From positions 310,001-374,000 of the forward strand of contig NIVC01000759.1 in the NCBI GenBank assembly GCA_002269645.1: DNA of 64,000 bases. The letters run 5' to 3'. Origin of the DNA: Macrostomum lignano. Lineage: Eukaryota. Within the stretch, counting starts at the first letter, position 1; the number at the start of each line of letters is the position of its first letter. The translations under genes and the position numbers were made by a program. The notes beneath the pieces are model-generated. The model ran no database searches and was not told the origin of the DNA. It worked only from the letters and a program-made list of their open reading frames with translations. This document shows, piece by piece, positions 1 to 64,000 of the stretch.

Positions 1-92
1 ATATGGATAATCACATGAGATATGGATAATCACATGACATATGGATAATCACATGAGATATGGATAATCTCACGTCAGACATAAACAATCAC

Positions 93-256
93 CTGCAACT
101 GAGCCAGCCTGGCCAGGGAGGCAGCGGCGAGGCCGCCGGGCCCCGCCAGACCCTGAGAGTTGGACCAGCGCTCGGCGACCTTCATTGTCTCCAGCGTCTT
201 CTGCTCTGTGCTCTTGCTGTCGTCCAGCAGAGTGGCTTCGTAGAATTCTTGAATCT
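93..256 (-). CDS. dlg1: Discs-large (DLG/SAP97) exon completing the L27 domain
   Basis: Translates (E)IQEFYEATLLDDSK..., matching DLG1 DIQEFYEVTLLD. Acceptor cgcag at 258-257, donor GTGATT at 92. Phase 1 matches the upstream exon (CTT G|AG ATT). Gene continues left of the window. Confidence 0.88.
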
Positions 257-308
257 CTGCGCGGAATGGGAAATCAGGCATTGCGCTTTCACATCATGCA
301 GTGAAGGC

Positions 309-2042
309 CCCTGCCAATACCATTTAGTGAACCCCTGCCAATACCATTCAGTGAACCCCTGCCAATACCGTTCAGTGAATTCCTGCCAATACCATTCAGT
401 GAACCCCTGCCAATACCATTCAGTGAACCCCTGCCAATACCATTCAGTGAACCCCTGCCAATACCATTCAGTGAACCCCTGCCAATACCATTCAGTGAAC
501 TCCTGCCAATACCATTCAGTGAACTCCTGCCAATACCATTCAGTGAACTCCTGCCAATACCATTCAGTGAACCCCTGCCAATACCCTTCAGTGAACCCCT
601 GCCAATACCCTTCAGTGATCCCCTGCTGCCCCTGCCAATACCATTCAGTGAACCCCTGCTGCCCCTGCCAATACCCTTCAGTGAACCCCTGCCAATACCC
701 TTCAGTGATCCCCTGCTGCCCCTGCCAATACCATTCAGTGAACCCCTGCCAATACCATTCAGTAAACCCCTGCCAATACCATTCAGTAAACCCCTGCCAA
801 TACCATTCAGTGAACCCCTGCCAATACCATTCAGTAAACCCCTGCCAATACCATTCAGTGAACCCCTGCCAATACCCTTCAGTGAACCCCTGCCAATACC
901 CTTCAGTGATCCCCTGCTGCCCCTGCCAATACCATTCAGTGAACCCCTGCCAATACCATTCAGTGAACCCCTGCCAATACCATTCAGTAAACCCCTGCCA
1001 ATACCATTCAGTAAACCCCTGCCAATACCATTCAGTGATCCCCTGCTGCCCCTGCCAATACCATTCAGTGATCCCCTGCTGCCCCTGCCAATACCATTTA
1101 GTGATCCCCTGCTGCCCCTGCCAATACCATTCAGTGATCCCCTGCTGCCCCTGCCAATACCATTTAGTGATCCCCTGCTGCCCCTGCCAATACCATTCAG
1201 TGAACCCCTGCCAATACCATTCAGTGAACCCCTGCCAATACCATTTAGTGATCCCCTGCTGCCCCTGCCAATACCATTCAGTGATCCCCTGCCAATACCA
1301 TTCAGTGATCCCCTGCCAATACCATTCAGTGATCCCCTGCAGCCCCTGCCAATACCATTCAGTGATCCCCTGCCAATACCATTCAGTGATCCCCTGCCAA
1401 TACCATTCAGTGATCCCCTGCAGCCGCTGCCAATACCATTCAGTGATCCCCTGCAGCCCCTGCCAATACCCTTCAGTGATCCCCTGCCAATACCATTCAG
1501 TGATCCCCTGCAGCCCCTGCCAATACCATTCAGTGATCCCCTGCAGCCCCTGCCAATACCCTTCAGTGATCCCCTGCAGCCCCTGCCAATACCATTCAGT
1601 GATCCCCTGCAGCCCCTGCCAATACCATTCAGTGATCCCCTGCAGCCCCTGCCAATACCATTCAGTGATCCCCTGCAGCCCCTGCCAATACCATTCAGTG
1701 ATCCCCTGCAGCCCCTGCCAATACCATTCAGTGATCCCCTGCAGCCCCTGCCAATACCATTCAGTGATCCCCTGCAGCCCCTGCCAATACCATTCAGTGA
1801 ACCCCTGCCAATACCATTCAGTGAACCCCTGCCAATACCATTCAGTGAACCCCTGCCAATACCATTCAGTGAACCCCTGCCAATACCATTCAGTGAACCC
1901 CTGCCAATACCATTCAGTGAACTCCTGCAGCCCCTGCCAATACCATTCAGTGATCCCCTGCAGCCCCTGCCAATACCATTCAGTGAACCCCTGCCAATAC
2001 CATTCAGTGAACCCCTGTCAATACCATTCAGTGAACTCCTGC
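309..2042. repeat. 24-bp minisatellite (ccctgccaataccattcagtgaac) with 33-bp variants, inside a dlg intron
   Basis: Tandem units visible directly; lies between the dlg donor at 2111 and acceptor at 257. Confidence 0.95.
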
Positions 2043-2111
2043 TAGCTCCAATCTTTCACCCAAACAGAGCACAAGAACAAAAAGTACTTAAAACGCGATG
2101 AAAGTACAAAC

Positions 2112-2243
2112 CAAGAAGAGCATTGAAGAGCTTGGATTTGAATATTTTGATGACCCGCTCAATTGCACTGCGCAGTTGAATATCAGCAGGGGAGTTGAGC
2201 TGCCTGTGATACTCCTCCAGCAGCTCCAGGGCGCGGGTGGCGT
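2112..2243 (-). CDS. dlg1: Discs-large exon encoding the N-terminal L27 domain
   Basis: (D)ATRALELLEEYHRQLNSPADIQLRSAIERVIKIFKSKLFNALL matches DLG1 DTQRALHLLEEYRSKL...[22 protein letters not shown]. Acceptor ttttccaaccgcag at 2245-2244, donor GTTTGT at 2111. The small start exon was not located. Confidence 0.92.
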
Positions 2244-2457
2244 CTGCGGTTGGAAAAGACAATTAACTTAAGATAATTAATTTTGGGAGATAAAAAGTCA
2301 AAGTAGCAATCAACGCCAAAAGAAAGGCGAGGGAGACAACAAAAGAAAGGTGTAATTTTTCTAATAAACAATTCGGGTCTATGAGAATGTCCCGCCGGAG
2401 GTTTACCCAAAAGCTTTTTCCTGTCGGACTTTCAAGTCAAATCCAATCGGATTTGAA

Positions 2458-4105
2458 ATCTAGTCTAGTCTAGTTCTAATCTAGTCTAACTTTTAAATCT
2501 AGTTAATGTCTAGTCTGGCCTAGCCTAGTCTAATCTAGGCTAGTTCTAATCTAGTCTAGTCTAATCTAGTCTAGTCTAATCTAGTCTAGGCTAGTTCTAA
2601 TCCAGTCTAGTCTTATCTAGTCTAGGCTAGTTCTAATCTAGGCTAGTCTAATCTAGTGTAGGCTAGTTCTAATCTAGTCTAGTCTTATCTAGTCTAGGCT
2701 AGTTCTAATCCAGTCTAGTCTAATCTAGTCTAGGCTAGTTCTAATCTAGTCCAGTCTAATCTAGTCTAGGCTAGTTCTAATCCAGTCTAGTCTAATCTAG
2801 TCTAGGCTAGTTCTAATCTAGTCTAACTTTTAAATCTAGTTAATGTCTAGTCTAGCCTAGCCTAGTCTAATCTAGTCTAGGCTAGTTCTAATCCAGTCTA
2901 GTCTAATCTAGTCTAGGCTAGTTCTAATCTAGTCTAACTTTTAAATCTAGTTAATGTCTAGTCTAGCCTAGCCTAGTCTAATCTAGTCTAGGTTAGTTCT
3001 AATCCAGTCTATTCTAATCTAGTCTAGGCTAGTTCTAATCCAGTCTAGTCTAATCTAGTCTAGGCTAGTCTAATCTAGTCTAGGCTAGTTCTAATCTAGT
3101 CTAGTCTTATCTAGTCTAGGCTAGTTCTAATCTAGTCCAGTCTAATCTAGTGTAGGCTAGTTCTAATCTAGTCCAGTCTAATCTAGTCTAGGCTAGTTCT
3201 AATCCAGTCTAGTCTAATCTAGTCTAGGCTAGTTCTAATCTAGTCTAACTTTTAAATCTAGTTAATGTCTAGTCTAGCCTAGCCTAGTCTAATCTAGTCT
3301 AGGCTAGTTCTAATCCAGTCTATTCTAATCTAGTCTAGGCTAGTTCTAATCCAGTCTAGTCTAATCTAGTCTAGGCTAGTCTAATCTAGTCTAGGCTAGT
3401 TCTAATCTAGTCTAGTCTTATCTAGTCTAGGCTAGTTCTAATCTAGTCCAGTCTAATCTAGTGTAGGCTAGTTCTAATCTAGTCCAGTCTAATCTAGTCT
3501 AGGCTAGTTCTAATCCAGTCTAGTCTAATCTAGTCTAGGCTAGTTCTAATCTAGTCTAACTTTTAAATCTAGTTAATGTCTAGTCTAGCCTAGCCTAGTC
3601 TAATCTAGTCTAGGCTAGTTCTAATCCAGTCTATTCTAATCTAGTCTAGGCTAGTTCTAATCTAGTCCAGTCTAATCTAGTGTAGGCTAGTTCTAATCTA
3701 GGCTAGTCTAATCTAGTCTAGGCTAGTTCTAATCTAGTCCAGTCTAATCTAGTCTAGGCTAGTTCTAATCTAGTCCAGTCTAATCTAGTGTAGGCTAGTT
3801 CTAATCTAGTCCAGTCTAATCTAGTCTAGGCTAGTTCTAATCCAGTCTAGTCTAATCTAGTCTAGGCTAGTTCTAATCTAGTCTAACTTTTAAATCTAGT
3901 TAATGTCTAGTCTAGCCTAGCCTAGTCTAATCTAGTCTAGGCTAGTTCTAATCCAGTCTATTCTAATCTAGTCTAGGCTAGTTCTAATCTAGTCCAGTCT
4001 AATCTAGTGTAGGCTAGTTCTAATCTAGGCTAGTCTAATCTAGTCTAGGCTAGTTCTAATCTAGTCCAGTCTAATCTAGTCTAGGCTAGTTCTAATCTAG
4101 TCTAG
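2458..4105. repeat. TCTAG-based satellite with higher-order blocks
   Basis: ctagt/ctaat/ctagg pentamer variants; the landmark ctaacttttaaatctagttaatgt recurs several times. Confidence 0.95.
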
Positions 4106-4144
4106 CATTGCCTATAGACTGTATTTTACTTGAAATTCCAACTG

Positions 4145-4290
4145 GAAACCCTGCCAGAAAACCTTGGCAGGAAAACCTTGGCAGGAAAACCTTGGCGGGA
4201 AAACCTTGGCAGGAAAACCTTGGCAGGAAAACCTTGGCAGGAAAACCTCGGCGGGAAAACCACAGTGGGAAAACTTCCTGAGGGAAAACC
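4145..4290. repeat. 14-bp tandem repeat (gaaaaccttggcag)
   Basis: Direct inspection; explains the overlapping short ORFs here. Confidence 0.9.
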
Positions 4291-6887
4291 TTGTGCTCCC
4301 AAACAATACAATGTATAAAGCATTACAGTTAGTATTGACAATTTTTTGAAGAAGAATGTTCAATGCAAATAGCATCAGTCCTGAAAGCCAACTATCTAGC
4401 CTAAGATATTAGCATCCGCTTTAAGTCTTAAATGTACCCCATCTTCGATTGAGCATTGGCATCTCATTGATTCCCCCTTGAGCATTGGCATCTCAGCAAT
4501 CTCTATTTTAATTTAGAAATCTTGTTTAGTACTAAACTTTGGAAAGAAATATTTAGAAAGTAATATTAGTATATTTTATCCTTAATTTGTTACAATTCAA
4601 TCACAAAAAATAATCTATATTACCTTTGAATGTTCGAATAAAAATTCAAACAAATGCATAGCTTCCAGAATTTTACCTGGCTAGTGTAGCCTAATTTTTC
4701 ACAAAAATGTGATATGCCTACCAAGAGCCTTTTGCAGCATATCTTTGATTTGCATGCACTGTAATTTAAATTTATCTCTCTTTTGCTTAAACTCTTAAAT
4801 GTTTTATCCATCTTTAGACTTTTTTCTAACTACAAAAACGTTTTTTATTTTATTCTATTTTCTATTTTTCTTTTGTTAAAAGCACTTTATTTTGTAATTT
4901 TTTTAATTTAGACATTTAAAAACCTCTTGGCTAAAATTTAAAATATAGAAATAGCAAACAATACTATTTGGCAAATCTAAAAATGTGTGGATAAATTTGA
5001 ATAAGGTATATTGATTTATCTTGATAATTTTTTTTGAAAATTATTTTAAGCATACTTTAGCATACTTCTTAAAATCGCATTTTAAGAGCATTTCTAGATC
5101 ATATAATAATGCATAATATTTTTATAGAATAAAAATCTTATATTAGCTGAATATATACCAAATATAGAATATATATACTAAAAATAGAAAAAGCGTCAAC
5201 TTGACATTTCTTTTGAAAAAATAATTACCAAAATATACAATAAAGATAATTAGAAGATTTATTTAACTACAAAAGTAAAAATCTTTAAATACAAATTGTA
5301 ATATTAAATAAGATTAGTAGTGATACTTTATCATTTTTATATAAAATATTAATATAAAAATCATAAAATTTATATAAAAGCCAAAATTCAAATGAAAGCT
5401 TTTTGAATGCCAATTTTTTTAAAACAAAAAGCTAGTCTAATTTGGTATATCAAAATATATATATTCTAACATTTGTATATAATAAGTAATAACAAACCAT
5501 ATTATTTAGTAATAATTATAATCCATGAAAGATTAAAAAAACAAGATCTAATTACCTTAAAAGGTAAATTTTTGAAAAAAAAATTCTTATCATTTTGGAC
5601 ACTTAAAGTGTCTAATAAAAATTCAAAAAAGGAACATTGGATGCACTTTTATATACTTACAGTTCAAAAAGTTCTACATATTAGGTGTCACCAAATTTGT
5701 CAATATCTTATCTTTACCTTAATTTCATCTTCATCATAGTTTACCTTACCATGCATTATTGACAAATTTAGTTACTAGACAATACACTGTTGATTAGTTT
5801 TTATTTTTTACTATACACTAAAAATTGAAAGACAAAGCCTACTGAGAAGATACATGTAAGATAACAAAGGTGAATGGTTTTAGTTGATATTTATTTTTAC
5901 AAGCTATTAAAAGCTAGAGATTTTAAACCTGCTGATTTTTTATACATTTTTAAATCTAAAGTCATACTCAAACAAAACCAAGTGTTAATGGTTAGGGGAT
6001 AAACAAAACTAAGATTAAATTTGCATTAAAGTGATCTGCTTCATTTGAGATTAGATGCAATAAAGCTTAATATTTGTAAAGCATATGCAGCATACAAACT
6101 ATTATACCTGATACCCCAATAGCTCTTGATATACTTTTGTATCTAGATATTCAACTATGTACAATGTGGTATTATTGTATATACTAGCATTGTAGCATTT
6201 TATATAATTAGTTATAAATATTTATATATTGCATTATGGATGGAACAACTTTAGATAAGTCTGTCTTGTTGTTGACAAATTTGCTTAGCTTATTTTAACT
6301 GCTAACAAATTTAATTTCTTCCAATTTTCTAAATTTTAGGCCTGCTGACAAATTAGATGTCAGATGAATTTGGATGAATTTGGTATAAGCCATTTATATT
6401 TGTAAAAAGGTTTTAGGAAAATCTAATCTAAGTCTAGCAAGGTACCCTATTGGAATAAGTTTCAAAAACCCGCAGACGCGCGACACGGGTGCCAAAATTG
6501 TGCCCTTAAAAGTGCAACGCGACACCAAATTTTGTTGACTGGGGGGCAGCGACACGCGACACAACACCGATGTCTGTTGACCGAATGACCGGGGAGGGGG
6601 GGGGGGGAAGGACGCCACAGCAGCCACGTTGCAATTGACAATTCTCATTCTGCCGTTCACTCCCGACACCCCGACACCAAGACCATGGAGCGAGGGACGA
6701 GAGTATTTCTTTTAATTTCGCAGAAAAAGAAATGAAATTTAAAAACAATAAACAGTAAAACAACAAAGGTACAACAGTTAGAAAAACAGCGCATGCATTG
6801 TAACAACAAGTAACATTTCTAAAAATTATATTTGAAGTATTAGTTATTTTACTGTCAAAATAAAAAAGAACAATTCAAGAATTAGTT

Positions 6888-7736
6888 TGTAGGGCGTAGG
6901 CCATGCGCTGCACTCTCTGCCCCACATTATTATTCATGACTCATTCTCTCGCCTAAACTTGTTTACCAATTCTCGACCAATCGCGCATCGCTGCACCCCA
7001 CCCCACAATATTGACTAATATATTGAGTAAACAGAGCCATACAGAGGCCACCTTTTCGGCACGCAAACCCAGACTTCACATTGGCATCGCAAGCAGTCAG
7101 AATGTCTGTGCCTCTGCAGCTACCCCCGCCTGAGCAGTTTAACGAACAGGCAGAACAACACAATCTCTCAGCAAAGTGGGAGGAGTGGTCCGGCCGTTTC
7201 AAAAGGTTTGTCACAGCCAGTGGCATCACAAGTGCCGACCAGCAGCGCGAAATTCTTCTCTACGTAGGCGGCAAGCAGCTGGCGGACACATTCAAAGAGC
7301 TGAATAGAACTGGAAAGTCTCTTGACGATCTGATTGAGGCATTCAGGACTCACTACAGCGACAGGCACAACCCTGTGTTTGTCAGGTATGAATTCCGGCA
7401 CTGCACGCAGCAAACTGGCGAGTCACTGGACGCCTGGACACAGCGCCTCTACGCAGCCGCCGAATGCTTGCTTGTTTTAATGTAGTGAGATTTGACTTAA
7501 TTTTGTTTTTATCTCCCTGAATTTTTATTCACCTGGGGAAGGATGTAGGGCGTAGGCCGTGCGCTGCACTCTCTGCCCCACATTATTATTCATGACTCAT
7601 TCTCTCGCCTAAACTTGTTTACCAATTCTCGACCAATCGCGCATCGCTGCACCCCACCCCACAATATTGACTAATATATTGAGTAAACAGAGCCATACAG
7701 AGGCCACCTTTTCGGCACGCAAACCCAGACTTCACA
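6888..7736 (+). mobile_element. Internally deleted Ty3/Gypsy-type LTR element (TRIM-like) nested in the MITE
   Basis: 193-bp TG...CA LTRs at 6888-7080 and 7544-7736, near-identical; 5-bp TSD tagtt; PBS-like TGGCATCG after the 5' LTR; polypurine tract ggggaagga before the 3' LTR. Confidence 0.92.
7102..7485 (+). pseudogene. Truncated Gypsy-like gag N-terminus
   Basis: WEEWSGRFKRFVTASGI...LLYVGG...RYEFRHCTQQTGESLDAWTQRL is typical retrotransposon Gag; truncated by the internal deletion. Confidence 0.75.
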
Positions 7737-8661
7737 TAGTTTTTATCAAACATGTTTGAAACATTTAAATACCGAGAAACAACCGTGAACATATTATTAC
7801 AATGAAACACAGTTTGCGAGGTTTTGGCTGCAGATCTAGGCTGCAACGCGACACATGACGACACCAGCCACCAAGTTGCCACACTTTCGTGTCTCGTTGT
7901 ATCGTGTCGCGCGACACAATGCATGATGACACCAAGTTTCCACAGTGTCGCGCGACGCGACACACCACTTGACACCACTGTCGCGCGACGCGACACCAGG
8001 AGAATCCAAAAATGCGACGGACGGTCATCTGCATTTTGTCAACTTATTCCAATAGGGGCAAGGTAGATTTTGTACTTAACCAATTTCTATGCTATTTCAT
8101 TTTTAGCTCTTTTATCTAAATAAAAATATTTTGCACAGATAGAATAGACAAAACCTTTGCAATAATATCTAAAAAACAAAGTCTATCCAGATCTAAAAAT
8201 AAAAGTATTTGAGATTCAGGATAATAATTGCTATAGACAAAGTTTCCTAAATCTTTTTAGACATTCTTATTCAATATTTTAAAAGTTGTTCCTTAATTGA
8301 AGATAACAAAGCAAACCTGCAAAAAAATAAAAAGAAATAAAGAGTAAAGAAAAGTCTTTGGACTATATAGAAAAAAAAACAAATAGCAAGTTCAGACAAA
8401 TAAAAATCATTTAATAAAAAAAATTTTTTAAATCTTATTACATAGATACAAGCCCTTATTTACTGTTATAAAATCATTATCTCTTTCTTTATCTCTTTCT
8501 TTCTTGGCAAAAAAGACTAGGCCTAGACTAGCCATAATATCCATTACTAAAATTAAAGGAAATGCGTATCCCCACGGTCCCATGCCGATAATTCCAATTT
8601 TATCCACATGGATCCATGTCAATAATTTCCAGCTTATCCCCACAATAGCTTATTGAAATAA

Positions 8662-9182
8662 CTGCCACCATTTAAGTTTATAAGCCATGTCAATAATTCC
8701 AATTTTATCTATATGTATCTATGTTGATAATTTCCAGCTATCCTCACAGTAGCTTATTGGAATAAAGAGCCTTAAAATGAATCTGTTCAAATACCATCTT
8801 TTTGTTTTCACTGTTTTACAAATCTTCCAAATAAACTAAATATATTGAATACTGAATAGTATCGAGTACTTTGTTAAAATTTTCATTATTAAAGGGTTAA
8901 TTTTAAATATTTGCTTAGCTGCCAGCTTTACTTAGAATGACGAAACGACCCAAAAATTGAGGCAAATGAGACTTGCAAAATTCAACTTTTAGTAGGCCTA
9001 TATAATAATAATGTTAATATTACTAATAATAATGACAATATCAATTTAATGTCAATACACAAAAAAACACAAACAACTGCACAATCTTAGCTGTGGGGAT
9101 AAGCTGAAAATTATTGACATGGATCCATGTGGATAAAATTGAAATTATTGACATGGCCTATATAGACTTAAATAGTGGCAGC
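8662..9182. repeat. Decayed inverted repeat pair (about 95-bp arms), probable MITE relic
   Basis: 8662-8756 is an imperfect reverse complement of 9089-9182; a related copy of the arm sits at about 8581-8648. Confidence 0.6.
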
Positions 9183-12100
9183 CTTTAAAAGTCTTTAAAC
9201 TGTGGAGGCCTTAAAAGCAGCATTACACAGTGTATTAATGGAGCAATGGTTTACCTAGTATAGGAAGTTGCTGAAGTAACTTATAATAGTCTCTCATAAT
9301 AGTCAGCTCTAGAGGTGGGACTTAAAAAGCCAAAAAGGTCATCACTAGTACTATTTATAACTTTAGATGTAAAATTTATTAGTCGACTTAAACTTTAAGC
9401 ATAAAGCTATACTTTTACTAATGTATACTTTAGTAAACACATTTTGGTTCGTTTTGTTTAAAATTCAGTGTCAAAGCCAAAACCAAAGATAAATACAGAA
9501 ATGTAAAGCAACCAAAATTCTAGCTTATACCAATGGAACTAAAATAGTTGGGGTAAAAATGTGCTTGTTCTTAATGATATAACTATAACAAGGTAGCTCA
9601 CCTTGTTTTTTTAATAGGCATCACGTCCTCTTGCTTCACATTATTTCGATGTGTAATGAATTACGAATAAACTATGAAAAATGCATGCAAAAAGTCAGGA
9701 AAGTTAGGAACTGAAGCTACACATCTATAGACGTGCTAACTGTACATTTATTTACTTAGTCTTTATTTGGTCTATTCTTTTTACTGGTATCTCACGTGCT
9801 GTCGTGTTTATTTTATAAGCTAACAGTTAATATTAAATTTGATCTGCTACTTTGGTTTTTTAAATTAATGCCTTTCTAAGAAATCAATTTTGAGTCAACT
9901 GGAGAACCTTATTGAAGCTAGCCTATTTAACTTATTTGAAACGTAACAATTAGGTGTTTAATACTTCCAGTTATTGCAGAAACGATAAAATATGGACATC
10001 TAAATTTAAAATTTGTTTAAAAATATACGTAAGCGTTACAAGTTCTATTGTTCTTAAACTGCATTTGCTCGGCCTAACAAACTCACTAACTAAGACAAAA
10101 TAAATATTTCTGTTGTCTATCTATAGAAAAGTTGAAGGTAGACCTATTTGATATCATATAAATAGAATATTATAGTGCAATAATTTTTGACTTCTACTTT
10201 CTAGATTTGCCTAGATTTGGCCTAGTATAGTTTGTGTCTAATTTAATTGTGGCAAAAGATTAGGCTAGTTAACTTGTATTGGCTTTCTTGATTAGACTTT
10301 TATTTGCTATCTTGTCAATTTTTCTGCTGCCAATTCATCTGCTATCATTTTTTCTGTGAAATAGCTCGATGAGCATTTTGTCTGCTGTGCTGCATTTTCT
10401 TTCATCTGATCTTAATGTACAGTTAGGCCTATAAGAGTAAAACAGCTTAACAACTTTTTCTAATTGCATTGGCAATTAAGTCTAGGGTTTATGATTATGT
10501 TTTAATTGCCAATTGGTACAGTGCCACACCCTTGCTTTTCCATTTGGGGTTATTACCCCAGCATTACAGATAAAAGGGGCTATTGTCTAGATTATTCTAG
10601 GCCTAAGTGCAATTGCGACAATAAATTACCTTTTCTATTGTCAAAAGATACTTATGCCAATAAAAGAAGATAGGCCCTATCAAAAAATGGTTCTTAGCCT
10701 AGTGGCCACCCATAGGCCCTACCTACCCATACTCTCAAATATGTTGCACAATACCCTGGAAAAAATGACACCCTATGCCATAGATTCAAGTTTATGGTAG
10801 AAAAAATAAAGCATATAATATATGTACAGAACAAAATTGCAATGTTATGCCAAATTTAAACTTAAATTTAGGTCTATTTTTAATTTTTTAAAGCTCTTTT
10901 TAGACAGGAATCTTTAAGGGAATATATAATAATTGTTGTCTAATGTTTTTTGTTTTTTTGTTTTATCATTTTTTATTAAAAATGTATTTTAAAAAGAATC
11001 TTAGTATACCATTATTAGCATTTTGGCTACAAAATATGCTAGCCCAATAGCACAAATGGCTTGGCTATTGTGTTACATTAGATATTATATGCCAAGCATA
11101 TTTTTAGCTCCATTGTATGCTAGAATTTTCTGGTATATATTTAAAGCCTTTTGGCACACAAAAGCCTAAATTTAGGTATACAGCATGTACTATATAGCAT
11201 TTATATACTTATACTTAACCTAGAAGAGGCTGCCCTAAGTCACTATTATTTGTACAAGCATAAAAAATCACATTTGAATTATGAAAATTTTAGTATTTTT
11301 AAAAAAAATGAATAGGAAAGTTTATGTAGTGTTAAGTCATGAGTATATAGTTAAATTATTTTTTTTAAATACATTATAAATTCATTAAAGATAACTAACA
11401 GCTGTACCAAAAAAAGCTTCATAAAATTGTTTTCTATGTAAATTTTTATATTAATGATAGAGTAAGCTAGGGACTTGGAGATTTAAGACTAGTCTTTAGC
11501 CTAGAAGTGCATTTTTCCTAGTATACCTAGTATACAAATGAAAGTAAATCTTATACCTTGCGATTAGGCTTTAGTCTTGGATATAATTTTGTTCCTTAGT
11601 ACTAGTGAAAAACCTAGGTGGCACAGTATATGCCAAAATAATATTTGTCATATATGTGGTATTTCTATACATTGTTTCAATACCTTAACTTATAGAAACT
11701 ATATAAAATGTATATAGAAATAAATAAAAATGCAAGTTAGCTAGATAAATTATTGTTTTAAAACATTCTATAAAAGGTTATATATAGGGCCTACCCTATG
11801 CATTAAACCACTAGGTACCTTTTATATAAAAATTGTCAATAGAAAAAGATACTTTTTTGAATATAGCTCAAAGCTGCAGTCTATTAAGTTACAATAAATA
11901 TAGTCTAGCTAGTTAAAAAAAGCCCATGAAAATAGATGGCTTTCTTATTTTGCTATTAAAATATAATATTTATCAATTAATACCCATTAGGTCTAGACTA
12001 AACTAGTCACTTTAAATACAAATCAGCAAATTTATATAAGGGTGCCATTAAACCATGAGTAAATGGTGATCATGATAAAAAACTATTGCCATTAGATTTA

Positions 12101-13051
12101 ATGTCATTCAAAGTTACAGGAAGTTATAGGAAATTAATTAGTTATTGATATACAAATGAATATGGATAGGCTATTAGAAAAAAACATAACTATGAGATGG
12201 GTGGCATAGCTTAAAAAACAATTTCTTTAGATCCCATTATTTAGCTAAATGCTTTTAATCAAATTATACCAATCACTAATCAGTAGTCCTTTATAATAAT
12301 AGTTCTTAGCTAATAAAATGGGCCTTTTAAATTTGATTAACAACTTGGCCCTATTCTTCCACTTCCAAGCAATTCTTTTGGCTAAAAACTTGCAAGTAAA
12401 CAACTTTGATTGACCTTTAAAAGCTAATATCCAAATTTTTTAATCTTAGGGAGGACAAAACCCAAGATCCAAATTTTAATATATGTATCAATTTGTAGAA
12501 AAAACCCAGTTGTTAATATAGTCTTCCTAGTGTCCCTATTTAATAAGTTTTACATCAGAAAAATAGAAAATATAATTTTATCCCTCTATCTAATAGTAAT
12601 ACTAATAGCATAGTAGTTTTAACTCTCCTTTGTCATTTGACCTCTCTCCCCACGGCTCTCTCATTGGCTAAGCCCCCTAGGCTGAGTTTTGTCTTTGGCA
12701 TTAACTTGTGTACATTGAGTTGAATTATTGCTGTTCATTCTTAACCCCATAGGCCATATGCTCTTGAGGCCGCAAATTCTTAAGAAGAAAAGTACAAGTA
12801 AATTTTAGCTGCCACATTAAATTAAGGTGACACAGTGCAGACAAACTACTGAAAAAGAATCGATGTTTTAATTTGTCACAATATTAATTGCAAGTGACAT
12901 CTTGTTGTTCTGGTATCTGTGGTCAGCTGCACTGTCTCGCCAATTATTTTGAATGGCATCTGTTTAAATTCTCGACTGCCTACTAACAGTAGGCAAATAA
13001 ATTATTCTTTAATTTAGTCATTGTCTATTGCAAACCCCGCAGCAGCCGCCA

Positions 13052-15040
13052 ATGCTGGCAAACGACGCAGTGGAGGAAGGCGAAATTGTCGACTCCGACG
13101 TCGACGACGTGCCGCCGCCACCGCCGCCGCCCCAGCCGAAGAAGCAGCCGGTGGCGGCCGCCCAAAAGTCAAACAGCGGCGCGAGCTACCCGCAGCCGCC
13201 GAAGATGACACCAGAGTTTGTCGACAGCGCGGCTGCTGCGGCGGCTGCGGCAGCGGCGGCGGCTGCCTCGGTACCAGACGAGTACCGCTGCGCCTGTTGC
13301 CAGGAGCCGATCCGCTGGCCAATCCGCCTGCCGTGCGGTGACGTCATCGACCGGGACTGCGCCGAGGCGCGCGCCTTCTACTGCAGCGACGAGGAGCCGG
13401 ACTCAGACGGTGAGCCGGGCGGGCGCAAGAAGACCTCGGCGATGGTGGAGTGCCCCGTGTGCCAGCGGCGCCACCCGTGCAACACCGTGGACGACTTCGA
13501 CACGGACGACGAGCTGCTGGAGCGGATGCCGGACCCTCCGGGCTTGGCCGAGGCGGACGACAAGGCCGTCAAGAAGCTGCGCAAGCGCCGCAATCGGCTC
13601 AAGCGGGAGCGGCGCCGTCGGCAGCGGCGGGCCCAGCAGCAGCAAGCGGCTGAGGAGGCCGAGGAAGCCCAGCCGTCTGATGGCCCGTTGCCTAGCAACG
13701 GCATCGGCATCGATGCCGCGCTGCACCAGCTGCGCCAGCACTCGCAGCAGGCCGCCGCCTCGCCAACAGCTGAGGAGCTGCAGCAGCAGCAGGCCATGCT
13801 GCAGGAGGCGGAGGCGCAGCGGAACTACAGCAAGGCCAACATCCCGGCCGTTATGGAGGGCCTCATGGCCTCGCTAGAGCGAATCCAGCGCGCGCCCGGC
13901 GCCAATCACTCTCTGGCGCTGGCCGCCATGCAGGAGACGCTGAGCCGCCTGCTGGCCATGACGCTGCCGCCCGAGACCCGCCTGCAGTTGGAGTCCATGG
14001 CCCACATGGTCGGCCAGCTGTTGCGGGAGCAGCAGTCGCGGCCGCGCAAAACTCTGCTGCCCAACCCGCCCACCCTGGCCGCGCACGCTGGCGCCAAGTC
14101 GCTCGGCTTGCTCGGTCCTGGCGCCGGCATGGCGGCCGTCTCCTCGCCTCACGTTGCCGCTGAGCTCTCGCCTGCCTGCGCCGCTGCCACCGTCGCTGCC
14201 GCACCGCCGACCTCCGCCGTATCATCGGGCCTTGGCCTCTTGTCGGCGCCGTCCAGCTTGGCGCCACAGCAGCCCGCGGTCCCAGAAGCCGCCGCCCAGC
14301 CCAGCGACCCGGCCGCGGTGTACCAGCTGGCCTGCCAGCTCTACGCCAAGGCCGCCGCTGGAGCCGCCACGCCGGCTGAGCTGGCCCAGCTGAGCGGCCT
14401 GTACACCCAGCTGTATCAGGTGCAGCAGACCCCCGCTGCGGCCCAGTACCAGTACGCTGCCGCCGCCGCTGCTGCCTCCGCCGCTGCCGCAGCTGCCGTC
14501 TCGGCGAATTCTGCCACCACGGCCACCACCGCCGCCGCGGCCAAGACGCAGCCGTTCGTCTTTCCCACTCTCGGCGTCAATGTGCCGACCTCGCAGCAGC
14601 AGCCGCCACCGCCGCCGCCGCCTCCCGAGTCTCCGCCGCCGCCGCCTCCTCCGCCGCCTCCGCCCGAGGCCGGCGAGACTGCAGCAAAGCGGCCGCCGCC
14701 GCCCTCCGACGACCCGGGCGATGGCGCCGACGTGAAGCGGATTCGAACTCAGGCTGCCGACTCAACTGAAGCAGCGGCGGCTGCGGGGTCAGCAGGCGGC
14801 CAGGCGGAGACGCGGCACCTGTGGATCGCCGGCCTACCGCCGGGCACGAAGGCCACGGACGCAAAGGAGCTGTGCTCAGCCTACGGCCGGGTTGTCAACG
14901 TCAAGATCGTTGGCAGCAAGAAGTCGGAGGTGCCGGCCATCTTTGCATTCGTCACAATGGACTCGGCGGCCAACGCGGCGAAAGCCCTGCAGGCCCTGGA
15001 CACGTCCCGGTACCGGAGCGCCGAGCTGCGGGTTCGACTG
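13052..15040 (+). CDS. Large exon of a RING-finger + SAFB/SLTM-like RRM protein
   Basis: RING-like CACC...LPCGDVIDRDC...CPVC; Ala/Gln/Pro-rich linker; RRM LWIAGLPPGTKATDAKELCSAYGRVVNVKIV...FAFVTMDS resembling the SAFB RRM; donor GTGAGT at 15041. ATG at 13052 may be preceded by another exon; downstream exons not located. Confidence 0.8.
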
Positions 15041-16279
15041 GTGAGTTGGGCTCGGATTCTTTAAGTGAGACATGATGAAGCTGGGTGGTGGGATGATGAA
15101 GTTGGTTTTGGGGGTTGATTAAGTTGGTGGGGTGATGAAGCTGGGTGAGAGTAATAAGGCTGTGTGAGGGATGATGAAGGTGGGTGAGGGATTGAGAGAG
15201 AGCCAATTTTGAATTCCCAGCAGTTTCCAGGTATTCACGGTTCTCTATTTTTTGTTTGCGCTTCTTTACCCCCCCCCTCATTTTAGTATAAATAGAAGTG
15301 AATCTAGCGCCCAAAGAGGCAACCTTTTCTTTTGGTTCGAACAATGGTTTTTTACCCCAATTAGTACCCCATGGGGTATTAGCCAACTGATTTGGGGTAC
15401 TATTTTGCCCATTGATACCCCAGAATGGGTATTACTTTTTTCGAGTTAAGCTTTTCTTTTCTGTGAATCGGTGAATCAGGATCCTGCCTAGGCTGGGCAT
15501 GGGGCTTTCTACATCCACTCGTGGGGTTGAGCCAGACGGGAATAGACCGAACTTCACACCATAGAAAACTTAATTTAGCAAGGACCATACAGAATTTTTA
15601 ACTTTGTGAAATTCCCGTCTCATGAAGTTTTGGTCTTGTGAAGCCCCACCAGAGAGAGGGTTGGAATTGTGAAGCTCCCAAACTTTATGGACGCTTTCAT
15701 AAAACCTAAATTTCATATCGCCTAAATTTGACACCTAAAACTGAATGGGGAGGAGCGTGCAAATATTTTGGGCGTTGTGACATTTAGGCGGTATGAAATT
15801 TAGGCGAAGTGAAGTCATGTGCTTTAAGGCGGTGGCCAGATTCACATTTTTTTACAAGAATTCAACTATTTGGAATGCCATGGGGTATTACTCCTCCAAA
15901 ATGGGGTACTACTCAGAGACTTGATACCCCAATTCGGGTACCAATCAACAGCGAAAAAATAGCCGAAGTAGCCCGTTTCGAAAAAGAAACTGAATAAGCG
16001 GAATTTGCTGGTCATTCCTTATTTGCTAGAAACTAAGAGCGAATGCTCATTGGACAGGTAGAATCACCTAGTGAACAAGACGAATAGTCTAAGCCAATAG
16101 CGAAAAGCAAAAAGAAGAGGCGTTATTTGCCAAGACAAAGGGAGATATAACCCAATTAAACTTCTCGAACTGAGCCCACCAATGAAGAGTCGTAATTAGA
16201 CACAAGCCAACCCGAACAAGGAAAGAGAAATCCACCGGGCAACCTGGATCCATTGGGGATGCCACTATAAGACATCCAT

Positions 16280-16551
16280 ATTTATCCTACTGTCAGTAGC
16301 CAGTATGTGCATTTATCCTACTGCCAGTAGCCAGTATGCGCATTTATCCTACTGTCAGTAGCCAGTATGCGCATTTATCCTACTGTCAGTAGCCAGTATG
16401 TACATTTATCCTACTGTCAGTAGCCAGTATGCGCATTTATCCTACTGTCAGTAGCCAGTATGCGCATTTATCCTACTGTCAGTAGCCAGTATGCGCATTT
16501 ATCCTACTGCCAGTAGCCAGTATGCGCATTTATCCTACTGCCAGTAGCCAG
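16280..16551. repeat. 31-bp minisatellite (atttatcctactgtcagtagccagtatgcgc), about 9 copies
   Basis: Direct inspection; each unit contains the small palindrome ctactg-cagtag. Confidence 0.92.
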
Positions 16552-16574
16552 TTCTGCAGCCGCCCCACCCGTTG

Positions 16575-16655
16575 CCCAACTCCGCAGATGGACTCGAACC
16601 CTCTGGCCAAGTCGGCAGCGGCCGTCTGAGCAGCCATTCAGTCACTGAACTCGCG
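16575..16655 (-). mobile_element. tRNA-derived SINE-like head
   Basis: Minus strand carries a Pol III B-box GGTTCGAGTCC; no intact cloverleaf seen. Confidence 0.4.
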
Positions 16656-17121
16656 AATCATTCTTTGCTGGCAACGTCAGGATGCTGATTAAAACAAAGC
16701 ATAGCTTTTTCCGGCTTTAATTAACCCAAGGAATGCCGAGCTCTCAGTGCCCTGACGCAAGCATTTACCCTGCCAGCTGCATCTGCAATTCCTTACTGTA
16801 CCGCAGCTCAGCCACAGTGCATGCAGTACTTTATGCTGAGATCTGCACTGTTCTCCAGTTATGTAAATTGCCGTTAAATTGTGTTAAGTCTCCCCTGCCC
16901 AGTTTCTGCTGGGCGGTGGGGATGCTGCTAGCTATTTTTTACTGTCTGACACGAGAGCAAGTGTACTAATTACTATATAATATAAGCAATTGCTGGTGTA
17001 GTTAACTGGCACTTCGCTGTCGCTGCTACATTCTAGTGTCATTTTCGTCTGTGGACTTTAATTAATTTTATCTACCTGAGTTGTCTGGGTTGCTTCTTTG
17101 TTTGAATTGTTTGGCACTGAG

Positions 17122-18148
17122 TCTTGTCTACCTGAGCACTTACACTGGTGTCTTGTCTACCTGAGCACTTACACTGGTGTCTTGTCTACCTGAGCACTTA
17201 CACTGGTGTCTTGTCTACCTGAGCACTTACACTGGTCTCTTGTCTACCTGAGCACTTACACTGGTGTCTTGTCTACCTGAGCACTTACACTGGTGTCTTG
17301 TCTACCTGAGCACTTACACTGGTCTCTTGTCTACCTGAGCACTTACACTGGTGTCTTGTCTACCTGAGCACTTACACTGGTCTCTTGTCTACCTGAGCAC
17401 TTACACTGGTGTCTTGTCTACCTGAGCACTTACACTGGTGTCTTGTCTACCTGAGCACTTACACTGGTCTCTTGTCTACCTGAGCACTTACACTGGTCTC
17501 TTGTCTACCTGAGCACTTACACTGGTGTCTTGTCTACCTGAGCACTTACACTGGTCTCTTGTCTACCTGAGCACTTACACTGGTCTCTTGTCTACCTGAG
17601 CACTTACACTGGTGTCTTGTCTACCTGAGCACTTACACTGGTCTCTTGTCTACCTGAGCACTTACACTGGTGTCTTGTCTACCTGAGCACTTACACTGGT
17701 GTCTTGTCTACCTGAGCACTTACACTGGTCTCTTGTCTACCTGAGCACTTACACTGGTGTCTTGTCTACCTGAGCACTTACACTGGTGTCTTGTCTACCT
17801 GAGCACTTACACTGGTGTCTTGTCTACCTGAGCACTTACACTGGTGTCTTGTCTACCTGAGCACTTACACTGGTGTCTTGTCTACCTGAGCACTTACACT
17901 GGTCTCTTGTCTACCTGAGCACTTACACTGGTCTCTTGTCTACCTGAGCACTTACACTGGTGTCTTGTCTACCTGAGCACTTACACTGGTCTCTTGTCTA
18001 CCTGAGCACTTACACTGGTCTCTTGTCTACCTGAGCACTTACACTGGTGTCTTGTCTACCTGAGCACTTACACTGGTCTCTTGTCTACCTGAGCACTTAC
18101 ACTGGTGTCTTGTCTACCTGAGCACTTACACTGGTGTCTTGTCTACCT
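17122..18148. repeat. 29-bp minisatellite (tcttgtctacctgagcacttacactggtg/c), about 35 copies
   Basis: Highly homogeneous tandem units with a single g/c variant. Confidence 0.97.
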
Positions 18149-18599
18149 AAACACTTCACCTTGGCCATATAAAAAAGTAGACAAAATATGTTCAGTCAAA
18201 TCGAGCTGATTGCAATAAAATAGAATCCATGGCGCAAAAATATTTCCTATCTTTAGAAGACCAAAACATTAAACTCTGCAGTCCAAAGAAAACGAAGAAA
18301 AAGATCTCAGCCATGGAGAATACACATGAAGCTGTTGTGATTCCCATCATTCCTGATGGTTTTAATGGCGACAAAAGTGATGCTTATTGTGCACACATTC
18401 AGCACATTGTATAAGAATAGAACATACTAATATGGGATGTGTACATAAAAAAAAAATTCGGTTTAATAGCCCCCCAATACTGTACGTTCTGACCTCTCAT
18501 CCTTGAGATATTACAGAAGCTACAGTCCCAGCAACAGCTAAACCCCCCTACCCCTGGCGCAGCTTGCTGGGTGCCACGGCCGGCTCAGCAGAGTTGCGT

Positions 18600-19100
18600 A
18601 ACAGCTACTGCATCTCAGCAGCAGGCTGCAGCAGTAAAGTGCATCGTAATCGCACAAAAGTGCACATGCATGCAGACAGTCTCTCGCTAGAAGTCAGTAG
18701 CGCGTGTTCGCCTCGATGAAGCAGGGTAGCAAGTCGCCGTGGCATGCTAAGCACGAGTCTGTTGATGCGGTCCTGTGGCAGCTGCCAAGTCGGCCAGAGT
18801 TGCCATGGCAACTGTGCTGGCGCGTTGCCACTTGACCAGCATCAAGGACTACTTAAGTACGTTACTTAAATATACGTTATACTTTACTTTACTTTAAATA
18901 CTTTACTTTAATATACTTTAAATATACGTTACTTTAGTCGTCCTTGACCAGCAGCTGCCCGGATCGTCTTCGGCGCGCGCCCGAAGTGACGCGCAAATCG
19001 GCGCAATCGCCTTGCAAGAAGTGCCAGCTTCAGCCATTCCGACAGCTCGCAGCTTCATGCAGCGTCTTAAAACTGAAAATTCCAGTTGGTTCCTACGAAA
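18600..19100 (-). mobile_element. Tc1/mariner transposase remnant (HTH start and C-terminal end, core missing)
   Basis: KLRAVGMAEAGTSCKAIA resembles the Tc1 N-terminal HTH; WQLPQDRINRLVLSMPRRL resembles the Tc1 C-terminal motif. Confidence 0.6.
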
Positions 19101-19696
19101 TGCGATAAGAAGCAATGCAAAAAAACTTCCAATTCCAGGTTATAGCTAGCTTTCACCGGAACTAGTAGCTCAAATCCGAAAATCACAAACCCGAAATATT
19201 ATAATTCCGAAAACAAAACTAGAAACGCCGAGCGCTAGAACTTTCGGCGAGTCATGATATTTCGGGTTTGTGACTTTTCGGGATTATGATATTTCAGGTT
19301 TATGATGGGAATTAAGCGCTTTTCGGAGTTGCCATAATTGGGGTTTGTGATGCCCCCAGTGCCTTTCCCGCCGACTCACTGCTTTGCTCTGGCCCATCGA
19401 GGTCGAGTCTGATAACTTCGGAAGCCGTGCGTGCCCAGGACTCTCTCTCAATTATTCACGTAGCTGCTCTATAGTTTTCCTGCGCAAACAGAGAAGAAAG
19501 TTGAATAAAGGCTTATTCACACTGCTATCAAATGGCCCATCGAATCACACGGTCAAATGTACAAATCCAATTTAATGTAAAAGTTGTGGTGCTCACACGA
19601 CCTTTTTGATGGCAGTGTGAAAAAAGATTTCTAAGTGGCCCAATCAGAAATCACAAGTAAAAAAACGCGCGCAAGCCAGTAAAACGAGAAAAAGGC

Positions 19697-19918
19697 CCCC
19701 ACTGACACCCACCCTCGCCCAAGGCCGAGGCGCCCCCCCCCCCCCCCCCCTCAGACAGACGCATGCGGGACCCCCACTGACACCCACCACCGTCCAAGGC
19801 CGAGGCGCACCCACCCCCCCCCCTCAGACAGACGCATGCGGGACCCCCACTGACACCCACCACCGTCCAAGGCCGAGGCGCACCCACCCCCCCCCTCAGA
19901 CAGACGCATGCGGGACCA
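19697..19918. repeat. About 73-bp C-rich tandem repeat, 3 copies
   Basis: cagacagacgcatgcgggacccccactgacacccacc recurs at 19752, 19825 and 19897. Confidence 0.85.
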
Positions 19919-20332
19919 ACCCCAAACACAGGCGCGGCGGCAAACACCCTTGGCCCCGATAACAACGATTGGCTAGCCAATCTACACTTTGAGACTATAT
20001 TTCCGATTCAATCAATTATCCAATCAAGCACCGTGATCTCTCGCAACGATCCAGCGTACTTTTCTCTGAAAACTTAAGACGTTTAAATATTACAGGAGAA
20101 AAATGTCCCATAATTCTTCCACCTCTAGTAACCTGCGCCGAGTGATTGCAGATTGCAAACTCCGCGGCAAAAGAGCTGACACTGCGTTGGCTTGAGGCTG
20201 CCTTGGACGGACCTAGTTCCAGCGAATCCGGGAATGCGATAAAAAGCAACTACGAGTAAAACTTAACTGAAGAGTCAAATGTGGCACCAAAGCTTAATTT
20301 GTTAGTTTTTTAATTCGTTTCAAGCCCACGCA

Positions 20333-21511
20333 ATGCCCGGACCCCCTGCTACATGTTCGTGTGCAAGACGGTTCTCGAGCAACCGCAGGCCGCTGCTGCA
20401 GGTGCAGGTGTTGCTGCTTTTGTCCGGGATGCTTTTTGCCTACATCTGTCTGCAGAGCTCAAGCGTCATCTATTCGGGTTTGAGCACGCGATACTCAGCT
20501 AGAAGCTTCCCCGACACGGATGACGACTTCGCCCACTCCTTCGCCCGAGTGCTGGAGCGTCAGCGGTCGGGCCGCTGCCTTCACGAGTTCAACTCCAGCC
20601 TGAAGATGCCACTGCTGCGACTCGACTCACCGGCCGAGCTGGACCCGAAGAGTCGAACCCGGGCCGCCGCGGCCTGGCTGCGCTCGTCTGTCGACGTAGT
20701 GTTCGCCGCCTCGGTGCGCAACGCCATGCGCGGACTGCCCGGCACCGCCCAGCAGATGCGGCGCCTCGCCGACAGCTTCCGCAGCGCCGCCTTCGTCTTC
20801 GTGGAGAACGACAGCGCGGACGATACGAGGCGCTTCCTGACCGACTGGCGCCGACGAGACCCCCGGGTGCGCCTGCTGGGTTGCGGGGGCGCCGACGCCG
20901 CGTGCCGCATGAACATCAGCTACTCCTCCGGCCGCGCCCACCGCCAGGGCTAGTCGCTGCCGCGCAACCAAGTCGAGAACCGCGAGCGCGGCATCGTGAT
21001 GTCCGCCCTGAGGAACATCTACCTGCGCCACATCTACCGGCAGCTCTACAGACCCGACCGCGACTCCCTGCTCATCGTTGTGGATCCCGATCTCAGCTTC
21101 AAGCCGTGGGACCTGGACGCCATCCTGCAGGGCCTGTACTACTTCCGGGACAGGCCGGAGCTGCAGTCCCTGTGCGCCCACACCAGGTACGGCAGTTACA
21201 TTTACGACCCGTGCACCCTGGTGTTCCAGCAGAACGGGTTCTTCTCCCAGGCCGGCAAGGAGTCGCCGATCATCGCTGCCTTTCGCACCAAGTCGCCGCC
21301 GCCCGGCCTGCCACCTCTGAAGGTGGCCGGCTGCTTCCAGGCCTTCACCGCTTACCGACTGAGCCACCTGGCCAAACAGAAGCTCGAGTACGGACCAGTA
21401 CGCGGGGAGACCGTCTGCGAGCACCTGACGCTGGCCAGACAGCTGACGGAGAACTACCTGGACCTGGGCATGCAGCTGCAGGTTGTCAAGCAGAACGAGG
21501 GCAATGCGTGA
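20333..21511 (+). pseudogene. GT-A fold glycosyltransferase-like membrane protein (CAP59/GT69- or GT2-like), copy A with nonsense codon
   Basis: N-terminal hydrophobic anchor; VVFAASVRN...FVFVENDSADDT...LRNIYL...IVVDPDL motifs; TAG at 20951-20953 where copy B has TGG; frame continues to 21511. Confidence 0.7.
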
Positions 21512-22097
21512 CGGAGCGAGTCCTGCTTGATTCTGAGGACCTTTGATAATTTATGGGAGATTCCTAGAATAAATGTTTTTTAATAGAAGTGTCGTTTGTC
21601 TTGACGTATGGACCAAGTTGTGGGCAATATCTTGATTGCAATAACTGCCGAGGCTCTGAATTATTAGCACAGCTTTAAACAATGAGAAGTGTCATCTCTT
21701 TACGGTCTAAAGATCTTTTGACGTGTTTGTTACTAACATATTTTTAAAAATAGAACACTGTGAAACTGTCTAATACGATATATTACACTGCTTTGGTGTA
21801 ATTCAGCGTAATTCGAAATTCGAAATTCAGCGCTTGACCAAGTTAGTCTTAGTCTGTTTATGATCCTTTGACAACAACTTGAGCAGCTCTGTCGAGCAGT
21901 ACATGAGCTGTGCTTTTCAGTTTTCCAGATTTCAGCCGACTTTTACAGAACAACGAACTCGTGTAATTCAACTGGCTGGAAGGTCTTGAGCTAAGACAGT
22001 CTGTTTAGTAAAAAAACGAAAAATTCTCAGGTCAGCGGTGCAATTTTATGCGAAATCCGGTTTTCTAAAGGGTTGCGTCTTGCCCTGATTCAATGGT

Positions 22098-22170
22098 ACT
22101 GTGGCGTAGCCAAGCGGTGTACCGCGGCGCTCTTACGTGCTAGTGGCCCAGGCTCGATTCCGAGTGCAGT
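22098..22170 (+). mobile_element. tRNA-like / SINE head
   Basis: A-box TAGCCAAGCGG and B-box-like GGCTCGATTCC, weak acceptor stem actgtg/tgcagt; arms imperfect, so not called a functional tRNA. Confidence 0.45.
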
Positions 22171-22743
22171 CAAATTAATTTGAGGCTAAATCTTGGCTCT
22201 CCTCGTGCAATTAACGGCTTTGAGGGTCAACCCCCAAGACACAATAAAGTGTACATGCTGGCTAACGATTAAAAAACTGTCTGTGCGAATGCCTACGTAT
22301 ACTAACGCTAGTATCCGCGCGCTTGCTTGCCTGCCGAGGGGATTCGGCGGAATGGGCAGCAATGGGTCTCGTCAGCTGGAGTCACTGGGGAACCGTCAGT
22401 GAGGCAGTGGATTCACGACGGGGTTTGCCAGTTGTCCCCTGCTTAATGCTGGTTTTGAATTTGAGTGGAGGGTGCAGAGCGTGGACGGGGTTGCGTCCTT
22501 CCGGCTTTTCAGTAGTCTCACATTCCAGCTTAATCAATTACACTGTCTGGAAAAAAGAACTCCAGACATTCTCTCACTGAAGCTCAGGGCACTGCTGAGT
22601 GCACAAATAATATTAGAACTCATTGAGAATATCACAAGTTTTCAAAATCCGCAGAAGCATTTTTGAATTGCGTAATTAAAATGCAGAATTTTGGAAACTC
22701 AAGTTTGAAATAATCAACTACCACATGAAAGAATTTTTGGTAA

Positions 22744-23793
22744 TTAAAATTTTCCAGGTACTCGCTCCGTCACAAACCACCCTCGTTCTCCTTGACAACC
22801 TGCAGCTGCATGCCCAGGTCCAGGTAGTTCTCCATCAGCTGTCTGGCCAGCGTCAGGTGCTCGCAGACGGTCTCCCCTCGAGCCGGTCCGTACTTGAGCT
22901 TCTGTTCGGCCAGGTGGCTCAGTCGGTAGGCGGTAAAGACCTGGAAGCAGCCGACCACCTTCACGGGCGGCAGGCCGGGCGGCTGAGCCGTCGTGTTGAA
23001 ATCGGAGACGATCGTCGATTCGCGGCTGACCTGGGAGAACAGCCTGGTGCAGCTCCGGCCTGTCCCGGAAGTAGTACAGGCCCTGCAGGATGGCGTCCAG
23101 GTCCCACGGCTTGAAGCTGAGATCGGGATCCACAACGATGAGCAGGGAGTCGCGGTCGGGTCTGTAGAGCTGCCGGTAGATGTGGCGCAGGTAGATGTTC
23201 CTCAGGGTGGACATCACGATGCCGCGCTCGCGGTTCTCGAGTTGGTTGCGCGGCAGCGACCAGCCCTGGCGGTGGGCGCGGTCGGAGGAGTAGCTGATGT
23301 TCATGCGGCACGCGGCGTCGGCGCCCCCGCAACCCAGCAGGCGCACACGGGGGTCTCGTCGGCGCCAGTCGGTCAGGAAGCGCCTCGTATCGTCCGCGCT
23401 GTCGTTCTCCACGAAGACGAAGGCGGCGCTGCGGAAGCTGTCGGCGAGGCGCCGCATCTGCTGGGCGGTGCCGGGCAGTCCGCGCATGGCGTTGCGCACC
23501 GAGGCGGCGAACACTACGTCGACAGACGAGCGCAGCCAGGCCGCGGCGGCCCGGGCTCGACTCTTCGGGTCCAGCTCGGCCGGTGAGTCGAGTCGCAGCA
23601 ATGGCAGCTTCAGGCTGGAGTTGAACTCGTGAAGGCAGCAGCCCGACTTCTGACGCTGCAGCACTCGGGCGAAGGAGGCGTTGAAGTCGTCATCCGTGTT
23701 GAAGACCGGGAAGCTGATTTGGTAGCTGCTGAGCTTCGGGGCGTAGGAGCTCAGGCAGAGGAAGATGACAAGCAGGACAAACAGCAGCAGCAA
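22744..23793 (-). pseudogene. Inverted paralog (copy B) of the glycosyltransferase-like gene, frameshifted
   Basis: Near-identical to copy A from FARVL to DRPEL; then about 68 nt net missing relative to copy A, shifting the frame. The C-terminus resumes in the 22770 frame. Confidence 0.7.
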
Positions 23794-24186
23794 TGGCAGC
23801 AGACAGGTGCTTTTTGCCTGTATGTGCCGGATTTACTTTAGTCTGCATTTAGTGCTGGTTTGCTGGACAATGCAGTGATTCCATTCATTCAGCCTTGCTA
23901 TGCAGGTTAGGCACTGTTGCCCGGAAAGAGCTGCACGAGTCTAACATTGGTTCAGTCCAGTGGGTACCAGCATGCAAGCCAATGTACATTGAAATCGTCC
24001 CCCGAAAAAAACCTAATCGCTTTGTACACTGCAGGACAGATTGGTCGTTCCAATTGTACGGTTCGCGCGAGGAGTGAAATTCCCGGTGGGGTGGAATGGC
24101 GCGGCCTGGACTGCGCGTGCGTCTAAGATAGGGAGAAATCGGGGGGGGGGGAGGAAAGCGAAGTTTCCTGGCTAATACAGACCTAG

Positions 24187-24966
<780 letters not shown>

Positions 24967-25041
24967 TTATGCAAAAGGCAGCTTCAAACTGCAAACCACA
25001 CACACGGAAATATTGAAGAACGTTAGTTGTCGAATATTCAG

Positions 25042-25082
25042 AAACCGATATTTCGGCCCGGACTGGGCCTTCGTCAGGGTTT
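25042..25082 (-). ncRNA. Minimal type I hammerhead ribozyme (Penelope-type)
   Basis: Minus strand: AAACC CUGACGA a GGCCC-agucc-GGGCC GAA AUAU C GGUUU; intact core, palindromic stem III, stem I aaacc/gguuu. Confidence 0.85.
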
Positions 25083-25259
25083 ATTTATTCGGGTTTAAAA
25101 ACAAATATGTTGGCTGTGAAGTTATTTTAACATAATTTCAATATATATATGCGACTTTTGGGGGTGCACTGAGCAGTGTTGAGTAAAGATGTGTACGTAT
25201 AATTAGTTAAAAACGTGAGTTGAAGCACGCTGATTGGTTAAAGTCTTGCAGCTAAAGCC

Positions 25260-25964
25260 CAAGGACGACTTAAGTAGAAGGACGGGAAACCTCGTTTCTT
25301 AGAAAAGTTTTGAAGGCACTTTTTCCCGAAGAAATACACTACGGAGATGGGAAGTTTTCATTTTTTTCAGCACAAAAATTGTTATTGCGTTTGATAGGAG
25401 GCAGATCCAGTGTTCATATTTGATATGTTGTGCCTTTTTTATTGCTCTATCGATATTTACGAGCGTATAAAGCTTTTCGTTCAGGAAATTAGGATTCTAT
25501 GTTAATTTTTGATTCTACGTATATTTCCTGTATCTAAAAATCACAAAAATGCATGGCACAGCTCCAATATTTGGTTTTATGAATCTATTTTATCATCTCT
25601 GTTACAAATATTTGCTACACAGTTGGGTAAGAATGATAAAATAGACTCATGAAGCTAAAGAGCCGAGCCGTGGCATTCTAATGTATTTCAAGCACAAGGC
25701 GCGCGAAAATATACGTAGAATAAAAAATTAACATAGAATCCTAATTTCCTGAACGAAAAGCTTTATAAATATCGATAGAGCAATAAAAAAGGCACAACAT
25801 ATCAAATATGAACACTGGATCTGCCTCCTATCAAACGCAATAACAATTTTTGTGCTGAAAAAATGAAAACTTCCTATCTCCGTAGTGTATTTCTTCGGGA
25901 AAAAGTGCCTTCAAAACTTTTCTAAGAAACGAGGTTTCCCGTCCTTCTACTTAAGTCGTCCTTG
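25260..25964. mobile_element. Foldback-type non-autonomous DNA transposon with about 265-bp TIRs and 8-bp TSD
   Basis: Arms 25260-25526 and about 25707-25964 are reverse complements; ends CAAGG...CCTTG; TSD ctaaagcc on both sides. P-element superfamily is suggested but not proven. Confidence 0.88.
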
Positions 25965-26296
25965 CTAAAGCCTTGCACAAAAATAAAGATATGTTAGGTG
26001 CTATAGAAAAACAGATTTAAAGCGTAGAAGTGTATGACTAAGCATCTTGAAAAGTTCAACAAATTAGTTAATTACGCCCGTAGAAAAAAACAAATATTAA
26101 ATTAATACAGAGCACTGAGAACTTTGCATAAATAAGTGTAAATAATTAGATGTAAATATTGAATACATATACAGTAATTAGATTGGGTAGCCAGTCAGGC
26201 CACGCGAGACGCAGTTGGCGGCGTCTGGTCACAGACCGCCGCAGCCCAGTCCCTGGGCACAGGCGGCTGGGCACTGCCGATTGGTTGTACATTGAT

Positions 26297-26308
26297 AGTA
26301 GAATAGTA

Positions 26309-26363
<55 letters not shown>
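26297..26363. repeat. (TAG)n microsatellite
   Basis: Direct inspection. Confidence 0.9.
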
Positions 26364-26364
<1 letters not shown>

Positions 26365-26447
26365 CGTAATCGTAGTAGAGCCGTACTGGTAGCAGTTATT
26401 TGAAGTAGCCAGTCAGGCCACTTCATAGTGGCCTGACCTGACTTTAT

Positions 26448-27195
<748 letters not shown>

Positions 27196-28929
27196 AGAAA
27201 CTTGCGGAAATAAAAGACTGAATTAAACTTAGAAGGTAACCACTGAAATAGGCTAAACTGCAGGTTAGAAAATACCGCCATTCATAGAAGCTTTTGCCTC
27301 TTCCCTGATTTCATTCGGTTCCGCATGCAGAGCAGCGCCATGATGCGAATCAAATGCAGCTTATTGTAGGATTCACTGTCAATGCTGGCAGTCGCGCAAT
27401 GCAATTCAAGTTCCGGAAATGCGTCAACTGACATGCGCAGCGTCTTCTGGACAGCCACATTGCTAGAAAATTTGCTGTTATAATTTGAACGTCGAATGAA
27501 ATTGTTTCTGCATGAAGCAGAACTCGCAGGACGTTGCTGCTTGGAAAAATCAACCCCTCATCCCTTCTTTATTCAGCACATTTTTCATGGTGACAAAGAG
27601 AGCAGAGCAACGGCGCGTAAAGCCGCTGACATTTCAGTGCTGGAATTGAGTGCTGATCTGCGGGGGGCGCATTCAATTAATTTAAGCATTCTTCGCATTT
27701 TAATGCTCTCACACAATGTTGAATGGAATTAAGACTAAAATCCAAAGTGTTCTGCTTCTGGGCACTTATCTTCTTCTGGGCGCTTATCTGCTTCCATTAA
27801 GGCTTTCCTGCCTCTGTTGATGGTGACGAAGACAGACAACATACTCGTAGTGACTGAAACTGAATAGTCGTAATCCCGTTGCTTAACATTGGGACTAGTC
27901 GATTGGAGAAATTCGATTGGAGTTGGATTGTGATTCCAGCCGTTTCGAAGTCTGGCTGAATTATGCTTGCTCAGTCTATATACTTCTTGGTCTGTGCTGG
28001 CTAAGTTAGAACAGGCCATGCAAGGAGACCGCGGACCGCAACAAGCCAACCAAAACCACAATGACCACAACAAGAGACAAAGCGAAATTGCAGACGCTTA
28101 AAGAACTGGCCTTCAAATATTTTTTTCCAACGACTTGCAAGTTGTCATTCAACTAACTCTATTTGTCCTTGTCTCGAACCTTCCACGATCTCTAAAGTAC
28201 AGTTCTAAGGTTCGAAACTTCGCAAGCTCGAAACTTAAAAATTCAAAACATCTCAGAAGCTCGAAATTGTTTACCAAAAGAAATATAATTTGTTTTATAA
28301 CCATTTCTTGTAAAATTTCAAATCAAATCTACCTTCTATAACCTTGTACAACTATCCTGTTGCCCATAATTAAAATGATCATAATTGCGTTCATAAGGCG
28401 CTCTACATGGCCGCAGTACCGTGCCGCATGGCTGGATCACTCGATTCTACTGGCCGCGTTAGGCGTCAGAAAGTGGCCTGCAAACTTCCGATCGTTGATT
28501 AATGGTTGTTGTCTGCCAGTCTCCTGAGTGACGGCACCTGGCTTTTGTGGGACAACTCTCTACGGTCAATGTTCTTCTCAATAAACTTCACCAACTCCTT
28601 GTCCGCCATCAGCAGGTTGTTGTCATGGAAACGCCCGCAGGTTTTGCGGCGCTCGGACTCGAACAGGCTAGCAGACACTGCAGCACAGCAGTTGGCATAT
28701 GAATACACACTGTGTGTGTCTGTTGTAGGTCAGTGCACGCTGCGAATACAGGACACCAAGATCGCGATAGAAATGGTCCAGTGTACTTTGCGTGGTACTC
28801 GTACATAGTCTACGCTCGCATGTTCGCGTGCCTGTAGCTGAGCCAGAGCAGCGCGTAATTGTGTTACACGACTATTACTACATGTAATGTTCATGGACAT
28901 GTAATGCTAGAGAAACTAACAGCCCTACG

Positions 28930-29380
28930 ATTGTGTTGCCATTTTTTGGCCTTTGCTCTATTGAGTTTAAGAAGAAAGTTGAAAAACTGTTCAAAAAAAG
29001 CCTTAACGTTCAGCTTAGGATCACGTTCCGCACAGAGAAGGTGTCCCAGTATGTCTGCAACTTGAAGTCCCGTGTCCCTCGGCCTCTCAATGCAGGTGTC
29101 GTTTATAAGTTTCATTGCTCTGGCGACCAGAGTAAAAACTAAGCGACACTTGTACACTAGGGTCAAGGAGCACTGGACCAAAAGATGGCTGTACAGGAGC
29201 ACCTTCTCACATGCAACTCGTGCTGTAACAGCAAACCGATTGATTATTTAAGATTATCGATTCTTGTCGCCATGAGCACACTTTGAATATCTTAGAGGCT
29301 ATGTACATCAAAGATCAGAACCCGAGCCTAAACTGCCAGCTAGCTATGGGGGGTGCCAGCCGCCAACTCAGCGTGTTTTA
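28930..29380 (+). mobile_element. Degenerate 3' fragment of a Penelope-like element (GIY-YIG region)
   Basis: LPFFG...NAGVVYKFHC...EHLLTC...FKIID...LEAMYIKDQNPSLN, with in-frame stops. Confidence 0.75.
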
Positions 29381-29514
29381 GCTTGGAGTGTACGCTACTG
29401 CACCGTGTGTTAACTTGTTTCGATTGAAAACTACGTACATTAATTTATATTGTGTAATCAACTTATTACAGGTATATTTATTCAACTGTTTATTAGAATT
29501 TTTAATTTCACTAC

Positions 29515-29554
29515 TGCCCTGACGATGACCTACAAGGGTCGAAATGCATTGGCA
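29515..29554 (+). ncRNA. Minimal type I hammerhead ribozyme in the PLE 3' pLTR
   Basis: UGCC CUGACGA u GACC-uacaag-GGUC GAA AUGCAU U GGCA; intact core, palindromic stem III. Confidence 0.8.
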
Positions 29555-30543
29555 ATTGAATTAAAGTAAATAAAAACAAGTTAATGTTTGTTCTCTCATT
29601 TATTTTATTCCTATTTATTAAGCGAGCTACTCTACCAGAATTACTACATGTAATTGTAACCTGTTTCCACCAGACTCGTGTTGTCCGTTTAGCTCAAATT
29701 CCTTAACTTCCATTGTCAGTCGGAATATTCAAATTTCGACGAAAACAAAGCAAACAGTTGAAGTACCGCAATACATATGGCCCAAATGCACTTATATTTG
29801 TGACTGCGCAATCAAACCGGCAAAACCTACCAGCAGGACAGTTTAGGCAGGACATTCGGGACGCAGGGATATGGATAGGGTGGAACATTCCTGGTGAGGA
29901 AGCAGTAGATATTTGTGCGATTTATTTTCTACTTTAACTACTTTGATACACTACTGCTCACACTCACTACGGATCCCTCTACAGATGAAAGCTGCTAATA
30001 CAAAAGCCTGGTACCCAGGTGCCCTTAATGACCGATATTACAGCCGTAGTTCTATCCATATGTTCAGAGATATTCAGATATCTCCCAATATTCTTACACA
30101 TACACATGTAATTAAGAGAAATGAAACACACAATACACATGCAATACAGCTCACAAAATTGTATAAATCCAAGGACTACTTAGGTAGTTTATATAAATTA
30201 CTTCAGTTGTCCTAGTATAAATATTTTACTGTATCAACGCTACACACTATTTACTTGTTATATCGTGCTATAATTTTTTTCGAACTATGGCACCTGGGTT
30301 TTCCTGCATGATATTTCTTCTTTAAAAAACATCAAAACCATTACCGGCCTGTGTGGCGTTGGATGTGCACATGAATACTTATTGCCCATTGGGTTACCTG
30401 CTCATTTATTGAGACAAGAGCAACATCTATTGCATGGTACTACTGTCTACTGGTTCCTACGCTCGTATCACATATCTGATATTATACTGATTAGATTACA
30501 GAAGTATTATTGTTGACGATTGCTATATGGCTGAAATCAATAG

Positions 30544-30733
30544 CAGTGGCGCAACCAGGGGGGGGCGGGGGGGGCGGTCGCCCCCCCCTTAGGCGGGGGA
30601 CCGAAAAAAAATCAAAGGGGGGACCAAGCGAATTTTCGCCAAAAACAGAGCCACCCCTCCGCCGCCCCCCCCCTCCCGGGACTTTACCCTCAGAATCCGC
30701 CCCCCCCTTGAAAAATTTCTGGTTGCGCTACTG
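30544..30733. mobile_element. hAT-type MITE
   Basis: TIR cagtggcgcaaccag / ctggttgcgctactg; perfect 8-bp TSD atcaatag. Confidence 0.92.
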
Positions 30734-31026
30734 ATCAATAGTACGTACACTGCCAACAGATTTAACTGCTCTAGTAGTGCTGAGAAAAGTATGAGCTAAA
30801 ATAAAGTAGGAAACTTCTAAGAGACATTCCTCTACGATCAGTTTTATAACTGAGACAATTGGAAATATTCCAGACACAGTTGCTGAAAGTTTGGCTTTCA
30901 AATTTTCTTAACTGTGCCAAGTCTGCCAAATAAATTAATTTGACACAGTTTTGCATAGTTGTGGTACAATTGGCAGAATTGAAGATTCTGCTAGGACAAT
31001 GACTTTCCCGTTCGCTCATGAGCAAG

Positions 31027-31205
31027 CAGACAGAGTCGAGTGAAAATCAGTAGTCCCTGGGGTCACAGTTATGAGGGAGCTAGCAGGGGTCAAGCGAACA
31101 CGTAGTTACTGAAGGCCACAGTTATGAGGGAGCAGACGGGGTCAAGTGAACATTAAGTAGTCAACATCGATTAACAAGAACGTAACAGTGACACATGAGC
31201 ATCAA
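31027..31205. repeat. Dispersed repeat, related copy at about 42400-42640
   Basis: Shared ggggtcacagttatgag...gtcaagt...aagtagtcaacatc...acaagaac segments with internal tandem subunits. Confidence 0.6.
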
Positions 31206-31826
31206 ATTGATGAGGACGCACTTTTTCCCAAATCCCGCGCTAGCGCATGGGCTCTAAACTTACTAGCCTACTAACAGTGGGCAGTGGGCATTTTTATCCT
31301 TTTTCTGCGAATTTTCATAGAATCTATACTAGATATAATGTCTGGCCATACTAGTAGTCATAATAACATAGGCGCAGCTTTTTGGGTCATAAATCATCGC
31401 TTTCGAAGCTGATCTGACAGCCACCTGCGCCTCACTCAGTGTTGAAGCGGGCGCCAGATGGTCTGAGAGGATGCGGGCGGTAGCTTTTTTTCTCATCATT
31501 TTGACAGGCCATCAAGATTTATGAGGTCAGAGCCTATTGTTCGGATTCACTCAAGCGTGTGACAGCTTTGACAGCTATGCGTTTTACCCCTAAAAGTACC
31601 TTGGGATTAGCGATTAGCGATTTCTCTTCATTATCTTCACTTTCTATTTAATAAGAGCTTTCTAATGTATATTTTTTCATTAATTTCTGTCAATCCTACG
31701 CGAAAAGTCATAAATCATTTTGTTGCGATTTTGAGTGATTTATGGCCGCACCTGTCATCTTTTTACGACCCTGTGGGAACTGATAGGATCTCTCGGTCAC
31801 GTGATTCTGGGTAGCAACAAGCTTAG

Positions 31827-31928
31827 CCAATCAGAAAATTCGGCGCTCATTTTAACAAAACGGCTCAGCCAATCAGAATCGACGTGTTCCGTTATAACAA
31901 ACTACGGTCCAGTTGGCGGCTATTTAAA
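31827..31928 (+). promoter_or_regulatory. Pol II promoter-like cluster (two AGCCAATCAG boxes and TATTTAAA)
   Basis: CCAAT at 31827 and 31869, TATTTAAA at 31921; no downstream gene identified. Confidence 0.35.
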
Positions 31929-32457
31929 CCGGTGTTTTTGGCCCGCTCGGACCTCTACCTGTTCCGACTCTGGCCTGGTTCCTACTCCACCGGCCCGGAA
32001 CTGACCGTCGTTTCTTGATCCCCGGATTGCGACTTCCCCCCATCATCATCAAGGACGAGCCCCCCGGTCATCAGCAGCGAACATCAAGTTAAGAGCATCA
32101 CCTGCTAGCTAACAGCGAAGATTGTGACAGCATCATCCCGAGTCTACAGCTGCAGAGCATCGAGCCGATTCGGTCACTGTGGAATACCTGGTCTCCGGCT
32201 GTTGAGTTTCTGATTGGTTGGGTGAGAGGCTACCTAGACTTGCTTGATTGGGTGATCCCTTTTCTGTCCCCTGTTGCAGTAGCTGAATTAGGCGCACACT
32301 TTTGCTCATTTTGTTCAGTAGTGCTGTTGCTGAGGCAGGAATCATTCAATAATACTGCTAGTAGTCTAAGACTCCAATTTAATCTAAAGTGTGAAGTGAA
32401 CTAAGGAGAAGGTTAGTAGAAGGCATGAGGGGGCTTCTGGGACAAAATTTTTCACCT

Positions 32458-32672
32458 CCTCCATAATCCACCTAAATCCATCCATATTATCCCTGACAGA
32501 ATCAGAAAAAAAGGGGGGTCGCACTCGCTAACAAAACGTCCTCCATAATCCACCTAAATCCATCCATATTATCCCCGACAGAATCAGAAAAAAAAGGGGG
32601 GTCGCACTCGCTCACAAAACGTCCTCCATAATCCCATTAAATCCATCCATATTATCCCTGACAGAATCAGAG
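32458..32672. repeat. About 82-bp tandem repeat, about 2.5 copies
   Basis: cctccataatcc recurs at 32458, 32540 and 32623. Confidence 0.88.
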
Positions 32673-32870
32673 CAGGTGTCCACTGATACCTGTTATGTTC
32701 ACTGACACTGACATCCACCCATAGCATCTTCGAAACAATCAGAAAATAATCTGCATTCTTCTCCCCATGGGGCCCACATTCAATTCGCAACGTGCTACCA
32801 GATCCCAAAGACTTTAAATCATCAGCGCAGGGTCCTTACCCTTTGAAAAAAAATTAAATTCTCAATAAAA

Positions 32871-33107
32871 ATGTTTCCAGTTGTCTCTCCAGGTTCCTAT
32901 TATACTCAGCCTCATCCATTGTACAAATCCAAGTACCAATGCAAACTAGAATGCAGCGAATACATGAGAAAATATTGGCCCGACGTTGATATCAATGTCC
33001 CTAATATTAATCAAGCACTTAAATCTCACTGGTTTGAAAAACACGGAGTAGTCATTAACAATTTTGACAGCTATTATAACTTTGCTGAAGTTAAAAGACA
33101 GTTGTAG
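32871..33107 (+). CDS. Small RNase T2-like protein (divergent or truncated)
   Basis: MRKYWPDVDINVPN...HWFEKHG resembles human RNASET2 MRAYWPDVIHSFPN...HEWEKHG; start context aaaaatg like the neighbouring viral ORFs. Confidence 0.5.
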   Translation: MFPVVSPGSYYTQPHPLYKSKYQCKLECSEYMRKYWPDVDINVPNINQALKSHWFEKHGVVINNFDSYYNFAEVKRQL

Positions 33108-33372
33108 TAGCCAACTACACGGTTGTACCCTGTAGAGTGCAGACGCAAGATCTAAAAATACTGACAAAATCATGTGCAGCATATAGCGGCTCGTATTAGT
33201 TACATTTGTAAGCGATAGCTTACTGATAGTAAAGCTATTTGAACATGGCGCGAATTCCTCACATGGTGGACTAGAAAATGTCGCCATGTGCAAGGCAAGG
33301 ACTTGGTACAAGGGCGTATAAATAGCAGTTCCACTCAGCTGGCTAGAGGTGGAGCCGACCTCGCGTGGCTAT

Positions 33373-33415
33373 GACTGACTGACGAGGGCAAAAAAGCACA
33401 AAACCGGTCTCAGTC
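33373..33415 (+). ncRNA. Hammerhead-ribozyme-like motif with G12A and one stem II mismatch
   Basis: GACUGA CUGACGA GGGC-aaaaaa-GCAC AAA ACCGGU C UCAGUC: 6-bp stem I, palindromic stem III, GUC cleavage triplet; TATAAATA at 33317. Confidence 0.55.
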
Positions 33416-33444
33416 TGCCCCGCATGGTTCGATTCCCACTGATA

Positions 33445-33829
33445 ACATGATTTTCACGAACGTTCGTAAAAATCATGTGCAGCATAAAGCGGCTCTCAGT
33501 GGTTACATGATTTTCACGAACGTTCGTAAAAATCATGTGCAGCATAAAGCGGCTCTCAGTGGTTACATGATTTTCACGAACGTTCGTAAAAATCATGTGC
33601 AGCATAAAGCGGCTCTCAGTGGTTACATGATTTTCACGAACGTTCGTAAAAATCATGTGCAGCATAAAGCGGCTCTCAGTGGTTACATGATTTTCACGAA
33701 CGTTCGTAAAAATCATGTGCAGCATAAAGCGGCTCTCAGTGGTTACATGATTTTCACGAACGTTCGTAAAAATCATGTGCAGCATAAAGCGGCTCTCAGT
33801 GGTTACATGATTTTTACGAACGTTCGTAA
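33445..33829. repeat. 60-bp tandem array, each unit holding a 34-bp quasi-palindrome
   Basis: acatgattttcacgaacgttcgtaaaaatcatgt; six identical units plus a partial seventh. Confidence 0.97.
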
Positions 33830-33842
33830 CAAGGCATAACAA

Positions 33843-34255
33843 GAATTCGCACGAATTCAACTGTGCAAAATAGCATTTTTCTGAGAAAGACTAGTGCGCA
33901 GTTGGATTCGCGCCATTTCCTGTCTTAACAGGAATTCGCACGAATTCAACTGTGCAAAATAGCATTTTTCTGAGAAAGACTAGTGCGCAGTTGGATTCGC
34001 GCCATTTCCTGTCTTAACAGGAATTCGCACGAATTCAACTGTGCAAAATAGCATTTTTCTGAGAAAGACTAGTGCGCAGTTGGATTCGCGCCATTTCCTG
34101 TCTTAACAGGAATTCGCACGAATTCAACTGTGCAAAATAGCATTTTTCTGAGAAAGACTAGTGCGCAGTTGGATTCGCGCCATTTCCTGTCTTAACAGGA
34201 ATTCGCACGAATTCAACTGTGCAAAAAAAAGCTTTTTTTTCTGAGAAAGACTAAT
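33843..34255. repeat. 89-bp tandem array, about 4.6 copies, with paired GAATTC sites and a ttcctgt/acaggaa hairpin
   Basis: gaattcgcacgaattc at 33843, 33932, 34021, 34110 and 34199. Confidence 0.95.
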
Positions 34256-34518
34256 GACAGACTTGTGTTTGTTATGTGCGAATACTTGCGAAGTTAACCA
34301 ACTTTTGACATAATAAAACAATAGACTGAGCACAGACTATCTTTTTGTGTCCGATTTCTTTTGTGTTTTCAATTCTTTCACTAAATACTGGTTAGAAAAA
34401 AAATAATGCTTGGTCAGTCCAAAAAGCGTGAGGTTGCCTACTAATAAGTATTATGACCAGAAAAAATATACTAAAAATTCGAAATAAAACTGAAATAAAA
34501 TATTTAGTTATTTTAACA

Positions 34519-35382
34519 TCACATTCTCTCAATGATTAACGTCAATACAAACTCTTCACAGTTGAAATCAACACCCATCCCATCTTCAGTCTCAAACTGT
34601 AGCACAATCTCGTGAATCTCCTTATTACTCAATACAACTCTTTTCACTGGATTTGGTTTCTCTACCACCATCTGTCCTCCAGCTACAGAGTTGGAGATAT
34701 TGTACAAAATATTCGTTCGCTTTCCCTTAAATACCCAATCAAGACTGAGATTAGTTCTGATTAGAATATTCAAACCCTTTACAATGTCTGCTATATTGGG
34801 TGCTAAGAACAAACCGCTTACATTTTCCCGGGCCATGCTAACGGTCCCCAATGCTTGAGTGGCGGTCCGCGCCGCGGATTCTGCCTTATAAACTTTCTTC
34901 TCGAATCCCAGTTCCCTATACCAAGTGTCATCTTTAAACTCAACCTCCGCATCTTTGTGAACTTGCATGACCACTCTCATTACAGTGAGATCATAGGTTA
35001 GTTTGACAGGGAACAGTTTCTTCTCTGGCTTACTCGCATCAGGTGTCTCAAAATGGCCTCTCTTAGTAAAGACATTTTGTAGAAAGTTATTGTAGGTATC
35101 CACACTTTGCGTGCTCACATGGAATACCACAGGGTCTGCTGCTGCACCTTTCCATTTGTAATAAAACTTATTATTTGCTGCCATCACATTGGGAACGTTT
35201 GACCAACCAGTGAAGTCGTTAAGATAGACATGGTAATTAGCGCCTGGATCCAGGCGAATCGCCTGCTCTAATTTTTCAACAAACATCTCGTTTGAGTCAT
35301 TAATTCGCCCAGTTATTGTAATAGGAATGCTCTCCTTGGAGTGCGAAATAATATTATTTAGTCTTTCAGCAATCGCTTCCAT
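34519..35382 (-). CDS. Polinton-type minor capsid (penton, single jelly-roll) protein
   Basis: I.L....YHVYL.DF.GWSNVPNV...NNKFYY and C-terminal EI.LQF.TEDG..VDFN.EE..LTL pattern; directly downstream of the MCP. Confidence 0.7.
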   Translation of the reverse strand: MEAIAERLNNIISHSKESIPITITGRINDSNEMFVEKLEQAIRLDPGANYHVYLNDFTGWSNVPNVMAANNKFYYKWKGAAADPVVFHVSTQSVDTYNNFLQNVFTKRGHFETPDASKPEKKLFPVKLTYDLTVMRVVMQVHKDAEVEFKDDTWYRELGFEKKVYKAESAARTATQALGTVSMARENVSGLFLAPNIADIVKGLNILIRTNLSLDWVFKGKRTNILYNISNSVAGGQMVVEKPNPVKRVVLSNKEIHEIVLQFETEDGMGVDFNCEEFVLTLIIERM

Positions 35383-35404
35383 TTTTTTTCACATAAAAAA
35401 ATAT

Positions 35405-36691
35405 TTAAACTTTACTGGATGAATTGTTGATCATGTTAAGCTTCACCTTCCTCTCAAATGCATAGATAATGTACAAGTCCACGGGTGTTGCGACAGTCCT
35501 TTCAATGTTAGTCACGATATTCACAGGGCTGTTATCAGTAGGCATTTGTCTGGCAGACACATCAGCTCCAAACATCGGATATAGAGTTCCATATTGAAGA
35601 GCAGTGATAGCAATTCCATTGTTCTCTTTCACAGCCAAGTCGACCAACTCGCTGTAAAATTTGCTAATCTTGTTCTGACTGAAATCTCCATTTTGTGGCA
35701 GTGCAGGGTAAAGATTATCACTGATTTCATGCTGAATGGACCGCACGTCTCCATGCATGTAGCGTATAATGCTATTTGGGTTTCTCATATTAATAATGAT
35801 ATACCTTGGATTGCTGCATGATCCCTCTTTGATGCAGATGTTTGTTCTAGTTTCGTTTCGCTCATCTCGACACATGTAGGCCGTGTATGCAACATCAATG
35901 TCCTTCTCTATTGCCTTAAGATAGTCTGCTTTTAGTGCAGTCTTTGGCTCAATGACTTCCAAATACAGCTCGATTCCGGTTAGCTTCACCTCCATCCTTG
36001 TGTGGTCCGCCCCAGTCCACAACACTCTACTGCGATCATCTCTAGTCAGTCTAAATGTGTAGCTAAAGTTACTAGTCAGTCGATTAAATGTATTACAGAA
36101 TCCACTCATGAATCTCAGTGGTACAAATACATCAACAGACCGATACTGCGGGTTCTTAGCAGCATCATCAGCACCTTGCAATGCATAGTTGTATCTCTTT
36201 TTCCTATTTTTATAACCACTGTCATTGGTGTCTCCTTCTTTTTCGTCTGCAATAAAACCCGCACCACTTCCCAATTGAATAAAATCAGGATTCTCGATCA
36301 AACAATGAGCGTCATAGACAATTCCAAAGTTGGCGATTCGCTCCAACTCTGTGCTCCCATTCGATACACTAAACTCCTTGAACATGTACGCCCAAAAGTT
36401 ACTGATCAGAGCCACATCCGCATCATGCTTGTCAACGTTAGCACGAGCCGCATCCGCACCACCTTTTGTCTTGAATTGAAATGTCATATGGAAGCCGCTC
36501 TTAAGACTGTGCACACTAACCAGAGACGAACATCCATTGTATGTAAATGTCAGTGTTTGACCTGGACCCAAATTAGTTTCATTCTGGTTCTCGTGACTCG
36601 GAACTCTAACTTGTGTCGCTTTGATTGTGCTATCATCACTCAAAATAGGCTTGTTAATTTTGTAGAAAACTGGTGTCAGTGGGTCGTTCAT
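35405..36691 (-). CDS. Polinton-type double-jelly-roll major capsid protein (intact ORF)
   Basis: 428 aa; DDSTI...LTFT...NFWAYMFKE.SVSNGSTELE...VFVPLRFMSGFC...FRLTR...PRYIII...LYP...FGADV pattern of Maverick/PLV MCPs. Confidence 0.78.
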   Translation of the reverse strand: MNDPLTPVFYKINKPILSDDSTIKATQVRVPSHENQNETNLGPGQTLTFTYNGCSSLVSVHSLKSGFHMTFQFKTKGGADAARANVDKHDADVALISNFWAYMFKEFSVSNGSTELERIANFGIVYDAHCLIENPDFIQLGSGAGFIADEKEGDTNDSGYKNRKKRYNYALQGADDAAKNPQYRSVDVFVPLRFMSGFCNTFNRLTSNFSYTFRLTRDDRSRVLWTGADHTRMEVKLTGIELYLEVIEPKTALKADYLKAIEKDIDVAYTAYMCRDERNETRTNICIKEGSCSNPRYIIINMRNPNSIIRYMHGDVRSIQHEISDNLYPALPQNGDFSQNKISKFYSELVDLAVKENNGIAITALQYGTLYPMFGADVSARQMPTDNSPVNIVTNIERTVATPVDLYIIYAFERKVKLNMINNSSSKV

Positions 36692-36721
36692 TTTTTAACT
36701 AAAAATAAAATAAAATAAGAA

Positions 36722-37010
36722 ATGAAGCGGAAAAGTACACAGCAGATATCTGAATTGGAGAAGCTAGCACAAGCAGAGAAACGAGTTACCGGGCTAATAA
36801 ATAAGGAGCAACAATCCTACAATGAGTTTGTCCAAGCAGCCACAGAGTTTCATAAACCCGGGTATGGAGAAGCTAAGAAAAATATTGATCAGGTCAAAGA
36901 AACTATCGACGACATACAGGAAACCCAAGTGCAAAAGGTTTTGGGCAAAATTCCAGAAGCACCACAGATACAGCCGCAACCACAACAACCACAACCACAT
37001 CAATCACATC
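36722..37010 (+). pseudogene. Divergently oriented viral ORF interrupted by PLE insertion
   Basis: A-rich start context; sequence turns into the PLE GIY-YIG (opposite strand) at about 37010. Confidence 0.45.
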
Positions 37011-38722
37011 AGTCATCCCTACATAGAAGATTTTCCCAGGGTGGCACTGGTTGCAGGAGATGCCATAGATGATGTTCTTGGAGCCACAGGACAGGCTCTG
37101 AGAGATTAAAAAACCGGAAGCCGGTTTCAGTCCCTGGGCGGAGAGAGCAGGCGGTGAGTGGGTGCAGCATTTGCAGCGGGATGACCTACAGGGATGGAAC
37201 CCTTTGGGAAGCAGACCCAGATTGGTCGTTGGTCCCGCAGTCCAGTTCATGAGTTTGATGACCTCCTTTTTGCAGTTTCTAAGAAAAATCTTCGAGTAGC
37301 CTAATTGCTTGAGTTCCGATTTTAAAGAATTGAAAGCATCGTTGAAAGACTTGTAGTCATCACAGATACGAGCGTACCGAAGGACTTGGGATTTTACTAC
37401 CCCCTTGAAGGTGTGTGACGGATGGAAGGACTGTCGGTGCAACAATCTATGAGTGTCTGTTTCTTTTGAAAACAGTTGTGCTGTGAAGCGGTTTTCAGCT
37501 TTCCTGATGGTCATGTCAAGGAAACTGACCTCAGTTGATGAGGAGCTGACGGTGAGTTTGATGTTGGGGTTGATTGAATTTAGGTGTACAACAAATTCTG
37601 TCAGAGTTTCAGCCGGGTGGTCCCAGTGAATGAAGATATCATCTATGTACCTAAAATAGATGTTCGGCTTATAAAGAGCAGTTCTCAGGGCAGTTTCCTC
37701 CCAGAGGCTCATGAAGAGACAGGCATAGCTGGGCGCAAATATGCGCCCCATGGCTGTACCTCTAAGTTGTAGGAAAAGCATTTTGTCAAATTCAAAGTCA
37801 TTCCTGTACAAACACAATTCCAGTAGCTTTATTAACTCAGCATCCGGTCTAATGGGATCCGGGTATCGGTTAAAGAATTCCTGGATCGCTGCAATGCCCT
37901 GGTCTATTGGGATCATGGAGTACAGACTCTGGACATCACAGGTTGCCAGAGTCGAACCTTCCGTGCAGCTTTTATCCATAAGGTGTGCCTTTAAGTCATA
38001 GGAGTCCTTAATGAAAGTGGGTTGCGCTTGGGCAATCGGTTTTAGAAAGAAGTCTATGTACTTTTCTGCCCCAATTGCTTCAGAACTACATCCGCTCACA
38101 ATAGGTCTGCCTGCTGGGACCCGAAAGGGGATCAGCCAGGTGGCCGGGTCCTTGTGAATTTTTGGGAGCAGGTAGAAATGCCGGGGACGGAAGTTCTCTC
38201 CGGGACAAAGAAATGCACACTGTTTCTTAGATATGAACTTTCTGTTACATAAATTGAGGAAGATCCCCCTAATAAGTTCCGCAGTCACGGGTTGCAATGG
38301 CTGGTCCAGCTGTTGATAGGCATCAGTGTCAAACAGTTGGTTGTAGGCTGCAAATTCGTAGTCCTTAGGGTGCATGATGACCACTGCGTTGCCTTTGTCC
38401 GCCTTTTTTATAAGGACGGAGCTGTTTCGCTTGAGCCTCTGAATCGCCCTGGTCTCTGGTGCCTCTAGGTTGCCTTTGATCTGTACCGTTGTCAAATTCT
38501 CTACCAGATTTTGGTTCTCAAGTACCAACAAGTTGCACTCATCCCTTCTAAGTCTGAGGGGAACCTCCTTCCCTGATTTCCCGGTGAAGGGGGGCGGGCT
38601 GGTATTGGCGAGACCCCTCTTTTTGAAAAAGTCTTTCCAGAAAAGTTTACGATGAAATTCCGTCATGCAGTTCCTCAACTCATCGAAATCAAGGGCTTGG
38701 GTTGGGATAAAATTGAGTCCCT

Positions 38723-38810
<88 letters not shown>

Positions 38811-38861
38811 GGCGCCTCCAATCTCAGGCACGGACGCGGTACATGTAAAAAGGACAAACAA
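37010..38861 (-). mobile_element. Penelope-like element 1: RT ORF with truncated GIY-YIG
   Basis: KGLNFIPT, KADKGNAVV, FYLLPKIHK, DVQSLYS, GTAMG, YFRYIDDIF; GIY-YIG stops at IIYGISC...FYVGMT; (CT)n tract near the ORF start. Confidence 0.92.
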
Positions 38862-38877
38862 GTCAAGTTGATTTAAG

Positions 38878-38918
38878 TTGCCGATATTTCGAATTAGGTA
38901 AATTCTTCGTCAGGGCAA
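38878..38918 (-). ncRNA. Minimal type I hammerhead ribozyme upstream of the PLE-1 ORF
   Basis: UUGCC CUGACGA a GAAUU-uaccu-AAUUC GAA AUAU C GGCAA; intact core. Confidence 0.85.
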
Positions 38919-39494
38919 GTGAAAAGTAGCGACAAGTGGTGTTGTAAAAGTTATTAAATAGGCGGGTTAGAGGGGAGAGAGAGTAGACAGGTAGATTGAG
39001 AGATACGGTATGTACACTTGGTGTGAGTCGATAAAACACTATTAGAGTTGAAAATGCAAAATAAAAAACAGTGCACAAATAAAGTGAACCGCACGTGGGC
39101 TGCAGCGATCCTACACACGAAATAAATAATGGAATAGTGCGACTGCACCGGTGTCTGAAAAAGGGGAAAGAGTGACTCTAAGCACTTTACAAAATTGACC
39201 TCAATAAATAAAAAAGGTGAAAAGGCCCTCAAAAACTAAAAAGAGCAATTGTACGATAAGCAAAAGAGTAAAAGTAAAAAGTGTAATAAAAAGTACAGGG
39301 TGTCAAGAAACAATAGAAATGTTGATGCAGAATAAATGCTGAGAATATACAAAAGCTGTGCTTGGGCTAGCGATGAGAATAAAAAAAATTCTAAGAAAGG
39401 AGCAATAAAAGGCTTGGTAGGTACCGGCACGGTCTGACAAAGGTAAGTAGTAGGGAAAGTGAAGTAAAAAATCAAAAGGAAAAAATAAAAAAAT

Positions 39495-41137
39495 TCAATC
39501 AGTGGTGGACTCCAGTCGACTGGGACAGAGCAGCTGCCAGAGGTTCCGCCCTTTGGTGTAGGCGGGCAGCACCGGGGCCTCGCAGCACCGGGCCACGCGG
39601 TCCTTCACCGCGGCCACCAGGGCGTCCGACCTCGCACAATGGGGCAGGATCAGCGGGATGGCCGGGTTGTGCAGCGTGCCGGCAAGCTCGTTGACGCCGT
39701 GCGGGGTTTGAGTCTTTAACACCTCGATGAGCTTGGCCTCGTGGCGCTGCCGCCGCTCGTTCGCTCTGGGTCCCGTGCCGTCACGAGACCAGATGCCGGT
39801 GAAGGCGAAGTCCGCCAGACTGTGGCCATCACTGGTGAAATGGCGGGCCACCGGAGTGTCACGGGCGTGCCGGATATCGCCGATGTGCGCCAGCATGCGG
39901 CCGCGGATGCTGTTGGCGGTCTCGCCTACGTAGACCGTGTGGTCGCACCGGCGGCAGAACACGGCATAGACGGCGTTGGTGGCGTTGCAGTCGATCCGCT
40001 GACTGATGATGAGCTGGACTGTCGTGGCTCTGATCCGGGTCAGACAGAGGCGAACCTGGCGTGCGCCTGGCAGCACCTGCACAGCCGGGTCGGGTTGCAC
40101 GGCAGAAAGCCGAATTCCCACCGTCTCGTCGGGTAGAAGCCCAGCTCCGTCAGCATCTCGTACTTGATCGTGCGCAGGAACCGCCGATTGTAGCCCTGGT
40201 GTTGCACCAGACTTGAAAACAGCCCGGTGCACGCTGCGTCGAAATCGGCCATCAGGGAACACCGCCGGGCGTATCTGAGGAGCTGGGACTTCACCACGCC
40301 CCGGAACGTCCGCTTCGGGTGGAAAGAGTCGCGGTGAATGAGCGTTCGGCTGTCGGTCGGCTTAAAAATACACCTTAGTTGCCAGGCGCTTAACGTCACC
40401 CTCGCGGTCCCAGAAGACGGTGGTATCCAGGAAGTTGACCTCGGTGCTGCTGTAGCTCAGCTGCAACCTGATGTTCGGGTCGAGGCCATCCAGGAGCTCG
40501 TGGAAGCGGACCAGCTCGTCTCTCGTTCCGTGCCAGACGCCGAAGATGTCGTCGATGTAGCGCAGCCACAGGGCGGGCTTCTGCGGGCTGAGCTCCAGGC
40601 CCCGCTGCTCCCAGTAGCCCATGTAGATGTTACTGTAGCTGGGTGCAAACGATTTTCCCATGGCCGTGCCTTTCACTTGCAGAAAAAATTTGCCATCGAA
40701 CTCGAAGTCGTTGCGCTCCAGGTTCAGCTTGAGCAAACTGAGGAGGCTCGCGTCCGGGCGCCGGGCGTCCGGGTGCTCTCTGAAGGCCCTCTGTACGCAC
40801 TCGAGTCCGGCCGCGGTCGGGATGTTGGTGTAAAGGCTGGCGACGTCCATGGTGAACAGGAAGGTCTCACCCCGCGCCGGGCAGGTGATGTCTCTGATGG
40901 CCGCCTGGAAATGATCGGTATCCCTGATGAAGCTGGGCAGCTGGATGACGATCGGCTGCAGGAAGCTGTCGATGAAGCGGCCGCTGGCATATGATTCGCT
41001 GTCCACGTCAGACACGATGGGCCGGCCTGGCGGGATGTCGCCGAGCGGCCACGACTCGGCAGGCTTGTGAATCTTTGGCAGGATGTAAAAGCGTCGCGTC
41101 CGGAACTCCTCCTTCGGGCAGAAGGCGGTGAACTGGC
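39495..41137 (-). mobile_element. Penelope-like element 2: GC-rich RT + complete GIY-YIG, frameshifted
   Basis: FYILPKIHK, MDVASLYTNI, GTAMG, LRYIDDIF, VYAVFC...VYVGET...RM.AH...EAKLI...HGVN spread over several frames. Confidence 0.9.
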
Positions 41138-41297
41138 GTTGTCAAATTCTCTACCAGTTTTTGGTTCTCAAGCACAAACAAGTTGCACCCATCCCTTCTA
41201 AGTCTGCGGGGAACCTCCTTCACTGATTTCCCGGTGAAAGGGAGCGGGCTGGTATTGGCAAGACCCCTCTTTTTGAAAAAGGAAAAAGTCTTTCTCT

Positions 41298-41304
41298 CTC
41301 AAAA

Positions 41305-41395
<91 letters not shown>

Positions 41396-41890
41396 GGTGA
41401 GAGACAGAGAGAGAGAGAGAGGAGAGAAGGAGAGAGGCAGAAGGAGAGAGGAGAGAAGGAGAGAGACAGAGAGAGAGAGGAGAGAAGGAGAGAGGCAGAA
41501 GGAGAGAGGAGAGAAGGAGAGAGACAGAGAGAGAGAGGAGAGAAGGAGAGAGGCAGAAGGAGAGAGGAGAGAAGGAGAGAGACAGAGAGAGAGAGGAGAG
41601 AAGGAGAGAGACAGAGAGAGAGGAGAGAAGGAGAGAGGCAGAGAGAGAGGAGAGAAGGAGAGAGACAGAGAGAGAGAGGAGAGAAGGAGAGAGGCAGAAG
41701 GAGAGAGGAGAGAAGGAGAGAGACAGAGAGAGAGAGAGAGGAGAGAAGGAGAGAGGCAGAAGGAGAGAGGAGAGAAGGAGAGAGGCAGAAGGAGAGAGGA
41801 GAGAAGGAGAGAGACAGAGAGAGAGAGGAGAGAAGGAGAGAGGCAGAAAGAGAGAGGAGAGAAGGAGGGAGACAGGGAGAGAGAAAAAGA
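41298..41890. repeat. (GA)n-derived compound purine repeat
   Basis: gagaggagagaaggagagag(g/a)caga units following a pure (GA)n run. Confidence 0.95.
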
Positions 41891-42685
41891 GACAAAAGCG
41901 TCTCGCACTGCTTCCATGCTTGAGTTGAGCTGCAATCGAGTCGCATAGGCAGCCACTGCGACTTAGCCCTGGCCTGTTTAGATGCCTTTTTATCATTGTT
42001 GCCTCTGCTGCAGCCAGCGAGAGAAGATGCTCAGCCCTTCACCCCGCACCGAATCTCTGAGCACAGCCGCACCCTGTGCTCTCAAGCCGCAATTTTCTCT
42101 CTGCGCCTCCCTCCCTAGACTCGAACCCGTTTTCATTTCGGCGGTCTCTGGGTGGCGCTGGCAGCATCCATGTTTCTAAGAAAACAGCTCTCCGTTTTTG
42201 TTGGTAGCGACGGCAGAATCTGCTCTAATTTGTGTATTTGGAGTTGGTCTTGCGTTGAGAATGAGACTTGTAATTGGAATTGGAAATGTACCTTAGGCAC
42301 ACTGAGCAGATGAAAAACTTGAATAGATGCGGTAGCAACACTGCATAATATTTACCATCAGCTAAAAATCGAAAGGTAGATTAAAAAATCAAAAGTCAAG
42401 TGAACATAGGGGTCAAAGTTATGGTAGTCACTAGGGGTCACTGGGGGTCAGTCATCAGGAAGCAGGCAGAGTCAAGTGAGCATCAAGTAGTCACTGGGGG
42501 TCAGTTATGAGAGAGTAGGCAGAGTCAAGTAAGCATCAAGTAGTCACTGGGGGTCACAGTTATGAGAGAGTAGGCAGAGTCAAGTAAGCATCAAGTAGTC
42601 AACATCAAACGACAAGAACTTAACAAGTGACTAATAAGCATCAAATATAACATGACAGACTTCACTCTGATTCTGCAACATGTTT

Positions 42686-43159
42686 TCAACGAGAACCCAA
42701 GCTGAACAGCTGCAGACTCCGTGAGCGCTTCTGAGCTTTGCTCGGATCAAAGGAGACCTGCCGAGCGAGCTGTGACACGGTCTGAGCAACGCAATAGTAC
42801 TTTATAATTTCGCCTCTCTCATTTCTGAACTCGTACGGCTTCTCCGCCATGTGCCGCCTCACGAGAATCATGATGTCCTCCAGGTGCTTCTCCGTGTAAA
42901 ATTGCTCGATGTAGTCGCACAGGGTCTGCACGAAGACGCTGCCAGTCTGAGGGTCGCGGTAGGACACCTGACCCTCTGTGGTAGGGAAGCAGAACAGGAA
43001 GTCACTCTCTGGCGGGTACAGGGCCGGGTTCTGCGCGAACTCTGGGGGCAGCTGGTCTGATAGCGGCCCCCTGTGCGTCACTTCGCCTTTGCCTGTGCCG
43101 CGGCAGGCCTGGACAAAGAAGAGCTTCGGCTTGCCCGCCAGGTCGGGGCAGACGGAGGC
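42686..43159 (-). CDS. Caspase last exon (catalytic Cys and p10)
   Basis: GKPKLFFVQACRG, DFLFCFPTTEGQVSYRDPQTGSVFVQTLC; acceptor ctccag at 43161-43160, phase 0. Confidence 0.93.
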   Translation of the reverse strand, partial: ASVCPDLAGKPKLFFVQACRGTGKGEVTHRGPLSDQLPPEFAQNPALYPPESDFLFCFPTTEGQVSYRDPQTGSVFVQTLCDYIEQFYTEKHLEDIMILVRRHMAEKPYEFRNERGEIIKYYCVAQTVSQLARQVSFDPSKAQKRSRSLQLFSLGSR

Positions 43160-43245
43160 CTGGAGGAGGGTTGGGAAATGTGTAGAAATTTGTAGAGCTG
43201 CAATGCTTTGTATCATATGCACAGATGAGCCAGACCCAGACCCAC

Positions 43246-43603
43246 CTTGAACTTGGCTGCGAGCTCCAGAACCGGACTCTGCACTCCATGGCCATCGATA
43301 ATGCAGTCCCTTCCCTGTGCGTCCTTGCGGCCGTGGGCCATCAGGAAGCAGACAAAACTGCCGTGCTTGGCGAGCTCCTTGGACTTCTTTGTCTCATTGA
43401 GGAAGTCATCGATCTCTGCAGTTGTGGGATTTTGCTTCTCCATGATGGTGAAACTCAGCTTCCTGAAAAGCTTCCTCACTCGGTCCACATCCCGCTCCGA
43501 GCCTTTGCGCTCCTCTTCGCCGCTGCCAGTTGAGTACGCGTTGATGTTGATGATGAGGCAGAATCCCTGCGGGTTCGTCACCTGGTAGAAATCCTCATGG
43601 AGT
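43246..43603 (-). CDS. Caspase p20 exon (catalytic His)
   Basis: PQGFCLIINI...RKGSERDVDRVRKLFRKLSF...FVCFLMAHG; acceptor ttccag at 43605-43604, donor GTGGGT at 43245. Confidence 0.92.
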
Positions 43604-43998
43604 CTGGAATGCAGCAGGGTGATCGGGGTGTGAAGCAAAGAGTGCAGAACAAGAATCTCCGGAGACCTTTGCCTGATTCTGTGGGAAGTTTTGCCCGAGA
43701 ATGCTATGGGATGCCGTGGAATGCTGTGGGCACACTGTATTATATATATTCTCTTCCTTACTAAACCTAACTGATCATTGTTATATCTCTGAAGAAAATA
43801 AAAATTAAGAAAAAATCGAAGCAAATCATATTCTATGAGCGTAGCATGCAGCCCACAAAAAAGCTTTGACTTCATTTAAAAATCTTTTTTTTTCTTCAAA
43901 ATTTAATGCAATTAATTAGCTCGTAAATCCAGCATTCAATTTTTAATGTCACTGTAAGAGACGTGCCAATATATCCGCTTTTTTCATACAAAACTTAC

Positions 43999-46900
43999 GG
44001 AACTGTCGGCGTCTTCTCAGACTGGGACCTCTGCTGGTGCCGCCGCTCAGCGATCCACCGCGTCAACTGAGACCCGTGCCGAGAGTTCAGCTTTGCGTAG
44101 TCAGCAACAGACTTTCGCTTCCATGGAAGAAAGTGCGAGGCATCCCTTAGATCAAGGACAGAGACATCCAGTAAGTCAACGATGAAGCTGAGCGTTTCGA
44201 CATCTTGATATTGAGCAGCCACATGAGCCGCTGTAATCCCGTTAAAACTTCTGTTCAAAAGACATGACCGGCCGAGTTGCTGAACGAGCCACTTAAGACA
44301 GGAGTTAGTAGCTTCATTCTCAGCGGCACAGTGAATGACAGTGCGTTGTAAGTAGCCAGGCTGATGGAAGCAGTCGGATCCGAGGACTGATTTGAAGAAC
44401 TGCATGGAATCGGCGTCCTGCTTCCAAGCAGCGAGATGGACGGGAGTGTTTTCTTGTTGGTCTCGAACGGAGAGACAGTCGGTTCCGCACTCGTTCACCA
44501 GCCACTTGAGACAGGAGTTAGTAGCTTCATTCGTAGCGGCACAGTGAATGGCAGTGCGTTGTAGGTAGCCAGGCTGATGGAAGCAGTCGGATCCGAGGAC
44601 TGATTTGAAGAACTGCATGGAATCGGCGTCCTGCTTCCAAGCAGCGAGATGGACGGGAGTGTTTTCTTGTTGGTCTCGAACGGAGAGACAGTCGGTTCCG
44701 CACTCGTTCACCAGCCACTTGAGACAGGAGTTAGTAGCTTCATTTAAAGCGGCCCGGTGAATGGCAGTGCGTTGTAAGTAGCCAGGCTGATGGAAGCAGT
44801 TGGATCCGAGGACTGATTTGAAGAACTGCATGGAATCGGCGCCCTGCTTCCAAGCAGCGAGATGGACGGGGGTGTTTCCTTGTTGGTCTCGAACGGAGAG
44901 ACAGTCGGTTCCGAACTCGTTCACCAGCCACTTGAGACAGGAGTTAGTAGCTTCATTCGTAGCGGCCCAGTGAATGGCAGTGCGTTGTAAGTAGCCAGGC
45001 TGATGGAAGCAGTCGGATCCGAGGACTGATTTGAAGAACTGCATGGAATCGGCGTCCTGCTTCCAAGCAGCGAGATGGACGGGAGTGTCTCCTTGTTGGT
45101 CTCGAACGGAGAGACAGTCGGTTCCGAACTCGTTCACCAGCCACTTGAGACAGGAGTTAGTAGCTTCATTCGTAGCGGCCCAGTGAATGGCAGTGCGTTG
45201 TAAGTAGCCAGGCTGATTGAAGCAGTCGGATCCGAGGACTGATTTGAAGAACTGCATGGAATCGGCGTCCTGCTTCCAAGCAGCGAGATGGACGGGAGTG
45301 TTTTCTTGTTGGTCTCGAACGGAGAGACAGTCGGTTCCGCACTCGTTCACCAGCCACTTGAGACAGGAGTTAGTCTTCTTTCTCATAGCGGCTTGGTGAA
45401 TGGCAGTGCGTTGGCAATTGCCAGGCTGATGGAAGCAGTCGGATCCGAGGACTGATTTGAAGAACTGCATGGAATCGGCGCCCTGCTTCCAAGCAGCGAG
45501 ATGGACGGGAGTGTTTCCTTGTTGGTCTCGAACGGAGAGACAGTCGGTTCCGCACTCGTTGACCAGCCACTTGAGACAGGAGTTAGTCTTCTTATTCATA
45601 GCGGCTTGGTGAATGGCAGTGCGTTGGAGTCGGCCAGGCTGATGGAAGCAGTCGGATCCGAGGACTGATTTGAAGAACTGCATGGAATCGGCGCCCTGCT
45701 TCCAAGCAGCGAGATGGACGGGAGTGTCTCCTTGTTGGTCTCGAACGGAGAGACAGTCGGTTCCGCACTCGTTCACCAGCCACTTGAGACAGGAGTTAGT
45801 AGCTTCATTTAAAGCGGCCCGGTGAATGGCAGTGCGTTGTAAGTAGCCAGGCTGATGGAAGCAGTCGGATCCGAGGACTGATTTGAAGAACTGCATGGAA
45901 TCGGCGCCCTGCTTCCAAGCAGCGAGATGGACGGGAGTGTTTCCTTGTTGGTCTCGAACGGAGAGACAGTCGGTTCCGCACTCGTTCACCAGCCACTTGA
46001 GACAGGAGTTAGTAGCTTCATTCGTAGCGGCACAGTGAATGGCAGTGCGTTGTAGGTAGCCAGGCTGATGGAAGCAGTCGGATCCGAGGACTGATTTGAA
46101 GAACTGCATGGAATCGGCGTCCTGCTTCCAAGCAGCGAGATGGACGGGAGTGTTTTCTTGTTGGTCTCGAACGGAGAGACAGTCGGTTCCGCACTCGTTC
46201 ACCAGCCACTTGAGACAGGAGTTAGTCTTCTTATTCATAGCGGCTTGGTGAATGGCAGTGCGTTGGAGTCGGCCAGGCTGATGGAAGCAGTCGGATCCGA
46301 GGACTGATTTGAAGAACTGCATGCAATCGGCGCCCTGCTTCCAAGCAGCGAGATGGACGGGAGTGTTTCCTTGTTGGTCTCGAACGGAGAGACAGTCGGT
46401 TCCGCACTCGTTGACCAGCCACTTGAGACAGGAGTTAGTCTTCTTATTCATAGCGGCTTGGTGAATGGCAGTGCGTTGGAGTCGGCCAGGCTGATGGAAG
46501 CAGTCGGATCCGAGGACTGATTTGAAGAACTGCATGGAATCGGCGCCCTGCTTCCAAGCAGCGAGATGGACGGGAGTGTCTCCTTGTTGGTCTCGAACGG
46601 AGAGACAGTCGGTTCCGCACTCGTTCACCAGCCACTTGAGACAGGAGTTAGTAGCTTCATTTAAAGCGGCCCGGTGAATGGCAGTGCGTTGTAAGTAGCC
46701 AGGCTGATGGAAGCAGTTGGATCCGAGGACTGATTTGAAGAACTGCATGGAATCGGCGTCCTGCTTCCAAGCAGCGAGATGGACGGGAGTGTTTCCTTGT
46801 TGGTCTCGAACGGAGAGACAGTCGGTTCCGCACTCGTTCACCAGCCACTTGAGACAGGAGTTAGTAGCTTCATTTAAAGCGGCCCGGTGAATGGCAGTGC

Positions 46901-48966
46901 GTTGTAAGTAGCCAGGCTGATGGAAGCAGTTGGATCCGAGGACTGATTTGAAGAACTGCATGGAATCGGCGTCCTGCTTCCAAGCAGCGAGATGGACGGG
47001 AGTGTTTCCTTGTTGGTCTCGAACGGAGAGACAGTCGGTTCCGCACTCGTTCACCAGCCACTTGAGACAGGAGTTAGTAGCTTCATTCGTAACGGCCCAG
47101 TGAATGGCAGTGCGTTGTAAGTAGCCAGGCTGATGGAAGCAGTCGGATCCGAGGACTGATTTGAAGAACTGCATGGAATCGGCGTCCTGCTTCCAAGCAG
47201 CGAGATGGACGGGAGTGTTTTCTTGTTGGTCTCGAACGGAGAGACAGTCGGTTCCGCACTCGTTCACCAGCCACTTGAGACAGGAGTTAGTCTTCTCATT
47301 CATAGCGGCTTGGTGAATGGCAGTGCGTTGGAGTCGGCCAGGCTGATGGAAGCAGTCGGATCCGAGGACTGATTTGAAGAACTGCATGGAATCGGCGCCC
47401 TGCTTCCAAGCAGCGAGATGGACGGGAGTGTCTCCTTGTTGGTCTCGAACGGAGAGACAGTCGGTTCCGCACTCGTTCACCAGCCACTTGAGACAGGAGT
47501 TAGTAGCTTCATTTAAAGCGGCCCGGTGAATGGCAGTGCGTTGTAAGTAGCCAGGCTGATGGAAGCAGTTGGATCCGAGGACTGATTTGAAGAACTGCAT
47601 GGAATCGGCGTCCTGCTTCCAAGCAGCGAGATGGACGGGAGTGTTTCCTTGTTGGTCTCGAACGGAGAGACAGTCGGTTCCGAACTCGTTCACCAGCCAC
47701 TTGAGACAGGAGTTAGTAGCTTCATTCGTAGCGGCCCAGTGAATGGCAGTGCGTTGTAAGTAGCCAGGCTGATGGAAGCAGTCGGATCCGAGGACTGATT
47801 TGAAGAACTGCATGGAATCGGCGTCCTGCTTCCAAGCAGCGAGATGGACGGGAGTGTTTTCTTGTTGGTCTCGAACGGAGAGACAGTCGGTTCCGAACTC
47901 GTTCACCAGCCACTTGAGACAGGAGTTAGTAGCTTCATTCGTAGCGGCCCAGTGAATGGCAGTGCGTTGTAAGTAGCCAGGCTGATGGAAGCAGTCGGAT
48001 CCGAGGACTGATTTGAAGAACTGCATGGAATCGGCGTCCTGCTTCCAAGCAGCGAGATGGACGGGAGTGTTTTCTTGTTGGTCTCGAACGGAGAGACAGT
48101 CGGTTCCGCACTCGTTGACCAGCCACTTGAGACAGGAGTTAGTCTTCTTATTCATAGCGGCTTGGTGAATGGCAGTGCGTTGGCAATTGCCAGGCTGATG
48201 GAAGCAGTCGGATCCGAGGACTGATTTGAAGAACTGCATGGAATCGGCGCCCTGCTTCCAAGCAGCGAGATGGACGGGAGTGTTTCCTTGTTGGTCTCGA
48301 ACGGAGAGACAGTCGGTTCCGCACTCGTTGACCAGCCACTTGAGACAGGAGTTAGTCTTCTTATTCATAGCGGCTTGGTGAATGGCAGTGCGTTGGAGTC
48401 GGCCAGGCTGATGGAAGCAGTCGGATCCGAGGACTGATTTGAAGAACTGCATGGAATCGGCGCCCTGCTTCCAAGCAGCGAGATGGACGGGAGTGTCTCC
48501 TTGTTGGTCTCGAACGGAGAGACAGTCGGTTCCGCACTCGTTCACCAGCCACTTGAGACAGGAGTTAGTAGCTTCATTTAAAGCGGCCCGGTGAATGGCA
48601 GTGCGTTGTAAGTAGCCAGGCTGATGGAAGCAGTCGGATCCGAGGACTGATTTGAAGAACTGCATGGAATCGGCGCCCTGCTTCCAAGCAGCGAGATGGA
48701 CGGGAGTGTTTCCTTGTTGGTCTCGAACGGAGAGACAGTCGGTTCCGCACTCGTTCACCAGCCACTTGAGACAGGAGTTAGTCACCTTATTCATAGCGGC
48801 TTGGTGAATGGCAGTGCGTTGGAGTCGGCCAGGCTGATGGAAGCAGTCGGATCCGAGGACTGATTTGAAGAACTGCATGGAATCGGCTCGATCTGCTCGC
48901 ACTGCGAAAGCAATGCTCCTGTAAGATGTCTGATGGCATGTGCGCAAGTGTATGTACATTTGCTCG
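43999..48966 (-). CDS. Ankyrin-repeat exon (22 x 71-aa double-ankyrin units plus cap) of an ankyrin-caspase
   Basis: 213-bp tandem units encoding QRTAIHxAAxN and xxTPVHLAAWKQ; open for about 5 kb; donor GTAAGT at 43998 (phase 2) splices in frame to the caspase exon (CC|A). Confidence 0.88.
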
Positions 48967-49585
48967 CTGTACAATGCAAGCGTGTCAGAATATAAGCGAG
49001 TGCTTTGGCGGCAGTCAAGTGTCGGTCTAAGCCTTAAGCCACTTTCTCGTCTCGGCTTATTCTATGACTAAAGGTTCTTCCACACCGCCATCAAATGAAG
49101 CCAATTTTGAAGTGATCACACTAAATTTGAGTTGATGATTAACGAATCCTTGACAATCACCTCAGTTTTTCACGCCATCAACTGACTTTTTACGAGTGAT
49201 CGCAAGCGGTCACACTGCAATCAACCGACTGATACTGAGGAGAATGACTGCCCTGTGGATAATTGGGACGTTTCTTCGGCAGCATTTTTTGCTGGAAACG
49301 GACTAAAGCAGACAGAAATTCTGTGGTCTCCGCAGTGCTAGAGGAAACTGCTTAATTCGGCAGTTTCGTCACGCTAAATGTGCGGAAACGAAGAAAGAAA
49401 CGAATTAAAATATTAAGTCGTTTCCTACGCAGTTTTCAACCAAAGGATCGTCCTTTTTCCTGTTATTTCGATTGTCAGGGTGCCGAAGGTCGTATAGAAC
49501 AGGATTTTCTTGCACCTTCTTTACCAGGGGTTTCAGTGGCAACCAACGGGCGCTGTTTTTTCACGCTTGCTCATTTCGCTTATGT

Positions 49586-49926
49586 CAGGGGTCGGCAAAC
49601 CTTTTTTAACTTAATGGCCAGATAGAGAACCTTAGAGCATGACTCCGGAGGAAGGAGAAGATGAGAGGTAATAAAAAAGAAAGAAGGGAGATAGGAGAGG
49701 CGAGGGAATGGAGCAAAGAGGAGACGAGAGGAGACGAGAGATGAATTAGGTTAGGAGAGAGAGGGAGAGGAGGAAGGAGAGAGGAGAGGAGAGGAGAGAA
49801 GAGCGCTGAGAAGAGACAAACATTAAGGGCCGGATTGCTATTGTGGAGTTTCAAAGGACGGCGAAGGCCGGATAGAGAGGCTTTGCAGACCGCATGTGGC
49901 CTGCGGGCCGAAGTTGCCGACCCGTG
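49586..49926. mobile_element. hAT-type MITE
   Basis: TIR caggggtcggcaa / ttgccgacccgtg; 8-bp TSD gcttatgt / gctcatgt. Confidence 0.85.
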
Positions 49927-50329
49927 GCTCATGTGATGGAAAATTATAAAATAGTTAATAACCTGACTGGTGTGATGACCAATCAATTGTGAAGCGACAG
50001 TCAGACTAGACGGAGAGTTGTTGAAATAGAGTGGCTTGAGTTGAGTTTTGTGTGTTGCGCAACTTGGGGTGCTGTGTAAGAGGCAAGCGACCAATGTACA
50101 GCGTTTTAGTTGATCAACTGGCACTCGCTTTATTAACATTTGTCGCTGAATTTGAAAATTTTCGAAGTTAGCTGAGATTTCAAGTGATCACAGAAAAATT
50201 AAGAAATGCTGTGTAGTCGAACGAGTCGTGCGACTTGGTCTTTCACTTGATTGCAGTGTGAATGAGCCTTAATGAAAATGAAGGCAGCTCAAGTGCAGAG
50301 AGCTGCAGTAGCAGTAGCCCAGCCCCAAG

Positions 50330-51370
50330 CTAGTCTTGTCAACATGTTTTAGCGGCCGCCTCAATACCAGCTGGACAGGACTTTGGGCGTTGGCTGGCCA
50401 GATTCAACAATTTCGCATCTTCCAGTGGATCAGCGCAAGAATGTGCTGCTATCATTCCTCGACGATAAATCATATCAAGCGGCCAGCAATTTGGATGCTG
50501 CCCTGTCCCAGAACGGCTTTGAGAAGGCTCTGAAAAATCGATTTCGGCCATCGACATCATCTGCTGAGCTGCAGGCGCAGTTCTTCAATCTGACTCAAAA
50601 GGACGGTCAGTCGGTTGCAGACTATTCCGATGCTCTGATTGTTGCGGCAAAGCGCGCTTTCCCGAGTTGATGGAGACGAAAGCAGGAGACGTCAGTGACA
50701 GCGAAGGACGAGCTGCTCTAAGGTCGGTTTCTATCCGGATTGAGGGACCCAGTTGTGCAAATGCAGATGCAGATGCAGATGCAGCCAAAGGCGAAATTCG
50801 CTGATGCGGTGGAAACAGCGCGATTCGTGGAATCTATTCAGTCGCAAGGAGCCGCCGCTACGGATCTAGCTGCTGAGGTTCCCGAAGCCTTTGCATTCGA
50901 AATTCAACGGTCTCTGCAGGAGCTGTCCAACAAGCTCAATCGCTGGGAGACAAAGGACCAGGATCATTGTGAGAGTGGCGACAGACGCAGAGTTGTGACA
51001 TGCTGGAAGTGCGGTAGGCCGGGCCATGTTCAAAGATTTTGCACTCAGAAATCAGGAAACTTCGGTGGAGCGGCGACCGCCGGGGTGCCGTTCCGCAAGT
51101 GAAAATCTCAGTGCACCCAGTGGTGGAGGTGTCCTGCTCAGCCACTGGTGCTAACGTGCTGGTGAACTGTAGCATCCTGCCAATGTGTTTCCCTTCGGAG
51201 TCCCGCAGTCGGTGCACACCGACCAGGCTCGGAACTGGGAGTCGCAGCTGTTTCAAGAGACGATGCGGCTGCTGAAAATCGACAAGACTCGGACGACAGG
51301 CTACCACCCTGAAGGAGACGGCGGTTGCGAATGGATGAACCGGACGCTGGTGCAACTGTTGCGAGCATGA
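50330..51370 (+). pseudogene. Ty3/Gypsy remnant: gag with zinc knuckle fused to an integrase-core fragment
   Basis: FFNLTQKDGQSVADYSDAL, CWKCGRPGHVQRFC (CX2CX4HX4C), then GVPQSVHTDQ...TTGYHPEGDG.CE.MNRTL; RT/RNase H missing. Confidence 0.8.
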
Positions 51371-51734
51371 GTAAACGAGAATCAGCGAGACTCGGATCTT
51401 TATGTGCAGATTGCACTGATGGGCCACCGCACTTCAGTCCACAAGTCTATTGGTCAGACACCTTCGGGGATGCATTTCGGCCGAAAACTGCGCGGCGCGC
51501 ATGCAACACAGCCAGTCCAGCTGCAGCACCTCAATTGCAACCAGCGGCGCAACTGCACAATACTGACGAGGACAGCCTGAGCTTTGACGGCGCCCCAGTC
51601 GGCGCCCCAGTCGGCGCCCCAGTCTTTTTGGTGAAGCGTATACTAATTAAATCCAGTTTTTGTTATTTCTTTTTTGAAACAGTCAAGTGTCGGTCTACGC
51701 CTTAAGCCACTTTCTCGTCTCGGCTTATTCTTAC

Positions 51735-51778
51735 ACTGCTGTGGAAGGCAACATCCGACGCAACTCTCGACCATCCAT
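51735..51778 (-). CDS. Putative first coding exon of the ankyrin-caspase (MDGRELRRMLPSTA-V)
   Basis: ATG at 51778, donor GTAAGA at 51734, phase 2 matching the acceptor tacag|C at 48967; inferred, no transcript evidence. Confidence 0.4.
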
Positions 51779-52522
51779 CAGAAAGCTCGCCACAGAGCAC
51801 GAATTGGCCGGCAACAATGTCCATGCAAGTAGTAGGAGTTAGCAGAACACGGCCGCAGGAAATTCCGTGGAAATTCCGTCACTGGTTTATGTACTGGAGA
51901 GATGGCTCCTAGAGCCCTGATCGCCTAAAACTTACAAGCCTTCGCTGAGTAGCAGGTATGGGGGAAGGATGAGCATTGCAACTACATGTATAGGATTTCA
52001 TGTAAGCATAAAGCAGCGGTAGGAGCAGAAAACGAGAAGCGCGTATGAATAAAATAAATAGTGGGTGCTGTGCGTATACTGTGCATGTATATGGCTGTGT
52101 CTGACTTTTGAGATGGTATAGAAATGCAACTGTTTTTTAATCATTTATGCATAGTAGAAGATACTGAAATTATAATAGGCTCGTATGCTTTTAAAAATTT
52201 GCCAATTCGCAGGCTTTGTTTGCTTACTCTTTCGGCCTGGAGCTTCTTTTTGTAAAAAATGCGAACTATCGCTGTGTAGTGTGTGAACACAGCGCCTATG
52301 TAAATGCGTTGGTGCACTCTGTCGCAGTGAAAGCCACTGAAATTGGGTGGAGCCGCTGCTGTTTTATGTTTGTAATATGCATGCTTGAATTGAAATCAGC
52401 CCAGAACTGTGCCTGCAGTGTGAAGTGCTGTGCATCTGGAGTGGGGGAGGCTAATGTATACTGGCCAACCCTTTCCTAGCATTCACCCACCCTCCGGCAC
52501 CCACCCCACTCCGCCATGAGGA

Positions 52523-52530
52523 TATAAAAG
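52523..52530 (+). promoter_or_regulatory. Canonical TATA box upstream of the PC4-like gene
   Basis: TATAAAAG about 70 nt before ATG 52599, preceded by C-rich boxes. Confidence 0.55.
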
Positions 52531-52598
52531 GGCCAGCTTTGAAAAGCATTTTTAAGATCATACTTCACTTTTTAATCTCTGAAGACTTCACGTGAATC

Positions 52599-53337
52599 AT
52601 GGACAGCGGCGAAGGCTACAAGGTACAGGTGCAGGAATTTGAAGGGCAAAAATTCATCGCCATTAGGAAGCACCAGCGCCAGCCTCAAGCCTGGAGTTCC
52701 CGGCTTCAATCTGAATACGCATCAGTGGGCGAAACTGAAGGAGGTAAAACGCTCGCTCGTGAAGGCCGCTCTAAGCGGTGAAACCAAGGTTGTGAAATTG
52801 GGCTTTGACAAGTTTATTGAGGTCAAACAAGGAACAATTTGGTTGAAGCGACTGCCCGAGGACTGTTGCGAGGAGTTTCTGAGACGCAACACAGTGCCTC
52901 TGTCTCCGCTCTTGTGGCAAAAACTGTGGCACGCTTCCGGTTGATTTGACAAGCAGCTGGCAGAGCTCTCTCAAAGCATGCGAATGAACTATGAGCTGAG
53001 CTCATCTGACGACGATGAAGAGGTCACCGTGAAGCTTCCCATCAAGACTGAACCGAATGAGGGTGAAGAAGAGGCCCGCTCACCAACAGAGCTGACGATC
53101 GCTACTGAGCCGGTGACTTCAACGCCTCTGCCCCGAGCTGGCGCTGGGAACATCCCGTCAGAGGACACAAACTTGCAAGAAGATCCAGTATGGTATCAAT
53201 TCCGGGCTCATGCGGCTGCGGTGAACAACAGCAGAAAGCGCAAGCAACCGTGGGCTCTGCGCAGGCAGAATGCGGTCAAGAGGCCGAGGTGGATACCCCG
53301 TGACGAGCTGCCGAACTCGGACGAAGATGATGAGTGA
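52599..53337 (+). pseudogene. PC4/Sub1-like ssDNA-binding protein (possibly two PC4 domains) with acidic tail
   Basis: YKVQVQEFEGQKFIAIRKH + LKPGVPGFNLNTHQWAKLKE matches PC4 VSVRDFKGKVLIDIREY...[20 protein letters not shown]; one frameshift near 52675 and an in-frame TGA at 52942. Confidence 0.75.
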
Positions 53338-53716
53338 ACTTGTTTTTAAATGACAGCGATAGTTCGCATTTTGTATTTCTTTGATTACCATGCGCATATA
53401 AAAATTATAATAATCGAGAAAAAATTGTGGTAAAAAATCAAAATTTATTCAGCAGTTCGCGTGACTTCATTTTCAACAATTTGACTAACAACTTGATTTC
53501 ATTTAAACTTTACTCAGTTTCCTTTTGTTTTGTCTGTAACTGTTCTGAATCGAATCACTGAAGTAAATGTTCACTGTGTTGTGCTCCGCTGAATGCTTGC
53601 TTTAGCGTATAATATGTTACTGCATGTAAAATACACTGTTGTTCTATCAAACTTTATTCGTCGCAGGCCCTTAAGCATTTAAGAAAGAAAGCTGTCTCAG
53701 TTGATTTTTTTAGCAA

Positions 53717-54440
53717 ATGGAAAAGATATTCTTTAATCCCGAGCAGCCTGCCAGTTTTTCTGGTTGCAACAAACTTCTGAATGAGGCTCGAAAACAAGGT
53801 ATCAAAGTGGGAGAAAAATCTGTTAAGAATTGGCTTAACGAACAGGCAGTTTACACTTTACATAAGCCATAAATCCATAAGATGGAACCAAACTTTGAAG
53901 AATAAAATGTGGCGATACTTCACTCACAACAGCACTCTGCACTGGGTAGATGTGCTGCCAAAGTTAGTGAAGTCGTACAATGCTACTTTTCACAGAAGCA
54001 TCAGAATGGCACCAAGAAATGTTTGCAAGCAAAATGAGTCGGAAGTGTGGATGAACCTGTATGATGGCAAGGCAATAGAAACTTTGGATAAAGTCAGGAA
54101 ACCAAAGTTCAGTGAAAATCAAACTGTAAGAATTTCCAACCCACCCCGGCTATTCAAAAAAGGGTACAAAGCAAACTGGAGTGAGGAAGTGTACACTGTA
54201 GTTGCAAAAGCTCCGAAACATAATCCTTACATGTACAAGATCCGAGACATGAAGGGAGAAGAGATTCAAGGCCTCTTTCACGAGCACGAGCTGCAGGCGG
54301 TGCCGGACTCACAGCGACTATACGTGATTGAGAAAGTGTTGAAGACACAAAAGCAAAGAGGGAAAATTCGCTATCTTGTCAAGTGGGCCGGCTACGATTC
54401 GACAGGCTGGGTGGATGAAAAAGACTTAAGAAAGGTTTAG
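53717..54440 (+). pseudogene. Retroviral-type Polinton integrase with C-terminal chromodomain, catalytic core deleted
   Basis: MEKIFFNPEQPASFSG...WLNEQAVYTLHKP joins directly to WNQTLKNKMWRYFT...YN.TFHRSI; chromodomain YVIEKVL...YLVKWAGY. Confidence 0.88.
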
Positions 54441-54468
54441 CTTTGACACATCCCTCATCATGTAGTTT

Positions 54469-55287
54469 ATGATTATAATGCGAACTATTTTGATTAACAG
54501 TGAGCATGCTGAAGGTACTCCTAGTGACTTTAATTTTTACCTGTCTTCACCTATTCACTTGGATCGAAATGTGGACCATGAGGCAGGTCTGGCTGAAATC
54601 CATCTGCCTGCTGCATGGTTCATTGTTGACGAGCCTTACTGCTTCACTGTCTCAGATGGAAGAGAGCATGAGGCCCTGGTTCTTCAACCCGGACGATTTG
54701 CTAGAGTGGAGGAGCTGGTAGAGCGCCTGAATGAGCTGCTGGCCAACTCTGATTCGCTGTTCTTTGATGCAATGAGTGACAGGGAGTCTGAGATGGAGGC
54801 CGATGAGTCCGGCCTGATGGGGCGTAGTGGCAACAGGGAATTCGGTATGAAGTTCGAAATCCGCAACTCACGAACTGTGGTGCACAACAACACTACGAGA
54901 GCAGAGCTGTTTCTCCCATCCAGCAAAATTCTGCATTGGCTGGGATTCGGAAACCAGGCTGTGAAAATCCAGCCAGGAAGCCGCGTGTCCGAGCATTGCA
55001 TTGGCTGCCCGCGCACCAGCTTAATCAATGTGCACTGCAGTATCGTTGAGTCAACTAATTGCAACTGGGGCTCCCTGTTGAGAACAGTCGGAGTGAACGG
55101 CAACATTCAATGTGGCAACTACCTGTCAAAAATATTTAAGAAAACAATATTCTTCCCGATTCAACGAATCAGTCTTCTTCACAGCATTCGAGTTCAGCTG
55201 AGGGACATCTATGGTTGCCTACTGATTGCACAGACTCACAGCCCTGTTCTGCTCACAGTTCAGATTCGAGAGAAACGCATTCAATGA
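54469..55287 (+). CDS. Minor capsid (penton) protein
   Basis: INS...PSDFNFYLSSPIHL...GLAEIHLP...INVHCSIVE...LLRTV...FFPI...SIRVQLRD; position between integrase and MCP. Confidence 0.75.
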   Translation: MIIMRTILINSEHAEGTPSDFNFYLSSPIHLDRNVDHEAGLAEIHLPAAWFIVDEPYCFTVSDGREHEALVLQPGRFARVEELVERLNELLANSDSLFFDAMSDRESEMEADESGLMGRSGNREFGMKFEIRNSRTVVHNNTTRAELFLPSSKILHWLGFGNQAVKIQPGSRVSEHCIGCPRTSLINVHCSIVESTNCNWGSLLRTVGVNGNIQCGNYLSKIFKKTIFFPIQRISLLHSIRVQLRDIYGCLLIAQTHSPVLLTVQIREKRIQ

Positions 55288-55659
55288 ACTACCAGCAGCT
55301 GATCCATCAATATTCGGGGGTGAGGACAGCACACGAAAAGCCTGCACTCTATGGCTGTGGGAGCTTCTCAGGGATCATGACATACCAGCCTCCGCCAGCG
55401 GCTACATCATCATCTTCAACGCTTAGCAACGTCAGGCGCAAAAGAAATACTGTAGCAAGTCCGAAACGATTGAAGAAGAAGAAGGGCACCCACCCGAAAG
55501 GCAACTGGTGGAAATCGCAATAAGAGGTCAAGCAAGGCTAGTGGGAAAAAGCTTAAGAATAGGAAGACGAAAGCAAAGAAGAATAGAGCAGGCGGAGGAA
55601 AGCGAAAGCGAAAAGTCAGCAAGAAAACTGTGAAACGCGTGCTCGACTCTCTGTCATAG
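55284..55659 (+). pseudogene. Lys/Arg-rich core-like (DNA-condensing) protein, frameshifted
   Basis: GCGSFSG followed by highly basic RRKR...KKKK and, in another frame, KKLKNRKTKAKKNRAGGGKRKRKVSKK to TAG 55659; immediately before the MCP. Confidence 0.55.
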
Positions 55660-55661
55660 AC

Positions 55662-56945
55662 ATGGCTTACGGATTCAATCCCAGACTTGATTTATTTAAG
55701 ACGCCCATTCTACAAACCTGCATTGAAAAAGCTACTTATGTTGATATTCACCCAGTAAATTCCATTACTGCAAACTCCCCCATTGAATTTGATTGCCACC
55801 AATCTGCCGATGAATACACAGATCTGCCTAATTCTTTTCTTTATATTCGCTGCCGCCTTGTGAGACTGGATGGGGGTTTGCTGAGGGAGGATGTTCGAGA
55901 CGGGGATGGCATCATCACCGAGCGCAGAGACAGTGATGTGCACCCATAAAATTTTGTTTTGTCTACAGCCTTCTCAGATGTAATTGTAAGCATTAACCAG
56001 CGAGTGGTGTCTGGTGGAGACCAGCTCTATCCCTACCATGCGTACTTCAAAGCACTAATGAGCTCATCCGATGGCCAGCAACTAAAACTTTACCCTGCTG
56101 GCTTCCTGGAGCCGAACTCGGCAGCTGAAGAGCACACGGAGAGCCACAGGGAATCCCGATGGATGGAGTATGCGGGGCCGCTCTTCAGCGATGTTTTCCA
56201 GTGCCCAGTGTTTCTGCTAAGCAATCTGCACTTGCACATCAAACTGGTGCCCAGCGATGGGGCCTTTGCCATCAGAAGCCCGAATGCAAACAACGCGGCA
56301 TACCGAATGGAAATCTCTCACAGCATTCTGCATCTTCGCCGAGTCAAAGTGGTGCCCCACATCAGTCTGGCTCACGAGCAGGGGCTGACAAACCAAAATG
56401 CACTGTATCCCATCGAGCGAACTGAAATGCAGAACTTCATCCTACCCCAGGGCATCCAATCTAAAAACATTGAAGGATTCACTCATGGAAAATTGCCGAA
56501 GTTCATCATGCTGGCCTTCGTGAGCCACCGTGCATTCAATGGTCATCATCACGCGAGCCCATTCCAGTTCCAGAGCTTCAACCTCAGCCGGTTGGCTCTA
56601 AAGAAAGGTGGGGAAACCGTGTGCCACGGCGCCTTTACACCTGAAAACAATTCCTTCGTAAGAGAATACTTGCACTACCTGAAAAGCTGTCAATCTGCAA
56701 GCCCCACAAATTCGGTCCCGTGGATCCCCTACCAGCTCTTCTCCAACAACACCACGGTGTTTGCATTCGATCTCACACCCGAGGGAGCGGCTCTGTGGTA
56801 CGGACAGAAGGAGGGCAACCTGCGGCTGGAGATTCGCTTCCAACAGGCACTGAATGAAGCGGTGTCCTTGATTGCTATGTGCCTGTATGACTCGCTGATT
56901 GAGGTCACCAAGCACCGGGAGCTTTTGCTGGACTATTCCTCTTAA
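55662..56945 (+). pseudogene. Double-jelly-roll major capsid protein with one in-frame stop
   Basis: LDLFKTP.LQTCIE...PIEF...YTDLPNSFLY, YPYHAY, LPKFIMLAFV...FNG...PFQFQSFNL, FAFDLTP, GNLRLEIRF; TAA at 55947-55949 in frame with both halves. Confidence 0.9.
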
Positions 56946-56950
56946 CTGGC

Positions 56951-57481
56951 ATGGACGCAATTAAACTATTCAATCTCGCCAAAAAAATTTTGCCTTGCCA
57001 AAAATTTTCTATAATTACTTTACATTTGCGCTATAAAAATTCTCTGCCCTTGAATGTAAAAAGAAAATTTCGATCATCAATTTCCCTTGAAAACAAGTTT
57101 GTTTTTGCTCTACTTCAGCTCAATGGCTCATTTGGTCACTGGGCGGTGTGCTATGTTGGGCAAGGAAATTGCATTGAGTTGTTCAACTCCCTCGGCTGGG
57201 AACCTGAAATTTTATCTGTGGTTTATAATTTGTTTCGAGAGATTAAAACAACTGGCTTTTGGCTCCGAAGCAATCTAAACAGATTTCAATGTGCTAACTC
57301 TAATAAATGCGGAATGTTTTGCATCTATTTTGCTTATCAAAAGTTTCTGTTCAATCGGTCATTTGAGGGGATTCTGAAGCATTTGCATGCTAATGAAAAA
57401 AATCATTTGAATGATAGAATCTTACAGAGGTTTGAAGCCAACTTAAGAAAAAGATGTTCTAGAACTATATTTATGCATTAG
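56951..57481 (+). CDS. Adenain-like cysteine maturation protease
   Basis: GHWAVCYV...ELFNSLG...FQCANSNKCGMFCIYF; His, Gln and Cys present, usual acidic triad residue reads Asn. Confidence 0.85.
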   Translation: MDAIKLFNLAKKILPCQKFSIITLHLRYKNSLPLNVKRKFRSSISLENKFVFALLQLNGSFGHWAVCYVGQGNCIELFNSLGWEPEILSVVYNLFREIKTTGFWLRSNLNRFQCANSNKCGMFCIYFAYQKFLFNRSFEGILKHLHANEKNHLNDRILQRFEANLRKRCSRTIFMH

Positions 57482-57483
57482 AC

Positions 57484-58130
57484 ATGGAAGAAAAGCGAGT
57501 TTGCTACGATATCCGCCTCAGGCAGGGAAGCTGCATGATTGTCTGCGGGCCCACCAATGCAGGAAAAACAACCTTTGTCAAACACCTGATCCAGTACAGA
57601 GACGTCATGTTTGATGTGAAGCCTGGCAGAGTTCTGTGGTACTATGGGATCTCACAGGCAGGCCATGCAGAACTGAGCAGCCTAGGTGTGCAGCTGCGCC
57701 AGGGATTTCCCACCAACATCGAGGCAGCACTTAGGCCCAATGACTGGTTGTTTTCGATGACTTAATAGAGGAAACTTCAAATTCTGCTTCAATGCGAAAT
57801 TTTTTCACAGGAATCGCACATCACTTGCCGTGCTTTTTGGTGATGCTGACTCAGAATATATTTTTCAAGGGAAAAGAGTCGCGAACAATGAGCTTGAATG
57901 TAATGTATTTAGCTATCTTGAAAAACCCCAGAGACCAGCTGCAGATTGCAGCACTGGGCAGGCAGTGCTTTACAGAGAAGCCCGGCTTTCTGCTGTCAGT
58001 GTTCAAGCACGTGACCGCGCAGAACAGGGGAGCCTACCTGTTCCTAGACTTTCACCCATCAACTCCCGATGAGCTGCGAGTGCGGGCCAGAATTCTGCCC
58101 AACCAGCGACCCCATCTTGTATTTGCTTAA
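57484..58130 (+). pseudogene. FtsK/HerA-type (A32-like) packaging ATPase, frameshifted
   Basis: Walker A GPTNAGKT; 1-nt loss in Walker B (L)VVFDDL near 57747; HH...LTQNIF...RT.SLN..Y...KNPRD. Confidence 0.9.
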
Positions 58131-58172
58131 GAAAGTGAAGCTTGTTTTTTATCGGCTATTGTTTTCATCGCT

Positions 58173-58508
58173 ATGGAAGTGCTTGATTCTCACGAAAGTC
58201 TTTTTGCGGTTCTTGCGTCACCTAAATATACCGTGCGCTTCAAGCGGCTGTTGATAAAAAATTGTTCAAAAGAAGTGCGTTATTTTCTTGTCGAGGCCTG
58301 CCATAATCTCTTACAAAACAATCTATCGTTTTCGCTCGATGAAAAAGCTGTTCTTGCAAAGTCAAAAGAGATAATTCGAAAAATTACTCACCAAAGAAGA
58401 AAGACAGACTTGTTGAAGGCTGGCTTCATCAAAATACTCCCGATTCTGCTTAAGCTGGTAAAGAAGAAGCAAAATGAACAAATTTTCAGAAATGGTTCTG
58501 ATTCCTAA
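58173..58508 (+). CDS. Conserved small Polinton protein
   Basis: LIKNCSKEVRYFLVEACHNLLQNN...GFIKILPILL resembles the conserved Maverick ORF found next to the ATPase. Confidence 0.6.
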   Translation: MEVLDSHESLFAVLASPKYTVRFKRLLIKNCSKEVRYFLVEACHNLLQNNLSFSLDEKAVLAKSKEIIRKITHQRRKTDLLKAGFIKILPILLKLVKKKQNEQIFRNGSDS

Positions 58509-59208
58509 AGCAGAGTATGAGATGTTGATTCAGAATTTGAAGCCAAATGAGACTACCACTGAAGCTGACTTGAAGCAGGCTCAGAAGAAATGCGATGACA
58601 TCTTGTATGCCGAAGATTGTCCAGAAGATGTGAAAACCACCATGTATCAAAGTGCAATGCAAAGTTTGCTGGCCAAGCGCAAGCACGCTGGAAAAGAAGG
58701 AGTACGCAATGCTGAAGCCAAGTTGATGAAAACAGAGACACCCCAGATGAACACCTGGGAAGAGAAGATCAGCAAGTCGGTGCCACAGAAATTCAAAACC
58801 AGGGCTCGCAGTCTATGGACGATCCTGTCCACCAATCCAGAGCTGATTGGAGTTTGTGAAAACGGGGAGGTGGAAATCACAGGCACTTCAATCCCTTCCT
58901 CAAACATACTGGACTTGATTCAGCACGCAGTGAGGGATTCGTCATGTGAGCGTGAACCAGTTGGGTGGAACGAGTTCATCGATTTGCTGCAGCAGAAAAA
59001 GCTTAATGTTCCGCTTTCCGCTATTGGTAAATCAGTTAAGAAGAAAATGGTAACCAGCAGAGGGAGTGAACTGGAGAAAGAACAGGCGAGTCTAGTCAAG
59101 GGGTACGGAAGCAACACAGCCTGGCTGAAACTGTCTGGCAGAAAAGTATATAAGAAGGTGGACTGTCTCCGAAATTTCTCCGGAAAGCTGCATCATGAAC
59201 TACATTGA
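58474..59208 (+). CDS. Conserved Polinton hypothetical protein
   Basis: EMVLIP... and GEVEITGTSIPSSNILDLI...PVGWNEF motifs seen in Maverick/adintovirus ORFs. Confidence 0.6.
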   Translation: MNKFSEMVLIPKAEYEMLIQNLKPNETTTEADLKQAQKKCDDILYAEDCPEDVKTTMYQSAMQSLLAKRKHAGKEGVRNAEAKLMKTETPQMNTWEEKISKSVPQKFKTRARSLWTILSTNPELIGVCENGEVEITGTSIPSSNILDLIQHAVRDSSCEREPVGWNEFIDLLQQKKLNVPLSAIGKSVKKKMVTSRGSELEKEQASLVKGYGSNTAWLKLSGRKVYKKVDCLRNFSGKLHHELH

Positions 59209-60031
59209 CTTCCAAGGATTCCCGTGCAACAGCACAAGCAAAACATTTGTTGTGAAGGAGTTGGCAGTTGTTCAAATCAGAGCGGGAAGCTACCGCATTG
59301 CTCACCATGTGTACGCACCTCCGTATCCATGGGAGAGAGTCTCACCTGACATGCGAGTTTGCTACAGACAGCTATCAAAGAGTCTGCACCAGTTTAAGTG
59401 GAGTGATGGAACCCGTCCGTACATGGAACTGGCGGAAGACATTCTGAGCATTGCCAGTGGTCCGATCTGGACAAATGGGGAAAGGAAGTCTATTTTCCTG
59501 ACTGAGCTGCTTGGTAGACAGGTTTATAACCTAGAAGATTTGGGAGCACCATCGATTGAAGATTCAGATACTGGCTGTGCAGTGAGAAATTCATTGCTGC
59601 ACTACAGTTGGCTTAAGCCAAAGTTCTGCATCAACTTAAGAAGCGAGCAGTGTCCGTGGCACACGAGCAGAAGATTTGCTGAAGAAGTCAAGGATAGAAA
59701 TGAGCCCACCAGCTGCAGCCCTAAGAGTGACCAATCTGGTTGGCGGAGTGGATCTGAGGCTGGATGGTGGCAGGGGCGCCCAGCTGCCTCTACGGGAACT
59801 GGCTCTCAGCATGGCTCATGTGATCTACCGGCCCGTCTGGCCCCGGGTGCTCATCAAGCGGATGCGGAGTCCCAGAGTGACTCTGCTACTCTACCCTACT
59901 GGGCAACTGAGCATCTGCGGTGCCAAGACCCACGCAGACGCCAAAAGGGCTGCCCGTCGCTTCGTGGCTATGCTGCATCGGAGAGTGCCGGCTCAACTGC
60001 TGCCTCATCAAACTATTTGTGTTCGAATTAA
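59195..60031 (+). CDS. DEDD/RNase H-like exonuclease-related viral protein; the 3' part overlapping the TBP gene is probably read-through
   Basis: YIDFQGF...FVVKELAV...APPYPW...WSDG..PY...NLEDLGAP motif set. Confidence 0.55.
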   Translation: MNYIDFQGFPCNSTSKTFVVKELAVVQIRAGSYRIAHHVYAPPYPWERVSPDMRVCYRQLSKSLHQFKWSDGTRPYMELAEDILSIASGPIWTNGERKSIFLTELLGRQVYNLEDLGAPSIEDSDTGCAVRNSLLHYSWLKPKFCINLRSEQCPWHTSRRFAEEVKDRNEPTSCSPKSDQSGWRSGSEAGWWQGRPAASTGTGSQHGSCDLPARLAPGAHQADAESQSDSATLPYWATEHLRCQDPRRRQKGCPSLRGYAASESAGSTAASSNYLCSN

Positions 60032-60272
60032 AACTATTACTGCTCATGGCCAACTTTCGCTCAGTTCTGCATTGTCCCTACCAAAACTGTCTATGAATTT
60101 AGCAAAAGCTGAGTATGAACCTGAATCTTTTTCTGCTTTAATTTTCAAGCTGAAGTTTTGTAAATGTCTGCTATTTCACCGCGGCTCCTTTATTCTAAGT
60201 GGTGCTCGATCTTTTTTTCAATTGCAAACAGATCTCATGCGATTAAAACGTGTAATTTGTAACTCAGCGTAA
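59700..60272 (+). CDS. TATA-box binding protein (TBP) homolog
   Basis: Two TBP half-repeats: VTNLVGGVDL...MRSPRVTLLLYPTGQLSICGAKT and AEYEPESFSALIFKL...LLFHRGSFILSGARS; AATAAA follows the stop. Confidence 0.88.
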   Translation: MSPPAAALRVTNLVGGVDLRLDGGRGAQLPLRELALSMAHVIYRPVWPRVLIKRMRSPRVTLLLYPTGQLSICGAKTHADAKRAARRFVAMLHRRVPAQLLPHQTICVRIKTITAHGQLSLSSALSLPKLSMNLAKAEYEPESFSALIFKLKFCKCLLFHRGSFILSGARSFFQLQTDLMRLKRVICNSA

Positions 60273-60377
60273 AAATAAATGATTACAGTTAGGAAAGAAG
60301 GAAGCTTATAACTAAGCTAATTTTTGCATGAATAAAGATGAATCGTTCTGACTTCTTTTCATGAGTTTATTATTTAA

Positions 60378-60382
<5 letters not shown>

Positions 60383-60410
<28 letters not shown>
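60383..60410. repeat. (CA)n microsatellite
   Basis: Direct inspection. Confidence 0.9.
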
Positions 60411-61009
60411 TCCCAATTAAAACACGCAAATGACAAACATAAAACAGCAGTGGAAACAATAAATGGATGTAATAAAAAGTGCTAAATATTGCTCAAAAGA
60501 AAGGAAAATAAAAAAGGTCCATTGCCTGACACCAATTGGAAAAATGTGCGTTAAAATAGCTATATCAGATTCAGCACAAATGTTGCCAACGAAGTGAGCG
60601 ATGATGAAATTACCGGTATGAGCAAAATGACAGGTTTGTAACGAAACACGACTAAAAAACATGAGAATGTAATTACATGGGCTATGACAACATAGCAATT
60701 ACACTTCAGCATGTTGAACGTATTACAAAAGCTATCAGATAGTTTAAAAGAGCAATAAAGCAAATAACTACGAGTACATTTTAAGTCATGCGATATTTTA
60801 AGTAAATCAAAGCCTATGCGTTAGTTTAAAATAAATTTGAATATGCTCATAAACAATAATATAAGATTGGAAAATTTCGAGAAATTTAATGTCGATAAAC
60901 GTAAGTATGAAAAAAATGAATTAGACTGGCTTGATTATGGATAGCAATAAATGATGTAATCGTCGTAAGTCGTTCAAATAAATGTTAATGATGCATCCCT
61001 CACGTTTAG

Positions 61010-64000
61010 TCACTGTTGAAGATCTGGAGGCCGCTTCCTCTTCCGGGATGGTGCATCAGATTGGCCAAGACGGAAGTGGCCGAACGGGAGGCTGTCATTT
61101 GCGCTGATCCAGGCCCGTTTGTCTTCCCAGATGGTGAGGGCTCGCTTCCTCTGTCGAACTGTGAACACTTCATGTCGATGGCTTGCAATTCGGTGTGTAA
61201 CAACATCAAGCGTCTTCAATGACTCAAATGCAGCAACATAGTCCGCATGATTAATTTGCTGCTTCAGTACGGCTCTCTGAATTCCTTTTGCGCCCTTCTT
61301 ATGAGCGGAAGCGGCGGAGCTTTGAAAACTGTACAGTTTTGGTCGGAGGAGAATCCACTCTTTGTACTCAATTCCGCAGGATTCATCCTTGACACAACCG
61401 AGTTTGGCTTTTAACTCTGTAGACTTAAGCGGGTGTCCGTCAACATAGTTTGATGTGTCAAGAATCCGCCTTTTGATTAACTCTGGCAGGAACTCTTGCA
61501 CAGGGTCAATATTCCTGATGCAAAGGAAAAAAGAATCTATGTCACCTCCACAGAGCTGTAGCCGAACTTTCTCGTCTTCAAACCACGGTTTAAGTTTGTT
61601 GTACCACAGCGAATACATAAACAACTTAGATAGATCAAGGACGCACTGACCTATGTAAATTGGTCTGTCCAGGCACACGGTTGTTTTGCTCAGCTCAAAT
61701 ATGCTCAAGTCCTGGTTGATGATAATGACTTCTTTTAAATTGGGCTTTGAAGCCAAAATCCTGGCCTTTACCTCGGAATTGCAGATTCTGATCAATCTCC
61801 GTTTACTGACGTTTTCCATCGCCTTTCCAAATACCGAATTAATCTTGAGCTTGTAGTAGAACTTCTCAAACTCTGACTTTGATGCAATCCTTCGCTCAGT
61901 ATTCTTGCGAATGTAAGGATCCAGGATAGCAGCCTGCGAGAACTGTATTGCTCGCTAAAATTTAGCGACTAGCATTCCCTGCTCAATGTAGAATTTCAGA
62001 GTTCTGCTGTGAACGACGTAGCTCTGCTTGTCAAAGCAAGTTAGCAACAGTTTTTTACAACTATTATAGTTATGGCCATCTGGATTCAAACGTTGCCATA
62101 GATCTTGCATGAACTCTGGAAAGTCTGCAAACTCCAGTTGGGATTTCTCCGGTGCCAGTGGCAAGTCACTCGTTTTGTCATGAATTTCGGGTGGGCAAAT
62201 CAGGTCAACCTCGACCAGAAATGCTGTTGGCGCATCGTCTGGGTGATTCAAAATAGTGGCATCAGTCCAAGTCATCAGTTCTTCAGGCTCAACCCACTTG
62301 AATTCTTTGTAGGGCAGCTGCATTGATAGCGCAACACCGTAAAGATTATTGACATCAAGAGGAATGAGTGATGCTGACTCATTTGCTGACTTCTCCATCG
62401 CCACCTGATGTACATTAACAAAACACATACCACCACGAATACCTTCTTCAAACATCCTATACATTGTGTTGTCAGTTAGTACCAGTAGCTCCAGCTTGAC
62501 TCCAGTACTTTTCAAAGCCGAAGAGAAGGATAATCCAGGAGTGGATATGAAGTGGACTGGATCTAATCCATCATCTAGAATACTAAGACGCCTGAACGAC
62601 TCAAAGACATCAGCAAGCTGCCTAACATCAAGCTGGAGGTAAGCAAGCATGTAGTCTTTTAAATTCGCTGCACCAAATTCATCCCATGCCCTCCTCGCTC
62701 GTTCATACTGCTCGGTGGTGCATTCACTCTTTGAGAGGGTGCTGAAAAATTCCTGACGAGGTGGTAGCTCGTTTAGCTCCAAGTCAGCTGTGCTTTGTAC
62801 AAACTCATAGGGAAAGACACCTTTGGCTTCAAGAGTGACATCAGTGAGAGTGGGATAGAACTCCTTTAGGGATTCGGTGTGGATTCGTTCATCCTTCGGT
62901 AAATCTCTAATAGGAGAGTTTAAACTGCTGCTGAGAAATTGGAAAGAGTCCAAAAATTGGATCGTGGCATAGAGTGGCACAGTTTTTCCTTGAATAACGA
63001 CTTCATTAACTTGCACTTCGGCGGTTAGAGACAGGCATTTCTCTGTCGTAATTGGTACAACACTTAGACGCCAGTGCCTCATTTTTCCCAGTGCTACAGA
63101 AAAGAGAAAATGCATGTCGTAGTTCTTTAGGTTATGGAACAGAACAGGTAAATAGCGTCGCTTTAGCTGAGCAGCAATGTTACACTTGGAGCATGCAGCA
63201 CCTCGAAATTCACCAGACAGGTGATCATGATCCCAAACCTTTAAAATGGTGTCCTCATTGAACTTCTCATGACAGTAATAGCACGTATCGGCTGCTTCAA
63301 ACAGGCTTTGAGCGTTTGGATCAATAATCTTCGGCTGATAACTGTGGCTCCTGTTCCACTCATAAATTTCGCGCGCAAGCTGTTCAAGAGAAAGAAGAAG
63401 TTGCTCAATGCAGTTCTCTGTCGAAGAGGCTGTAAAGGCTTCATACATTGATTTGGAGTCTCTGAGTGCAGGTCCTTTAACACCTGCTCTTTGGACAATC
63501 AGATACCCAGCAGCTGCTGGTGTATGATGAGAAATTTTTTGTAGCCCTGCTGGAATTTCAGTGTTCATGGGAACATTGAAGGACTCCAAATCTGCATAAA
63601 CTACAAATGGTGGAGAAACTGTTTTCTCATAGCTCGTAAAGGACATTATGCTCTTTTCTTTGGTGGGCATAATCTCTTTCACCATACAGCTGTTTGATTG
63701 GTAACAATCTTCACGATGAGCACTAAGACGCTCAGTAGATTTGAAACCTGTCAAGCATCTCTCGCACCATTTTCTCTGGTGCAGTCCATCATGACTATTG
63801 AGCAGACGGTTGAGATTTACAATCCCACACCAATGTCCTTTTTCAGAGTTGTTGGCTTTTGAAAAAAGTAGCAGTGGAACTACGATTCTTCCTTCGGCGA
63901 CTTCTACCTTTGGCTGTCTTAAAACTTCCACTGTTCCATTCTTCCACGTCAGCACAGTGAAGCACACGTTAGAATTTCTTTTCTCAACTTGTTCAAGGCT
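61010..64000 (-). pseudogene. polB: Protein-primed family B DNA polymerase (pPolB) with one in-frame stop; 5' end outside the window
   Basis: Exo VYADLES, FHNLKNYD, LDSFQF; inserted CxxC...DHDHLSG.FRG.AC.KCN domain; Pol motifs LDVNNLYG, KLKINSVFGK, GDIDSF; TAG at 61955-61957 in frame with both halves. Confidence 0.95.

What the first reader, a model, noticed from the sequence alone, without database searches (positions are those of the whole stretch)
42686..48966. Ankyrin-array caspase whose repeats vary mainly at the predicted binding face: candidate diversified immune sensor-protease
Seen: 22 near-identical 213-bp units splice in frame to a caspase with catalytic His (AHG) and Cys (QACRG). 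Unit differences concentrate at a few codons and are mostly amino-acid changing: PG[Y/R/N][L/C]QRTAIH[R/Q/W/C]AA[L/M/T/E]N[E/K][A/K] and QQ[G/E][N/D]TPVHLAAWKQ[G/D]. Known: these hairpin and first-helix positions form the ankyrin concave binding surface, the ones randomised in DARPins; typical initiator caspases use CARD/DED prodomains instead. Inference: a receptor-caspase fusion that changes ligand specificity by repeat shuffling. It lies between two endogenous viruses, which may be chance.
Basis: partly seen in the sequence, partly recalled or inferred. Interest (0 to 1): 0.85.

Follow-up and report, generated by a model that had tools for sequence, protein, structure and literature searches.

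The report
Flatworm caspase with hypervariable ankyrin array
This is a real gene of the flatworm Macrostomum lignano in which 22 near-identical double-ankyrin units, differing mainly at the residues ankyrin proteins use to grip their partners, are spliced to a cell-death protease. That design resembles fungal immune receptors, but this copy has lost the normal start of the gene and its function is untested.

Summary
Window 44202-48887 (-) holds 22 in-frame 213-bp units (71 aa, two ankyrin repeats each) in one 1659-codon ORF. GT/AG splicing joins it in frame to two exons encoding a caspase with intact His, Cys and Asp-pocket residues.

The same two junctions appear in annotated Macrostomum lignano proteins of near-identical paralogs, so the fusion is probably real.

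Variation is strongly clustered. Across 36-44 distinct units from six arrays, the hypervariable residues sit at ankyrin positions 2, 3, 5, 10, 13 and 14, the hairpin and inner-helix binding face. Their nonsynonymous rate is 3-6 times the scaffold's synonymous rate, while the scaffold is under purifying selection. Units are recombinant mosaics, and array length differs between copies (4, 5, at least 10, at least 11, and 22).

- Ankyrin-prodomain caspases are already published for flatworms.
- This copy lacks the N-terminal cap and start codon that full-length paralogs have.
- Its caspase region evolves almost neutrally (dN/dS 0.64-1.0).

An immune role is untested. The neighbouring mobile elements look incidental.

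Verdict: a new variant of a known kind. The closest analogy is the internally conserved, hypervariable repeats of fungal NLRs.

The parts
42686..48974 (-). Whole ANK-array caspase gene as modelled: three exons, 1935 codons counted from the opening of the reading frame, stop codon at 42686-42688.
   Evidence: The ORF list, the sequence and the joined exons translate without an internal stop. The window matches M. lignano paralog proteins at 92-96% identity.
48888..48974 (-). Leader of the open frame upstream of unit 1. The first in-frame ATG is at 48957-48959. There is no counterpart of the roughly 95-aa N-terminal cap of full-length paralogs.
   Evidence: Homology to the upstream region of the paralog (L001) stops near 48935. 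The 46 nt at 48888-48933 match nothing in the paralog loci. tblastn with the N-caps of P0091, P0097 and P0089 finds only weak ankyrin-to-ankyrin hits in the window, while the positive control on L002 and L003 works.
44202..48887 (-). Array of 22 units of 213 bp (71 aa, two ankyrin repeats each). There are 18 distinct unit sequences. Unit 22 (44202-44414) is a hybrid whose second half is the diverged terminal repeat.
   Evidence: Shown, with Pfam Ank families. An AlphaFold2 model of units 19-22 plus the cap has pLDDT 93.5 and pTM 0.87. Foldseek's best matches are Espin, NOMPC and ankyrin-1 repeats and DARPins.
43999..44201 (-). C-terminal capping helices and linker ('VETLSF...TPTVP'), ending at the intron-1 donor CC|GTAAGT. 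The TAA stop of the unspliced frame overlaps that donor.
   Evidence: Sequence. The model shows helices after the last repeat. The junction 'TPTVP|LHEDFYQ' is identical in P0001, P0003, P0091 and P0100.
43604..43998 (-). Intron 1 (395 nt, GT...AG). The frame of exon 2 stays open for 91 codons inside it.
   Evidence: Shown. Intron length is 392-395 nt in five paralog copies.
43246..43603 (-). Exon 2, the first part of the caspase large subunit. It holds the S1-pocket Arg (43507-43509) and the catalytic His (43333-43335, in 'MAHG').
   Evidence: Pfam Peptidase_C14, the alignment to caspase-7 and the coordinates.
43160..43245 (-). Intron 2 (86 nt, GT...AG).
   Evidence: Shown. The junction 'AAKFK|ASVCP' is identical in the paralog proteins.
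42686..43159 (-). Exon 3. It holds QACRG with the catalytic Cys (43103-43105), an inter-subunit linker with Asp ('PLSD|Q'), the small subunit with the second S1 Arg (42956-42958), and the stop codon.
   Evidence: Shown. P0094 (UniProt A0A1I8HID4) is 96% identical to exons 2-3 overall; it differs by one residue and a short linker segment with a 4-residue gap.
42437..42601 (.). 53-54-bp tandem repeat (3.1 copies) just 3' of the gene. It is a landmark shared by the upstream tandem paralog ('gene 1') in two other contigs.
   Evidence: Shown.

Best explanation
The window holds one copy of a young, tandemly duplicated Macrostomum lignano family of ankyrin-prodomain caspases.

**What is shown**
- A long ankyrin solenoid is built from 71-aa double repeats with an almost invariant scaffold.
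- Hypervariable residues sit at the hairpin and inner-helix positions (2, 3, 5, 10, 13, 14).
- The solenoid is followed by a capping helix, a linker of about 70 aa and a caspase domain with an intact catalytic dyad and Asp-binding pocket.
- In paralogs the parts are joined into one protein by two GT/AG introns.
- Arrays change by recombination between units. They are mosaics, and array length varies from 4 to 22.
- The binding-face codons accumulate amino-acid changes several times faster than silent changes accumulate elsewhere.

**What is inferred**
- The array is a variable recognition surface standing where other initiator caspases carry CARD or DED.
- Binding of a multivalent or oligomeric partner would bring caspase domains together. 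They would then activate by proximity, cut themselves at the linker Asp and possibly at 'LHED|F' upstream of the large subunit, and trigger cell death or proteolytic signalling.
- This is a one-protein sensor-effector that works like the hypervariable-repeat NLRs of fungi, but without a NOD module.

**This copy**
It is the expanded upstream member of the tandem pair (22 units, about 44 repeats). It has lost the N-terminal cap and normal start codon, so whether it still makes protein is open.
For: **Architecture and splice**
- The gene model rests.
- The same junctions occur in P0001, P0003, P0091 (788 aa, full length), P0100 and P0101.

**Species and family**
- The window is 92-96% identical to M. 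lignano proteins.
- Two tandem genes lie in contigs NIVC01000874.1 and NIVC01003147.1.

**Hypervariability**
- Eight positions have at least 4 residue types among 36 distinct units: B2, B3, B10, B13, A3, A5, A13 and A14. Seven of them fall on library-randomised positions (P = 7e-7).
- Using that a-priori position set on 44 distinct units from 6 arrays, the nonsynonymous rate is 3.0 times the synonymous rate of the other codons (P = 4e-6). Scaffold omega is 0.47 (P = 0.003).
- Using the post-hoc set, the ratio is 5.6 times and scaffold omega is 0.34.

**Structure**
- The AlphaFold2 model has pLDDT 93.5. Hypervariable codons lie in the turn before each inner helix, or within or at the end of it. 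None lies in the outer helices.
- Foldseek matches ankyrin solenoids.

**Shuffling**
- 51 of 171 site pairs show all four gametes.
- 7 x 5 half-unit haplotypes occur in 14 combinations.
- A 631-nt exact block is repeated 13 units away.
- Arrays have 4, 5, at least 10.1, at least 10.9 and 21.6 units.

**Prodomain**
No CARD, DED or NOD domain is found in the window's C-terminal 419 aa (last ankyrin unit, cap, linker and caspase) or its first 313 aa; the precomputed Pfam lists for paralogs also show only ankyrin families plus Peptidase_C14 and a few weak off-target matches.
Against: - There is no transcript, protein or activity evidence for this copy. Its only public model (P0094) is a caspase-only fragment that begins inside intron 1.
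- The N-terminal cap and ATG are absent.
- The cap-linker-caspase region has dN/dS 0.64-1.0 against five paralog copies, not clearly below 1.
- Within the window array alone, scaffold omega is 0.65 and not significant.
- Synonymous steps are also elevated inside the hypervariable codons (1.5-1.9 per site). A local mutational effect or path-counting artefact is therefore not fully excluded.
- The step counts are minimum-spanning lower bounds. They ignore recombination and possible errors in the older assembly.
- An immune or non-self role rests on analogy only.
Confidence: 0.6

Rival explanations
1. This copy is a decaying by-product of an unstable locus. A partial duplicate lost its promoter-proximal region, start codon and N-terminal cap. 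Its array then ran away by unequal crossing-over and it now drifts. On this reading the hypervariable pattern is inherited from functional relatives and says nothing about this copy.
For: - The N-cap and ATG are missing, and a unique 46-nt junction stands in their place.
- dN/dS is 0.64-1.0 in the caspase region.
- Scaffold omega within this array is 0.65 and not significant. By my count from the table, changes seen in only one unit affect 5 codons with an amino-acid change and 1 silent codon, which is near the neutral ratio.
- The array uses only a few unit types and lacks the A13/A14 diversity seen in paralogs.
- The upstream gene in the older assembly is annotated from an internal unit Met (P0100).
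Against: - All 1935 codons remain open, with 0% indels over 4.7 kb. Both splice sites and every catalytic residue are intact.
- Divergence is so low (dS about 0.03-0.04) that neither decay nor constraint could yet show.
- Each unit carries an in-frame Met, and an ATG lies 24 codons upstream of unit 1, so translation is possible.
Confidence: 0.35
2. The family is functional but is not a pathogen or non-self sensor. On this reading the ankyrin prodomain recruits the caspase to endogenous partners, for example in germline, regeneration or reproductive tissues. Fast change at the binding face would then reflect co-evolution with fast-evolving self proteins, or subfunctionalisation among many paralogs.
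For: - M. lignano carries a large caspase radiation with many different prodomains: non-repetitive ankyrin, kinase plus ankyrin, LRAT, and Ras/Roc. This suggests general modular rewiring of caspase recruitment rather than one immune system.
- Published ANK caspases are interpreted as initiators that bind an unknown activator (PMC11463336).
Against: - Near-identical repeats, length polymorphism and binding-face diversification together are, in the one well-studied precedent, a signature of non-self recognition receptors (PMC4986451).
- That paper also finds highly internally conserved repeats to be rare in metazoan proteins (0.8%).
Confidence: 0.25
3. These are two products rather than a fusion: an ankyrin-only protein that ends at the TAA overlapping the donor, and a separate caspase made from transcripts that start inside intron 1.
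For: - The stop codon sits exactly at the donor.
- The exon-2 frame is open for 77-91 codons inside intron 1 in all copies.
- Four UniProt fragments (P0002, P0093-P0095) begin with intron-encoded residues, including the one that matches this copy.
Against: - Six independent annotated proteins of paralogs cross the junction exactly as modelled. Two of them (P0001, P0096) are fragments that start in the last, unique unit and run through to the caspase C-terminus.
- The intronic open frame has no conserved start codon and is shifted by indels between copies, as non-coding sequence would be.
- Both isoforms could coexist.
Confidence: 0.12
4. The length of the array (22 units) is an assembly artefact.
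For: - Near-identical 213-bp units are hard to assemble.
- The older public assembly breaks here. One contig has an N-gap directly at the array's 5' edge, and another contig starts inside the array.
Against: - Those two independent contigs already hold at least 10.1 and at least 10.9 units, both lower bounds.
- 18 of the 22 units here are distinct, the frame is kept throughout with no indels, and the longest exact internal duplication is only 631 nt.
Confidence: 0.1

Closest known systems
Platyhelminth 'ANK caspases', first noted in Schistosoma and surveyed in PMC11463336 (Genome Biol Evol 2024)
   Same: - An ankyrin-repeat prodomain stands in place of CARD or DED on a caspase.
- Taenia solium (P0273) and Cichlidogyrus (P0268) ANK+C14 proteins are among the best 150 of 5085 caspase matches, at 36-37% identity.
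- In my tree they sit next to the Macrostomum radiation.
   Different: - The paper reports ANK caspases only in parasitic flatworms. For M. lignano it reports only a kinase-prodomain caspase, yet here a free-living species has several ANK-caspase subfamilies.
- Support for a common clade is weak (20% bootstrap).
- The published proteins are not described as arrays of near-identical, hypervariable units.
Fungal NLRs with highly internally conserved ANK, TPR or WD repeats (HET-E/HET-D/NWD family; Pa_3_8560), PMC4986451
   Same: - Repeats are more than 85% identical to each other.
- Repeat number is polymorphic.
- Units are reshuffled within and between paralogs.
- Positive selection falls on a few positions that map to the concave ankyrin surface.
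- The repeat domain is coupled to a cell-death effector.
   Different: - There is no NOD (NACHT or NB-ARC) module.
- The effector is a true caspase lying C-terminal to the repeats.
- The host is an animal.
- The repeating unit is a pair of ankyrin repeats.
Designed ankyrin repeat libraries (DARPins; ANK-N5C, PMC4308713)
   Same: - Both have an identical scaffold with diversity confined to hairpin and inner-helix positions 2, 3, 5, 10 and 13. Position 14 is added in DARPins; that detail is from my own knowledge of the original design.
- HMMER aligns the units to DARPin chains in the same register.
   Different: This array is natural, far longer (about 44 repeats against 4-7) and alternates two repeat types. 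In this copy there is no N-terminal cap.
Caspase-8/-10 and caspase-3/-7
   Same: - The catalytic domain matches these best. The top PDB match is caspase-7 (E = 2e-32), and the best named non-flatworm database hits are DED caspases and caspase-3.
- The dyad and S1 pocket are conserved.
   Different: No death-fold prodomain is present. The activation platform is unknown.

Membership tests
Caspases (peptidase family C14A) | Caspase domain recognised above the curated threshold | tested here: met
   Pfam PF00656 scores 147 bits against a cutoff of 21.4, E = 9e-43.
Caspases (peptidase family C14A) | Catalytic His (xHG) and Cys (QACxG), plus the Arg/Gln/Arg pocket for a P1 Asp | tested here: met
   All of these residues align with caspase-7.
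Caspases (peptidase family C14A) | Asp-directed proteolytic activity | not testable with these tools
   Only sequence is available.
Platyhelminth ANK caspases | Ankyrin repeats and a caspase domain in one polypeptide | tested here: met
   For paralogs, annotated proteins carry both domains. For this copy the claim rests on an in-frame GT/AG splice model with identical junctions, so it is inferred.
Platyhelminth ANK caspases | Caspase domain groups with the parasitic-flatworm ANK caspases | tested here: inconclusive
   The neighbour-joining tree places Taenia and Cichlidogyrus ANK caspases next to the Macrostomum radiation, but with only 20% bootstrap support.
Platyhelminth ANK caspases | Restricted to parasitic flatworms, as stated in PMC11463336 | tested here: not met
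   The host is the free-living M. lignano. This widens the described distribution rather than excluding kinship.
NLR / STAND receptors with internally conserved repeats | Repeats more than 85% identical over at least 100 aa | tested here: met
   Units differ at 0-19 of 213 nt, so they are at least 91% identical.
NLR / STAND receptors with internally conserved repeats | Repeat-number variation between copies or alleles | tested here: met
   Arrays have 4, 5, at least 10.1, at least 10.9 and 21.6 units in homologous copies. True allelic variation among individuals was not tested.
NLR / STAND receptors with internally conserved repeats | Diversifying selection at binding-surface positions | tested here: met
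   Shown. The caveats are lower-bound step counts, recombination, and elevated silent change inside the same codons.
NLR / STAND receptors with internally conserved repeats | Central NOD (NACHT or NB-ARC) ATPase module | tested here: not met
   Only ankyrin families and Peptidase_C14 are found, in the window segments scanned and in the paralogs' precomputed Pfam lists. The gene works like these receptors but is not a member of the family.
Initiator caspases with a death-fold prodomain | CARD or DED N-terminal to the caspase domain | tested here: not met
   There is no CARD or DED hit. In the model, the region between the array and the caspase is a capping helix plus linker.
Ankyrin-repeat fold | Stacked helix-turn-helix repeats forming a solenoid | tested here: met
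   The AlphaFold2 model has pLDDT 93.5. Foldseek TM-scores to Espin ankyrin repeats are 0.68-0.73.

The most novel reading that the evidence does not exclude
A free-living flatworm may carry a germline-encoded, recombination-diversified ankyrin receptor fused directly to a caspase. This would be a single-protein sensor-executioner for pathogen or non-self recognition that arose independently of NLRs. Array length and unit order would differ between individuals and give each animal its own repertoire.
Probability: 0.2. Interest if true: 0.85.

Novelty: new variant of a known kind. Interest (0 to 1): 0.6.

Why it matters
Caspases are normally recruited through CARD or DED adaptors. Variable recognition in animal innate immunity is usually assigned to LRR, Ig or lectin domains.

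A caspase whose own prodomain is a rapidly reshuffled, binding-face-diversified ankyrin array would be an animal counterpart of the fungal hypervariable-repeat receptors. It would link recognition to cell death in one protein and would be a tractable case in a laboratory flatworm.

The finding also corrects the published picture that ankyrin caspases are confined to parasitic flatworms. It further shows that an array the older assembly could not cross is about 22 units long.

Tried and rejected
**Searches and models that gave nothing useful**
- Searching the protein collection with the first three units returned only three distant ankyrin proteins and missed the obvious paralogs. The word index copes badly with this repeat. 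The paralogs came instead from cluster listing and a profile search.
- Single-sequence AlphaFold2 of the C-terminal 503 aa gave pLDDT 42, so I discarded it.
- A home-made ankyrin profile built from the units was too specific to detect ankyrin repeats in other caspases. I used Pfam instead.
- The whole-window direct-repeat search gave only redundant array families and microsatellites, and no clear long terminal repeats.
- Papers were searched for five family gene identifiers (Mlig014209, Mlig020959, Mlig018347, Mlig032136, Mlig013715); none mentions them.

**Ideas considered and rejected**
- An N-terminal-cap exon further upstream in the window. None is present.
- A second tandem paralog in the window. 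None is present.
- A conserved coding alternative first exon inside intron 1. There is no conserved start, and indels shift the frame between copies.
- The raw nonsynonymous-to-synonymous ratio as evidence of selection. It is about the neutral value.

Full report
**1. What is there**

On the minus strand, Tandem Repeats Finder reports a 213-bp period with 21.6 copies, 95% matches and no indels at 44287-48887. The array lies in a single open frame, 43995-48974, of 1659 codons. In register it consists of 21 full 71-aa units plus a 22nd unit. The first half of unit 22 is a normal unit and its second half is a diverged terminal repeat. Pfam recognises ankyrin repeats throughout (Ank_2, E = 2e-31).

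The frame ends at a TAA that overlaps a consensus donor (CC|GTAAGT). An acceptor 395 nt downstream restores the frame into an exon encoding the first part of a caspase. An 86-nt GT/AG intron then leads to the last exon. The joined exons give 1935 codons without a stop.

The C-terminal 276 aa match Pfam Peptidase_C14 (E = 9e-43) and caspase-7 structures (E = 2e-32). The AHG histidine, the QACRG cysteine and the Arg/Gln/Arg Asp-pocket residues are all aligned. No CARD, DED or NOD domain is present in the segments scanned.

**2. Whose gene it is, and whether the splice is real**

Protein searches place the window in Macrostomum lignano, a free-living flatworm. Annotated proteins of that species are 92-96% identical to it.

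Six of them cross both modelled junctions exactly ('TPTVP|LHEDFYQ' and 'AAKFK|ASVCP'): P0001, P0096, P0003, P0091, P0100 and P0101. P0091 (PAA53038.1, 788 aa) is a complete protein. It has a Met start, a roughly 95-aa N-terminal cap, one diverged unit, about five units of the repeated type, the terminal repeat, the linker and the caspase domain.

P0001 and P0096 are fragments that begin in the last, unique unit and run to the caspase C-terminus. I cannot see from here whether these models rest on cDNA.

The only public model that matches this copy itself is P0094 (A0A1I8HID4). It is 96% identical to exons 2-3 overall, differing by one residue and a short linker segment with a 4-residue gap. 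It is a caspase-only fragment that begins with residues encoded by the end of intron 1. The fusion is therefore well supported for the family and inferred for this copy.

**3. The locus in other copies of the genome**

In the public assembly GCA_002269645.1, two contigs each carry two tandem genes of this kind.

- The downstream gene has 4 or 5 units and a normal N-terminus.
- The upstream gene is the one whose 3' part and whose 54-bp and GA-rich downstream repeats match the window best.
- In one contig the upstream gene has at least 10.1 units, ending at a run of N directly at the array's 5' edge.
- In the other contig it has at least 10.9 units, and the contig begins inside the array.

The older assembly could therefore not cross this array. 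The window's 22 units are consistent with those lower bounds.

Upstream of the window's array the sequence matches the upstream region of the downstream-type gene at 96-97% identity, but only as far as about 48935. After that, 46 nt follow that match nothing in the paralog loci, and unit 1 starts. The roughly 650 nt that in paralogs hold the proximal upstream region, the ATG and the N-terminal cap are missing. No cap-like coding sequence exists anywhere in the window (with a working positive control). An in-frame ATG lies 24 codons before unit 1, and each unit has an in-frame Met. Translation is possible but would give an uncapped solenoid.

**4. The pattern of variation**

*Within the window.* 29 of 213 sites vary among units 1-21, and 18 of them lie in codons 21, 22, 29 and 32-35. 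Several of these codons differ at two or three positions. The overall nonsynonymous-to-synonymous site ratio is close to neutral expectation.

*Across the family.* Adding units from the paralog arrays makes the pattern general. Among 36 distinct internal units from seven proteins, eight positions show 4-8 residue types. They are positions 2, 3, 10 and 13 of the second repeat, and positions 3, 5, 13 and 14 of the first.

*Register.* The register was fixed by HMMER alignment of the units to DARPin chains. A designed-ankyrin library paper names positions 2, 3, 5, 10 and 13 as its randomised, contiguous binding surface in the beta-turn and helix 1 (PMC4308713). Seven of my eight positions fall in that set (hypergeometric P = 7e-7).

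*Selection tests.* Taking that published set as an a-priori partition, I counted minimum substitution steps over 44 distinct units from six arrays.
- The binding-face codons have a nonsynonymous rate 3.0 times the synonymous rate of the remaining codons (binomial P = 4e-6).
- The remaining codons have omega 0.47 (P = 0.003).
- With the post-hoc set the figures are 5.6 times and 0.34.

*Structure.* An AlphaFold2 model of units 19-22 plus the cap, built with a 10-sequence alignment, is confident (pLDDT 93.5, pTM 0.87). The variable codons lie in the turn before each inner helix, or within or at the end of it. None lies in the outer helices. Foldseek finds ankyrin solenoids: Espin, NOMPC, ankyrin-1 and DARPins. 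The tools return no coordinates, so I could not compute surface exposure.

*Caveats.*
- The counts are lower bounds and ignore recombination.
- Silent steps are also raised inside the hypervariable codons.
- One source array comes from an error-prone assembly.

**5. Shuffling**

- Eighteen of the 22 units are distinct.
- The longest exact internal duplication is 631 nt at a distance of 13 units (units 2-4 against units 15-17).
- 51 of 171 pairs of informative sites show all four gametes.
- The seven haplotypes of the second-repeat block and the five of the first-repeat block occur in 14 combinations.

This is what unequal, out-of-register exchange between units produces.

**6. Constraint on this copy**

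The terminal repeat, linker and caspase domain differ from five paralog copies at dS 0.026-0.074, with dN/dS 0.64-1.0. That is weak constraint at best, although the counts are small (about 9 silent and 22 replacement differences).

Within the window's array the scaffold omega is 0.65 and not significant. By my count from the table, changes seen in only one unit affect 5 codons with an amino-acid change and 1 silent codon. The array also uses few unit types and lacks the diversity at positions A13 and A14 that paralogs show.

Taken with the missing N-terminus, a non-functional or recently disabled copy is a serious possibility (I give it about 0.35). It does not undo the family-level conclusion.

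**7. Comparison with what is known**

*Ankyrin-prodomain caspases.* These are published. PMC11463336 describes 'ANK caspases' as a flatworm-specific clade, sister to DED caspases, first seen in Schistosoma and restricted to parasitic species. For M. lignano it reports only a kinase-prodomain caspase.

An exhaustive HMMER search with the window's caspase domain gave 5085 matches. Among the best 150 were:
- ANK+C14 proteins of Taenia solium and Cichlidogyrus casuarinus, at 36-37% identity;
- further M. lignano ANK+C14, kinase+ANK+C14 and Ras/Roc+C14 proteins.

LRAT+C14 proteins appeared earlier.

A neighbour-joining tree gives these results:
- The array subfamily forms a clade with 100% support.
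- All M. lignano long-prodomain caspases group together with 42% support.
- The parasitic ANK caspases sit beside them with 20% support.

That is consistent with common origin but not demonstrated.

*Closest functional analogy.* This is the fungal NLRs with highly internally conserved ANK, TPR or WD repeats. They show more than 85% internal identity, repeat-number polymorphism, reshuffling and positive selection on the concave surface. The same paper finds such repeats rare in metazoan proteins, at 0.8% (PMC4986451). This gene meets those features but has no NOD module, so it works like those receptors without being one.

I found no paper describing hypervariable near-identical ankyrin arrays on an animal caspase.

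**8. Surroundings**

- On the low-coordinate side (about 34.5-41.2 kb, minus strand) lies a reverse-transcriptase-bearing remnant. Next to it is an ORF with a weak, sub-threshold double-jelly-roll-like match.
- On the high-coordinate side (about 50.4-54.4 kb, plus strand) there are gag, zinc-knuckle and chromodomain matches of a Ty3/gypsy-like remnant. Its first part is shared with the paralog locus.
- From about 55 kb to the window's end lies a Maverick/Polinton-like block. It has a protein-primed polymerase B with an endonuclease VII domain, a weak adenovirus-type protease match and a TBP-domain ORF.

I did not analyse these elements further. Paralog copies have other neighbours, so the proximity looks incidental.

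**9. Verdict**

The feature is real, and the observation and its structural reading hold. The fusion is probable. The architecture is known, but the hypervariable, recombining array on a caspase appears undescribed. The immune-sensor reading is a reasonable analogy without direct evidence, and this copy may be disabled.

I rate it a new variant of a known kind, with interest 0.6.

Noticed in passing
window about 55000-64000 (runs off the end): A Maverick/Polinton-like block. It contains a minus-strand ORF with protein-primed DNA polymerase B and endonuclease VII domains, with the polymerase similarity continuing in a second adjacent frame. It also has a weak adenovirus-type protease match and a plus-strand ORF with two TBP-domain matches.
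   Followed up: partly
window about 34500-41200, minus strand: A retroelement remnant whose reverse-transcriptase similarity is split over two open frames. Next to it is an ORF with a weak double-jelly-roll-like match (PF21738, E = 1.7e-5, below the curated cutoff).
   Followed up: partly
window about 50380-54440, plus strand: Retrotransposon gag, CCHC zinc knuckle and chromodomain matches, suggesting a Ty3/gypsy-like remnant. No reverse transcriptase or integrase match was seen in the ORFs scanned. The first 1.3 kb is shared at 96% identity with the paralog locus L001 7133-8387.
   Followed up: partly
M. lignano proteins P0014, P0103, P0108, P0141, P0156, P0195 (not in the window): The species has a large caspase radiation with unusual prodomains: LRAT, Ras/Roc, and protein kinase plus ankyrin. 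In my tree they all cluster with the ankyrin-array caspases.
   Followed up: partly
window 43604-43998 (intron 1) and the same intron in L001, L002, L004, L005: The frame of exon 2 stays open for 77-91 codons inside intron 1 in every copy, and four UniProt fragments start there. The ankyrin ORF's stop codon overlaps the donor, so unspliced RNA would encode an ankyrin-only protein.
   Followed up: yes
window 42437-42601; L001 1583-2734; L004 12647 onwards: A 53-55-bp tandem repeat directly follows the upstream-type gene. It has 3 copies here and 21 in the older assembly. A GA-rich 29-bp repeat lies next to it (41308-41892).
   Followed up: no
L004 8683-8835 and L005 position 1: The public assembly GCA_002269645.1 has a scaffold gap, or a contig end, exactly at the 5' edge of this array. 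It also has frame-breaking single-base differences inside the array, so its gene models there (P0099, P0100) are truncated.
   Followed up: yes
window 13028-15064, plus strand: A 678-aa ORF ends in an RNA-recognition motif (PF00076, E = 7e-9). Window 19035-31208 is collinear with the region downstream of the second tandem paralog in L001, yet no second paralog is present in the window.
   Followed up: no

Follow-up and report, generated by a model that had tools for sequence, protein, structure and literature searches.

Mavericks/Polintons and the animal adintoviruses (PMC8502044) share with the element analysed here terminal inverted repeats, a protein-primed DNA polymerase B (pPolB), an rve integrase, a protease, an ATPase and capsid genes. 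The main text of PMC8502044 contains no mention of PC4, and for TBP it offers only a label in a figure legend, given to some MELD viruses; in the sections of that paper available to us, no description of adintovirus promoter classes was found. Likewise, no single-stranded DNA-binding protein (SSB) is named for Polintons or adintoviruses in the literature examined. Viruses with a pPolB often encode unusual, non-OB SSBs (PMC4889955, excerpts).

The C-terminal domain of human PC4/SUB1 and fungal Sub1/MoSub1 (PF02229; 1pcf, 4usg, 4bhm) resemble the first repeat of the element protein at about 30% identity and an rmsd of 1.3 Å, with R86, W89 (as Y) and G99 kept. Human PC4 is a homodimer (type II) with one repeat per chain, whereas the element protein carries two repeats in each chain. 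It also differs from human PC4 in that R100/K101 are replaced and the serine/acidic, lysine-rich N-terminal region is missing. Its long C-terminal tail is closer to that of yeast Sub1, where the domain stands first and the long C-terminal region behind it acts in transcription (PMC9600219, excerpts). In having (four strands + helix) twice within a single chain, the element protein resembles the type I PC4-like domains of PURA (repeats I-II), Whirly and MRP1/2; asymmetric type I domains bind only one strand, according to the available part of PMC7549692. Scallop has two intronless, two-domain PC4 genes of 212 aa and mussel has up to 18 PC4 genes, which are treated as host genes in the portions of PMC9223095 at hand.

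Viral precedents exist for both replication and transcription. Phage Drc binds ssDNA and recruits RNA polymerase (PMC7145618, excerpts). The phage T5 PC4 homologue (PDB 4bg7) is, like the element protein, a viral PC4 fold, and the partial account available ties it to DNA replication; it differs in being a homodimer, in its bacterial host and in acting in recombination-dependent instead of protein-primed replication. The beta/gamma-herpesvirus viral TBP (KSHV ORF24, EBV BcRF1) is comparable as a viral TBP mimic with a non-canonical box upstream of structural genes, but the late pre-initiation complex of those viruses comprises six viral proteins, as far as the accessible parts of its descriptions go, whereas the element TBP is a bare core. 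We know of no PC4-fold member of the herpesvirus complex.

The element and the state of its genes

The window (the whole 64,000-nucleotide stretch of Macrostomum lignano DNA analysed, to which all positions refer) includes most of a Maverick/Polinton of about 17.5 kb, of which the PC4-like gene (52599-53337, plus strand, ATG at 52599) is the first gene (Table 1). The element has terminal inverted repeats with AG...CT ends. A 6-bp target-site duplication was not seen at this copy, where the flanking 6-mers differ; the mismatch may come from recombination between copies or from a join in the assembly. Within the element, the PC4-to-TBP block is flanked by a 40-nt inverted repeat (85%; 52353-52392 and 60414-60453), which is also present in a sister copy.

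Along the plus strand, the order is PC4-like gene, integrase, putative penton, small basic ORF, putative major capsid, protease, ATPase, three unnamed ORFs and the TBP-like gene, and a Cys/Gln-rich ORF, an acidic repeat ORF and pPolB point inward from the right end. The element thus carries the Maverick/Polinton set of pPolB, rve integrase, protease, packaging ATPase and capsid genes, with weak matches for pPolB, protease and ATPase and with the capsid genes assigned by position. The integrase exceeds the Pfam rve cut-off in an open sister copy. For the major capsid gene, the assignment also draws on what we take to be a family likeness. The last of the three unnamed ORFs has an N-terminal D-x-Q/E-G-F motif that is presumably DEDD-exonuclease-like.

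Table 1. Features of the element, with window positions and the evidence for each
Feature	Position	Strand	Evidence and remarks
Left terminal inverted repeat	51828..52251		begins AGTAGTAG; blastn 96.8% over 432 nt vs locus L031
Canonical TATA box TATAAAAG	52523..52530	+	76 nt 5' of PC4-like ATG
PC4-like repeat 1, four strands + one helix	52599..52776	+	Pfam PC4; hhalign 99.4%; rmsd 1.3 Å to human PC4, 64 columns
Degenerate PC4-like repeat 2	52777..52962	+	hhalign; model secondary structure; pN/pS (values in text)
Tail: Ser/acidic low-complexity, conserved aromatic-acidic motif, basic cluster, conserved L-R-R-Q-x-A-type motif	52963..53337	+	alignment, pN/pS, charge counts
rve integrase + chromodomain, broken here	53717..54440	+	rve and Chromo in open sister copy; TAAGAA box at 53680
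Putative penton/minor capsid protein	54469..55287	+	position and size, no Pfam match; TAAGAA box about -42
Small basic ORF	from 55284	+	just 5' of putative major capsid gene
Putative major capsid protein, one internal stop here	55662..56945	+	position, no Pfam match
Adenain-like cysteine protease	56951..57481	+	Peptidase_C5 E 0.0036, below cut-off
Packaging-type P-loop ATPase, frameshifted here	57484..58130	+	weak P-loop family matches; TAAGAA box about -40
Three conserved ORFs	58173..59700	+	no Pfam matches; last one overlaps TBP gene
Divergent TBP-like gene, open here	59700..60272	+	Pfam TBP 81.9 bits; TAAGAA box about -63
Protein-primed DNA polymerase B, fragmented	61010..64000	-	starts outside window; DNA_pol_B_2 E 0.0059, below cut-off; convergent with TBP
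Right terminal inverted repeat, partner of left	window-equivalent 68891-69321, outside window		via locus L031

Several genes of this element copy are broken. In the PC4-like gene, the one frameshift and one stop reported in the first-pass annotation were both recovered: the frame shifts inside repeat 1, shortly past its third strand (near 52,670-52,685), and an in-frame stop lies within repeat 2 (52942-52944). This copy is a dead allele. Among 20 sister loci, fetched out of 50 matches from a DNA search of the genome, in 11 the two-repeat domain lies in an uninterrupted frame; in the others it has a stop (three loci), is split between frames (five) or is partial (one). Natural open copies were used for the protein analyses that followed the repair step.

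A retrotransposon gag remnant with a zinc knuckle (50353-51102, plus strand) lies just left of the element, and a 1688-aa ORF (42686-49061, minus strand) consists of about 21 near-identical 213-bp units, which we take to be ankyrin repeats. This ORF lies immediately 5' of exons with a caspase domain (Peptidase_C14). At 34519-36694 (minus strand; DJR-like match), the capsid genes of a second Polinton family, unrelated to the first, are cut off by retrotransposon-type RT fragments at 36903-41141. This second family is of very high copy number (662 candidates), and the 98 scored are 98-100% identical.

Fold, ancestry and tail of the PC4-like protein

With X at both breaks, the window product scores 25.3 bits against Pfam PC4 (PF02229; cut-off 25, E 1.1e-5). 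Open copies score 37 bits in one case, 23.1 in another and 19.6 in a diverged lineage, the latter two below the cut-off, and for the 37-bit copy a search of PDB chains retrieves human PC4 and MoSub1 (E 1.7e-5 to 6e-3). The PC4 domain read earlier from the repaired frame is thus borne out, as is the second, weaker PC4-like segment: in a profile-profile comparison (hhalign) of repeat 2 with 50 canonical PC4 domains, the probability was 85% (E 6e-6), versus 0.13% for a reversed control. A model predicted from an alignment of eight natural copies (pLDDT 89, pTM 0.81) has (four strands + helix) twice. The two repeats in one chain are predicted to fold as a single-chain pseudo-dimer, which would make the domain type I in the terms of PMC7549692.

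Fold searches point to PC4 proper for the single repeat. Foldseek against the PDB returned zero matches at E 0.001; PC4 and MoSub1 fill its first ten places, the best with E 2.9e-3 and an rmsd of 1.3 Å over 64 columns. The repeat 1 model superposes at 1.3 Å on 6ycs and 1.4 Å on 1pcf. Over the whole domain, the best PDB matches are PURA repeats I-II (TM 0.63-0.65). However, the type I domains of PURA, Whirly and MRP are only 7-8% identical to the element protein, the sequence of which is clearly from PC4 proper, and it therefore looks like an independent duplication. The top viral fold match is MOSUB of a Branchiostoma lancelet adintovirus (A0A5H3CIS2; E 7e-6, TM 0.78, 17% identity), and a second MOSUB, of a Bos-associated insect adintovirus (A0A5H3CT48), ranks 41 (E 0.075, TM 0.64, 9% identity). 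The likeness is at the level of the fold, and covers a two-repeat domain over its whole length in a protein of about 200 aa from the same kind of element. These lancelet and insect records mean that the gene type is already labelled in databases, and no description of MOSUB was found in the main text of either version of the adintovirus paper or in a literature search. The PC4-like gene is a single-chain PC4 variant of a labelled adintovirus gene type that apparently lacks a published description.

A profile search gave 270 matches, from which 15 single-stretch two-repeat relatives were aligned with five genome copies. Across these 20 members, R86 and G99 are invariant and the W89 position is Y or F in all; Pro stands at the K101 position in 20/20, mostly hydrophobic residues at R100, and F or Y at F77 in 10/20. 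According to the parts of PMC4350104 available, W89Y leaves the ssDNA affinity of PC4 similar, F77A abolishes binding in human PC4, and canonical PC4 binds short ssDNA with only micromolar affinity. Because repeat 1 keeps R86 and a W89-type aromatic, and repeat 2 is without such an aromatic, ssDNA would probably be bound via one channel.

Selection was estimated from six subfamily copies, with pN/pS at 0.19 for repeat 1, 0.26 for repeat 2, 0.72 for the middle of the tail and 0.33 for the tail motif, all uncorrected and with pS (0.64-0.84) near saturation. Purifying selection acts on both PC4-like repeats. In a tree from an alignment of only 67 columns, with rows chosen by profile, the repeat 1 sequences of the 20 family members group on one branch apart from 20 canonical domains (99/96), and the data reject placing the five flatworm-element rows in a clade with host PC4 (p-AU 1.2e-5). 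The separate branch and the rejected clade argue for an old element-borne family, not a fresh capture. A host PC4 that was recently captured and is now decaying, with no role for the element, could have explained why this copy is broken and why the domain is broken or partial in nine of the 20 loci. Nevertheless, that history is largely refuted by the pN/pS values of the repeats, by the tree test and by the structural relatives in lancelet and insect adintoviruses, and we regard it as very improbable.

The protein begins at the PC4 domain and lacks the N-terminal region found in human PC4; a Ser/acidic, Lys-rich N-terminus is present in the PC4 of the host. The acidic tail annotated earlier is present (20 D/E vs 3 K/R in the 79 residues 127-205 of an open copy), and its basic cluster appears NLS-like. 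An L-R-R-Q-x-A/T motif in the tail (about 53255-53275) is kept across subfamilies, reads L-R-R-T-Y-S in one diverged-lineage copy, and presumably resembles substrate or pseudosubstrate motifs of CaMK-family kinases. Tail motifs that are conserved and under selection, together with the lost R100/K101-type residues and the variable F77 position, would suit a domain mostly without nucleic-acid binding, which would serve as a scaffold or decoy and modulate host PC4 partners, DNA-damage or kinase signalling via repeat 2 and the tail motifs. However, R86 and the W89-type aromatic are kept in 20/20 very diverged members and repeat 1 is basic (11 K/R vs 5 D/E), which makes such a role rather improbable.

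Promoters and the TBP-like gene

The canonical TATA box of the PC4-like gene, earlier put at about 70 nt upstream, lies close to that distance (Table 1). Since there are 53 TATAWAWR sites in the window, a single site means little alone. A TATA box is kept upstream of the gene in 7/7 subfamily representatives, at -56 to -112, and TAAGAA in 0/7; the upstream 130 nt of these representatives are only 37-55% identical. At 38 other gene starts from five element copies, a TAAGAR-type box was found in 28 and TATA in five. Between 52252 and 60300, all 11 TAAGAA sites are on the plus strand (mean 2.76 and maximum 8 in 200 shuffles), and in four other copies there are 6-9 sense and 0 antisense sites, some TAAGAA sites falling inside coding sequence. 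A canonical TATA is a promoter class unlike that of the capsid and packaging genes; therefore, host TBP is a more likely reader of the PC4-like gene than the TBP of the element, which suggests that this gene belongs to a host-read early class. The capsid, packaging and integrase genes are likely the class read by the element's TBP.

The right-end ORF has an upstream TATA in 4/5 copies. At locus L031 (window-equivalent about 67000-68400, minus strand), this ORF combines a Cys/His-rich N-terminus and Gln- or Pro-rich repeats with the TATA box, and is a candidate early activator. In the lineage of the window, none of the six pPolB copies showed a TATA within 330 nt of the frame start; two other, diverged copies have TATAAA upstream of pPolB. 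Additionally, in one diverged-lineage copy the terminal repeat covers the promoter (L044:1-231, L045:940-1170), and PC4 and pPolB start behind identical sequence.

The TBP-like gene that had been reported in the same element is confirmed by its Pfam match (Table 1). Its product is a bare core of 190 aa, 26% identical to host TBP, and its model (pLDDT 73, pTM 0.63) matches TBP folds in a fold search. Relative to host TBP, the first-repeat Phe pair is altered and the second Asn is replaced by Thr, at what we take to be DNA-contact positions, and the YEPE stirrup is kept. The box upstream of the gene combines TATA and TAAGAA. In the region 59129-60272, the exonuclease-like ORF continues, in both lineages, in another frame across the first half of the TBP gene. 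The synonymous divergence of the N-terminal half of TBP is far lower (pS 0.19 vs 0.73), owing either to the constraint of the overlapping frames or to sequence exchange among copies. There are three genomic matches for each of host PC4, TBP and a TRF2-like gene (L021, L081, L082), with conserved domains in single open frames.

Genome searches gave at least 107 PC4 matches and 152 TBP-like matches, of which 150 were listed; dropping nine rows that were second pieces of one locus left 141 TBP loci. Among the matches listed, a TBP match lies no more than 20 kb from 64 of the 107 PC4 matches, and for 51 of these the distance is 7.1-7.9 kb. With PC4 matches from two further searches included, 91/141 TBP loci are paired with PC4, 15 of the other 50 being too near the contig start. 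In a diverged lineage (TBP 38-39% and PC4 about 30% identical), PC4 lies about 1 kb from TBP in 9/9 TBP loci among the matches listed, in the order pPolB, integrase ... TBP, then PC4 convergent. A third PC4 type has TBP or a remnant of it at 4/6 loci, and two loci are without any other element gene. The unrelated high-copy Polinton family noted above, which bears pPolB, has neither PC4 nor TBP in the three loci scanned, the far left ends of which possibly lay outside the scan. PC4 and a divergent TBP thus co-occur in two deeply diverged lineages with different gene orders. The first-pass annotation had placed the two genes at opposite ends of the structural cluster and proposed a mini transcription-initiation kit. 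The placement is not conserved, as the genes are adjacent and convergent in the diverged lineage; the kit itself is plausible and supported in part, since the co-occurrence stands, but the N-terminus of the human coactivator is absent and the TATA class of the PC4-like gene is likely read by host TBP.

A related possibility is that the PC4-like protein is a cofactor of the element's TBP, an early product that would, at the TAAGAA boxes of the capsid, packaging and integrase genes, keep the DNA open or bring in Pol II. By analogy, the pair would form a late-gene switch of two proteins, comparable to the viral pre-initiation complex of herpesviruses. The pairing in two deep lineages of differing gene order, the TBP remnants near the third PC4 type and the joint absence from three loci of another family all favour it, as do the strand bias of TAAGAA and an element TBP altered at several host-type contacts with its stirrup retained. 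The loss of R100/K101, the yeast-Sub1-like tail (PMC9600219, in part) and the Drc precedent (PMC7145618, in part) point the same way. However, the link between PC4 and TBP may be plain shared descent, because the lineages are few (two or three), related and in one genome; moreover, the coactivator region of human PC4 is missing and several TAAGAA sites lie inside coding sequence. No named adintovirus, and thus neither MOSUB-labelled one, is among the 50 listed TBP-fold matches, a weak point as many rows are unnamed. Overall, a TBP cofactor is a possible but doubtful reading.

Possible roles in replication and gene switching

The reading that we favour, with confidence somewhat short of even, is that the PC4-like protein is an early ssDNA-binding replication helper. 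The gene would be transcribed early by host machinery from its TATA box, and the product, as a predicted single-chain pseudo-dimer, would bind the strands displaced while the protein-primed polymerase copies the linear element genome, in a role akin to that of adenovirus DBP or phage T5 PC4. Its acidic, aromatic tail may dock partners, and the protein may in addition help to turn on late genes. The kept R86 and W89-type residues, the acidic tail, the T5 precedent and the unusual SSBs of pPolB viruses are consistent with this, and so are the absent human N-terminal region, the promoter shared by PC4 and pPolB in one copy and, weakly, the presence of MOSUB in viruses without a visible TBP.

Several observations run against a replication helper. 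K101 is replaced by Pro in every member, R100 is mostly hydrophobic and only half of the members keep F or Y at the F77 position, and the micromolar affinity of canonical PC4 is weak for a replicative SSB. Within the genome, PC4 tracks TBP and not pPolB, since the other pPolB family (three loci) has neither gene, and pPolB of the window's lineage has no nearby TATA in any of the six copies. Early expression would suit a late-gene cofactor as well as an SSB that serves strand-displacement replication. Overall, a putative SSB for pPolB, which had been offered as the alternative to the initiation kit, is slightly better supported than the kit.

Both roles may also be joined in a minimal early-to-late switch, which we consider unlikely as a whole and the probability of which overlaps with both leading readings. 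The early single-chain PC4 would bind pPolB-displaced strands and hand replicating templates to the element TBP at TAAGAA boxes; this handover would proceed via repeat 2 and the tail, and capsid and integrase genes would fire only on replicating DNA. If so, MOSUB would be the missing Polinton SSB as well as a coupler of replication and transcription, and some of the 'expanded' intronless two-domain PC4 genes of animal genomes would be viral. The two promoter classes bear on the timing of Polinton capsid genes, and the role of the viral TBP is testable with reporters. The conserved, early-type single-chain PC4 is a concrete candidate for the protection of displaced strands in Polintons and adintoviruses, and can be assayed as a purified domain.

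Follow-up and report, generated by a model that had tools for sequence, protein, structure and literature searches.

The last plus-strand gene of a 17.5-kb Polinton in the genome of Macrostomum lignano encodes a 190-aa protein with a predicted TATA-binding protein (TBP) fold, and this gene is retained under purifying selection in Polintons. The DNA-reading saddle of the protein is altered, and we consider it rather probable that the protein serves as a late-gene specificity factor, which would read the word YWTAAGAR and recruit host TFIIB and RNA polymerase II (Pol II). The window, i.e., the whole stretch of DNA analysed here, covers 64,000 nucleotides of contig NIVC01000759.1 (positions 310,001 to 374,000). 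The element extends from position 51828 of the window to C759:379321, and its features are the following.

51828-52251, no strand: left terminal inverted repeat, ends AGTAGTAGG; partner at C759:378891-379321, beyond the window
52523-52530, plus strand: ordinary TATA box TATAAAAG of the PC4-like gene; a TATA box in 17/17 family-A and family-B elements printed
52599-53337, plus strand: PC4-like coactivator/ssDNA-binding gene, broken here (sister copy Pfam PC4, E 1e-7)
53670-53685, plus strand: words CTTAAGCA and TTTAAGAA, 47 and 39 nt before the integrase start
53717-54440, plus strand: retroviral-type integrase with chromodomain, internal deletion here (sister copy Pfam rve, E 1e-13)
54425-54432, plus strand: word CTTAAGAA, 44 nt before the predicted penton gene
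54469-55287, plus strand: predicted minor capsid protein (penton), named from gene order, without a Pfam match
55135-55142, plus strand: word TTTAAGAA, 149 nt before a small basic ORF
55552-55559, plus strand: word CTTAAGAA, 110 nt before the predicted major capsid gene; exact word in 8/12 family-A elements
55662-56945, plus strand: predicted major capsid protein, named from gene order, one internal stop here
56951-57481, plus strand: Adenain-like protease (Pfam Peptidase_C5, E 0.0035, below cut-off)
57442-57449, plus strand: word CTTAAGAA, 42 nt before the ATPase
57484-58130, plus strand: packaging ATPase, frameshifted here, weak P-loop matches
58126-58133, plus strand: word CTTAAGAA, 47 nt before the 111-aa ORF, containing the ATPase stop codon
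58173-59208, plus strand: two conserved ORFs of unknown function, 111 and 244 aa
59149-59156, plus strand: word TATAAGAA, overlapping an ordinary TATATAAG, about 46 nt before the 278-aa ORF
59195-60031, plus strand: 278-aa ORF, 332 nt of its tail shared, in another frame, with the first TBP repeat
59635-59642, plus strand: word CTTAAGAA, 65 nt before the TBP start; in 12/12 family-A elements scanned
59700-60272, plus strand: TBP-like gene, intact ORF, 190 aa, two repeats
60040-60050, no strand: mosaic breakpoint within the TBP gene, between the two repeats, seen as shifts of identity and dS
60274-60279, plus strand: AATAAA after the TBP stop, second copy at 60331-60336
61010-64000, minus strand: protein-primed DNA polymerase B (pPolB), one internal stop (Pfam DNA_pol_B_2, E 1.8e-15), start beyond the window

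The terminal inverted repeats are 96.8% identical over 432 nt, as expected of Polinton/Maverick elements (adintoviruses), and Pfam identifies both pPolB and the rve integrase, while the protease and the ATPase of the Polinton core set have weak profile matches only. The 6-bp target-site duplication is absent at this copy, present at the sister copy C114 and conserved in 5/6 positions at C1131. The plus-strand order is PC4-like gene, integrase, predicted penton, small basic ORF, predicted major capsid gene, protease, ATPase, two ORFs of unknown function, 278-aa ORF and TBP. The polymerase follows TBP on the minus strand, and ORF order and Pfam agree with the preliminary description, in which TBP was the last gene of the plus-strand cluster and convergent with pPolB. 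The penton and major capsid genes are predictions from gene order; they gave no match in Pfam, and the predicted major capsid gene none in the PDB. The 278-aa ORF, which we take to be DEDD-nuclease-like, falls in the Atlas with unnamed clusters (0.97), with Maelstrom (0.88) as a lead. The element was rightly called decayed: compared with the sister copies, which are largely intact, 6/12 genes within the window carry a stop, a frameshift or a deletion.

A 40-nt inverted repeat (85%; 52353-52392 and 60414-60453) flanks the plus-strand block and is also found in the sisters C114 and C1196. Ahead of the PC4 TATA box lies a GC-box-like CCACCCC/CTCCGCC run (52490-52516), kept in several family-A subfamilies, which could be a host factor site. 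The right arm past the window (L031:918-4396, minus strand) contains an acidic repeat ORF and a 461-aa ORF that stands behind a TATA box and weakly matches the zinc-binding FAM76. Directly left of the Polinton (50300-51400) are decayed gag/integrase fragments of LTR-retroelement type, including a zinc knuckle, and a host locus on the minus strand (42686-48959) encodes a 1654-aa ORF with about 21 ankyrin-like 71-aa repeats, adjoining caspase-like ORFs (named by eye).

The ORF at 59700-60272 matches the Pfam TBP family (PF00352) in two stretches with E 2e-23, so that the claim of an intact ORF of about 190 aa with both TBP half-repeats is borne out, and every one of its 35 PDB sequence matches is a TBP or a TBP fusion. 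The AlphaFold model of the protein reached a pLDDT of 95 on an alignment of 91 sequences that included cellular-type TBPs, and the model is hence not independent of them. In Foldseek the model superposes on solved TBPs with TM 0.79-0.85, and the Pfam match and the predicted fold together give the two-repeat TBP saddle. The model is closer to cellular TBPs (TM 0.84) than to viral ones, for which the best structure match had TM 0.75 and the BFVD matches had 8-20% identity. Aromatic residues had been proposed at all four DNA-intercalating positions; Y65 (for Phe), F144 and F159 are indeed in register, but the first Phe pairs with P48, since gap-free alignments place P48 there and leave W47 out of register. 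Because the set of four intercalating phenylalanines is incomplete, with only F144 and F159 retained, we class the protein as a divergent TBP homologue and not as a canonical TBP orthologue. Its nearest named relative is a Macrostomum lignano protein (87%). The AATAAA described as the gene's own does follow the TBP stop, at 60274 and again at 60331, but it probably serves the whole plus-strand block.

One Phe, one Asn and both Thr equivalents are lost from the DNA face, and the replacements at this face (N12, V14, R49, T61, L63, Y65, T112, F144, K155 and F159) are invariant in families A and B. The presence of P48 in place of the first intercalating Phe could weaken DNA bending. At the position of yeast P191 there is S145 (Asn in family B) and at yeast V203 the invariant K155; in the distant lineage of Polintons described below the proline is kept and the word starts with T. 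The covariation of residues and words was followed over three lineages, and in all three Tyr-Pro stands at the second Phe, and the positions of yeast Val122, which contacts base 6, and of Asn159 hold Ser or Thr. According to the available text of PMC1636458, the C-lobe of TBP reads the 5' half of the box, Pro191 limits base 1 to T, yeast Val203 and Leu205 set base 2, and the TBP cavities admit G at bases 3 and 6.

The surface kept best in the TBP-like protein is the TFIIB stirrup of the C-lobe, whose acidic residues E140 and E142 are invariant in 15/15 A/B sequences. The stirrup glutamates of TBP bind TFIIB; they are missing from most viral TBPs, which rely on a viral TFIIB instead (PMC7221094, available text). 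No TFIIB or RNA polymerase gene was found among the element ORFs scanned with Pfam, and the TFIIB matches of the genome lie on contigs outside the TBP lists. The kept glutamates, taken together with the lack of a TFIIB gene in the ORFs scanned, make it likely that the protein recruits host TFIIB and Pol II. A stirrup preserved beside a DNA face with these losses could also belong to a decoy, which would bind host TFIIB or block host promoters and leave the word to another reader. This we find improbable, as the DNA-face replacements are themselves invariant, which points to a changed rather than a lost DNA site, and host shut-off would be poorly suited to an integrated element.

The TBP-like gene has at least 152 matches in the genome (150/233 candidates scored), a count that exaggerates the number of independent insertions, because host TBP and TRF2 are each found on three contigs. 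Polinton genes lie directly upstream of TBP in 48/48 loci checked, and the TBP ORF is intact in 53/54 extracted loci, which were drawn mostly from the best matches. Family A TBPs show 72-100% identity and family B TBPs 36-39%, with 45% for the ATPase of family B; the gene occupies the same position in both families. For nine family-A representatives, dN/dS of repeat 1 was at most 0.25 in 35/36 pairs, and for repeat 2 it was 0.04-0.25 in 16/16 estimable (unsaturated) family-A pairs, whereas the 21 near-identical family-B pairs gave mixed values, some near or above 1. The dN/dS comparison suggested in the preliminary description thus came out as purifying selection, with family-A pairs mostly at 0.04-0.25. 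The protein is 28% identical to host TBP and 24-28% identical to host TBP/TRF2. The A and B proteins form one clade with unnamed environmental relatives (SH-aLRT 96-97), and a clade with host TBP was rejected by the AU test (p 0.028, quick tree).

Neither of the two outcomes named beforehand as refuting the proposal occurred: the fold is that of TBP, and a host TBP retrocopy carried as a passenger can practically be dismissed. The TBP-like gene has no intron, as was noted from the start and as a retrocopy would have it, but the intronless state says nothing on retrocopying, because the core of host TBP is also one exon. The identity to host TBP of only 28%, the rejection of a clade with it, the Polinton context of 48/48 loci, the shared position of the gene across families with 45% ATPase identity and the purifying selection all count against a retrocopy; the gene is a fixed part of the sister elements, far from host TBP.

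The gene was present in all seven Polinton families sampled in this genome. For the five distant families (ATPase 32-35%), the TBP profile was matched in 7/10 regions fetched, with all five families covered, and 2/4 frames scanned were above the Pfam cut-off. The A/B TBPs and the distant-lineage TBPs each formed a clade (97 and 100) and their union was unsupported in a quick tree with six rows omitted. The distant-family TBP frames (L108:1016-1612, L116:2732-3286, L106:2691-3317 and L098:1345-1893; C362 and C1680 regions, L100-L105) are open for about 45 codons ahead of the first ATG and, in all five families, begin directly after a pyrimidine tract and AG. Because of this they are likely to be spliced full-length proteins, which calling from ATG alone would turn into apparent 140-aa 'mini-TBPs'. 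The distant families also carry deoxynucleoside kinase, dUTPase and phospholipase A2-like genes (L106:3337-3957, L098:7494-8363, L112:8188-9218). Family-B elements (L047-L048, L082-L083, L037-L038) are short, about 10-12 kb; their polymerase gene is shortened or split, PC4 lies at the opposite end, and they are possibly non-autonomous. In the most abundant subfamily (L071-L072, L006-L030), 25 TBP coding sequences are identical and many copies have an ATPase match split at one shared place; judged from these sequences, a copy whose packaging gene was broken has expanded very recently. A scan of viral and metagenome contigs for genomic context outside this genome found nothing, and one match, L091, proved to be due to chance.

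The TBP gene of this copy is a mosaic. Up to about 60040 it is 95-100% identical to four sister subfamilies, thereafter 55-84%, and across the breakpoint dS rises from <0.13 to >1. Repeat 1 tracks the capsid gene (Spearman 0.76, 36 non-independent pairs), and repeat 2 follows neither the capsid nor the polymerase clearly; the idea that it travels with the polymerase was unsupported (Spearman 0.28, 36 non-independent pairs). Several diverged second halves exist and all of them keep the stirrup and Phe motifs, which is strong evidence, at the level of sequence, that the whole TBP-like protein is needed. Sub-gene mosaicism has been reported for such viruses generally (10.64898/2026.10.13.758929, available text). 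The 278-aa ORF and TBP repeat 1 overlap in the same phase in both families, by about 332 nt (A) and 389 nt (B), with a GC3 of 0.61 inside the overlap and 0.28-0.46 beyond. Such an overlap is mildly unlikely to stay open by chance (P 0.009-0.08). Dual coding was rejected as the main cause of the conserved first repeat, since the upstream genes are equally similar.

Upstream regions of the element fall into two classes: the terminal genes have ordinary TATA boxes (PC4-like gene in 17/17 elements, right-end ORF in 7/8), and the inner genes have CTTAAG(AA). In family A, CTTAAG(AA) precedes the integrase, penton, ATPase and TBP genes in 12/12 elements, the 112-aa ORF in 11/12 and the major capsid gene in 8/12, and the protease and the 230-aa gene are without it. 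CTTAAGA occurs 5-6 times against 0.5-0.6 expected in 4/4 family-A blocks (0/200 shuffles). The exact CTTAAG is not enriched in family B (1 vs. 1.4), which fits the looser YWTAAGAR, a degenerate word set after the data were seen and counted over elements that are non-independent inside one family. Its sites are on the coding strand and mostly 35-110 nt ahead of the genes for the integrase, the predicted capsid proteins, the ATPase and TBP, with 7-8 occurrences on the coding strand and 0 on the opposite strand in 3/3 blocks (two of family A, one of family B). Between 30 and 115 nt before a start there are 5-7 per block against 0.08-0.14 expected, three of the start positions being approximate. 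The window as a whole is not enriched (19 vs. 27 expected), and 8/19 occurrences lie in this 6-kb block. An unbiased 6-mer scan returned TAAGAA as the top word by count, in 18/30 upstream windows. Words inside coding sequence use the rare TTA-AGA codons 3-4 times against 0.4-0.5 expected in four family-A blocks. In the distant lineage the word is TATAAGYA (3-6 per element vs. 0.15-0.43, 0/60 shuffles, 6/6 elements), and the same six elements show no excess of the A/B word.

When the three words are lined up with a TATA box, each has G at base 6 and is loose at bases 1-2, and the common G fits the known cavity (PMC1636458, available text). YWTAAGAR might be near enough to a TATA box for host TBP to read, and host TBP or TRF2 could then read the word unaided, the viral TBP being a generic booster or a spare with unchanged specificity. 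We think this unlikely. It is true that the words differ little from a TATA box, that TBP has been solved in complex with T(-30) and G(-26) variant boxes according to the text available, and that wild-type TBP can accommodate G at base 6, but in the available text of PMC1636458 it did not select it. Moreover, other genes of the element still have ordinary TATA boxes, the saddle changes are invariant across A and B, and the words differ between lineages within one host.

The start codons cluster about 35-65 nt past the word. In three cases an ATG lies <15 nt from it, and for at least two of these a later ATG matches the conserved start. Over 48 sites, the stretch 25-35 nt downstream of the word showed no conspicuous initiator signal. 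TAAG is also the baculovirus late initiator, and the word with its TAAG core could be a late signal belonging to a large DNA virus that acts as helper; the RNA polymerase of that virus would then transcribe the block, as happens with virophages, with TBP assisting. Virophages and helper viruses have promoter motifs in common, as stated in the available parts of the sources. This explanation appears still less probable to us than reading by a host factor, as the spacing of the start codons and the fit of the later ATGs correspond to TATA geometry, the AATAAA signals and splice acceptors indicate nuclear Pol II, and three words coexist in one host. Contigs from four probable-RNA runs of four studies cover 54.5-60.05 kb, and their alleles match the most abundant subfamily at 31/31 positions; they may be of DNA origin. 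The edges of their coverage are mapping effects, because the integrase and polymerase of that subfamily fall below the 90% threshold.

We therefore return to a viral TBP with a changed saddle as the reader of YWTAAGAR before the integrase, predicted capsid, ATPase and TBP genes. The word would act as a promoter and be read some 30 nt ahead of the start site, and the two gene classes would be early (TATA box) and late (word). Host TBP would first drive the TATA-box genes, i.e., the PC4-like gene and the right-end ORF, and TATAAAAG at 52523, offered earlier as a binding target, is probably an ordinary early-type box and not the specific target of the viral TBP. The family-B TBP gene lies behind an ordinary TATAAAAG and the family-A TBP gene behind the word, and the word before its own gene suggests positive feedback in family A: a small amount of viral TBP would then boost its own expression as a self-reinforcing switch. 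Having recruited host TFIIB and Pol II to the word, the viral TBP would act as a late-gene switch, perhaps assisted by the PC4-like protein. The suggestion that the protein may recognise its own promoters thus gains direct support from a shared, strand-specific, predicted promoter-like word. More tentatively, and at somewhat less than even chances, animal Polintons may widely run a one-protein late-transcription system, in which a retuned self-encoded TBP co-evolves with a lineage-specific TATA variant (core TAAG) as orthogonal pairs, uses host TFIIB and Pol II, and forms an autoregulatory latent-to-virion switch.

The closest functional parallel is KSHV ORF24, a TBP mimic of beta/gamma-herpesviruses that directs host Pol II to late promoters with TATTWAA (PMC12529657, available text). 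Both cases combine a virus-encoded TBP fold with TATA-variant late promoters, the function being tested for ORF24 and inferred here. ORF24 is a large multidomain protein of a six-factor complex without the TFIIB-binding acids (PMC12529657, available text), whereas the Polinton protein is a bare 190-aa core that keeps these acids, in a 17.5-kb element. None of the five partner factors of the herpesvirus late complex was found among the element ORFs scanned, and the extra domains are absent from the 190-aa core. The TBPs of large dsDNA viruses share the two-lobe fold (PMC7221094, PMC11410667, available text), but most of them lack the TFIIB glutamates and work with a TFIIB of viral origin (PMC7221094, available text), whereas the glutamates are invariant in the Polinton protein and no element TFIIB was found in the ORFs scanned. 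By analogy, the Polinton TBP would work like the herpesvirus mimic and is a member of neither that system nor the NCLDV TBP-TFIIB pairs. Cellular TBP, TRF2 and the engineered TBPm3 (PMC1636458, available text) have in common with it the fold, the C-lobe YEPExF stirrup and three of the four aromatic positions; the Polinton protein differs by its 24-28% identity to the host genes and by natural substitutions at the residues setting bases 1-2.

The statement that viral TBPs are known mainly from NCLDVs holds for that group but has to be widened to the herpesvirus mimics (PMC12529657, available text) and to a label on MELD virus maps. MELD viruses are mid-size linear dsDNA elements related to adintoviruses and have a TBP-like gene (10.1101/697771, PMC8502044, available text); 'TBP' is there a figure-legend abbreviation only, and the text available mentions neither promoter word nor mechanism. 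The available part of the supplement of Starrett et al. does not mention TBP. The Polinton surveys searched by term, as far as their text was available, do not mention TBP either, and the transcription factor they report is VLTF3. An account of a Polinton TBP with a promoter word was not found in the literature searched, the scope of which ended before subscription journals, Repbase reports and bioRxiv supplements. Within the text available, the label 'TBP' in the figure legends of Starrett et al. is the only precedent found, and the promoter-like word and its placement are new.

A self-encoded TBP with a word that it would read bears on how Polintons time their capsid genes, and hence on whether and when virions form. 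If the proposed reading is true, one small protein would do what takes a six-factor complex in herpesviruses or a full viral polymerase elsewhere, and this would be, to our knowledge, the simplest viral late-promoter system. The three word-protein pairs in one genome are a natural experiment on the sequence preference of the TBP saddle and, if the reading is true, would be natural orthogonal TBP-promoter pairs.
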